In this document: positions 1 through 32,000 of the stretch, piece by piece
Layout of the letters: each line of letters opens with the position of its first letter
Numbering within the stretch: the stretch's first letter is position 1
Assembly (NCBI RefSeq): GCF_000007225.1
Contig: NC_003364.1
Location: 1,327,480 to 1,359,479 of the forward strand
Direction of reading: 5' to 3'
DNA: 32,000 nucleotides
From: Pyrobaculum aerophilum str. IM2
GTDB lineage: Archaea > Thermoproteota > Thermoprotei > Thermoproteales > Thermoproteaceae
Position numbers and translations under genes: made by a program
The notes under the pieces: model-generated
Seen by the model: the letters and a program-made list of their open reading frames with translations, nothing else
What the model was told of the DNA's origin: nothing
Databases searched by the model: none

Positions 1-173
1 GTAAAGGCGGGGAAGTCAATAACAGACATGCCGTTGTTGACAGACTTGGCAAACGGCTTCGTGAGGGCCACAGGCGCTCCTAATGCCTTCCATACATAGG
101 CGAGTATTTCAGCGAAAGTAGTCTTACCGGTTCCGCCCTTGGAGCCGCTGGTGATACAAATTTTCACACTCAC
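1..173 (-). CDS. ParA/MinD-family P-loop ATPase, N-terminal part only (gene runs off the left edge)
   Basis: My own reverse-complement translation from GTG at 173 (alternative GTG at 167) gives VSVKICITSGSKGGTGKTTFAEILAYVWKALGAPVALTKPFAKSVNNGMSVIDFPAF... The deviant Walker A KGGTGKTT is diagnostic of the ParA/MinD/Mrp group. The ORF is absent from the track because it has no stop inside the window. Confidence 0.7.
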   Translation of the reverse strand, partial: MSVKICITSGSKGGTGKTTFAEILAYVWKALGAPVALTKPFAKSVNNGMSVIDFPAF

Positions 174-460
174 ATCACAGATATTAAGCCACCTATAGGT
201 GCCTATAAAAGAATATTGAAATGTGGAGAGGGAATTTCTAGAAGGGTATATAGATTTGGCGGAGTATGCGAGAATTTACTATTTAACGAAGCGAAATCCC
301 CTACTCCGCATTCCTCCTGTACTGTCTTTATACCTTAGGCTCTTCTCCCGAAAATATCGCCGTATGGAGGCGCGTACGTGAGTGTAGAACGCCAATGTGG
401 CGTTCATCTGTGCCCGAAGTTTGGCGACGCGCGAAAACAGCGTCCTCGACGTAATTTCAT

Positions 461-470
461 TTTTAATATA
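461..470 (+). promoter_or_regulatory. TATA box for the acetyltransferase gene
   Basis: TTTTAATATA is centred about 23 nt upstream of the in-frame GTG at 489. The same spacing recurs at many genes in this window. Confidence 0.5.
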
Positions 471-488
471 GTGCTAGATAGAGGAAAT

Positions 489-989
489 GTGATACGCCGT
501 TGTACTGCTTCAGATGTGCCTTATATACTAGAAATTGAGCGCAAGTCGTTTAAGCCAGAGGATATTTACAGCGACGAGCTTTTGAAGTTTTTATGTGCCT
601 ACTGCAACGACTACTCCTATGTCTATGTATTAAACGGCACTGTGGCCGGCTATATTATTACATGCCACGAGGGCAACGCGGCGCACGTGATTTCAATAGC
701 AGTGGCGCCCGAATACCGCAGACGCGGCATAGGAAAGCGTCTGTTGTGCACAGCTCTGAGACTCATGGCTACTGGAAAAGTATCTGAAGTCTTCCTAGAG
801 GTTAGAGTTAGCAACGCGCCAGCGCTACATTTGTACAAATCAGCGGGGTTTGAAGTGGCAGAGTTCTTAAAGTCGTATTACAGCGATGGAGAAGACGGCT
901 ATAGGCTAGTGCTTAGAGACAGGGAAAAAGCCAGGAAATTCTGCGTAAGGGAGTTAGAAATGCAAGGAGGAATTCAGACTAGGGCGTAG
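489..989 (+). CDS. GNAT N-acetyltransferase, Ard1/RimI (protein N-terminal acetyltransferase) type
   Basis: Same frame as track ORF 378-989. It carries the acetyl-CoA binding motif ISIAVAPEYRRRGIGKRLL. I place the start at GTG 489 (VIRRCTASDVPYILEIERKSF...) because of the TATA box at 461-470 and because the 37 upstream codons are basic/Cys-rich and not GNAT-like. The resulting 166 aa fits the archaeal Ard1 size. Confidence 0.8.
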   Translation: MIRRCTASDVPYILEIERKSFKPEDIYSDELLKFLCAYCNDYSYVYVLNGTVAGYIITCHEGNAAHVISIAVAPEYRRRGIGKRLLCTALRLMATGKVSEVFLEVRVSNAPALHLYKSAGFEVAEFLKSYYSDGEDGYRLVLRDREKARKFCVRELEMQGGIQTRA

Positions 990-1074
990 AGCGATCAACG
1001 CGCTTTTGGTTGTGGGGGTTCAGCAACTAGTATTTTATCTGTAGTGAATATTAAGAGGAAAGCCTCTCATATAA

Positions 1075-3933
1075 GTGTACGCCTTCGTTGATCTGCCTTT
1101 TAGTCCCAGCGGCGTTACGCACTTAATACGCCGTCATAAGTCAGTGGGCTTCGAGAGAGAGTTGAAAGAGCTGTATGAGGTATTAAAAGCGGCCAGGGAG
1201 GGCAATAACAACGTATTGGCCGTCATAATAGCGCCGTATGGGTGGGGGAAGAGCGAGCTCTTAGACGAGTTAGAGGCGCTGGCCGAGAAGGAGGGGTTTG
1301 ACATATATAGAACGGCGCTATCCCTAGAGGGAGAGTTTACTATAGATATCGCGTTGAAAAAGCGGAATAAGCCTATGCTTGTGTTAATAGACGAAGCTGA
1401 TGAGCTCTCTCGCATTGTTGCAGTGCACAAACTGGGCGTGTTGGGCGATGAGAAATTTGTCAAAACAGTGCAAAAAGTCGCCACTTATATAAGAGCTTTG
1501 CTAGAGCCTAGATCTTATAAAAACATCCTGGGCGATCCCGAGAGATTTAATAAAATAGCTATAGTAGTGGCCCTAACGCCACAGTTGTATTATACTATTT
1601 TAAAAAATGTAGTACCAGATGTATTTGATATAACTAGTGGTAGAGTGTATAGAGAAATTATAATAGATACCAGATTTCCATTTTGGCAATTTGTCGAAGT
1701 TGTAAAACAGAGGCTGTTGGCCTATTCAGACACGGAGAGAGTTAGGGAGATAGAAAGAGGCAAGATAGACCTCCTCACTCCCTTTACATTATACGACTTG
1801 GCGGCAGTATACCACTTGGCTAAAAGGCGAGGCGAGGTGGCCCCCAGGCCTCTTCTAAAGCTCATGGCAAGGCTTTTCCAAATTAAGAAAGAAGGCGGCA
1901 GGCTGGCGCATTTACTAAGAGAGGAGGGGTTTAACCCAGACTTAGACGATGAAATTTTAGAAATAGTCTTCGCGGCTATACCAGTTGAACACAAAAAGCC
2001 ATATTTAAAAGAAGTATATCTATATAAAATACCATTTGAAGACAAGGAGGCATTAAACATAGCAAGGGAATATTTAGTAGTCAGGGGTAAAGAACTTGAC
2101 ATAAAAGATCCTAAAAACGTATCATATGAGCCGTATCTATACTATTCGCTTATAGAAGACGGCCGCCTTTTCGTCTACTTAATAGCGGAAGAGAATTTAG
2201 GCATCGAAAAGTACCTAGTTGGCAAGAGGTACGTAGTCGCTGAGGATGTGGCAAAGCTCGTTGGCTGGGAGGAGGCCCAATCCGTCGCCATAGTTGCGAA
2301 GGAGTTGAGCCAGAGGCTTGAGAGCCCAATAGCCCTGTTGGAAGAGGCAGAACGGGCGTTAGGCATAGAAGGCGTGAAGCTGAGGCGATGTTGCGGATAT
2401 GCCACATGGTCAAATAAAATGGGAGTGCGCGAAGCTTACCTCTTTCTCTACGTAGACCGGGAGGACGAGTTAAAGCGGGTTGTGGAAGAGCTGGCTGAAG
2501 TAGTGTCGCAAGGAGTTATAAATGGTTATGTCGTGGACTATTTAAACGTCCTCCTCGTAAGCCGGGTCTTGCTCACAGAGACTATTCAACAAGCCACATC
2601 GCCTTTAATGTCGGCGTATTGGAAACGCCTATTTCCAGATCCCGTCTCTAAGTTTACAACCCTTGAGATCTACGGCGCAGACAAGTATGAAAAACTGAAG
2701 CAACAGTTAATTAAATACGCAGTTGATAAGATCTTAAAGAGGGGGGAAAAGCCGCCTGAATTCGTAGACGCGGTGATGCTCGGGAGGGAAAGGGCGAGGG
2801 AGAATGTGCTCAAATACACACTAGCTTTGAAAAAAGGAAAGGAGAAAAAGGCTATAGCGCTTATCAAATTAGCTGAGGCCCTTGAAGAGGGGGGAGAGGT
2901 AGAGGGCCTTAAGGCCTACCGCGAGATAGAAGAAATATTACTAAACGCGTTTGAAGACTCTATTCACGAAAAGGAGTTTAAGTCATTAATAAACACGCTA
3001 TTCCCCGTTAACTTATGGAGGGAAATTAGAGAGGACGATGTAGTGGAGTTAATGAAGCTGAGAGGGCAAATAATCCCTATTGGCGACAGGCTTTACAAAT
3101 ATAGAGAGGATTTGGCAAAACGCTATATGTCAGAGGTCTTGCGCCAGTTAGAAGCCCTGAGAGAAGTGAAAGTAGAGAGGCAGACGCCGGCAGGCCCTAT
3201 AAAACTAGTAAGAGTATTAGACATTGGCGAGATAGAGGCCGCGTTCACGGACAAGAAAAGCTACGCAAAGGCTTTAAGAGAGGCGTTATTAAAGCTCCAG
3301 GTAATAAAGGAAAAATACAACGAAATAAAAACAGAGCTAGAGCGAGAGACAGAGGAGAAGGCGAGATTAATCAAAAGAATGTATTCTCTGCTGGAAAAGT
3401 TTCCCCAGAGGAGGAAATTCGTAAACCTCGAAAAATTAGATGAGGAGATTGTGAGGAGAGAAGAGGCCATTGCCCAAAAGACAGAAGAAGCCTTACATGT
3501 GTGGAGCGGAATTAAACACATGGCCAGCGCAGTTGGGTCGCGGCTAGACGTGGAGAGAGACTTGGCAGTATTATTAGAGTTGCCCGAGCCCTGGATAGCC
3601 GACTACGTGGCAGTGCTGAAAATTTACTCCTCAGAGCTCGAGAAAAAATACGCGCTATTCTTGGAGAAAGAAAAAGCGAAAAAAACCGCGTTAGAATGGC
3701 TGAAATCGAAATTCGGAGTAGAAAGCGAAGATATAGATACTGCGTTAACTACAGTGGCTACTAAGATTGGCGTGAATATAAAACTACTCGAGGCTGTTGC
3801 CAAGAGGGGGAAAGGAGCCGTTCTTGAAGTAGATCAGCTCGCCGTAGAGACCGGCCTCAAAAAAGAGGAGGTAGAGAGAGAGCTAGAAAGGCTTTACAAG
3901 GCTGGCGCAGTGGAGAAGAAATATGTCGCTTAA
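1075..3933 (+). CDS. Large uncharacterised P-loop NTPase (AAA_16/Arch_ATPase/ORC-like head) with a long helical/coiled-coil body and a C-terminal wHTH-like segment
   Basis: 952 aa. Walker A is APYGWGKS (aa 53-60), preceded by FERELKELYEVL as in archaeal STAND/ORC-like ATPases. Walker B is MLVLIDEADEL (aa 101-111). K/E/R-rich helical segments span roughly aa 560-860. The C-terminal tail EVDQLAVETGLKKEEVERELERLYKAGAVEKKYV looks like a winged helix. The start is GTG. Confidence 0.75.
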   Translation: MYAFVDLPFSPSGVTHLIRRHKSVGFERELKELYEVLKAAREGNNNVLAVIIAPYGWGKSELLDELEALAEKEGFDIYRTALSLEGEFTIDIALKKRNKPMLVLIDEADELSRIVAVHKLGVLGDEKFVKTVQKVATYIRALLEPRSYKNILGDPERFNKIAIVVALTPQLYYTILKNVVPDVFDITSGRVYREIIIDTRFPFWQFVEVVKQRLLAYSDTERVREIERGKIDLLTPFTLYDLAAVYHLAKRRGEVAPRPLLKLMARLFQIKKEGGRLAHLLREEGFNPDLDDEILEIVFAAIPVEHKKPYLKEVYLYKIPFEDKEALNIAREYLVVRGKELDIKDPKNVSYEPYLYYSLIEDGRLFVYLIAEENLGIEKYLVGKRYVVAEDVAKLVGWEEAQSVAIVAKELSQRLESPIALLEEAERALGIEGVKLRRCCGYATWSNKMGVREAYLFLYVDREDELKRVVEELAEVVSQGVINGYVVDYLNVLLVSRVLLTETIQQATSPLMSAYWKRLFPDPVSKFTTLEIYGADKYEKLKQQLIKYAVDKILKRGEKPPEFVDAVMLGRERARENVLKYTLALKKGKEKKAIALIKLAEALEEGGEVEGLKAYREIEEILLNAFEDSIHEKEFKSLINTLFPVNLWREIREDDVVELMKLRGQIIPIGDRLYKYREDLAKRYMSEVLRQLEALREVKVERQTPAGPIKLVRVLDIGEIEAAFTDKKSYAKALREALLKLQVIKEKYNEIKTELERETEEKARLIKRMYSLLEKFPQRRKFVNLEKLDEEIVRREEAIAQKTEEALHVWSGIKHMASAVGSRLDVERDLAVLLELPEPWIADYVAVLKIYSSELEKKYALFLEKEKAKKTALEWLKSKFGVESEDIDTALTTVATKIGVNIKLLEAVAKRGKGAVLEVDQLAVETGLKKEEVERELERLYKAGAVEKKYVA

Positions 3934-4438
3934 AGTTATAGTGCTCACAGAGGGCGTTGCTGTGAGGGAAGAGGGAGATGTGATTATTGACGCCGCTGGA
4001 CAGCCACAGTTTTTTGACGTGATAATCTTAAGCGGTAAGGAGTTGAAGTCCATTGTGGCAACAGGCGTTGTAAACATCGGCGTGCCTATCGGCATAGGGA
4101 AGTATACGAAAAAGCCCGTGGCTGCCGTGGTAGGCGATAAGGTATACATCAAGGGTATACCGTTGACGCTATATAAAGAGACGGGGATGTTGGAGAGGGA
4201 ATTGGCAGAGGCGTTAAAAAAGACTGGCAATGAGACAGAGGCGGTGTTAAAAAAACTTAAAGAAATCGTCATTTCAGAAAGGCGGCGTCATAAAAAGTCG
4301 CATACATTATCTATACTAAGCAAATATATATCGGGCGAAATAGACGAATTGCCCCCGCACTTGGCAGATATCGTGGGGAGCCTCGATAAGGACTCTCTTA
4401 GGAGCGTCTTTGAGAAATTAGTAGAGGATGTGTATTAA
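3923..4438 (+). CDS. Hypothetical protein, middle gene of the NTPase/NurA-like operon
   Basis: 171 aa. Its ATG overlaps the upstream gene by 11 nt. The N-terminal half looks beta-rich (VIVLTEGVAVREEGDVIIDAAG..., GVVNIGVPIGIGKY) and the C-terminal half is helical. I recognise no family motif. Confidence 0.6.
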   Translation: MSLKVIVLTEGVAVREEGDVIIDAAGQPQFFDVIILSGKELKSIVATGVVNIGVPIGIGKYTKKPVAAVVGDKVYIKGIPLTLYKETGMLERELAEALKKTGNETEAVLKKLKEIVISERRRHKKSHTLSILSKYISGEIDELPPHLADIVGSLDKDSLRSVFEKLVEDVY

Positions 4439-5184
4439 TGCGCGACCTTCTCTCACAGCTCCTGAGATTTGCTGAGCTGGAATATACTTTAAGGAAATTA
4501 GAGGTGCCTGAAGCGTTGAGAAAACTAGTCGTTCCGTGTGAAAGCGAAGACAAGCCAGACTACTACGCCGTTGATTCCGGCTATGTCGTGCAAAAAATTG
4601 GCTCCTTTGACGTTTTAATTCAGTCTATTGTCGCGGTGGGGAGAGAGGTTAGAAGGAGGTTTTTAATTAAAAAGGTGGTTGAGGATGTACATACTGAGGC
4701 TAGGAGGCGGGAGATACGTTTTGCCGAATCAATTGACGCAGATATCGTCCTCGTTGACGGGCCGCTAACGCCGTACGTGGGCGTTACAAGGGTAATTGGA
4801 GTTTCAAAAGATCCGAGGCTTGTTAGATACGGTCCTAGAATAGAAGACGACGCGACGAGAGATCTATTTGTAAGGCTCTCTAAGAGGTGGGGAGAAAGAG
4901 AGGTGGCAGGCGCGTTGCTGGCAAGCGTCCCTGCGGGATCCTACCTCTTGCCGGTTGACATAGGCGGTTTACGTGGCACTTTTTTCAAAAGCGAATGGGT
5001 GTTATATGTAGAATTTCCAAAAAATCTATCGGCAGATGCGCTGTGCGCCTTGTTTAAGAGATATCCAGTGAGGCTTAGAGTGGCGCACCACCTCGCCAAG
5101 ATCGGCAGGGAATATGTAAAAAGCGTGAGGGCAGTTCTGTCATCTCTTATGGGCGCTTCTCTACACTTTAGAGATATACTATGA
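4438..5184 (+). CDS. NurA-like nuclease (RNase H-fold 5'-3' nuclease family), paralogue outside a herA-mre11-rad50 context
   Basis: 248 aa. The start overlaps the previous stop as TAATG. Motifs appear in NurA order: YYAVDSGY (D46), EARRREIRFAE, IVLVDGPLTP (D107), RYPVRLRVAHHLAKI (H217/H218). The assignment is from remembered motif patterns and has not been searched. Confidence 0.55.
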   Translation: MRDLLSQLLRFAELEYTLRKLEVPEALRKLVVPCESEDKPDYYAVDSGYVVQKIGSFDVLIQSIVAVGREVRRRFLIKKVVEDVHTEARRREIRFAESIDADIVLVDGPLTPYVGVTRVIGVSKDPRLVRYGPRIEDDATRDLFVRLSKRWGEREVAGALLASVPAGSYLLPVDIGGLRGTFFKSEWVLYVEFPKNLSADALCALFKRYPVRLRVAHHLAKIGREYVKSVRAVLSSLMGASLHFRDIL

Positions 5185-5319
5185 CCCTTTGTAAATGTAA
5201 ACTAACTGTGCAAGCGCCATGTTAATACAATCGTCAAGCGAATCAAAGTTATATCTCTTGCATATTTTATATAGTTGTTCTAATTCTTCCTCCGAAAGAG
5301 GAATTATAACTTGTTCCAT
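5179..5319 (-). CDS. Small ribbon-helix-helix (CopG/Arc/MetJ-like) protein, unlisted 46-aa ORF
   Basis: My own translation gives MEQVIIPLSEEELEQLYKICKRYNFDSLDDCINMALAQLVYIYKGS. It shows the strand-helix-turn-helix pattern and size typical of RHH proteins. GTATATAATT lies about 25 nt upstream on the minus strand (about 5340-5350). The 3' end overlaps the NurA-like gene by 6 nt, tail to tail. Confidence 0.5.
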   Translation of the reverse strand: MEQVIIPLSEEELEQLYKICKRYNFDSLDDCINMALAQLVYIYKGS

Positions 5320-5372
5320 ATTGAAGAGTAAGCCCTGAATTATATACCCCCTTTACAAAAAACGTACACGTA

Positions 5373-5384
5373 AACATATATATA
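5373..5384 (+). promoter_or_regulatory. TATA box for the aminotransferase gene
   Basis: AACATATATATA is centred about 26 nt upstream of ATG 5405. Confidence 0.55.
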
Positions 5385-5404
5385 CAGTCCCGGTGGGGGG
5401 TTCA

Positions 5405-6586
5405 ATGAGAGGATTCTCCCCCAGAATTGGTGCCCTTAGAGAATCGCCTACGCGTAAAATTGACGAGCTGAGGGAGAAGCTCAGGAGGGAAAACCGTGAT
5501 GTAATACTACTCTCCACGGGCCAGCCCTCCATTCCGCCGCCGCGTGAAGTGAGGGAGGCGCTCGGCGAACTCCTTAAAGTAGACACAATGGAGCTATATG
5601 GCTATACGCCGAGCCAGGGGATATATGAGGTGAGACAGGCGATATCTGAAGACTTGAGAAGACTGGGAGGGCTTGAGGTGCCGCCAGAGCAAATAGTGTT
5701 AACCGCGGGAGGCCAAGCCGCCATGTTCTCCACGTTGGCAACACTAATAGAGCCGGGCGATGAGGTGGTGGTAACAGATCCCACTTACTTCGGCTACAAG
5801 CCTCTCCTCGAATATTTTGGCGCTGTTGTAAAACCAGTGAGAACCCGCTTAGAGGACGGCTTCCAGCCAAATCCGGAGGCGCTTAAAGATTCTGTGAGCA
5901 GAAAGACCAAGGCGTTAATACTGGTATCCCCTGACAATCCCACTGGGAGGGCCTTGAAGGAGGAGGCGGCTAAGGCCGTGGTAGACCTTGCCGAGGATTA
6001 CGACTTCTGGATAATAACAGACGAGGCATACAAGACGTTGATTTACGAGGGGAGTCATATATATTTGTATAAACTCGCCCCGGACCGCACTATTTCAATA
6101 AATACCTTTTCCAAGGATCCCGCCATACCTGGATGGCGCCTCGGATACGTATACGGTCCTCCTGAGGTCATGCCGAAGATAAAGCTGGTTAACGAGGAGA
6201 TGGTATACTGCCCCCCCTCCTTCGCTCAAAGGCTAGTGGCAATATATCTACGCTCTGAGGCGAGAATGCGGTATATAAGAGAAGTGGTGGAGATATATCG
6301 CCAGAAGAGAGATGTGGCAGTAGCAGCTCTGAGGAAGTACGTGCCCGAGGCGCGGTTTATAGTGCCGGCGGGCTCTATGTTTATTTTCGTCGACTTGTCT
6401 AGATATATAAGCGACGGCGAGAGTTTTGCCAGAGAGCTGTTGGAGAGATACGGCGTGGCGGTGGTCCCCGGCTCTTACTTCAGCGAGATCTACCGGGCAG
6501 CCGTTAGGATATCATTTGTAACAGAGCCCCCCCACCGGCTTGAGGAGGGGATACGCAGAATTGGGGAGGCGCTGAAAGCCACGTGA
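5405..6586 (+). CDS. Class I/II PLP-dependent aminotransferase (aspartate aminotransferase family)
   Basis: Same frame as track ORF 5393-6586. PLP-lysine motif NTFSKDPAIPGWRLGY, and family-typical SPDNPTG. I prefer ATG 5405 (MRGFSPRIG...) over GTG 5393 because of the TATA spacing. Confidence 0.85.
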   Translation: MRGFSPRIGALRESPTRKIDELREKLRRENRDVILLSTGQPSIPPPREVREALGELLKVDTMELYGYTPSQGIYEVRQAISEDLRRLGGLEVPPEQIVLTAGGQAAMFSTLATLIEPGDEVVVTDPTYFGYKPLLEYFGAVVKPVRTRLEDGFQPNPEALKDSVSRKTKALILVSPDNPTGRALKEEAAKAVVDLAEDYDFWIITDEAYKTLIYEGSHIYLYKLAPDRTISINTFSKDPAIPGWRLGYVYGPPEVMPKIKLVNEEMVYCPPSFAQRLVAIYLRSEARMRYIREVVEIYRQKRDVAVAALRKYVPEARFIVPAGSMFIFVDLSRYISDGESFARELLERYGVAVVPGSYFSEIYRAAVRISFVTEPPHRLEEGIRRIGEALKAT

Positions 6587-7056
6587 TCTCATTGGAAACT
6601 CTTCTGTATTTAATACAGGGGGAGAGAGTGCTTCTCATTCTGAAGAAAAGAGGGCTTGGCAAAGGGCTTTTCAACGGCGTTGGCGGGAAGGTAAAGCCAG
6701 GAGAGACGCCTGAGCAAGCCGTCGTAAGAGAGGCCGAGGAGGAAATAGGCGTGAAGCCTATACAGCTGAGCTGGAGGGGGTTATTAGAGTTCTGGAATTT
6801 AGAAAACGGACAGGTTGAGTCAATACATTACGTGCACGTCTATGTGTCTGAAAAATACGTGGGCGAGCCGCGGGAAAGCGACGAAGCGGCGCCCCTGTGG
6901 TTTGAAAAAGGGAATATCCCCTACGATAGAATGTGGGAAGATGATCGCCTCTGGTTACCTGTCGTGCTAGATGGGAAGAGGGTCTATGGTAAGTTTGAAT
7001 TTGAAGATTGGAAATTAAGAAAATGGATAGTTTACTTACTTCAACAAACTGGCTAA
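6583..7056 (+). CDS. Nudix hydrolase (MutT-like)
   Basis: The Nudix box GGKVKPGETPEQAVVREAEEEIGV matches GX5EX7REUXEEXGU. The GTG start overlaps the aminotransferase stop as GTGA. Confidence 0.85.
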   Translation: MISLETLLYLIQGERVLLILKKRGLGKGLFNGVGGKVKPGETPEQAVVREAEEEIGVKPIQLSWRGLLEFWNLENGQVESIHYVHVYVSEKYVGEPRESDEAAPLWFEKGNIPYDRMWEDDRLWLPVVLDGKRVYGKFEFEDWKLRKWIVYLLQQTG

Positions 7057-7599
7057 CTTCGCCTTTATTTCGCTTAGTTCACTCCTCAGCCTCTCGACTT
7101 CTTGTTTCAACCTGGCGTTCTCCTCGGCTAGTTCTTTACACTCTTTTGGAGCTGTTGCCTGTTGGCAGCGATCGCTTCTAACCCAATAGTAAAGCTCAGT
7201 TTTATCTTTTCGCCAGCGCAACTCCCCCGTGTTTATGTCCAGTTCTATTTCCGTAATTATCATAAATATATCGCCTTTATCCAAGCCGTATTTAGGCGCC
7301 TGTTCGTTGAAAAACCACTCTTTAATTGCGTCAAACATTTCCTTACTGGATTTCTTAAACTCATCTGAGTCTCTGATTTTGTTGAAAAGCTCTTCGCCCT
7401 GCGGGCCGAATTTCCCCCTCAGAGATCCAGCCAGTGCGCCAAAGAGCAGTCTGAAGAAGTCAGGGCGCCCGCCCGCCCCGTATCTCCCGAAGAGCCTGCC
7501 TGCAGACGTCTTTCCAGTATTCCAGCGAATTACGAGAACTTGCCTCCCCTCCCTCTCTTCAAGGTGTGCCCTTTCCACAGTCCGTTCCTCTTCCGCCAT
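7036..7599 (-). CDS. Hypothetical protein with Gly/Arg-rich N-terminal region and C-terminal coiled coil
   Basis: 187-aa ORF. The C-terminus ELAEENARLKQEVERLRSELSEIKAKLASLL is heptad-like. Its 3' end overlaps the Nudix gene by 21 nt in convergent orientation. I recognise no family. Confidence 0.55.
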   Translation of the reverse strand: MAEEERTVERAHLEEREGRQVLVIRWNTGKTSAGRLFGRYGAGGRPDFFRLLFGALAGSLRGKFGPQGEELFNKIRDSDEFKKSSKEMFDAIKEWFFNEQAPKYGLDKGDIFMIITEIELDINTGELRWRKDKTELYYWVRSDRCQQATAPKECKELAEENARLKQEVERLRSELSEIKAKLASLLK

Positions 7600-7642
7600 G
7601 TCTATATTATAAGGCTTATAAATAAAGATCTGCCCCTCGGTA

Positions 7643-8542
7643 GTGTATTACAATCAAGTCTTTAGGGGGAGCGTGGCGCGGGGATGCGAATTGTGTTTAC
7701 TTGGGAGTAAAAGCGTAATTTTCATAACGGGCCTCTGCCCCCTCAGTTGTCCCTACTGTCCCGTAGGGGCTGACAGGTTCGGAAAGGATGTAATATACGT
7801 TAACGATGTGCCGGTGAAGAGGCTGGAGGACATCCCGAAAATAGTCGCAGAATACGGCTCAGACGGGGCGGCCGTTACAGGCGGCGACCCCTCAGTAGTC
7901 GCCGAAAGGGTCAAGGCCGTGGCGGATTTGTTAAAGAGAGAGTTCGGCGAGGAGTTTCACATCCACATGTATACACACATACTTAACCTAGACAGCAAAA
8001 GAGTCGGGATACTGGCGGCTAGTAAAGTAGACGAGGTGAGAATACATGTCATCTCAAGGGAGCAGGCGGTGGGCAGGGAGAAGTACTTAAAGGCATTAGT
8101 CGCCGCAGGAAAAGTAGTGGGAGTGGAGGTGCCAGCGTTGCCGGGCTACGAGAGGCAAATAGCCGAGGCCATAAACTACCTATCGCCGTATATAAGTTTT
8201 GTTAATATTAACGAACTGGACGTTTCCGAGACTAACTTAGAGAGGCTGAGGGCCATTGGGTACAAGGCTGAGGGTCTCAATGTCGCTGGCAGTTTAGAGG
8301 CGGCTAGGAAAATAGCGCAGATGGTGTCAGTGCCTGTACACATCTGCACTGGCAAAACTAAAGACAGAGTGCAAATAGGGTCTCGGCTGTTTAAATATGC
8401 GATGAGGACATCAAAACCGCACGAATTTGTCCTCGACGACGGCTCTGTGATGTACGACGAGGAGGGATACCACCCGAAAAGCGTGAGGGCTAAAAAAATA
8501 CGAGTAAAAATCACGTTGGGAGGCAAAGAGATAGAGGTATAG
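7643..8542 (+). CDS. Radical SAM protein (pyruvate formate-lyase activase-related family)
   Basis: CX3CX2C cluster motif GLCPLSCPYCPVG, followed by GGDPS (SAM-binding GGE-like motif). 299 aa. Confidence 0.8.
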   Translation: MYYNQVFRGSVARGCELCLLGSKSVIFITGLCPLSCPYCPVGADRFGKDVIYVNDVPVKRLEDIPKIVAEYGSDGAAVTGGDPSVVAERVKAVADLLKREFGEEFHIHMYTHILNLDSKRVGILAASKVDEVRIHVISREQAVGREKYLKALVAAGKVVGVEVPALPGYERQIAEAINYLSPYISFVNINELDVSETNLERLRAIGYKAEGLNVAGSLEAARKIAQMVSVPVHICTGKTKDRVQIGSRLFKYAMRTSKPHEFVLDDGSVMYDEEGYHPKSVRAKKIRVKITLGGKEIEV

Positions 8543-8567
8543 TTGCTTTTAAAGACAATTACTATAC

Positions 8568-8873
8568 GTGAAGGAAATCTTAGTGATATTGCTCATAACC
8601 GCCGTTGTTTTCGCCGCAACGAACTCAACAGATCCATTTGTAAAGATTAGTCAAACTGTTGAAAGTATACTATCATCAATAGATAAATTTTTACAAAATT
8701 TGAAAGATGTACTAAAGACACATATGGTTTCTATTTCGAGGACTCTGTCGGTAATTCTAGGGCTAGTGGGCGCAGTGTTGTATTTCTCAGGGCTGAATAA
8801 ATACAGCGGGCGCGGGTTAATTATAGGGGCAATACTTCTTTACATACTGGCCGATTTTATTAGTTCTATATAA
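8568..8873 (+). CDS. Small secreted/membrane protein (signal-like N-terminus plus two hydrophobic helices)
   Basis: 101 aa. It has ILVILLITAVVFAA at the N-terminus, an amphipathic helix, then LSVILGLVGAVLYFSGL - NKYSGRG - LIIGAILLYILADFI. The in-frame GTG at 8583 is an alternative start. Confidence 0.55.
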   Translation: MKEILVILLITAVVFAATNSTDPFVKISQTVESILSSIDKFLQNLKDVLKTHMVSISRTLSVILGLVGAVLYFSGLNKYSGRGLIIGAILLYILADFISSI

Positions 8874-9173
8874 TAGACAGTTCAGCGAAATGTTTATAAT
8901 AACGCTGCATTAACCGCTAGCGCTGACAATTTACACGCCGTTTAGAAGGGGGTTCGACCATTTTGTCAAGAGGCATTGCCGTCACAGCAATAGGGATTTA
9001 GAGCACTGCCTCGGAGACGCTTAACATAGGAGGTTTGCGTTGGAGCCAGATAAGTCCCACTTGACACGTTTATAATGCAATAAATAGTCCCGTAAACATA
9101 TACTCTTATAAGACGTCTAGAGAGTAGAAACAGGGATAATAGCGTCGCCCTCTAAGTTAATAACGATAAGAGG

Positions 9174-9198
9174 TCAATAAAAAGGCTTTCGCAAAGCC
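9174..9198 (-). terminator. Hairpin plus T-run after the rpoP/78-aa operon
   Basis: The minus strand reads GGCTTTGCGAAAGCC (6-bp stem, 3-nt loop) followed directly by TTTTTATT. It begins 8 nt after the stop of the 78-aa ORF. Confidence 0.5.
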
Positions 9199-9205
9199 AA
9201 AGGGC

Positions 9206-9442
9206 CTATACGTTCCCCCTTCCCCCTGCCCACACTACTGTGTCGGTTTCTGGATCCCATACCACTGTATAGCCATCTATTCTCATACGCAATCTCCCCC
9301 TCCTCGCCGTTATGAAATAGCCACGCACCCGTCCGGTTTCTACGTCGACTAACAGCCGATTTCCAACGACGTCTACTCTAAGCGACTCTGCCAGCTTTGA
9401 CTTCCGGAACTGTTCAGCTAATTGAGAGAAATCCTCAGCCAT
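9206..9442 (-). CDS. Hypothetical 78-aa protein translationally coupled to rpoP
   Basis: Track ORF. Its ATG overlaps the rpoP stop as TAATG. The sequence looks beta-rich (LLVDVETGRVRGYFITARRGRLRMRIDGYTVVWDPETDTVVW). I recognise no family. Confidence 0.55.
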   Translation of the reverse strand: MAEDFSQLAEQFRKSKLAESLRVDVVGNRLLVDVETGRVRGYFITARRGRLRMRIDGYTVVWDPETDTVVWAGGRGNV

Positions 9443-9600
9443 TAAATTGCCGGTATGCGTTTTACCATTGGCGATCTTACCTTCATAATTATTTTAAAGT
9501 TACAATAGGGACACCTAATCCCCGGGAGGATTTCCATCTCTGATTTGCTAAAAATCCTTCCGCACCTCATACAGACATAAAGCTTCCTTTCCTCAGTCAC
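9442..9600 (-). CDS. rpoP: DNA-directed RNA polymerase subunit P (Rpo12/RPABC4)
   Basis: Unlisted 52-aa ORF from my own translation: [52 protein letters not shown]. The zinc ribbon CxxC...CxxC and the LPG(I/V)RCPYC..KII..(V)R..P motif match archaeal RpoP as I remember it from Sulfolobus. ATTTTTAAAA on the minus strand (9621-9630) is centred about 25 nt upstream. Confidence 0.9.
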
Positions 9601-9622
9601 GGTGTTGGTTTTCCCCGCCTTT

Positions 9623-10129
9623 TTAAAAATTTCTCTCTACTAGTAGTTTTTTAATCCTCTCAACGCCGCCTATTTCATCTATATATTCTGCCACGGCGGG
9701 AGGGACCATCCCACGCCATCCATCATCCCCGGCGGCTATTAGCCTCCTTATCAAAGTGGCAGAGTATTCTCCGAAGTGCGGGTGCGACCTCACCTCCACT
9801 CCCCAGAACGACAAGGCGACGGCGACCCAGGGATTGTTTGAATAAGCCACGTGGTACTGGGGACACCAGTGGCGCACATAGGCGCCCCAGTGGCTCGTCG
9901 GCCCGTTTGTGTCTGGCACTGTGCAGAATAATAAACGGCAGTTGGCCCCAAAATGTCTCCTAAACATCTCAAGCCTCTCTCCAGGCGTAAAGGGGTTCTC
10001 CGGCGTCAAGGCCTTGTCCGCAGATCCAATTGCAATTACCACCTCGTCGTAGTGCGTCAGGAGCCATTCAATTACCTTCACATGGCCCCAGTGGAGCGGC
10101 TGAAAACGCCCTATAAAGAGGGCTCTCAT
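9623..10129 (-). CDS. nadM: Nicotinamide-nucleotide adenylyltransferase (archaeal type)
   Basis: N-terminal [10 protein letters not shown] (HxGH nucleotidyltransferase motif) and C-terminal SATLIRR (ISSTxxR-like). 168 aa, typical of archaeal NMNAT. Confidence 0.85.
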
Positions 10130-10145
10130 GACACGTGGGAAATAC

Positions 10146-10157
10146 CTTTTTTAAACA
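10146..10157. promoter_or_regulatory. Shared AT-rich TATA element between nadM (minus) and the C/D box sRNA (plus)
   Basis: CTTTTTTAAACA is centred about 22 nt from the nadM ATG (10129) on one strand and about 24 nt from the sRNA C box (10175) on the other. Confidence 0.45.
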
Positions 10158-10171
10158 GTAATCCCTCGTTT

Positions 10172-10225
10172 AAGATGATGTCGTAGCTCGCGGCTGATTA
10201 TGATGTGGGGTATACAAGCTGAATA
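10172..10225 (+). ncRNA. C/D box sRNA (2'-O-methylation guide)
   Basis: Canonical architecture: C box ATGATGT (10175-10181), 12 nt CGTAGCTCGCGG, D' box CTGA (10194-10197), TT, C' box ATGATGT (10200-10206), 12 nt GGGGTATACAAG, D box CTGA (10219-10222). It is intergenic and has a TATA element about 24 nt upstream. Confidence 0.8.
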
Positions 10226-10379
10226 ATGTCACAGAGGTGCCCATTAGGCTTGCCGTCCCTGCGCATAGCTTTTACACTCTTACGTAGAAAGGGCCTAGTA
10301 AGACGCCCTTTCAACATCTAATTATCTAACCCCCCATGGCCCACGCGCCTAACGCGTAAGCCCGCCCTTCTCAGAAGGC

Positions 10380-11198
10380 CTATATTTTAAGAAGCGAGGC
10401 CATGTGCATGAGAATTCTCACAACTTTCGTCGCAGTTATGTCAGAGACGTCGTTAGGAGGGGAGTACTCCATAATGTCCACCGCCACCGGCTTTAAGGTC
10501 ATTAACACATCCGTGAGCAAATACTCTAATTTTTTAAAGCTCAAGCCGCCAGCCTCTGGAGTCCCAACGCCCGGGGCCTCAGCTGGGTCTAAAACGTCTA
10601 TGTCGAGGCTGACATAAGCCCTTCCAGAGGCCGTTGAGAGGGCGTCTGCCACTACTTGTCTAGTGAAGTCCCGCCCCTCTACGACGAAAAACCCAGCGTT
10701 CTCGGCATATTCCCTCTCCTCGTCGTCATAAGCCCTAACGCCTATGTATATGGCGTAAAAGCCAAGCTCCTCGTGCGCCCTCCTGGCGAATGTGGCGTGA
10801 GATAGCCTCTGCCCCGGCGGCCACTCGTTGCGCAAGTCAAAATGGGCGTCTATATGTACATATACGTCAGGCCTAACGACGTTAAGCGCGGCTAGAGTGG
10901 CTGTGTGCTCGCCTCCTATCATTATAAAAGGAGGCCCCACTCTCTTAAGCTTAGCCTCTATTCTCGCTAAATTTTCCTCAGGCCTTCCCTGGAGGAGCTC
11001 AACGTCGCCTAAATCGCAGATGGGCTCGGCCACGTTGCCAAATAAAGTTGTGTATTCCAAATAGGGCAGTATTTGCCTAATCTTCTGCGGCGCAAATCTC
11101 GCGCCGGGCCTAAAGCTTAGAGTGTCCTCCATGGGAGCGCCGAGAAGCTTGACGTCTTTTTCTCCGCACTTATTCTTAAGCACGCCTACTTCTTTCAC
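10380..11198 (-). CDS. speB: Agmatinase (ureohydrolase/arginase family)
   Basis: Mn-binding motifs GGEHT, HIDAHFDL and SLDIDVLDPAEAPGVGTPEAGG. The start overlaps the upstream CDF gene by 23 nt. Confidence 0.8.
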   Translation of the reverse strand: MKEVGVLKNKCGEKDVKLLGAPMEDTLSFRPGARFAPQKIRQILPYLEYTTLFGNVAEPICDLGDVELLQGRPEENLARIEAKLKRVGPPFIMIGGEHTATLAALNVVRPDVYVHIDAHFDLRNEWPPGQRLSHATFARRAHEELGFYAIYIGVRAYDDEEREYAENAGFFVVEGRDFTRQVVADALSTASGRAYVSLDIDVLDPAEAPGVGTPEAGGLSFKKLEYLLTDVLMTLKPVAVDIMEYSPPNDVSDITATKVVRILMHMASLLKI

Positions 11199-12066
11199 CC
11201 CGTTTATACTCTTTACGTCTCGGCACGATTTTAATATCTACATGTACAATAAGGGGATGGAGCCTAGAAATAGTCTTAATGGCCTTTGTCCTGAGGGCAT
11301 GGAGCTTGCCTATAGTCATGTCGGGAGTCACCCCCACTAAGGAATATACGACAAAGAAGCTCCCTAGTCTCCTGATTTTAACGTCTATAGGCCGGCCCAG
11401 CTCCGCCAAGATGTTTCTTATCTTTTCCTCTAGCGAGTCGTCTCTATATAAAGCGCCTACTATGCCGTAAGTGGCCTCTTTTGCGAGCTTAGAGAACTCG
11501 TATAGCACGTATAGATATATTATGAACACTGCCACTACTTCGGCGAGTACCAAGTGAAACAAATTGCTTACAACTACTGCGAGCGCCGCTACTGCTGAGA
11601 GGACCGTGTCTACTTTTGCGTGTAGGGCATCGGCCTTGAGTATGTCTAGCTTTAAAGATTCGTAATTGTGCCTCTCCCAGAGGTACAGTAGAAAAGTTAT
11701 GCCGCCGCCGGCCAAGAGGAGGAGGGTCATCCACATCGGCGTAGGCTCGCCGTTAAGCTCAATAGAGGTGGCCAGCATATAGGTGTAAAATCCCAGTATT
11801 GCAAGCGTTGACAACAGCGTGAGAAGGCTCTCCACGCGATAGATCTCCCACGGAAAGGATCTTCCTCTTCTCGAAGCGTAGTAGAGCCCAAAGCCGGATA
11901 TGTATGCGATCGCGGCGTCAAGAAATCCGTGGAGGGCATCGCTAGTTACTAGGAGGCTGTGATACATAATTCCAAGGAGCAATTCGACAAGAGTATACGC
12001 TAGGGAGACAGTGCCCATAATGAAGAGGTATAGCGACGCAAGCCAAAGCCTAATGAAAGGGCGCAC
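11176..12066 (-). CDS. Cation diffusion facilitator (CDF) family metal efflux transporter
   Basis: Multiple TM helices carry the paired metal-site motifs SDALHGFLDA and ADALHAKVD. There is a C-terminal cytoplasmic domain. The start is GTG. Confidence 0.75.
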   Translation of the reverse strand: MRPFIRLWLASLYLFIMGTVSLAYTLVELLLGIMYHSLLVTSDALHGFLDAAIAYISGFGLYYASRRGRSFPWEIYRVESLLTLLSTLAILGFYTYMLATSIELNGEPTPMWMTLLLLAGGGITFLLYLWERHNYESLKLDILKADALHAKVDTVLSAVAALAVVVSNLFHLVLAEVVAVFIIYLYVLYEFSKLAKEATYGIVGALYRDDSLEEKIRNILAELGRPIDVKIRRLGSFFVVYSLVGVTPDMTIGKLHALRTKAIKTISRLHPLIVHVDIKIVPRRKEYKRGERSRRA

Positions 12067-12144
12067 AGCTCTAATAGTTGAACTATAAAAAATCCAATCT
12101 CCAGGGTTTTTGAACTATCGGGGAGGAGGTCAAGTTGTTAAGTA

Positions 12145-13701
12145 TTATGAGCTTCGTTGTCTGGTCGGCTTTTCCGCCCTCCACTTATCTACGGCGTCTC
12201 TCAGCGCCTTAAAGCGCCGCAGGGCGTCTAGCTGTTCGGCTAGGAGCCATACTTCGCCCCTCTTAGCCTTGCCTGTCAGCGCCTTTAACACGGCGGCCTC
12301 CATATCGTCCTTAACCCTTGGCCGTGCTGTTTCGTAGTAGTACGTGACTGTTGTTTTACCTCTCTTTTCCCGCTTCTCCGCCCAGCGCCACTCCACCTTC
12401 AGTTGCCTCCTCTCCCCTCCAGCCTCATACTCCGCGATTATGCGCAGGCGGCAACCCTCCCCAGCGCATTGGTTTACCACCTTGCCGTTTTCCACAAATT
12501 CATACCGCAGATCTACAACGCGGGCTATTATATTGCCCTTATCGTCGCGCACCTCCAGCGGCAGATCTATTGCCCCCTCCTCCCTCGCCGGCGTTAGAAC
12601 CTCTATCAGCTTTTTCACCGCGTCATCGCCGTGGCGGCGCCTCAACACGTCCTCAAGATCCCTAATAAAGCGTTCTGCCTCCACATCGCCATTCAGCGCC
12701 ATGCGCTGTATTTCCCTAAGGCCGTCGTAAGTGATGCGGATTATGTACTGTCCGTTCCACTTCGCCGCGAAGTGCTTTCCCTCCTCCAGCCCTGCCGCCT
12801 TCAAGGCGTTTACAACTGTGTCTTTGTGGTCTTTTTTAACGCGGATTTCGCGCCTTTTGCCGTAAACAGCGTAGTGCTCTTTTTCCTTCAGCCCGCTAAG
12901 GGCCTCTAACGCCTTGGCATAAAATTCGTCCGCAACGCGAATTTCGTAACCGCCGCGCTCTGTTACCGTAAAATGCTCGCCCTCCTTCAAACCCTTGGCC
13001 TTTAATGCGTTTAAAGCGGCGTTTTTAGAGGCCTCGCTACGCGGGTTGTATACTATCATTATGCTCTTCATCCCCGTCCCGTAATAGACCGAAAACTCCG
13101 CACCGGCGAGCTTCACAACGTTGGGGCCTGCGGCTACGTCCTTAACTAGCTGTTTATACCTCTCCTCGCCGATCAGCCCCCTGCCGTACAGCTCGTCCAC
13201 AAAGCCCCTCACCGCGTTCAGCCAGCCGTCGTGACGAATTGCCGTAATGCCGTCAGTGGTGAGCCACACTACCCATCCCTCACCTACGCGCTTAACCTCA
13301 GCCTCGCCGCCTAGGGCCCTAATAATAGAGGCCAGACGCTCGGCGTTTTCGCGAGAGCCGCGGAATTCGGCTAGTAGATATCTGCCAGTCCATTTCATGT
13401 TGATGTGTGCCACCACCTCCCCGCCCAACTTAAAGCGGATGACTGTCTTCGGGTAACTTCCGCTTGCATCCAACGGCCCTCTCTCCACTGTGACGTTCTT
13501 GTAGACGTAGTCATCGGCCATTGTAATAATTTCGTTTAGCTTTTTGAAAAACCTTTCGTTTCTCACGTCATATGCCCAGTCAACGCCGTGTTTCTTTTTA
13601 ATCGCCTCGCGTGTAACAACTTTAAACGAGTCAGCGAACTCGGTCAGGGTATCTCCAAGCTCGTACAGTGTGGACAACGCCGGCATTACCGCTTTCAGCA
13701 A
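12145..13701 (-). CDS. Repeat-containing Thermoproteales protein, possibly PaREP2 family
   Basis: The track ORF starts at TTG 13701. ATG at 13686 (MPALSTLYELG...) is more likely, with AAAGTTAAAC about 22 nt upstream. At least three or four copies of a ~35-40 aa unit are present (AALNALKAKGLKEGEHFTVTERGGYEIRV / VVNALKAAGLEEGKHFAAKWNGQYIIRI / LASIIRALGGEAEVKRVGEGWVVWL). The family name comes from memory of Pyrobaculum annotations only. Confidence 0.6.
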   Translation of the reverse strand: MLKAVMPALSTLYELGDTLTEFADSFKVVTREAIKKKHGVDWAYDVRNERFFKKLNEIITMADDYVYKNVTVERGPLDASGSYPKTVIRFKLGGEVVAHINMKWTGRYLLAEFRGSRENAERLASIIRALGGEAEVKRVGEGWVVWLTTDGITAIRHDGWLNAVRGFVDELYGRGLIGEERYKQLVKDVAAGPNVVKLAGAEFSVYYGTGMKSIMIVYNPRSEASKNAALNALKAKGLKEGEHFTVTERGGYEIRVADEFYAKALEALSGLKEKEHYAVYGKRREIRVKKDHKDTVVNALKAAGLEEGKHFAAKWNGQYIIRITYDGLREIQRMALNGDVEAERFIRDLEDVLRRRHGDDAVKKLIEVLTPAREEGAIDLPLEVRDDKGNIIARVVDLRYEFVENGKVVNQCAGEGCRLRIIAEYEAGGERRQLKVEWRWAEKREKRGKTTVTYYYETARPRVKDDMEAAVLKALTGKAKRGEVWLLAEQLDALRRFKALRDAVDKWRAEKPTRQRSS

Positions 13702-14091
13702 GCCGTTTAACTTTGGCGGAGTATGGCGAAAGATGCGCCGAATCGTTAATCAGCAAATACGCCCTGATGAGGGCTTTCTGGGGGATGGAGGGTGGAGAGG
13801 AAAGCCGATGTCGTGCTTCGTGACGGGGAGAAAAGCCGTGTGCAAAGTGGGCGACAAGATGGCCGCGTTTTATGTATTCGACACGCCACATGGCGTATAC
13901 CCCAGGCCTGAGATAAAGCTAATAAACGACTGGATTAAAGTGGCGCATAGGGGCGATGACAGTCAAGGCGGCGTGTGTAAAAGTGGCGCTACCAGAGGCA
14001 TTTTCCCTGCCCAGAAAATTCGGCGTTTTGGGCGGTGTTTCTTGCGGGGCGCCTTTAACGGCCTTGACGTAGTAGTGGCGGAAGGAGAAGG

Positions 14092-14107
14092 AAAGTATAT
14101 AAAAAAA
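14092..14107 (+). promoter_or_regulatory. TATA box for glyS
   Basis: AAAGTATATAAAAAAA is centred about 25 nt upstream of ATG 14123. Confidence 0.55.
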
Positions 14108-14122
14108 TAAGACGTCTCTCCA

Positions 14123-15883
14123 ATGCGTCGCGCGGAGACGCTTGAGGAGATTGTGAAGCGGAGGTTGCTGTACTGGCCCTCATCGGAAATATACGGCGGC
14201 GTGGGCGGGTTTTATGATTACGGCCCTCTCGGCGTACAGCTAAGGCGTAATATAGTGGAGAAGTGGCGTAAGGTGTTTGTACTCCCCTATCAAGATCTCA
14301 TAATTGAAGTGGAGACGCCTATTATCATGCCGGAGCCCGTCTTTAAGGCCTCTGGACATCTCGACCATTTTACTGACTATTTAGTAACGTGTACAAAATG
14401 TGGCCGTAAATACAGAGCCGATCACTTAGTAGAGGAGGAGTTGGCGAAGAGGGGGTTGAAAATCTCAACTGAGGGGATGTCCGCCTCAGATTTAGAGCGC
14501 CTTATTTCTGAACACAAAATCGTCTGTCCCCACTGCGGCGGCCCCTTGGGCAGGGTGGAGACTTTTAATCTGCTCTTCAAAACCACCATAGGGCCTTATA
14601 GCGAAAACGCAGGATATTTGAGGCCGGAGACCGCCCAGGGTATGTTCGTCGCTTTCCCCCGGCTAGCGGAGTATGTGGGCCGTCGCCACCCCTTCGGCGT
14701 GGCGCAGATTGGCCGGGTTGCGCGTAATGAGATATCGCCTAGAGGGGGTTTGATGAGGTTAAGAGAGTTTACGCAAATGGAGATAGAGCTGTTTTTCGAC
14801 CCGCAGAACCCCAAGTGTCCCTACTTCGCCGAGGTGGAGAGTTTTGAAATCCCAATAGTGCCTGAAGAGTTTGTGGCCAAGGGCCAGACGGAACCCGTTT
14901 ATTTAACGGCTAGGGAAGTTGTGGAGAGGGGCCACGCTAATGAGTGGATGGCGTTTTTCATGGCGTTAGCCGCGAAGTTTTTAAAAGAGCTAGGCGTGCC
15001 TATTGAAAGGCAGAAGTTCCTCGGAAAACTGCCCCACGAGAGGGCACATTACTCCGCCAAGTCTTACGACCAAATGGTGCTTACAGAGCGCTTTGGGTGG
15101 GTAGAGGTTTCCGGCCACGCCTACCGCACGGATTACGACCTCTCCGGTCACAGCAAATTCAGCAGCCGCGAGATGTATTTAGAAAGGCGCCTATCCACGC
15201 CTAAGGAAGTGGAAGTAGTACGGCTTTACCCCAACCCTAATGCTATTAGGGAGAGATACGGCGATAAAATAGGCGAGGTGATAAAGGCAATTAAAGAACA
15301 CGAGGGAAGAGTAATAGAGGCGTTTAATAGGGGAATGTCCGAAGTGGCGTTAGGTGAGTACGTCATATCACGTGACATGGTTTACATAAAACTAGAAAAA
15401 CGCAAGACGGACTTGGAAAAGTTCATACCGCACGTGGTGGAGCCCTCCTTCGGGCTTGACAGAATTATGTATGTAGTTCTAGAATCCGCAGTGGTTGAGG
15501 AGGAGGGACGCGTGTATTTACGCCTGCCCCCCGACATAGCGCCAGTTAAGGCGTGTATATTGCCTATTGTAAAGAGGGCGGATTACGTGGAGATAGGCCG
15601 CACTTTGTGGAGGAGCTTGGCGAGACAGGGCTTTGTGGTGTTATACGAAGACGAGGGCACTATAGGCAGTAGGTACGCCTCATGTGATGAGATAGGAACG
15701 CCGCTCGCCGTGACAATCGACGAGAAAACGCCCGTTGACGGCACTGTCACTATCCGCGACCGCGACACTAAGAGGCAAGTCAGGGTTAAATTGGGCGATG
15801 TAGTTACTTTCGTGTCCATGGTCGCCGGCGGCGCCTCTTTTGACGACGCCGCCAGGGCCTTAGGCGCAGCGCCAGTGCAGTAG
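14123..15883 (+). CDS. glyS: Glycine--tRNA ligase (archaeal/eukaryotic alpha2 type)
   Basis: 586 aa. The N-terminus ...SSEIYGGVGGFYDYGPLGVQLRRNI is characteristic of class II GlyRS. The body shows class II motifs and there is a C-terminal anticodon-binding domain. Confidence 0.9.
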   Translation: MRRAETLEEIVKRRLLYWPSSEIYGGVGGFYDYGPLGVQLRRNIVEKWRKVFVLPYQDLIIEVETPIIMPEPVFKASGHLDHFTDYLVTCTKCGRKYRADHLVEEELAKRGLKISTEGMSASDLERLISEHKIVCPHCGGPLGRVETFNLLFKTTIGPYSENAGYLRPETAQGMFVAFPRLAEYVGRRHPFGVAQIGRVARNEISPRGGLMRLREFTQMEIELFFDPQNPKCPYFAEVESFEIPIVPEEFVAKGQTEPVYLTAREVVERGHANEWMAFFMALAAKFLKELGVPIERQKFLGKLPHERAHYSAKSYDQMVLTERFGWVEVSGHAYRTDYDLSGHSKFSSREMYLERRLSTPKEVEVVRLYPNPNAIRERYGDKIGEVIKAIKEHEGRVIEAFNRGMSEVALGEYVISRDMVYIKLEKRKTDLEKFIPHVVEPSFGLDRIMYVVLESAVVEEEGRVYLRLPPDIAPVKACILPIVKRADYVEIGRTLWRSLARQGFVVLYEDEGTIGSRYASCDEIGTPLAVTIDEKTPVDGTVTIRDRDTKRQVRVKLGDVVTFVSMVAGGASFDDAARALGAAPVQ

Positions 15884-15910
15884 ACGCTCGGCTCCGCTAC
15901 AGGGGGAAGA

Positions 15911-15918
15911 CTTTATAA
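15911..15918 (+). promoter_or_regulatory. TATA box for the 116-aa/endA operon
   Basis: CTTTATAA is centred about 25 nt upstream of ATG 15940. Confidence 0.55.
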
Positions 15919-15939
15919 GGCTGTTTTACATTTAGATAT

Positions 15940-16290
15940 ATGGCAGAGGGCAAAGACGTGGAACGCGGCCGTAAGTTATTAATACCGCCGTTTTTAACGC
16001 CGCAACAAGAGAAGAAGGAGCAGAGAAAAACAGAGCGTAGAGTGAAAATAAAGGCTTCTGAAGACGTTGAGGACGGCGTGGCGAAATTGCCGCCAGATAT
16101 ACACGACGCCTTAGATAAGCCGGCGGAGGTAGAAATCATCGCTCCCGGCGGCTCTTCTCACGAAAAGAAGAAGGTTTTTAGAGTCGTAGTTAGCGACAAG
16201 ATCCCTAGCGGCGAGATATACGTCTCTCCCAACGAGTTGAGGGCTCTTGGCGTTGCGGAAAATACTGTAGTGACTGTAAGAAAGAAATGA
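15940..16290 (+). CDS. Hypothetical basic protein with AbrB/VatN-N-like beta-barrel C-terminal half
   Basis: 116 aa. It has a Lys/Arg/Glu-rich N-terminus, then [24 protein letters not shown] ... [26 protein letters not shown], which resembles swapped-hairpin/double-psi barrel domains. Its stop overlaps the endA start as ATGA. Confidence 0.55.
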
Positions 16291-16838
16291 TCGGATATTT
16301 ACGGGGGCTTGCCGTAATTGTTGAAGACGTAGAATTCGCCAGGAGGCTGTATAAAGAGGGGTTTTACGGCAGATTTCTGGGCTATGACAAAGTTAAGAGA
16401 GATGAGGTGGAGAAAATTAACGCCCCGTTAATACTTGGCCTCTACGAGGCGCTTTATTTAGCAGAGAAAGGCAGGCTTAAGGTAATGGGGGAAGATGGGA
16501 GGGAAGTTGCCCCCGAGGAGCTGGCGGCTTTAGGCAGGGAGAGGATGAGGAATTTTGACGAGATATATAAAATCTATAAGTATTTCAGAGATTTGGGCTA
16601 CGTGGTGAAAAGCGGTTTGAAATTCGGCGCCTTATTTTCGGTGTACGAAAAAGGGCCGGGGATAGATCACGCTCCCATGGTGGTGGTATTCCTAGAGCCA
16701 GATAAGGGGATATCGGCCACAGATATCACCCGCGGCGGGCGGTTGAGCCATAGCGTGAGGAAGACCTGGACCTTGGCTACTGTTTTGAGGCAAACTGGAG
16801 AGGTGGTGCTTCTGGGATTTGGTTGGGCACGGCTCTAG
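16287..16838 (+). CDS. endA: tRNA-splicing (intron) endonuclease, catalytic subunit
   Basis: 183 aa. It carries the C-terminal catalytic-domain motif [26 protein letters not shown] and the downstream ...RLSHSVRK. Confidence 0.85.
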
Positions 16839-17221
16839 TCAATTTTCAGCTCAGCTACGCCGTACTCCCCCGCCTTGCCTACCACTATTTGTAATACGCC
16901 GTCCTTATACACAGCCTTGGCGCTTTCAACCCTAAGTCTGAAGGGAACTTCTATTTTTCTAGAGACGGGGAAGTTCGATATTCTCTCGCGCCTTAGAGGC
17001 TTTCCCGCGCCTTCCGGCGTCGCCGGCGATGCGATTACTTCAATAGCTCTGTCGTAAACCCTGACTTTAATTGACTCTTTGCGAATTCCCGGCATGTCCA
17101 CATAAAGCACGATGTTTTCGCCCAGGTCGTAAATATCGACGTCGGGCTGTCGCTCTACTTTGCCCACATTGGAGTCGTATAGCTCTTTAAGCCCTTCCTC
17201 AATTCTCTTAATTGGTTCCAT
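16835..17221 (-). CDS. hsp20: Small heat-shock protein, Hsp20/alpha-crystallin family
   Basis: Alpha-crystallin domain [34 protein letters not shown]...[12 protein letters not shown]. Its stop shares the palindrome CTAG (16835-16838) with the endA stop. Confidence 0.85.
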
Positions 17222-17320
17222 GGTTTTATAAACTCCCTTTTAAAAAAGGGGCAGATATAATACCAGAAGATTAGAGACGGATTGAAAACTTCGTTAAAAA
17301 AGATGCGTAGTTGCTCGTTT

Positions 17321-17560
17321 TTACTTCTGCCCCGCTACGCCTATAATTTCGCCGTAGGCGTTTACTGGGAAAGAGCGGCCGCACTTAGGACAAGAGATAC
17401 TAAAGCCGATGTTGTACCAGCTCTCGCCTATTTCTATTTCAAATTTGTGTTTGCAGTATGGACATGTAACGCGTACTTTTAACGTTTTTTCCAACTCGCC
17501 GCCTGAGTACTCCCAATCCTCAGGGAATTCTTGTGCCACCATAGGGCGCCCAGTTTGCAT
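17321..17560 (-). CDS. Zinc-ribbon protein, hypothetical
   Basis: It has CPYCKHKF ... CPKCGRSF (two CxxC pairs). The true start may be the second Met (ATG at 17542) given the promoter geometry. Confidence 0.55.
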   Translation of the reverse strand: MQTGRPMVAQEFPEDWEYSGGELEKTLKVRVTCPYCKHKFEIEIGESWYNIGFSISCPKCGRSFPVNAYGEIIGVAGQK

Positions 17561-17586
17561 AAATATAAATTCTTTACCTGCCTCAC

Positions 17587-18303
17587 ATGGAGTTTTTCGA
17601 GGTTGTGAATAGAAGGCGATCGGTTAGGAGGTTTAAGAGAGTGAAAATCCCAGAGGACGATGTGAAGAAAATCATGGAGGCGGGGAGGCTAGCGCCGACA
17701 GATGCCACTCTTCACCTCTGGAGCGCAGTGTGGATAAGAGATGATGTTAAAAAGTCGGAGATCGCCAAGTTGATTGGCCAACCGCATGTGGAAGAGGGAT
17801 CCGACTTCTTTATCTTCTTAGCGGATTTATACAGGCTGAGGGAGTTGTTGAAATACAGAGGCCGTGAAATTGTTGCGAATAAATTAGCGCTTTTCGTGTT
17901 TGCGGCTGTGGACGCCGCGCTAGCGGCTGAGAATATGGCCCTGGCGGCGACCGCTTTGGGATACGGCAGTTGTTTTATAGGCGCTGTGCAAAACGCCGTA
18001 TACGATCTTGTAAGTCTTTTGAAACTCCCCGATTTAACCTATCCCCTATTTGGACTAGTAATTGGCGTGCCTGATGAGGATCCCCCGCGCCGCCCGAGGC
18101 TTCCGGCCGATATGTTATTTCATCGCGAGGAGTACAGGGCGTATCGGGAGGATGAGTTAAAAGCGGCGTATGAAATTATGGGCAGAGTCACCAGGTCGGG
18201 GGATTGGCTGAGAATACTAGAACGCTACGCCGCTAGAGACGGATATTTTGATAAACGCAGTGATTTAATGATATCTGTAATGAAAAGGCTGGGATTTATG
18301 TAA
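17587..18303 (+). CDS. Nitroreductase-family flavoprotein
   Basis: The N-terminus EVVNRRRSVRRFKRVKIPEDDVKKIMEAGRLAPT is the typical nitroreductase FMN-binding opening. 238 aa. Confidence 0.75.
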   Translation: MEFFEVVNRRRSVRRFKRVKIPEDDVKKIMEAGRLAPTDATLHLWSAVWIRDDVKKSEIAKLIGQPHVEEGSDFFIFLADLYRLRELLKYRGREIVANKLALFVFAAVDAALAAENMALAATALGYGSCFIGAVQNAVYDLVSLLKLPDLTYPLFGLVIGVPDEDPPRRPRLPADMLFHREEYRAYREDELKAAYEIMGRVTRSGDWLRILERYAARDGYFDKRSDLMISVMKRLGFM

Positions 18304-18313
18304 ATATTTATAT
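18303..18313 (+). promoter_or_regulatory. TATA box for the crenactin/arcadin cluster
   Basis: AATATTTATAT is centred about 26 nt upstream of ATG 18334. Confidence 0.55.
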
Positions 18314-18333
18314 CTGGGCTGAGTCTTGATCTC

Positions 18334-19997
<1,664 letters not shown>

Positions 19998-20010
19998 TGA
20001 ATAGAGAGTT

Positions 20011-20601
20011 GTGGAATTTCCAAAAGTCCTAGTGATAAGGCACTTTTCCGAAGTCCTCGGCATGAAGTACTTGGGGGAGAGCGGCGACGTCTTGTGGTTT
20101 GAAGACGGGCTTAATAAAGTGGCGGTTGGCGTATACTTCTCAGAGCTTTACGAAGAGGCAGAGCTCTACAAACGCCTAGCCGCTCTTGTAAATTTAAACG
20201 CCGCCAAGATCTATTTAGCAATTTTACAAGAGGCCTCGGCGTTTATAGATCCAAGGTTTTTGAAAAACCAAGGCATAGGCCTAGTTGTGGTAGATCCCAC
20301 AAAGGGCGCTCAGGGCGTGGATGTGAGAATCTACGCAAAAGCCCGTCAACAACCTGTGCCGGCTGTTAACACTGAAAAACTTATTGAGGCCATTAAAGCC
20401 GCTGTGTTGGAGCAAGTAAATAATCAAATAAAGGCACTTGAAAGTTCAATTTTTGAAAAATTAAAGAGATATATAGATCAACGTCTAGAGGAGTACAAAG
20501 GCGCGATGTCTGGCAAACCGCCACCGCTGCCGCCACCGCCCGGCGGGTCTTCAGTTGTGGAAAACGAATGGGTCAGATACTTAAGGAGCAGGGGGAAATA
20601 G
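20011..20601 (+). CDS. rkd-2: Arcadin-2-like protein (crenactin-binding regulator)
   Basis: 196 aa, starting 13 nt after crenactin. It has a proline-rich linker PPPLPPPPGG followed by the tail SSVVENEWVRYLRSRGK, consistent with the published C-terminal crenactin-binding peptide. Confidence 0.7.
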   Translation: MEFPKVLVIRHFSEVLGMKYLGESGDVLWFEDGLNKVAVGVYFSELYEEAELYKRLAALVNLNAAKIYLAILQEASAFIDPRFLKNQGIGLVVVDPTKGAQGVDVRIYAKARQQPVPAVNTEKLIEAIKAAVLEQVNNQIKALESSIFEKLKRYIDQRLEEYKGAMSGKPPPLPPPPGGSSVVENEWVRYLRSRGK

Positions 20602-20608
20602 GGAAGAT

Positions 20609-20620
20609 AGTATATATTTT
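20609..20620 (+). promoter_or_regulatory. Internal TATA box ahead of the 56-aa ORF/arcadin-4
   Basis: AGTATATATTTT is centred about 24 nt upstream of GTG 20638. Confidence 0.45.
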
Positions 20621-20637
20621 CAGATTTATAAACAGGC

Positions 20638-20808
20638 GTGGATATAATCATTGAGGAAGTCAGAAGGGCGTTTGGAAATACCGACGAGGGAAAAGTGGCA
20701 GAACGCCTTATTCTTGCATATAAGGAAGGCGGCGCCCGCGCCGCTAGGGCTGTAATTAGAGAATACCTTCAGAGACTGGGAGTAGATGTGGCGGATAGAG
20801 AGGATTGA
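20638..20808 (+). CDS. Unlisted 56-aa helical ORF in the arcadin-3 position
   Basis: My own translation from GTG 20638 gives VDIIIEEVRRAFGNTDEGKVAERLILAYKEGGARAARAVIREYLQRLGVDVADRED. It ends at TGA 20806-20808, 23 nt inside the arcadin-4 ORF. It is below the track length cut-off. Confidence 0.45.
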   Translation: MDIIIEEVRRAFGNTDEGKVAERLILAYKEGGARAARAVIREYLQRLGVDVADRED

Positions 20809-23170
20809 AGTCGAGAACTTCAGGTCGTACAGAGGGAGGCATATAGTAGCTTTAGGAGACGTGAATATTCTCCACGGGAGAATAGGGGCTGGGAAGACCT
20901 CGTTATTATACGCAGTGGAGTACGCGCTTTATGGGAGACAGCTTGAAGTTAAGGAGCGGGTGGCAAAACTTCAAGACTTGATAAACACGGAGTCGCAGGA
21001 AATGGGCGTTGTGTTGACGTTGCGAAATGGGGACAGAGTTCTGCGCATTGAAAGGCGCCTTGGGCGCCGCAGTAGCGAAAAAGTCGTTGTTAATATAGAC
21101 GGCGTTGAGCTCAGAGGCAAAGATGCCGAGGAAAAACTAGCGGAGCTTTTGGGGGCTGACGAGGACGTTTACGAGAGGCTTGTCTATATATCTCACCGGA
21201 CGCTAGAGGGCTTTATATATGGCACTTCGCAGAAAAGATCGCTGACTGTTGACCGCCTGTTTGGAATTGACGTAATTGACGGAGTAGTGAGGACTATTAG
21301 CGGCGTGGAGAAAGAGCTAATGGAAAAGGCCGAGGAATTGAGGAAGAGGCTGGCGGCGTATGAAAAACATAAAGACATAATTAGGCGCTACGGCGGTTTC
21401 GGCCAGCTGAAAGCGAGACTTGACTCTCTGGCCGGGGAGATTAACGCGTTAAAAGAGAGGGAAGAGCGTTTGGCTAAAGCCGCTGAGGAGTTGGCGAAGA
21501 AGAGGGCTAATTATCTGTCTAAATTACAGGAACAAGAGCCCCTCCTTTTAGAGTACTACAGAGTGAGGTCAGAGCTACAATTACTCGAGGAAGCCGGCGA
21601 GGGGAGCGGGGTGGACTTGTCTATTGTGGAGAGACTGAGAGACGCGCTGTTAGAGGCAGTGGAGGAATTTGAGCATTTCTTCGGGCAGGAACTCGCCGAG
21701 AGGCTTAGGAAAGCCGGGGACCTAGAGACGCTGTCTGTGGCTATGGCTGAGGCATATGACGCGCTTGTAAAACTTCAAAAAGAGCTGGAGGAGCAGGTCC
21801 ACGAGACGAAGAGACTGTATGAACACTATGAAACAAGGGCGAGGAAAATTGAAGTTGAGATAGGCGACGCCGAGGCTAAGTTGAAGAGACTTGAAAAGAC
21901 TTATCGACGCTTTAAGGATTTACAAAAGGCGTATCAATCTCTTGAAAACGCCAAGTTAACGCTTTCTCAACTTAAGAGAAAGTTGGAAGAGGCTGAGAGG
22001 TCGGCGGCATTTATATCGGCTCTAAAGACTGTGGCGTCTTATGCGGCAGAGGTGGGCATGGATAAATGCCCCATATGCGGCGCGCCGCTGAGGGGGGAGG
22101 AGCTCCGGCGCCTACAGGAGGAAATAGAGACAAGAGGCGGCTCTCTAATAAGAGAACTGGAGGAAATGAGGGAGAGGGTGAGAGAGGTAGAGAAGGCAGT
22201 GGAGGAGATGGAGGCGTTGAGCGGAGAGGTGGCGGAGTATCTCGCAGTGAAGACGCGTGTGGAGGAGTTAAAAATAGAGAGGGAGGAGGTCGTGAAAAAG
22301 GCAGTGCAAGCTGAAAAGTCGTTGAGACAGCTTGAGAAGAAACTGGAAAGACTGCGTACGCTGTTGGCCAAAGTAGATAAAAGGACTATCTCCGAGGCGT
22401 TGTCTAAATATGGAAGGGCGCTAAGAGTGCGAGAATTACGCAGGCGTTTAAAAGAGCTAGAGGAAGAGCTTAAAAAAGCGGGCGTTGTAACCGATGCGTT
22501 AAATGTAGACTTAAACTGGAGAGAAGTAGTAGAAGAACTGGAAAGGACCTCTTCACGCCTCGCCGAGGCGTATAAGGAGAAGTCGCTAATTGATGAGGTG
22601 ATAAGAGAAGTGGGCGAGGATTCCGAAGTCTTGAGGAAAAAGTTGGACAACGCGTTATATGCGTACAGTAAATTACAAGAGATCAAGGCAAAACTTGAAT
22701 TAGTTAGAATAAGCGCCAGGGCCAGGCTTTTAGAAGTTGCTAAAAGCCGATTTAATGAGATCTTCACCTCCCTGTATAAATACGGCGATATTGTAAGAGT
22801 AGATGCAGATTTAGAACAACGCAAAGGCTTTTATGACTTCTACGCCATAACTTCTACTGGCGACAAATACGGCATATCGAAACTAAGCGACGGCCAGAGG
22901 CTCTCCATCGCCTTGGCCTTGGCTCTAGCGCTGAGAGACATCGTCGAGATGAACATAGGCTTTATAATCTTCGACGAGCCAATTCCCTACGTAGACGCTA
23001 ATATAAGAAAGGCCTTCGCTGAGATTGTGAAATCAATTGCCGATAAGCTCCAATTGATAATAGCCACTCAATCTAGAGAGTTCGCGGAGCTAATTAAAAC
23101 TGCTGTGCCAAACGCCCTGCTGTTGGTAGTAGATAAAAAAGAGCATTCCAGTATCGTTGCCGAGCGTTAA
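20786..23170 (+). CDS. rkd-4: Arcadin-4-like Rad50/SMC-type ATPase
   Basis: 794 aa. Walker A GRIGAGKTS (aa 31-39). E/K/R-rich coiled coils. CPIC at codons 428-431 (nt 22067-22078) is exactly mid-protein, like a Rad50 zinc hook. ABC signature LSDGQRLS and Walker B FIIFDEP. Confidence 0.8.
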   Translation: MWRIERIEVENFRSYRGRHIVALGDVNILHGRIGAGKTSLLYAVEYALYGRQLEVKERVAKLQDLINTESQEMGVVLTLRNGDRVLRIERRLGRRSSEKVVVNIDGVELRGKDAEEKLAELLGADEDVYERLVYISHRTLEGFIYGTSQKRSLTVDRLFGIDVIDGVVRTISGVEKELMEKAEELRKRLAAYEKHKDIIRRYGGFGQLKARLDSLAGEINALKEREERLAKAAEELAKKRANYLSKLQEQEPLLLEYYRVRSELQLLEEAGEGSGVDLSIVERLRDALLEAVEEFEHFFGQELAERLRKAGDLETLSVAMAEAYDALVKLQKELEEQVHETKRLYEHYETRARKIEVEIGDAEAKLKRLEKTYRRFKDLQKAYQSLENAKLTLSQLKRKLEEAERSAAFISALKTVASYAAEVGMDKCPICGAPLRGEELRRLQEEIETRGGSLIRELEEMRERVREVEKAVEEMEALSGEVAEYLAVKTRVEELKIEREEVVKKAVQAEKSLRQLEKKLERLRTLLAKVDKRTISEALSKYGRALRVRELRRRLKELEEELKKAGVVTDALNVDLNWREVVEELERTSSRLAEAYKEKSLIDEVIREVGEDSEVLRKKLDNALYAYSKLQEIKAKLELVRISARARLLEVAKSRFNEIFTSLYKYGDIVRVDADLEQRKGFYDFYAITSTGDKYGISKLSDGQRLSIALALALALRDIVEMNIGFIIFDEPIPYVDANIRKAFAEIVKSIADKLQLIIATQSREFAELIKTAVPNALLLVVDKKEHSSIVAER

Positions 23171-23227
23171 TTCAGCGCTCCAAACCCTCCTCATAAATCA
23201 GTGGCCCCACTTATTAGTCATCATCAG
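23169..23227 (-). ncRNA. C/D box sRNA, antisense to the arcadin-4 stop/3' end
   Basis: Minus-strand reading: C box ATGATGA (23224-23218), 16 nt CTAATAAGTGGGGCCA, D' box CTGA (23201-23198), TTT, C' box ATGAGGA (23194-23188), 12 nt GGGTTTGGAGCG, D box CTGA (23175-23172). It sits in the 70-nt convergent gap immediately downstream of the TrmB-like gene. Confidence 0.7.
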
Positions 23228-23240
23228 AGTTTAAGCAGGC

Positions 23241-23960
23241 CTATTTAGCCTTTTGCCACACGTTGTAAAAATATGTTATCGCTATTTCGAGTATAAATCT
23301 CTCGTTGGAGTAAACGCCGGAGATCTCACCGCCGTATTTTACAAATATCAATACTGAGTTGCCAATTGCCCCGCCTCCAAACATCTCATTTACCGTTTTA
23401 ATTTCCACACGTGGCGGCAAGTCGAACTTATTCCTAAGCTGATCAGTCGTTAAGACTTTTATCACAATTCGTTTAGACTCCTCGGCTATTGTCGCAAGTA
23501 GGCGATACGTAATTAGCTCTGGAAATGGCACTGCCAAATACGCCTCGTTGTCAGTAGCGGCGATTATGTCGCTTATTAAATCCGCCACTCGACCTGCCCC
23601 CCGAATTAGAGTGAGGAACGTAGGCGAAGCAACTGGATGCTTGCTTTCATATATTAACTGGAGGCTGTCGAAGATTGGCTTTAGAGATCTCAAGGCATTT
23701 GAAACCTTGTTAACCAACAATTTATAGACCTCGGCGGGGGGAACGGCTCTGTACTTTAAAGGCCTACTGCCGCCTTGCGGAATCACTAAGCCCATGTCTC
23801 TTAGCCTTTCAATATAAGCATATACTTTTGTATAGGGGATGTTTAACGCCTCAGCTAAGTCTCTTGCAGTGGATTCCCCCCTCTCCACTAGCGCTAAGTA
23901 AATATCGACTTCTCGAGCGCCAATTCCAAAGGCCTCAAGCAGTCTCCTGAGCTCTTCCAC
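23241..23960 (-). CDS. TrmB-family transcriptional regulator
   Basis: N-terminal wHTH LEAFGIGAREVDIYLALVERGESTARDLAEALNIPYTKVYAYIERLRDMGLV plus a C-terminal effector-type domain. The start is GTG. Confidence 0.8.
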   Translation of the reverse strand: MEELRRLLEAFGIGAREVDIYLALVERGESTARDLAEALNIPYTKVYAYIERLRDMGLVIPQGGSRPLKYRAVPPAEVYKLLVNKVSNALRSLKPIFDSLQLIYESKHPVASPTFLTLIRGAGRVADLISDIIAATDNEAYLAVPFPELITYRLLATIAEESKRIVIKVLTTDQLRNKFDLPPRVEIKTVNEMFGGGAIGNSVLIFVKYGGEISGVYSNERFILEIAITYFYNVWQKAK

Positions 23961-23978
23961 ACGTCTGCCTTAAGCGCA

Positions 23979-24023
23979 ATTTTTAACTTTTTTCTCAGAA
24001 TTTAGTTAAAAAGTTTAAAAATT
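23979..24023. promoter_or_regulatory. Back-to-back divergent TATA boxes (TrmB-like gene / large radical-SAM gene)
   Basis: ATTTTTAAC (23979-23987) reads GTTAAAAAT on the minus strand, about 23 nt from GTG 23960. AAAGTTTAAAAATT (24010-24023) lies about 25 nt from ATG 24041. The two form an imperfect inverted repeat TTTTTAAC/GTTAAAAA. Confidence 0.5.
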
Positions 24024-24040
24024 GATGTGACAACGGGTGC

Positions 24041-25783
24041 ATGAGCAAGCAAGTGGTAGAGCAAGTTATTGCCCGTGAGGAAAAGCCGCACTTGCTCGTC
24101 GATATATCGAGATTTAATTTGCCGGAGAGATATAAGTCAACGTTGTTAAATGAAAAGTGGCAGTCCACCCTTAAGAGGCAATTCGCCTTGCCCCAACACA
24201 CGAGAGTGGTGAAAGCCACTCTATCCCTGTGTCCAGTGTGTAACGCGAGAATACCTGCTGTGGTGTACGAAGAGGGAGGGGCTATTTGGCTGAAAAAGAG
24301 GTGTCCAGAGCATGGGGTGTTTGAAGATCTCTATTGGGGAGACGCCGAGATGTATTACTTCTTCCTCCAGTGGGATAGGCCTGAGTACATCGCAAAGGGC
24401 CTTGCCAACCCGTATACAGACTTGGAGTTTTACAAAGACATGGGCTCGTGTCCCGAGGGCTGCGGCCTATGCCCGGTTCACAAATCTAACACTGTGCTGG
24501 CCATTATAGATGTGACTAATAGGTGTAACATGGCGTGTCCCGTGTGTTTTGCCAACGCCGGCGCGGCGGGGTATGTCTATGAGCCGACGCTGGAGCAGAT
24601 AGAATACATGCTCAGGACTTTAAGGGCGCAGAAGCCCTGGCCGCCAAACGCCATTCAAATATCAGGCGGCGAGCCTACTTTGAGAGACGACTTGCCGGAA
24701 ATTGTGAGAATGGCTAAGAGGCTGGGCTTTACCCACGTTGAAGTTAACACAAACGGCATTAGGCTGGCCAACGACATTGAGTACTACAAAGCGCTACTTG
24801 ACGCCGGCATATCTACGCTTTATTTACAGTTCGATACGATAGACGAGAAGAATGAGGGAGTGTGGAGGCATAGGCTGTACCACCCCAAGGCGTATAGGAT
24901 AATAAAAGAAAAGGTGATTGAAAACGCGCGGAAGCTGGGTCACCGCTCTATTGTGCTGGTGGTCACTCTCGCCCGGAATTATAACGACAAGGACTTGGGC
25001 ACGATTATAGACTTCGCTATTCGTAATAGAGACGTGGTAAGATGGGTCAATATACAGCCGGTGAGCTTCTCAGGCAGGGCCAGGCTTTATTCAAAGGAAG
25101 AGTTGAGAAAATACCGCATTACAATTCCCGACACAATAATTGAAATAGAGAAGCAGACAGGAGGGGTGATAAGTAGATGGGACTGGCGGCCTACTAACTG
25201 GCCCGTAGCCGTGGCGAAAATGGTAGAGGCTCTAACGGATTCGCCAAAGCCGCTGTTCTCAATGAACCCCATGTGCGGCGCCGCGACGTTTATTTACTAC
25301 GACGAAGATGAGAAACGCATATACCCAATCACAAAACTAGTAGATGTAGACGCATTTGAAAAAGGCGCTTGGGATGTCTACTACACGGCTATAAAAGGAG
25401 GCATATACAAACAGACGGCAAAGGTAAAGGCCCTCAAGTTGTTAAAGGCAGTAAAGCATAAGAGGGTGAAAGACCTCATCTACGACTTCCTTGTCAAGAA
25501 AGACTACGAGTCGCTAGGCCGCTTCTTCTTTAACGTGGTCGGCATAGGGATAATGCACTTCATGGACACTATGAACTACGACGTAGAGAGAGTACAACGT
25601 TGCGACATCCACTACGCCACGCCAGACGGCCGCGTGTTCCCGTTCTGCACGTACAACGTAGTGGGCCACCGGGAGAAGGTGGAGAACTCGTTTAAAGTCG
25701 ACCCAAAAGTCTGGGTAAAAGTAACCGGCCTATCCCTAACTGGCTGGAGCAAACAGAAATTCGCCGAGCTGAACAAGTCTTAA
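24041..25783 (+). CDS. Large radical SAM protein with N-terminal Cys4 ribbon; candidate tetraether lipid synthase (Tes/GDGT-MAS, MJ0619-like family)
   Basis: 580 aa. N-terminal CPVCNARIPAVVYEEGGAIWLKKRCPEHG (rubredoxin/zinc-ribbon-like Cys/His set). Extra Cys cluster CPEGCGLCPVH. Radical SAM motif NRCNMACPVCFANAG and the ISGGEPTLR motif. The family assignment is from memory of the MJ0619-type architecture. Confidence 0.5.
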   Translation: MSKQVVEQVIAREEKPHLLVDISRFNLPERYKSTLLNEKWQSTLKRQFALPQHTRVVKATLSLCPVCNARIPAVVYEEGGAIWLKKRCPEHGVFEDLYWGDAEMYYFFLQWDRPEYIAKGLANPYTDLEFYKDMGSCPEGCGLCPVHKSNTVLAIIDVTNRCNMACPVCFANAGAAGYVYEPTLEQIEYMLRTLRAQKPWPPNAIQISGGEPTLRDDLPEIVRMAKRLGFTHVEVNTNGIRLANDIEYYKALLDAGISTLYLQFDTIDEKNEGVWRHRLYHPKAYRIIKEKVIENARKLGHRSIVLVVTLARNYNDKDLGTIIDFAIRNRDVVRWVNIQPVSFSGRARLYSKEELRKYRITIPDTIIEIEKQTGGVISRWDWRPTNWPVAVAKMVEALTDSPKPLFSMNPMCGAATFIYYDEDEKRIYPITKLVDVDAFEKGAWDVYYTAIKGGIYKQTAKVKALKLLKAVKHKRVKDLIYDFLVKKDYESLGRFFFNVVGIGIMHFMDTMNYDVERVQRCDIHYATPDGRVFPFCTYNVVGHREKVENSFKVDPKVWVKVTGLSLTGWSKQKFAELNKS

Positions 25784-25799
25784 AACCCGCGTTTTTCTC

Positions 25800-27632
25800 T
25801 TACGCAAGTAATTTCCTCCCCAGCACAGCACCTATTCCCAGTATCGAAATTATTGCGGCTATTGATAATAGCGAAATATTATTGCGGCGAGGGGCCTCTT
25901 CGGCGAGTTTTATCGCCGGCAGTGTTATATTTTTCATGGCAATTGGCAACTCTACGACATACTGCAGTTCTACTCTTGATATGTTTACCACGGCGTAGTA
26001 CTTATTGAGTAAATCAATACGGGCCTCAGTCTCTTTTCTCCGTGCCTCAATCATTTGCGTGTAGTTTTCGGCCACAGAGCGCACGAGGCCTATTTTGGGC
26101 AACGTCTTTAGCTGGTCAAGTCTGTAGCGTTCAAGCTCTTCCGCCGATTTTAGGAGTTGCTCCCCTACGCCGTCTAAAATCTTAGTGGCGTTGTATATGG
26201 GGTTGATTAGTTTAAGCACATACCCGCCCGTGTTATAGAGATTTTGCGAAACGGCGAGTAAGTTTTTAGATGCGTTGAGGATAACGGCGGGCATTTCGCC
26301 TCTTAAAACAGTGGCATTCCCCCTGGCATAGCTGGCCGTTTTGTTTAATAAAGGAGCCAGCTCGTCGAAGCTGTTTTTAAGAGATTTTAGAGTTGAAACC
26401 GTGGAGTCAATAATGGAAATTGTGGAATCAACAGTTGATATGAGAGTGTCCACTGTGTCCCGCAAGGCGTATAATTGAGCTGAGACGGAGTCCAGTAGGC
26501 CTAGGGAGGTTTTAACAACGTCTTGGGCCAGGGAGCTGTTTAGGGCTATGTTGGAGAGCCGCCTCTTCGCCGCCTCTACCTCCGCTATTATTCTGCTGAG
26601 GGAGTCCCGGGCTTTTAACAAATTGCCCCTAATGGAGTACAACTGCGCCCTTGTGTTCTCAAGGCTTCTAACAGCGTCTGCCGACGCTTTGCTGTAAGAT
26701 GTCAGCGCCGCTGATTGGACCTCTAATAAATTAGCCGCAGTTATAAGAGCTACATACTGGTAGTCAACAAGAAGCCGGCTTTGGTTAAGCGTAATCGCCA
26801 CGCCCCGGGCGGCGTCTCCCAATGCCATTATCTGCCTCCTCAAGGCCTCAAGCGCGTAAACAGAGGCGTTGAGAGCAACAGCGCCTTGGCGCAACGCCGT
26901 GCCTGTTATGTTTAGAAGCTGAACTAGTCTCGTGAGGTTTTGCAACTGGCTGTACGCCACATCTGAGAAAACGGCGGCGGCCGTCGCGAGGCCTTTTATT
27001 TGATTTTCCACCGAATTGATATTTTCCACTTCTCTGCGCAATATAACAAGAGTGTCGTTAATATCAAGCGCCGTGGACGCCACAACAGCCGGCATTCTCA
27101 CGGCGCCGAAGCTCCCGAACTGTCTAATCTTAAAGGCTAAATAGAACTCGGTGTAGTTGTTAACCACAACGCTCCAGTAGTAAACAGTTGAGCCGGAGAT
27201 TTGGGAAATAGAAGTTGGTTGCTCCTCATATAAAACCGCTATTTTATCGTCAGCAGTTACTGTGATAATCACGGGAATTGATATGGGAAGTAATGCGTAC
27301 ATTTTCAGCCTTACGACAATAAGAGTGTTCTCATCGGCTTGGAGTACGCCATTGGAGTATGACCCGTTGACGTACTCCACTACTGGGTCTACCCTTAAAA
27401 ACGGCGGATATACGTTTTTCACGTCCCGTTCTATTATAACAGCTGAATATGGGGGAAGGACTAAGCCAGACTTATTAACTGCCAGCGGCGAGTTGTTTAC
27501 AACAACCCCTCTAATCTTTGCCGCGACGTCTATAGTGCCGTCTGGCTTGATGGAATAAGTCAGAACAAGGGACTCAGCAGCAGAGGCGATATACGCCAAT
27601 AATAACAAGAGCACAGCCAAGCCCAGCCTCAT
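25800..27632 (-). CDS. Secreted, C-terminally membrane-anchored, sequon-rich coiled-coil surface protein (last gene of the ABC operon)
   Basis: 610 aa. Signal peptide MRLGLAVLLLLLAYIASAAES. Beta-rich region of about 190 aa, then about 380 aa of Ala/Leu/Ser/Asn-rich helix. C-terminal TM LLSIAAIISILGIGAVLG followed by RKLLA. About 18 N-x-S/T sequons by my count. The start overlaps the ATPase gene by 4 nt. Confidence 0.7.
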   Translation of the reverse strand: MRLGLAVLLLLLAYIASAAESLVLTYSIKPDGTIDVAAKIRGVVVNNSPLAVNKSGLVLPPYSAVIIERDVKNVYPPFLRVDPVVEYVNGSYSNGVLQADENTLIVVRLKMYALLPISIPVIITVTADDKIAVLYEEQPTSISQISGSTVYYWSVVVNNYTEFYLAFKIRQFGSFGAVRMPAVVASTALDINDTLVILRREVENINSVENQIKGLATAAAVFSDVAYSQLQNLTRLVQLLNITGTALRQGAVALNASVYALEALRRQIMALGDAARGVAITLNQSRLLVDYQYVALITAANLLEVQSAALTSYSKASADAVRSLENTRAQLYSIRGNLLKARDSLSRIIAEVEAAKRRLSNIALNSSLAQDVVKTSLGLLDSVSAQLYALRDTVDTLISTVDSTISIIDSTVSTLKSLKNSFDELAPLLNKTASYARGNATVLRGEMPAVILNASKNLLAVSQNLYNTGGYVLKLINPIYNATKILDGVGEQLLKSAEELERYRLDQLKTLPKIGLVRSVAENYTQMIEARRKETEARIDLLNKYYAVVNISRVELQYVVELPIAMKNITLPAIKLAEEAPRRNNISLLSIAAIISILGIGAVLGRKLLA

Positions 27633-28393
27633 AGCCCCAATAATTCATCTATGCGCTTAAGCTTTTCATACGCCGACAAAGCGCGGTCAATATCTATTTT
27701 GAGCTCCCTTCTGGGCGGCTCAATTGCCTCGTAAACACGGCCGCCTCGCATATAGATCACTCGCGTGGCAATACGCGCGACATCGGGATCGTGTGTGGCG
27801 ACAAATACCGTGGTTTTCATGAGCTTATTAGTCACGGCTATGAGGCCCAGCACAACTGCCGCGTTCTCCAGGTCGATGTTAGATGTCGGCTCATCTAGTA
27901 TGAGTATCGGCGGGTTTGTGGCGAGGGCCCTCGCTATTGCCACTCGTTGTTGCATACCCCCGGACATTTGATGCGGATAGAGCGTGGCCGCCTTCTCAAG
28001 GCCGACGTATTCCAACAGCGCCCTAGCCCGGAGCAGGGCGAGTTCTTTCTTTACGCCAAGGGCCATAAGAGGCAGTGCCACGTTTTGTTCTGCGGTTAAA
28101 TAAGGCACTAGGTTAAAACTCTGAAAGAGATAGCCAATATTCCTAAGCCTAAAACGCTCCAGCCTGCCCTCCGGGAGCTTTCCCACGTCTGTACCCATGA
28201 TATATACCTCGCCGCTAGTGGGTCTGTCGAGCGTCGCTATGATGTTTAACATTGTCGTTTTACCAGAGCCTGAGGGGCCCATTAGTACAATTACTTCGCC
28301 CGCCTCAACTGATAAAGTCACGTCGTCTAAGGCGACAATCTTCACCGCGCCGTTGCCGTATATTTTAGTAACTCTGCGTAACTCTACCGCCAT
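27629..28393 (-). CDS. ABC transporter ATP-binding protein, MacB/LolD/FtsE-like
   Basis: Walker A GPSGSGKTT, Q-loop, signature MSGGMQQR, Walker B ILILDEPTS and the H-loop ATHD. Confidence 0.9.
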   Translation of the reverse strand: MAVELRRVTKIYGNGAVKIVALDDVTLSVEAGEVIVLMGPSGSGKTTMLNIIATLDRPTSGEVYIMGTDVGKLPEGRLERFRLRNIGYLFQSFNLVPYLTAEQNVALPLMALGVKKELALLRARALLEYVGLEKAATLYPHQMSGGMQQRVAIARALATNPPILILDEPTSNIDLENAAVVLGLIAVTNKLMKTTVFVATHDPDVARIATRVIYMRGGRVYEAIEPPRRELKIDIDRALSAYEKLKRIDELLGL

Positions 28394-29523
28394 GACTGTA
28401 CAATTTCAAGCGGCCTCAGCTGTGCGATTTTACGTATTGGGGAGAGGGCGCCTATTACTGCCACTCCCAGCGACGTGGCAAATCCCGTAACTGCGTATGT
28501 ATACCTAAAAGTAATTGCCACGTCGAAGTTAACCCCCATGTTAATAAGTAACTGTTTAACGACGTTTGCGCCGTAAAAGCCTATCGCTACGCCGCCAATT
28601 CCCGCTAGGAGAGCGATTATGACAACCTCGGCGAGTACGGACAGAACAATGTCGCGAGACGGTATCCCCATCGCCTTGAGAAGGCCGAACTCTCTAAGCC
28701 TCTCTCTCACTGTTATGGACATCACGGCGAAAGTAGTAATAGCCGCAGTGGCCAGCGCGGCACTGCTAATTACTGAAAAAACCACATTTAACGCGTTAAA
28801 CACTTTTGTCACAGTCTCCAGCAAGCTCTCCTGCGTATATACCTGCGCATCTGTATACGTCTCCTTAAGTGAAGTGTACAACGCCTTTACCTCAGCCTTG
28901 TTCTTCGCCGTGATGAGCACTGTGTTTACAAAAGGCCCTGTGTTTAAACTCCGCTGGAGCCAGTCAAGAGGCACAACCACTAAATTAAGCCTAAAAGCGC
29001 CGACAAAGCCCTTGAGAAAACTCCGCATAACTCCCACAACTCTCACTTGAATAGTCCTCTCGCCGCCAATAGTGCCCGAGTAGATTTTGATAATAGCGAC
29101 ATCGCTTGGTTTTAACCCCAGCGATTCCTCCACTACTGCCTCGCCGTCTGCCGACGGCAAGCGCCCTTCAATTAAATCTATGGCAAAATAATCGACGTCT
29201 CTAAGCGGAATGCCGACTATAGACACCACTTTGCCGTTGAATACGCCCGTCGTAATAATTATGCCCTCGGCCGACGCCACCGCGGGGCTTTTCCTAAGAA
29301 CGTCAAGCAAATAGAGAGGTATGTTAATAGAGTCAGAATACATCATAATATCAGCTGGGTACACCCTAAGCAAAGTCTGTTCTACATAGCTCCTCGTCGC
29401 GTCGCTAACAGCCATTAACGCCACGAGCAAGGCAACTCCGACGCCTATGGCAAGCGCTGTCAGCGCGTATCGCATAATCCTGGCTTTGAAGTCGCCCAAG
29501 GCAATAAGCAAGACGTGTTGCAC
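28384..29523 (-). CDS. ABC transporter permease, MacB/FtsX-like (4 TM with a large extracytoplasmic domain)
   Basis: 379 aa. TM1 is near the N-terminus, followed by an extracytoplasmic domain of about 200 aa and then three C-terminal TM helices (FtsX-type). The start is GTG and the gene overlaps the ATPase gene by 10 nt. Confidence 0.8.
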   Translation of the reverse strand: MQHVLLIALGDFKARIMRYALTALAIGVGVALLVALMAVSDATRSYVEQTLLRVYPADIMMYSDSINIPLYLLDVLRKSPAVASAEGIIITTGVFNGKVVSIVGIPLRDVDYFAIDLIEGRLPSADGEAVVEESLGLKPSDVAIIKIYSGTIGGERTIQVRVVGVMRSFLKGFVGAFRLNLVVVPLDWLQRSLNTGPFVNTVLITAKNKAEVKALYTSLKETYTDAQVYTQESLLETVTKVFNALNVVFSVISSAALATAAITTFAVMSITVRERLREFGLLKAMGIPSRDIVLSVLAEVVIIALLAGIGGVAIGFYGANVVKQLLINMGVNFDVAITFRYTYAVTGFATSLGVAVIGALSPIRKIAQLRPLEIVQSWR

Positions 29524-29540
29524 ATCTCAACGCCCACGTT

Positions 29541-29562
29541 TAATATTAAAAGCTTTTATAAC
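29541..29562. promoter_or_regulatory. Back-to-back divergent TATA boxes (ABC operon / MMPL gene)
   Basis: TAATATTAAA (29541-29550) lies about 22 nt from GTG 29523 on the minus strand. CTTTTATAAC (29553-29562) lies about 24 nt from GTG 29581 on the plus strand. Confidence 0.5.
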
Positions 29563-29580
29563 AACCGGCGACTTCGCCAC

Positions 29581-32000
29581 GTGAAGAGGCTAGTGGCTGT
29601 CGCCTTCGCCGCAGTGGCTATTTACATTTTATTCGCAACGTACTCCTCCCACGTATTTGACGTGTTAATTTACGACGAGTCAAGGCTTATGCCTCCCGAT
29701 ATTGAGCCCAAACTAGTTGATGCGATTCTCAAAAACAGCACGGCCGGCGAGAGCAAGGCGAGGAGCTTGCCCGTGGTTATATTTGGCCCTCGTATAGAGG
29801 AAAAAGCCCGCAACCTTTCCCGGCTGTACCCCAACACCACTTCTGCGTGGAGTATATTGGACACGGCGCTTAATGTTTACAATGAAAAAGTCAATGAGAT
29901 TTTAGACAACGCCACGGCTAGGTTTAGAAAAGTAGCATTGGAAATCTCCAACTCTACCAAGGAAGTGTGTAAAGAATTAGAAAACTTAGCCGAGGGGTAT
30001 AGAAGGGCCAGAGAGGAGGCGAGGCGTTTGATAATGGGAACATACGGTGTCGTAGCGCTCGGCAAGGCCGTAGATAATGCCACGGGCAAATTCCTCAGCA
30101 TATACAATAACTTAGTAGGCGCATATGACATAGACACCGCGGTAAGAATAGCCGCCGACATGGCGTACGGCAACGTGTCGCGCTATTTAACTAATGTCAC
30201 TTGGAACAACTGGGCAACTGAGAAGGCGGTGGATAGCGTGGCCGCGGAAATGCTTTCCACACAGCTTAACAAGACGCTTATTGACTTGGCACGGACTGTG
30301 AGCGCCATAGGCGTACAGCAATACGTCTATCTGTCTCTTGTCAACAAAACTCCCGACGTCTTACGCCCCTATCTGCACTATCTTATATGCGGAGGAGATG
30401 TGGAAATGGCGGTCTCTATGTTTAGAAATAACTTGTTGAGAAACATAACAAACGCTTGGCCGCCCCCGTCGCTATTCTCTTTGCCTGCGGCGGCTAATTT
30501 AATATACCAGGAAAAATACGCCCTGGCCATTGTGAAAACGTATGAAGAGACGCCGCATATACCGCTTGAACTCGGCGTGCCGGTCTCAACGTCATTTTTG
30601 TTAAAAAGCTTTACTCAAGTAGTGATAGAAGATGTGTCGAAAATCGACAGGGCCACCGCCTTGGCGCTGTTTTTAGTCTTGTTGGCAATAATGGGGACAA
30701 TTTTAACCCCGGTGTTAATAGTGTCAATAGTAGGCGTGACGTACTTAGCGGTACTGGGCTTTTTCTATCAAATACACGAAGTTCAGAAAATCTACTATCT
30801 CACAGTATATATGGCTGCCCCCGTGATTTTCGCCATAGGCGTTGACTATATGCTCCTAATGGCAAGCCGATATGCAGAAGAGCGAGCTCTCGGCAAGGAG
30901 AAGTCAGAGGCCGTGGCGTCAGTGAGGCGTTATGCAAATCGGGCAATTGCAGCTAGCGCGGCTGTAGTCGCCACGTCGTTGGGCTCTTTTACGATATCCA
31001 GACTGCCCTTTATGCAATCTATAGGTATTGGCTATATTATAACTACGATTTTTATTGTTCTCTCTGTATTCCTAATATTCCCGGCGGCGTTGTACATACT
31101 CGGCGACAAGGTCTTCTGGCCTAAGAAAACAGTCTCTATACACTCCGGCAGATCTAAACTAATGGAAATGGCGGTTTCCACGGCCTTGAAAAAGCCGCTT
31201 ACTATAATTCTTATAGCCGTAACAGTGACGTTGCTGTCATTCCTCTTTCTTATTACGGCGTTAAAAGTGACTACAAACCCCGTAGTGGCAATGCCCGAGA
31301 CTCAGTATAAAAAAGCATTGGAAATCGCCACGACTTACTTCTCGAACATAACAGCGCTTTCCACGACGTATATACTAATGGAAAAACCTCCGCCACCCGG
31401 GTTTTTAACAGAGCTGGAAAAAATGCCGCACTTTGTAAATTACACAGTGGAGAAACGGGGAAATTGGTACGTAATATCGCTAAAACTATCCGTAGAGGAG
31501 ACCTCAGACGAACTCCTAAAAGTATATAGAAAACTTGACGAGTTGCGCGCGGCGTATGGGCCTTATCTAATTGGGGGATCAGCCTCGTGGAAAAATATAA
31601 TATTCCAAGAGATATACGTCCAGTTCTGGAATATGCAAGTTTATTTAGTTTTAGTAGTAGTTTTTATAATTCTATCTATCTTGCTAAAGAGCTTCTTAAT
31701 CCCTCTGCGTCTAATCGCAACTGTGCTTATGTCAATATCGTGGAGCTTGGCTTTAGAAGTCTTTATATTCCAAGAGCTATTGGGAGAGCCGACCTACTGG
31801 CTCGTCCCCATAATACTATTTGCCTTTTTAATGGCGGTGGGCACTGATTACGACATTTTCATAATAACGCGTATACGCGAGGAGCTCGAGCGGGGCGCTG
31901 AGGAGAAAGAGGCCGTGCGTAAGGCAATTGTCACCACGGGGCCTGTGATAACTGGGGCGGCTATAATCCTAGCCGCCGCCTTTTCAACGCTACTGCTCTC
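29581..32000 (+). CDS. MMPL/RND-superfamily membrane transporter, 5' 806 codons (continues beyond the right edge)
   Basis: I translated this frame codon by codon from GTG 29581 to the window end and found no stop. It has an N-terminal TM, then a sequon-rich extracytoplasmic domain of about 340 aa, then TM bundles with the duplicated MMPL motifs GVDYMLLMASRYAEE and GTDYDIFIITRIREE. It is missing from the ORF track because it has no stop in the window. Confidence 0.85.
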   Translation, partial: MKRLVAVAFAAVAIYILFATYSSHVFDVLIYDESRLMPPDIEPKLVDAILKNSTAGESKARSLPVVIFGPRIEEKARNLSRLYPNTTSAWSILDTALNVYNEKVNEILDNATARFRKVALEISNSTKEVCKELENLAEGYRRAREEARRLIMGTYGVVALGKAVDNATGKFLSIYNNLVGAYDIDTAVRIAADMAYGNVSRYLTNVTWNNWATEKAVDSVAAEMLSTQLNKTLIDLARTVSAIGVQQYVYLSLVNKTPDVLRPYLHYLICGGDVEMAVSMFRNNLLRNITNAWPPPSLFSLPAAANLIYQEKYALAIVKTYEETPHIPLELGVPVSTSFLLKSFTQVVIEDVSKIDRATALALFLVLLAIMGTILTPVLIVSIVGVTYLAVLGFFYQIHEVQKIYYLTVYMAAPVIFAIGVDYMLLMASRYAEERALGKEKSEAVASVRRYANRAIAASAAVVATSLGSFTISRLPFMQSIGIGYIITTIFIVLSVFLIFPAALYILGDKVFWPKKTVSIHSGRSKLMEMAVSTALKKPLTIILIAVTVTLLSFLFLITALKVTTNPVVAMPETQYKKALEIATTYFSNITALSTTYILMEKPPPPGFLTELEKMPHFVNYTVEKRGNWYVISLKLSVEETSDELLKVYRKLDELRAAYGPYLIGGSASWKNIIFQEIYVQFWNMQVYLVLVVVFIILSILLKSFLIPLRLIATVLMSISWSLALEVFIFQELLGEPTYWLVPIILFAFLMAVGTDYDIFIITRIREELERGAEEKEAVRKAIVTTGPVITGAAIILAAAFSTLLL

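What the first reader, a model, noticed from the sequence alone, without database searches (positions are those of the whole stretch)
1075..5184. Uncharacterised coupled operon: giant coiled-coil P-loop NTPase + 171-aa protein + NurA-like nuclease
Seen in the sequence: three same-strand ORFs are fused by overlaps (11 nt at 3923-3933 and TAATG at 4436-4440), which implies one transcript and stoichiometric synthesis. ORF1 (952 aa) has an STAND/ORC/Arch_ATPase-style head, with FERELKEL, Walker A APYGWGKS and Walker B LVLIDEADEL. This is followed by about 600 aa of helical, partly heptad-like sequence and a wHTH-like tail. ORF3 has the motif order I associate with NurA: DSG...E...VDGPL...YPxxLxxAHH. 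Established knowledge: NurA normally works with the FtsK-type hexameric helicase HerA, usually beside mre11-rad50. None of these genes is present here. Inference: this is a NurA-type nuclease recruited by a different class of NTPase. The logic (sensor/motor ATPase with coiled coil plus a separate nuclease) resembles ATPase-nuclease defence or DNA-processing modules such as Lamassu or Septu. Composition is patchy: my hand count gives about 33% G+C over 1501-1680, against roughly half elsewhere, which is compatible with acquired DNA. A ParA-like gene and a small RHH gene flank the operon.
Basis: partly seen in the sequence, partly recalled or inferred. Interest (0 to 1): 0.8.

Follow-up and report, generated by a model that had tools for sequence, protein, structure and literature searches.

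The report
Orc-like ATPase plus NurA nuclease operon
A chromosomal operon conserved across the heat-loving archaeal order Thermoproteales couples a NurA-type DNA nuclease to a previously undescribed Orc/Cdc6-like ATPase and a small orphan protein instead of its usual helicase partner HerA; it looks like an unstudied DNA-processing machine, not a mobile defence island.

Summary
The three overlapping same-strand ORFs are real: 1075-3933, 3923-4438 and 4438-5184. They correspond to PAE2247-2249 of Pyrobaculum aerophilum. ORF3 is a true NurA-domain nuclease (Pfam 72 bits, cut-off 21) and keeps its catalytic residues. ORF1 is not a giant coiled coil. It has an AAA+ head of the ORC/Cdc6-RuvB-MuB type, mixed alpha/beta middle domains, about 165 aa of long helices and a winged-helix-like tail. 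Its family has only 43 hits among 1.84 billion representative proteins. ORF2 is an orphan. The trio keeps the same order in 31 of the 33 Thermoproteales genome-scan loci with sequence downstream. In Pyrobaculum and Thermoproteus it sits in a conserved housekeeping neighbourhood (GNAT, ThermoDBP, radical SAM). ORF1 has no relatives in the viral, phage or plasmid collections. It is therefore vertically inherited, and the low-GC patch is not evidence of acquisition. Two things are new. A conserved 46-aa convergent gene (5179-5319) travels with the module. In three low-GC archaeal contigs, distant relatives of the ATPase sit in a five-gene operon that ends NurA-HerA. My best reading (about 0.5) is that the AAA+ protein is an ATP-dependent DNA-binding recruiter or activator of NurA in chromosomal DNA repair. 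No paper found describes it.

The parts
1047..1054 (+). AATATTAA, a candidate archaeal TATA box about 24 nt upstream of the GTG start; this would fit a leaderless transcript
   Evidence: Read from the sequence. This is inference only; no tool here models archaeal promoters.
1075..3933 (+). ORF1 (equivalent to PAE2247), 952 aa. An AAA+ ATPase of the ORC/Cdc6-RuvB-MuB structural type, with a long multi-domain C-terminal extension.
   Evidence: ORF found. AF2 model has pLDDT 85. Foldseek against the PDB gives ORC/Cdc6, MuB and RuvB at E 3e-5 to 1e-3 with probability 1.0. Pfam matches are all below threshold: AAA_16, nSTAND5. The family is tiny: 43 hits among 1.84e9 representatives.
1093..1119 (+). 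N-terminal peptide motif LPFSPSGVT (residues 7-15), ahead of the ATPase domain; a possible partner-docking motif
   Evidence: P8, P11 and G13 are invariant in 34 homologues. The same PFxPxGV motif occurs in the distant HerA-linked clade. The function is inferred.
1231..1254 (+). Walker A, APYGWGKS (K59)
   Evidence: Y55, G56, G58 and K59 are invariant.
1375..1404 (+). Walker B, LVLIDEADEL (D106 E107), followed by invariant R113
   Evidence: D106, E107, D109, E110 and R113 are invariant.
1843..1848 (+). P257-R258, a sensor-2-like arginine in the helical lid (PRPLLKL)
   Evidence: Invariant and shared with the distant clade. The assignment as sensor 2 is inferred from its position in the AAA+ lid.
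3253..3714 (+). Long-helix (coiled-coil-like) region, residues 727-880: three helices of 49, 31 and 40 aa
   Evidence: AF2 secondary structure. Profile search of PDB sequences hits only designed coiled coils and chemoreceptor helices here.
3733..3900 (+). C-terminal winged-helix-like domain, residues 887-942
   Evidence: Weak but recurrent matches across homologues: MarR_2, TrmB, HTH_5 and ArsR. The profile also hits the CdvB winged-helix domain 2xvc (E 0.004) and an Lrs14-like protein.
3923..3933 (+). 11-nt overlap of the ORF1 stop with the ORF2 start
3923..4438 (+). ORF2 (equivalent to PAE2248), 171 aa. An orphan protein with a beta-rich N-terminal half (GxGKYT motif) and a helical C-terminal half (ERRR motif); putative adaptor.
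   Evidence: No match in Pfam, NCBIfam, PADLOC or PHROGs. AF2 pLDDT is 62, with only residues 100-170 confident. Foldseek finds nothing. It always lies between the ATPase and NurA. A leave-one-out profile still finds the homologue in the deep-branching L003 lineage (E 7e-5).
4436..4440 (+). TAATG stop/start overlap between ORF2 and ORF3
4438..5184 (+). ORF3 (equivalent to PAE2249), 248 aa. A minimal NurA-family RNase H-fold nuclease. Likely catalytic residues are D46 (nt 4573-4575), E92, D107 (nt 4756-4758) and H217, with K124 and Y209 also conserved.
   Evidence: Pfam NurA PF09376, E 5.4e-20, 72.4 bits against a cut-off of 21. D46, E92, D107, K124 and Y209 are invariant. The family profile hits S. 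solfataricus NurA 2ygk (E 2.6e-4), aligning D46 with D58 and the DG of the D107 motif with that of LMDGSL. Reference residues are from PMC3326311.
5179..5319 (-). A conserved 46-aa gene with a beta-alpha-alpha (RHH-like) pattern. It converges on ORF3 and overlaps its 3' end by 6 nt. Probably a fourth component or regulator of the module.
   Evidence: Found. Present immediately downstream in 20 related loci. It stays beside NurA where the operon is split (L008) and beside the ATPase where NurA and ORF2 are absent (L030, L031). Identity within Pyrobaculum is 61-87%. Pfam RHH_1 reaches only E 0.034, in one member.

Best explanation
This is a chromosomally fixed, vertically inherited DNA-processing module of the Thermoproteales. 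ORF3 is the catalytic subunit. It is a minimal NurA-type RNase H-fold nuclease, and by analogy with NurA it is probably a dimer that cuts ssDNA or unwound DNA. ORF1 is an ATP-dependent switch of the ORC/Cdc6-like AAA+ type. It has winged-helix-like DNA-binding modules and a long-helix arm. I propose that it recognises a DNA substrate (an end, fork or other structure) and then recruits or licenses the nuclease. ORF2 is translationally coupled to both neighbours and would bridge them. In this picture ORF1 acts as other AAA+ proteins of this structural class do, as a loader or matchmaker and not as a translocating motor. In distant relatives the same ATPase-X-NurA cassette is followed by herA. 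The ancestral machine was therefore probably NurA-HerA plus an AAA+ loader or sensor. In Thermoproteales a HerA paralogue encoded elsewhere may be used in trans, or the motor may have been dispensed with. The conserved 46-aa convergent gene probably regulates the module or belongs to it. Shown: the gene structure, NurA membership with catalytic residues, the AAA+ fold with intact ATPase motifs, co-conservation, synteny, and HerA linkage in distant relatives. Inferred: physical complex formation, the loader or activator role, the substrate, and the repair function.
For: ORF3 is NurA: Pfam 72 bits against a cut-off of 21, conserved D/E/D/K/Y residues, and a profile hit to 2ygk. ORF1 has an AAA+ head of ORC/Cdc6, MuB and RuvB type. 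Its Walker A, Walker B and sensor-2-like arginine are invariant. The ATPase-ORF2-NurA order on one strand holds in 31 of the 33 genome-scan loci with sequence downstream of the ATPase gene, across Pyrobaculum, Thermoproteus, Vulcanisaeta, Caldivirga and Thermocladium. The start/stop overlaps are real. The flanks are syntenic housekeeping genes, and identities fall in step with them: ORF1 58-71% against ThermoDBP 67-84% in Pyrobaculum, and 41-46% against 59-62% in Thermoproteus. ORF1 has no relatives in IMG/VR, phage or plasmid collections. Three independent low-GC contigs carry [250 aa]-ATPase-X-NurA-HerA. The ORF3 profile hits the operon NurA there but not the second NurA on the same contig. 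Canonical NurA depends on its partner for activity (PMC3326311). Thermoproteus places the module directly beside the ssDNA-binding protein ThermoDBP.
Against: ORF1 reaches no Pfam gathering threshold, and the Foldseek E-values are modest. About 550 aa of ORF1 and all of ORF2 have no recognisable relatives, so the mechanism rests on the head domain and the nuclease. The X proteins of the HerA-linked clade are not detectably homologous to ORF2. One clade (L030, L031) has the ATPase without NurA or ORF2 beside it. One genome has the operon split (L008). Conserved synteny does not strictly exclude an anciently fixed defence function.
Confidence: 0.5

Rival explanations
1. It is an anciently fixed anti-virus or anti-plasmid defence system. 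ORF1 would be a STAND-like sensor NTPase (nucleotide-binding domain, helical lid, winged helix, large C-terminal sensor region). It would detect an invader cue and then release a NurA nuclease effector, with ORF2 as adaptor or inhibitor.
For: Several family members give sub-threshold matches to AAA_16, nSTAND_NTPase5, NACHT and BrxC_BrxD. Foldseek also lists SAMD9, a plant NLR and a phage nSTAND3 protein. Another NurA-HerA paralogue in Pyrobaculum is CRISPR-associated (PMC3396285). Some distant loci lie near HEPN/NTase, HNH or Csx1 genes. ORF3 and ORF1 evolve faster than neighbouring housekeeping genes.
Against: PADLOC gives no significant hit. In every locus examined it occurs once and in the same place, between housekeeping genes, in Pyrobaculum and Thermoproteus. 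It is present in all five cultured genera, and no presence/absence polymorphism was seen. ORF1 has no relatives on viral, phage or plasmid DNA. The best structural matches are ORC/Cdc6, MuB and RuvB, not STAND proteins.
Confidence: 0.2
2. ORF1 and ORF2 are an accessory loader or regulator for a HerA helicase encoded elsewhere in the genome. Pyrobaculum has at least three herA paralogues. The working enzyme would then still be a HerA-NurA translocase-nuclease, with the AAA+ protein only targeting or loading it.
For: The five-gene operons in L042, L043 and L045 end in NurA-HerA. ORC/Cdc6-type AAA+ proteins are classically loaders of ring helicases (established knowledge). Bernick et al. list three NurA-HerA pairs in every Pyrobaculum genome except P. 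islandicum, which lacks the CRISPR-associated pair. Canonical NurA needs HerA for efficient activity.
Against: No herA lies within about 7 kb of the ATPase gene (less where a contig ends) in any of the 41 Thermoproteales loci, or anywhere in the 32-kb window. The Pyrobaculum and Thermoproteus NurA is much shorter (248-260 aa) than the HerA-linked ones (370-398 aa), with several segments missing. Each known herA there already has its own adjacent nurA.
Confidence: 0.2
3. The gene linkage is operonic convenience only. ORF1 would be a DNA-binding AAA+ regulator or chromosome-organisation protein with no functional tie to the nuclease.
For: ORF1 occurs without adjacent NurA or ORF2 in the L030/L031 clade and is separated from them in L008. 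It has winged-helix-like domains and a long-helix arm.
Against: Adjacency, order and overlapping or near-abutting gene boundaries persist down to about 27% identity, and into lineages outside the cultured genera. The association with NurA even survives in the distant low-GC clade. Such persistence is not expected for unrelated functions.
Confidence: 0.07

Closest known systems
Archaeal HerA-NurA DNA end-resection complex (S. solfataricus, P. furiosus, T. kodakarensis)
   Same: The nuclease belongs to the same Pfam family. It has an RNase H-like fold and keeps the D/E/D catalytic residues and the conserved K and Y. It is operon-coupled to an NTPase. In distant relatives a true HerA is encoded directly after the NurA gene.
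   Different: In Thermoproteales there is no herA, mre11 or rad50 in the operon or nearby. The linked NTPase is an AAA+ protein of ORC/Cdc6 type, not a FtsK/HerA-type RecA-fold hexameric translocase. The NurA is much shorter (248 aa against about 330-450). An orphan 171-aa protein and a 46-aa convergent gene are added. It is a fifth NurA paralogue in P. aerophilum, beyond the four families listed by Bernick et al. 2012.
Orc1/Cdc6, MuB, RuvB and related AAA+ ATPases (DNA-bound loaders and matchmakers)
   Same: These are the best structural matches of the ORF1 head (Foldseek probability 1.0). ORF1 has Walker A, Walker B, a lid with a sensor-2-like arginine, and winged-helix-like elements after the lid.
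   Different: There is no sequence-level membership; all Pfam matches fall below their cut-offs. ORF1 carries about 650 further residues: alpha/beta domains, a long-helix arm and a second winged helix. It is encoded with a nuclease and not with a helicase or transposase.
STAND/AAA_16-type sensor NTPases of defence systems (Avs, nSTAND families) and BREX BrxC/BrxD
   Same: The overall layout is similar: an N-terminal NTPase, then helical and winged-helix parts, then a large C-terminal region. Profile matches exist but are weak. A separate nuclease could act as effector.
   Different: Every match is below threshold. The genomic behaviour is that of a core chromosomal gene. PADLOC does not recognise it.
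Lamassu (LmuB SMC-like ATPase plus effector) and Septu (PtuA ABC ATPase plus PtuB HNH)
   Same: Only the general logic of an ATPase with helical arms working with a separate nuclease.
   Different: In ORF1, Walker A and Walker B lie about 45 residues apart within one AAA+ domain. They are not split by a coiled coil as in SMC, Rad50 and ABC ATPases. The only PADLOC LmuB match (E 0.011) lies in the helical region. The nuclease is NurA, not HNH or Cap4.
CRISPR-associated nurA-csm6-herA cluster of Pyrobaculum (Bernick et al. 2012, PMC3396285)
   Same: It is another lineage-wide NurA paralogue in the same genomes, showing that NurA has been re-used repeatedly in Thermoproteales.
   Different: That cluster keeps a HerA partner, includes csm6 and sits next to CRISPR arrays. 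The present operon has none of these features.

Membership tests
NurA nuclease family (Pfam PF09376) | Profile match above the curated threshold | tested here: met
   ORF3 scores E 5.4e-20 and 72.4 bits against a cut-off of 21, covering positions 2-254 of the 254-position profile. The family profile hits S. solfataricus NurA 2ygk at E 2.6e-4.
NurA nuclease family (Pfam PF09376) | Catalytic D, E, D residues plus the conserved K and Y (Sso NurA D58, E116, D133, K202, Y298) | tested here: met
   D46, E92, D107, K124 and Y209 are invariant or nearly invariant in the ORF3 family. D46 aligns with D58, and the DG of the VDGPL motif (D107) with that of LMDGSL. The correspondence of E, K and Y is by order and motif, not by structure. 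Reference residues come from PMC3326311.
NurA nuclease family (Pfam PF09376) | Toroidal dimer with 5'-3' exo- and endonuclease activity | not testable with these tools
   This needs biochemistry or a multimer structure model.
HerA-NurA end-resection system | A HerA (DUF87, HAS-barrel) hexameric ATPase encoded with NurA | tested here: not met
   A HerA profile finds nothing in the 32-kb window or in the 41 Thermoproteales loci. The feature is met only in the distant low-GC relatives L042, L043 and L045.
HerA-NurA end-resection system | Clustering with mre11 and rad50 | tested here: not met
   Pfam scans of the ORFs of 110 aa or more in the window show no Mre11. The only SMC_N/Rad50-like protein (20786-23170) belongs to the crenactin/arcadin cluster 15 kb away.
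AAA+ ATPases, ORC/Cdc6-type | AAA+ alpha/beta core plus helical lid, with Walker A, Walker B and a sensor-2 arginine | tested here: met
   The confident AF2 model matches Cdc6, Orc4, Orc1, MuB and RuvB (Foldseek E 3e-5 to 1e-3, probability 1.0). K59, D106, E107 and R258 are invariant.
AAA+ ATPases, ORC/Cdc6-type | Sequence-profile membership (Pfam Cdc6/AAA families above threshold), or the initiator-specific motif | tested here: not met
   Matches are all below threshold: AAA_16 at 17.7 bits against 32.6, and nSTAND5 at 13.8 bits against 34. The initiator-specific motif could not be assessed.
STAND NTPases | Profile match to a STAND family, and a NOD architecture with a GxP-type motif | tested here: inconclusive
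   Across members the nSTAND5, NACHT and AAA_16 matches all fall below their cut-offs. The structural hits to SAMD9 and an NLR are weaker than those to ORC.
SMC/Rad50-like coiled-coil ABC ATPases (Lamassu LmuB, Septu PtuA) | Walker A and Walker B in N- and C-terminal half-domains separated by a long antiparallel coiled coil, plus an ABC signature motif | tested here: not met
   Walker A (residues 53-60) and Walker B (residues 101-110) are adjacent within one AAA+ domain. The long helices span only residues 721-885. PADLOC LmuB reaches E 0.011, in the helical region only.
Mobile defence island or horizontally acquired cassette | Variable genomic location, patchy distribution, and presence on mobile elements | tested here: not met
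   Synteny with GNAT, ThermoDBP and radical SAM genes is conserved in Pyrobaculum and Thermoproteus. ORF1 has no relatives in IMG/VR, phage or plasmid collections. GC and GC3 are close to those of neighbouring genes.

The most novel reading that the evidence does not exclude
An ORC/Cdc6-like AAA+ protein, together with an orphan adaptor, has taken over from the HerA ring translocase as the ATP-dependent partner of a NurA nuclease. This would create a previously unknown, lineage-wide essential DNA-end or DNA-structure processing machine in Thermoproteales. That order has also replaced canonical SSB with ThermoDBP, whose gene lies next to this operon. It would be the first case of an initiator- or loader-type AAA+ ATPase directly licensing an RNase H-fold nuclease.
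Probability: 0.25. Interest if true: 0.75.

Novelty: new variant of a known kind. Interest (0 to 1): 0.58.

Why it matters
NurA has been treated as an obligate partner of HerA in archaeal double-strand-break resection. Here an order-wide conserved NurA paralogue is hard-wired to a different ATPase class and to two small proteins with no known relatives. The ATPase family is so narrow (43 hits among 1.84 billion representative proteins) that it has escaped family databases. If the proteins form a complex, this would define a new way of controlling an RNase H-fold nuclease, through a loader or switch AAA+ protein in place of a translocase. It would also add a missing piece to DNA repair in Thermoproteales, whose genome-maintenance toolkit is already known to be unusual. 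The HerA-containing five-gene relatives offer a natural evolutionary series for asking how a motor is gained or lost from a nuclease machine.

Tried and rejected
2. The ORF2 AF2 model is poor in its N-terminal half (pLDDT below 50), and Foldseek gave nothing (best E 0.29).
3. I tested whether ORF2 is a HerA N-terminal (HAS-barrel)-like domain. hhalign of the Pyrobaculum ORF2 alignment against three HerA N-termini scored 30.7 (P 2.4e-4), above all 120 shuffled controls. The signal did not replicate with five other ORF2 subfamily alignments (scores 12-16), so I keep it as a lead only.
4. hhalign of ORF2 against the positional equivalent 'X' of the low-GC clade showed no similarity.
5. PADLOC, PHROGs and NCBIfam gave nothing significant for any of the three proteins.
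6. Literature searches found no paper describing the operon. I searched the locus tags and UniProt ids, NurA with Pyrobaculum, with defence and with Thermoproteales, ThermoDBP, and Cmi2. Paytubi et al. 2012 is not held.
8. Rejected: SMC/Rad50-like ATPase (motif topology), acquired island (synteny), and a ParA neighbour (none present).
9. The frameshifted copies in the JCM draft assemblies (L032, L034, L036, L039, L040) are probably sequencing errors and not pseudogenes, because the breaks differ between two V. distributa strains.

Full report
OBSERVATION. The ORF listing shows three + strand ORFs at exactly the stated coordinates: 1075-3933 (952 aa, GTG start), 3923-4438 (171 aa) and 4438-5184 (248 aa). 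The 11-nt overlap (…AAATATGTCGCTTAA) and the TAATG overlap are both present. The quoted motifs and residue numbers (K59, D46, D107) are correct. The hand-counted G+C of 33% over 1501-1680 is exact at 33.3%. Only 0.9% of 180-nt windows in the 32-kb window are that low. Exact-sequence look-up places the three proteins in the same 90% clusters as PAE2247, PAE2248 and PAE2249 of Pyrobaculum aerophilum IM2. NCBI names the first two 'hypothetical' and the third 'DNA double-strand break repair nuclease NurA'.

Two parts of the observation fail. First, ORF1 is not about 600 aa of heptad-like helix. The AlphaFold2 model (34-sequence alignment, mean pLDDT 85) has the following layout:
- an alpha/beta P-loop domain with a helical lid (about residues 27-300);
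- mixed alpha/beta domains (residues 301-535 are 38% helix and 32% strand);
- a further mixed region to about residue 720;
- a single all-helical segment, residues 721-885, with helices of 49, 31 and 40 residues;
- a small C-terminal helical domain.
Second, no ParA-like gene flanks the operon. The upstream gene is a GNAT acetyltransferase. The downstream genes are an aminotransferase, a NUDIX hydrolase and, on the other strand, the Thermoproteales ssDNA-binding protein ThermoDBP.

WHAT THE PROTEINS ARE. ORF3 is a NurA-domain protein. It matches PF09376 at E 5.4e-20 and 72.4 bits, against a gathering score of 21, over essentially the whole profile. I aligned 14 family members, including ones as low as 20% identical. 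D46, S47, E92, D107, G108, K124, Y131, E153, Y190, E192, Y209 and P210 are invariant. The profile of this alignment hits S. solfataricus NurA (2ygk) at E 2.6e-4. That alignment puts D46 on the catalytic D58, and the DG of the VDGPL motif (D107) on that of LMDGSL. Blackwood et al. give D58, E116 and D133 as catalytic, plus conserved K202 and Y298 (PMC3326311). The ORF3 family has a plausible counterpart for each. A fourth acidic or histidine position is H217 in Pyrobaculum and Asp in deeper members. The nuclease therefore looks catalytically competent.

ORF1 reaches no curated family threshold. AAA_16, nSTAND_NTPase5 and BrxC_BrxD are all sub-threshold, both here and in seven divergent homologues. 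PADLOC, NCBIfam and PHROGs give nothing significant. The confident model, however, matches AAA+ ATPases of the ORC/Cdc6, MuB and RuvB type in the PDB. These include Drosophila Cdc6 and Orc4, S. solfataricus Orc1 paralogues, MuB filaments and RuvB, at E 3e-5 to 1e-3 and probability 1.0. Weaker hits go to SAMD9 and a plant NLR. BFVD gives only generic AAA and nSTAND3 viral proteins. The following are invariant across 34 homologues and shared with the most distant relatives:
- Walker A (Y55, G56, G58, K59);
- Walker B (D106, E107);
- R113, R140, E144, T168, R190;
- the lid motif P257-R258 (PRxLLKL, sensor-2-like).
A conserved N-terminal peptide, PF(S/N)PxGVT, precedes the ATPase domain in both clades. 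The C-terminal approximately 60 residues repeatedly give weak winged-helix matches: MarR_2, TrmB, HTH_5, the CdvB winged-helix domain 2xvc and an Lrs14-like protein.

The ORF1 family is extremely narrow. An exhaustive HMMER search of 1.84 billion representative proteins with the family profile returns only 43 proteins at E ≤ 1e-3.

ORF2 has no family, no fold match and only a half-confident model.

CONSERVATION AND CONTEXT. ORF1 homologues come from Pyrobaculum (58-75% identity), Thermoproteus (41-46%), Vulcanisaeta, Caldivirga and Thermocladium (27-33%, about 1100-1140 aa), and a few Thermoproteota MAGs. I built profiles of the three proteins and searched all six-frame ORFs of 41 related loci. 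The order ATPase, then ORF2-like, then NurA-like, on one strand with overlapping or near-abutting boundaries, holds in 31 of the 33 genome-scan loci (L005-L041) that have sequence downstream, and also in the four loci fetched by protein look-up (L001-L004). There are two kinds of exception:
- L008, where a rearrangement has moved ORF2-NurA 3.6 kb away onto the other strand, with housekeeping genes in between;
- the divergent clade L030/L031, where the ATPase is followed by Liv-type ABC transporter genes.

The locus is not an island. In every Pyrobaculum and Thermoproteus locus with enough flanking sequence the module sits between the same GNAT gene and the ThermoDBP-radical SAM pair. The identities of ORF1, ORF2 and ORF3 fall in step with those of the neighbours:
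- Pyrobaculum: ORF1 58-71%, ORF2 50-63%, ORF3 47-62%, against ThermoDBP 67-84%;
- Thermoproteus: ORF1 41-46% and ORF3 35-36%, against ThermoDBP 59-62%.
Gene-level GC (45-48%) and GC3 are close to those of neighbouring genes. The 33% GC stretch encodes the K/I/Y/N-rich and most conserved part of the ATPase core. No relative of ORF1 is found in IMG/VR, the phage collection or the plasmid collection. The 'acquired DNA' inference is not supported.

TWO NEW ELEMENTS.

(a) The 46-aa gene. The gene at 5179-5319 (MEQVIIPLSEEELEQLYKICKRYNFDSLDDCINMALAQLVYIYKGS) converges on ORF3 and overlaps its end by 6 nt. A homologue lies in the same convergent position in 20 other loci, at 61-87% identity within Pyrobaculum. 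It stays next to NurA in the rearranged L008. It stays next to the ATPase in L030 and L031, where NurA and ORF2 are missing. It is absent from the Vulcanisaeta, Caldivirga and Thermocladium loci. Its beta-alpha-alpha pattern suggests a ribbon-helix-helix fold, but Pfam support is only E 0.034 in one member. I regard it as a probable fourth component or regulator.

(b) Distant relatives with HerA. The two most distant full-length relatives of ORF1 are P0134 (1225 aa, E 6e-13) and P0135 (1218 aa, E 8e-10). They lie on low-GC (28-33%) metagenomic contigs that I take to be archaeal, although their taxon could not be assigned. Their operon reads: [~250-aa protein] - ATPase - [240-306-aa protein X] - NurA (Pfam 8e-18 and 4e-11) - HerA (DUF87 at 2.6e-41 and 2.4e-35, with HerA_C and a sub-threshold HAS-barrel match). 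A metagenome scan found a third such contig with the same five genes. The ORF3 profile recognises the operon NurA on these contigs (1e-9 to 5e-17) but not a second NurA-HerA pair on the same contig. This supports orthology of the ATPase-linked NurAs. The ~250-aa upstream protein also precedes the ATPase in the deep-branching 'Thermoprotei archaeon' locus L003, which lacks HerA. By contrast, a HerA profile finds nothing in any Thermoproteales locus or in the whole 32-kb window.

Bernick et al. list four NurA paralogue families in Pyrobaculum: PAE0122 with HerA PAE0128 (CRISPR-associated), PAE2154/2155, PAE2902/2903 (canonical), and PAE2998 (alone) (PMC3396285). PAE2249 is not among them, so this is a fifth, overlooked paralogue.

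INTERPRETATION. The evidence fits a chromosomal DNA-processing module. Its catalytic subunit is a minimal NurA. Its ATP-dependent subunit is an ORC/Cdc6-like AAA+ protein with DNA-binding winged-helix-like domains. AAA+ proteins of this structural class (Orc1/Cdc6, MuB; established knowledge) act as ATP-dependent DNA-bound switches that recruit or load another enzyme, and do not translocate along DNA. Canonical NurA is nearly inactive without its partner. I therefore propose that ORF1 recognises a DNA substrate and licenses the NurA nuclease, with the translationally coupled ORF2 as the bridge. The HerA-containing relatives suggest that the ancestral assembly was NurA-HerA plus this AAA+ loader or sensor. 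In Thermoproteales, HerA is either supplied in trans or has been lost from the machine. The NurA there is 110-150 residues shorter than the HerA-linked ones, which is compatible with loss but does not prove it. The neighbouring ThermoDBP gene and the strict vertical inheritance favour a genome-maintenance role over defence. My confidence in this model is about 0.5. Complex formation, the substrate and the biological role are all inferred.

RIVALS. An anciently fixed defence system with a STAND-like sensor and a nuclease effector remains possible (about 0.2). The sub-threshold STAND and BrxC/D signals, the faster evolution of ORF1 and ORF3, and the known CRISPR association of another NurA paralogue point that way. 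The fixed core location, the single copy in every locus examined, the absence from mobile elements and the lack of any PADLOC match argue against it. A HerA-in-trans loader model (about 0.2) is a variant of the main model. Coincidental linkage (below 0.1) is hard to reconcile with adjacency that persists down to about 27% identity and into the low-GC clade.

COMPARISON WITH KNOWN SYSTEMS AND NOVELTY. ORF3 is a member of the NurA family. The module is not a member of the HerA-NurA(-Mre11-Rad50) system, because the defining HerA partner was tested and not found locally. ORF1 has an ORC/Cdc6-type AAA+ fold but belongs to no curated sequence family. It is not an SMC, Rad50 or ABC ATPase, so the Lamassu and Septu analogy fails on motif topology. 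No paper in the searchable library mentions these genes or this architecture. I classify it as a new variant of a known kind: a NurA-based nuclease module with a novel partner set. It has moderate-to-high interest for archaeal DNA repair and for the evolution of ATPase-nuclease machines.

Noticed in passing
window 18334-23170 (+): The Thermoproteales actin-cytoskeleton cluster lies about 13 kb downstream. It comprises arcadin-1 (18334-18675, Pfam Arcadin_1 E 1.7e-48), crenactin (18699-19997, Actin), an unassigned 196-aa ORF (20011-20601) and an SMC_N/Rad50-like 794-aa protein (20786-23170, probably arcadin-4). This is the only coiled-coil ABC ATPase in the window, and it is unrelated to the operon.
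   Followed up: partly
window 5179-5319 (-): A 46-aa RHH-like gene converges on the NurA gene and overlaps it. It is conserved in 20 related loci and stays with the module through rearrangements. It is included in the report as a probable fourth component, but its function is unknown.
   Followed up: yes
window 378-989 (+), compared with L001 and L004-L021: The GNAT acetyltransferase upstream of ORF1 is on the same strand as the operon in this window. In every other Pyrobaculum and Thermoproteus locus examined it is on the opposite strand (divergent), which suggests a small local inversion in this strain or species.
   Followed up: no
window 12145-13701 (-): A full-length PaRep2b protein (Pfam E 2e-271), a Pyrobaculum-specific repeated gene family. 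At 0.645 it has the highest GC3 of the genes checked.
   Followed up: no
window 7036-7599 (-): ThermoDBP (ssDBP_DBD, E 2.3e-60), the non-canonical ssDNA-binding protein of Thermoproteales. In Thermoproteus it lies directly next to the 46-aa gene and the NurA gene. In Pyrobaculum an aminotransferase and a NUDIX gene are inserted between them.
   Followed up: partly
L042 1-2394 (-) and L045 1-2508 (-): The low-GC contigs that carry the five-gene ATPase-X-NurA-HerA operon also carry a second, separate NurA-HerA pair about 3-5 kb upstream on the opposite strand. There are therefore two NurA-HerA systems side by side.
   Followed up: partly
L003 5196-6014; L042 4429-5181; L043 6257-7000; L045 7205-7981: A ~250-aa protein with conserved SLPQ and TKGxDVRR motifs (weak MCM8 winged-helix match, E 4.5e-4) directly precedes the ATPase gene in the deep-branching lineages. 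It is absent upstream of the Pyrobaculum operon.
   Followed up: partly
L032, L034, L036, L039, L040: In the JCM draft assemblies of Vulcanisaeta and Thermocladium the ATPase gene is broken into 3-7 ORFs. The break points differ between two V. distributa strains, so these are probably sequencing or assembly errors and not pseudogenes.
   Followed up: no
window 16287-16838 (+) and 14123-15883 (+): A tRNA-splicing endonuclease and a class II aminoacyl-tRNA synthetase confirm that the window is ordinary core chromosome.
   Followed up: no

Follow-up and report, generated by a model that had tools for sequence, protein, structure and literature searches.

The tetraether lipid synthase gene (tes) of Pyrobaculum aerophilum str. 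IM2 is divergently paired with the gene for a short regulator of the TrmB family, and the best overall explanation of this arrangement, to which we assign a probability of about 0.7, is that the tes-linked regulator acts through dyad-symmetric elements in the spacer between the two genes. The window that was analyzed is a stretch of 32,000 nucleotides, and all coordinates refer to it. Both open reading frames are as originally predicted: the regulator gene occupies 23241–23960 on the minus strand (239 residues, GTG start), tes occupies 24041–25783 on the plus strand (580 residues, ATG start), and they are separated by 80 nt. It is the partner regulator, not the enzyme, that constitutes the useful result. 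Because its subfamily is found head-to-head with tes across several archaeal classes, we regard the regulator, on comparative grounds, as a candidate for the switch that governs the synthesis of tetraether lipids. The pair bears on the question of how archaea regulate their content of membrane-spanning lipid, a question of practical weight in that GDGT-based paleoclimate proxies assume a physiology that is still poorly understood. A literature search found no paper describing the tes-TrmB pairing and none that names a transcription factor for tes. In S. islandicus, tes does respond at the level of transcription (PMC10465181).

The 580-residue protein is almost certainly Tes and the only tetraether lipid synthase of the organism. 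It scores 651.4 bits against the NCBIfam equivalog NF045702 (rSAM_GDGT_ether, cut-off 450) over profile positions 2–484 of 486, and its residues 50–561 match the structures of the GDGT-MAS MJ0619 (7TOL/7TOM) with E 2.5e-139. When the 2.22-Mb genome was scanned, only one match exceeded the NF045702 cut-off, the next radical SAM protein reaching 68.6 bits. The gene was found in 39/39 Thermoproteales genomes searched, and the conservation of the start MSKQ in Pyrobaculum and Thermoproteus gives orthologue support for the ATG. The original prediction of a Tes/GDGT-MAS-like radical SAM enzyme is thus borne out by an equivalog score above the cut-off, a full-length match to 7TOL and the retention of the metal ligands. 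It had named as contrary outcomes an assignment to another radical SAM subfamily or a separate Tes orthologue elsewhere; neither was found in the genome, where tes is single copy. RefSeq already applies the name "tetraether lipid synthase Tes" to a member of the same 90% cluster and, because close orthologues are so named, the annotation is already known. As a well-behaved orthologue within a characterized family, the enzyme is not in itself a novelty.

It is extremely unlikely that this radical SAM protein catalyzes a different reaction, either the pterin methylation formerly attributed to MJ0619 or a TrsS-family function. The TrsS equivalog (NF045646) is also matched, but its 339 bits are below the cut-off of 490, whereas the score for Tes clears its cut-off by a wide margin. 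The activity of the crenarchaeal Tes members is predicted, but in P. aerophilum every ligand and the equivalent of Tyr459 are kept in the sole Tes-type gene of the genome, and Pyrobaculum is a GDGT producer. The Pfam name of the zinc ribbon still follows the old HMPTM assignment; that assignment, however, was irreproducible, and the structure speaks against it (PMC9433317). Both the pterin-methylase and the TrsS assignments were therefore rejected.

Like MJ0619, P. aerophilum Tes comprises, in order, a rubredoxin-like ribbon, an N-terminal auxiliary cluster, a radical-SAM core and a C-terminal auxiliary cluster. Unlike MJ0619, it begins with an N-terminal extension of about 55 residues (24041–24205) that contains an LVDxSRFxLP motif in the consensus of alignment A2. 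The HMM and PDB alignments begin only at residue 50–60, and tblastn matches start from query residue 1 in Thermoproteaceae and from about residue 55 in distant lineages; the extension is kept in Thermoproteales and is missing from MJ0619 and from the Tes proteins of Methanosuratincola and Bathyarchaeia. The rubredoxin-like zinc-ribbon domain (24209–24337; PF23545, 74 bits) contains C64, C67, C88 and H91, which align with C9, C12, C33 and H36 of MJ0619 in a CX2C...CX2H iron site. In the N-terminal auxiliary [4Fe-4S] site, CPEGCGLCPVH (24449–24481), residues C137, C141 and C144 align with C73, C77 and C80 of MJ0619 and H147 with a conserved His, so that the CX3CX2C plus His arrangement is present. 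The radical-SAM core (24512–25018; PF04055, 90.9 bits, residues 158–326) carries the sequence CNMACPVC (C162, C166, C169), and its CX3CX2C aligns with that of MJ0619. All of the Cys motifs on which the original prediction was based, C64-x2-C67...C88-x2-H91, C137-x3-C141-x2-C144-x2-H147 and C162-x3-C166-x2-C169, are therefore present. The domain of the C-terminal auxiliary cluster (25274–25648), delineated by alignment with MJ0619, includes C412, C521 and C536 as candidate cluster ligands, together with M505, which corresponds to the labile Met439 of MJ0619, and Y525, which corresponds to the strictly conserved Tyr459 (numbering checked against PMC9433317). These five residues do not vary in alignment A2. 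Where MJ0619 has Cys456, the second Cys of its RCC sequence, Tes has Asp522. All 12 Cys residues of Tes are located at positions of the four metal sites; they and H91, H147, M505 and Y525 correspond to residues that serve MJ0619 as ligands or in catalysis, and all of the metal ligands of MJ0619 are kept.

Although the identity of the enzyme is effectively established by its sequence, its chemistry is inferred from MJ0619. By this analogy Tes, a radical-SAM enzyme that carries three [4Fe-4S] clusters besides its rubredoxin-like iron site, would couple two saturated phytanyl chains on archaeol-type phospholipids at their terminal carbons, which would generate the biphytanyl chains found in membrane-spanning GDGTs. 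Among its named relatives, formation of the biphytanyl C-C bond (GDGT/macrocyclic archaeol) has been demonstrated only for MJ0619, Maeo_0574 and MA_1486 (PMC9433317, PMC8941075); M. maripaludis that expressed Saci_0703 produced no GDGT (PMC8941075).

The regulator matches PF01978 with 75.1 bits (gathering score 25.6), in agreement with its original description as a TrmB-family protein, and its GTG start codon is the one used in most Pyrobaculum orthologues. The winged helix-turn-helix (wHTH) identified by PF01978 (residues 8–75, 23736–23939) is followed in the AlphaFold model of the 239-residue chain (pLDDT 87.9) by a long helix (residues 75–107, 23640–23738) and a C-terminal α/β domain with a PLD fold (residues 117–237, 23250–23612), all on the minus strand. 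The layout of the TrmB family, a long dimerization helix and then a PLD-fold effector subdomain, is therefore present in the model. The best PDB folds found with Foldseek were TrmBL2 (5BQT/5BPD, E 1e-14) and TrmB (3QPH, 3e-9), and the matches also include TrmB 2F5T and PLD-fold proteins. The scores against the sugar-sensing TrmB/TrmBL1 equivalogs are 57 versus 500 (NF047392), 35 versus 650 (NF047390) and 23 versus 600 (NF040851), and the sugar-binding barrel is absent, the chain ending at residue 239. Alignment A1 of the tes-linked subfamily, which has 61 representatives at E ≤ 1e-30 among 1.84 billion, reveals conserved C-terminal motifs (DSLQxxYES, PPRVEVR, MFGGGAIG and AKTYFNxLW), and the P. 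aerophilum protein is a full-length match to profile A1 that includes these motifs. As modeled, the regulator belongs to a distinct short TrmB subfamily of TrmBL2-like architecture.

TrmBL2 is a chromatin protein that binds DNA non-specifically, and the 239-residue protein resembles it in domain layout and length and finds its best structural matches in TrmBL2 structures. We consider it very unlikely, however, that the protein is a chromatin coat of this type whose position beside tes has no regulatory meaning. It has only about 20% identity to TrmBL2 and scores 22.1 bits against the TrmBL2 equivalog NF041141 (cut-off 530), so that the fold alone is in common, and a genome-wide architectural role would not explain strict conservation of the locus across classes. 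In addition, a chromatin proteomics study of P. calidifontis highlights the Lrp/AsnC protein Pcal_1183 as its abundant transcription factor-like chromosomal protein (PMC7325993).

The association of the subfamily with tes extends well beyond Pyrobaculum. At all of the genome loci located through the C-terminal motif of the regulator (37/37), which span Pyrobaculum, Thermoproteus, Vulcanisaeta, Bathyarchaeia and Methanosuratincola, tes divergently adjoins a member of the subfamily, even where the identity between regulators is as low as 24–27%. Every Thermoproteaceae genus searched retains the divergent pair, as do two genera of a sister family (f2) and another family (f8). Among metagenomic tes loci, the regulator is adjacent in 37/64, always on the opposite strand and with the two starts 63–181 nt apart, and is lacking in 27/64. 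The two genes are apart in one genus (g4) and two families (f7 and f10), and in family f4 (g12) they are separated by 2.6–9 kb. A search with profile A1 found no regulator orthologue in genera g8 and g9, and genus g5 gave only weak matches (E about 1e-11 to 1e-13). Genes flanking the pair are not conserved across its loci. On the other side of the regulator, the arcadin-4 gene is kept in Thermoproteaceae and one other genome; a place for the regulator in the crenactin/arcadin cluster was rejected, since this neighbor is restricted in distribution and tes is the constant partner. Where the regulator is lacking, tes is surrounded by a mixed set of genes (CarS, HxlR, ribosomal protein genes and others), and the idea of an alternative regulator at these loci was therefore dropped.

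The divergent control region (23961–24040, 80 nt) has a core that is conserved in 11 Pyrobaculum species, the flanks of the aligned spacers having drifted. It contains a perfect 9-bp inverted repeat, TTTTTAACT-N15-AGTTAAAAA. The left arm, TTTTTAACT (23980–23988), occupies the regulator gene's TATA position, centered about 24 nt from the GTG, and the right arm, AGTTAAAAA (24004–24012), which is the most conserved spacer block across the genus, occupies the BRE position for tes. The tes TATA-like box, TTTAAAAA (24014–24021, plus strand), is also conserved in the genus. Thus, of the mirror-image TATA boxes that had been proposed, the left arm does coincide with the TATA position of the regulator, but the right arm is at the BRE position, just upstream of the best tes TATA. 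The tes box is centered approximately 24 nt upstream of its ATG, which implies a leaderless or near-leaderless mRNA, and promoters of this type are predicted here, with the transcription start deduced from the TATA spacing. Between the two arms is an inner dyad, TTCTCAGAA (23992–24000), which is a candidate operator core; in other lineages, its place is taken by related TTCT(C/G)AGA, TTCAC or TGAA elements.

The length of the inverted repeat was equaled in 8–16 of 2000 spacer shuffles in Pyrobaculum (16/2000 for P. aerophilum) and, for the repeat in L040, in 4 of 2000, and is therefore rarer than expected by chance. In several lineages the repeats are not above chance, those of Vulcanisaeta and g7 being just 5 bp and L038 having none. 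The half-sites also vary: Thermoproteaceae have TTAAC-N8 or N17-GTTAA, whereas ATAC...GTAT is seen in Vulcanisaeta, L040 and Methanosuratincola, and Bathyarchaeia-like loci carry TTTCA-N5-TGAAA together with TGGAAAC. Because half-sites and spacings vary and several are not above chance alone, a single universal palindrome was rejected, and what is conserved is an architecture rather than a consensus operator. A TCACC box is present in 43/73 regulator-bearing spacers and in 3/27 control spacers, a k-mer contrast between spacers that are not phylogenetically independent. The entire P. aerophilum genome contains a single TTTAAC-N17-GTTAAA, and when it was scanned with a PWM of the Pyrobaculum core the spacer scored 51.4 bits and the next-best site 17.9; neither the exact dyad nor the PWM revealed a second site. 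A multi-gene lipid regulon in P. aerophilum was therefore rejected.

Given this comparative evidence, the regulator probably controls tes. Local transcriptional control had been suggested from the P. aerophilum promoter region, and this idea is supported by the retention of the pair across Thermoproteota classes and by spacer elements that are conserved and genome-unique, with regulation as the inferred step. In the proposed mechanism, a dimer of the regulator would bind the spacer dyads, TTTTTAACT-N15-AGTTAAAAA and/or the inner TTCTCAGAA, which extend over the TATA box of the regulator itself and over the BRE/upstream edge of the promoter of tes. Because the dyads overlap both promoters, binding would autoregulate the regulator and set tes transcription, and the regulator would provide dedicated, single-locus control of tes. 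The most conserved blocks are, however, at BRE/TATA positions and therefore could be kept for the basal machinery alone. This would suit an alternative in which Tes is real but the TrmB-like protein has no control over it, acting on itself alone or on genes elsewhere, and the pair persists only through its compact bidirectional promoter. We consider this alternative unlikely, though deserving of some weight. The pair has been split in several lineages with neither gene lost, and there are several clades in which the inverted repeats do not reach significance, as this alternative would allow, but the adjacency is maintained from Pyrobaculum to Methanosuratincola/Bathyarchaeia, at the low regulator identities given above, while all other neighbors change. 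Likewise, the genome has no second copy of the element to mark a distant target, and the element remains with tes where the regulator has moved: in one genome (G023) the regulator gene is 72 kb away, yet a Vulcanisaeta-type element is still located upstream of tes. For the preferred reading, control of tes by its divergent partner, the head-to-head regulator and the genome-unique, conserved promoter element constitute a concrete target.

If this reading is true, membrane-lipid synthesis would join sugar metabolism and chromatin as a field in which the TrmB family acts. A more speculative extension, which we hold to be distinctly doubtful, is that the tes-linked TrmB is a lipid-homeostasis transcription factor. 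Its PLD-fold domain would bind a pathway metabolite (an archaeol-type phospholipid, a head-group intermediate or a radical-SAM by-product) and so tune Tes and the diether-to-tetraether ratio via the dyad, in a feedback circuit conserved from Thermoproteales to Bathyarchaeia and Methanomethylicia.

Among known systems, TrmBL2 of Thermococcales (TK0471; 5BQT, 5BPD, 5BOX) is similar to the regulator in size and in the combination of wHTH, long helix and PLD fold without a sugar-binding barrel. In contrast with TrmBL2, an abundant non-specific chromatin protein, the tes-linked subfamily is tied to one locus and has C-terminal motifs of its own. The wHTH (PF01978) is also common to TrmB/TrmBL1 (P. 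furiosus TrmB, 3QPH/2F5T; Hbt. salinarum TrmB), and in this family the placement of the site relative to BRE/TATA leads to activation or repression. Like TrmB sites, the candidate sites of the regulator are dyad-symmetric promoter sequences; the characterized TrmB of Halobacterium binds palindromes of the form TACT-N7-8-GAGTA (PMC2710871). Unlike TrmB/TrmBL1, the regulator has no C-terminal sugar-binding subdomain, its partner gene serves lipid synthesis rather than glycolysis or sugar transport, and its targets appear to be confined to a single locus. The bacterial membrane-lipid regulators FapR, FadR and DesT have unrelated folds and belong to another domain of life; only the proposed logic is alike, that of a dedicated transcription factor that tunes membrane-lipid synthesis and may sense a pathway intermediate, and the resemblance is one of analogy.

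The regulator and tes genes lie on the single contig (2,222,430 bp) of the source genome and comprise a minus-strand ORF with a GTG start (23241–23960, 239 aa) and a plus-strand ORF with an ATG start (24041–25783, 580 aa), separated by an 80-nt spacer (23961–24040). The originally predicted starts of this divergent pair are supported by orthologues: MSKQ is the N terminus of Tes in Pyrobaculum and Thermoproteus, and GTG occurs at the same position in most Pyrobaculum regulators. Convergent with tes is a 610-aa surface-protein gene (25800–27632, minus strand) with no Pfam match, which has the same location in other Pyrobaculum (50–55% identity) and a weak counterpart in a single Thermoproteus locus (L032, 29%).

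Judged by its sequence, the 580-aa protein is tetraether lipid synthase (Tes, or GDGT-MAS), a correct and already known annotation; RefSeq lists a protein of the same 90% cluster under the name "tetraether lipid synthase Tes [Pyrobaculum neutrophilum]". It contains a radical-SAM core (PF04055, 90.9 bits) and an N-terminal zinc ribbon (PF23545, 74 bits), and the curated NCBIfam equivalog for tetraether lipid synthase, NF045702, matches it with 651.4 bits (cut-off 450) over profile positions 2–484 of 486. The best solved-structure match is the characterized GDGT-MAS of Methanocaldococcus jannaschii, MJ0619 (7TOL/7TOM; E 2.5e-139, residues 50–561), followed by MoaA (E 3e-8), and the predicted identity was thus upheld. 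Neither a different radical-SAM subfamily nor a separate true Tes orthologue was found: the model of the related TrsS gives 339 bits, below its cut-off of 490, the remaining radical-SAM models all give less than 75 bits, and the 2.22-Mb genome has one copy above the cut-off, the next radical-SAM gene scoring 68.6 bits. Tes is above the cut-off in all 39 Thermoproteales genomes searched. The chemistry has been demonstrated for MJ0619, Maeo_0574 and MA_1486, none of them crenarchaeal, and expression of Saci_0703 in M. maripaludis gave no GDGT (PMC8941075). A pterin-methylase identity for the family was rejected, since this role in methanopterin synthesis, once given to MJ0619, was withdrawn on structural grounds (PMC9433317).

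The metal sites were mapped by alignment with MJ0619 and the ligand numbering of Lloyd et al. 2022 (PMC9433317), the register being confirmed by Met439 and Tyr459, which align with M505 and Y525. The sites comprise a rubredoxin-like iron site (Cys64, Cys67, Cys88 and His91), an N-terminal auxiliary cluster (Cys137, Cys141, Cys144 and His147), the radical-SAM cluster (Cys162, Cys166 and Cys169) and a C-terminal auxiliary-cluster domain (Cys412, Cys521 and Cys536), so that all 12 cysteines in the protein are predicted metal ligands. In MJ0619 the RCC sequence has Cys456 as its second Cys, and the P. aerophilum enzyme has Asp522 at this position. An N-terminal extension of ~55 residues (LVDxSRFxLP..., residues 1–55, 24041–24205), outside the coverage of the family HMM, is conserved in the Thermoproteales and is lacking in MJ0619 and in the Tes proteins of Methanosuratincola and Bathyarchaeia. 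In the complete genome of Pyrobaculum sp. WP30 (CP012158, locus L030), a frameshift splits tes near residue 410 (~2698–2702), just ahead of the C-terminal cluster cysteines; either the sequence is in error there or the gene is broken. Several frameshifts in tes and the regulator of JCM Vulcanisaeta drafts (L043, L047, L048 and L053) look like assembly errors.

The neighboring protein has a winged helix of the TrmB type (PF01978, 75 bits), as had been proposed, and its scores with the equivalog models of TrmB, TrmBL1 and TrmBL2 are far under the cut-offs. An AlphaFold model (19 orthologues in the alignment, pLDDT 87.9) comprises three parts, a wHTH, a long helix (residues 75–107) and an α/β domain (residues 117–237); Foldseek ranks TrmBL2 first (5BQT/5BPD, E 1e-14), then TrmB (3QPH) and then PLD-fold proteins. 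The modeled parts and these matches indicate a short TrmB-family protein without the sugar-binding barrel. The orthologues share strongly conserved C-terminal motifs (DSLQxxYES, PPRVEVR, MFGGGAIG and AKTYFNxLW), and a profile search among 1.84 billion proteins gave 61 representatives with E ≤ 1e-30; full-length relatives (237–270 aa) number about a hundred.

When species-representative genomes were scanned with the C-terminal motif, 38 loci were obtained, 37 of them with sequence upstream of the regulator, and in all 37 tblastn placed tes directly upstream of the regulator and on the other strand. The loci span Pyrobaculum, Thermoproteus, Vulcanisaeta, Thermoprotei, Bathyarchaeia, Ca. Methanosuratincola and other Methanomethylicia, with identities as low as 24–27% for the regulator and 46–48% for Tes; being selected by motif, they show that motif-bearing members are linked to tes, not that every tes has a regulator. 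A denominator was provided by the 80 metagenomic loci most similar to the tes in the window, 64 of which have at least 900 nt upstream. The regulator is present in 37 of the 64, divergent in all, with 63–181 nt between its start and the aligned tes start; the other 27 have varied neighbors. A CDP-archaeol synthase gene (CarS) is divergent to tes in two of these (L099, 1892–2395; L113, 633–1148), and an HxlR-type regulator in one (L083, 1903–2463). It is an established principle of comparative genomics, reportedly from Korbel et al. in 2004, that a non-regulatory gene is predicted to be regulated by a transcription factor whose gene is conserved as its divergent neighbor.

Whole-genome searches found divergent adjacency in all three Thermoproteaceae genera searched, in genera g6 and g7 of the sister family f2, and in family f8, beyond the order of the window. 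The regulator orthologue is away from tes in genus g4 (72 kb in the complete genome G023), on a separate contig in families f7 and f10, and 2.6–9 kb away in f4 (genus g12). Genus g5 has weak matches alone (E about 1e-11 to 1e-13), and no orthologue was found in g8 and g9, including by a profile (A1) from the orthologue alignment. Arcadin-4, of the crenactin cluster on the other flank of the regulator, is a neighbor in Thermoproteaceae and one other genome only, so tes is the constant partner. The 2.6-kb interval in the f4 genome G047 holds a 114-aa ORF with a TrmB wHTH only (L069, 2123–2467) as well as GcvH/TusA and rhodanese genes. In the f7 genome G055 (L068, 3818–7107), the orthologue, not adjoining tes, is 3 nt downstream of a same-strand SMC-like gene (840 aa) related to arcadin-4, which echoes the arcadin-4 neighbor in the window (20786–23170).

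In the spacers of 11 Pyrobaculum species, the sequence beside both start codons drifts and a central block is conserved, in the order TTTTTAAC, about 17 nt including TTTT...AA, and GTTAAAAAGTTTAAA. In P. aerophilum this contains a perfect 9-bp inverted repeat with arms TTTTTAACT (23980–23988) and AGTTAAAAA (24004–24012), an inner dyad, TTCTCAGAA (23992–24000), and then the TATA-like box of tes, TTTAAAAA (24014–24021). The center of the left arm is about 24 nt from the regulator GTG, as is that of the TATA-like box from the tes ATG, and both TATA distances fit predicted starts of leaderless or near-leaderless transcripts. An inverted repeat of 9 bp was reached by 16 of 2000 spacer shuffles. TTTAAC-N17-GTTAAA occurs once in the genome, and a PWM of the Pyrobaculum core scores 51.4 bits at the spacer and at most 17.9 bits elsewhere; if the core is the operator, the regulator would have one target locus.

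The elements in other lineages are related to this arrangement, not identical. Thermoproteus spacers have TTAAC-N8-GTTAA abutting a palindromic TATA; those of Vulcanisaeta and g7 have ATACT-N16 or N6-AGTAT overlapping the regulator start codon; locus L040 has a 10-bp repeat, CATTTAATAC-N17-GTATTAAATG, reached by 4 of 2000 shuffles; Methanosuratincola has TCATACG-N6-CGTATGA overlapping ATTCA-N5-TGAAT; and Bathyarchaeia-like metagenomic spacers have the fixed architecture WTCACC-N3-TGAAA-N3-TTTGGAAAC-TATA. Taken singly, the repeats of Vulcanisaeta, g7 and L038 were not above chance in the shuffle test. A TTCT(C/G)AGA-type core is common to P. aerophilum, Vulcanisaeta, g7 and L040/41. TCACC is present in 43 of 73 spacers with a regulator versus 3 of 27 tes upstream regions without one, a contrast that is not an independent-sample statistic because the sequences are related. 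The most telling case is G023 (L065, about 3820–3900, and L064, 3502–4275), where the gene preceding tes now encodes a GH15 glycoside hydrolase and, despite the move of the regulator, the Vulcanisaeta-type element ACACTTCTCAGAGTAT...AAAGCTTATTAA is retained upstream of tes. The element is thus part of the tes promoter, where it could be recognized in trans.

The sequences show that Tes is complete, that its neighbor is a DNA-binding protein of the TrmB family, that the divergent arrangement of the two is conserved, and that the spacer core is both conserved and unique in the genome. We infer that a regulator dimer binds this core, and binding would be expected to result in autoregulation and tuning of tes because the arms overlap the TATA of the regulator and the promoter of tes on its BRE side. 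In the TrmB family, the sign of regulation depends on where the site lies with respect to BRE/TATA. Transcriptional responsiveness of tes in another crenarchaeon is supported by its up-regulation under cold stress in S. islandicus (PMC10465181). A full-text literature search for tetraether (lipid) synthase or GDGT-MAS with TrmB or a transcriptional regulator gave nothing relevant, and Zeng et al. 2022 mention no regulator. What appears new is the link between a subfamily of TrmB-type proteins and a gene for membrane lipids. The candidate spacer dyads are in the style typical of sites for TrmB proteins, such as the Halobacterium TrmB dyad TACT-N7-8-GAGTA (PMC2710871).
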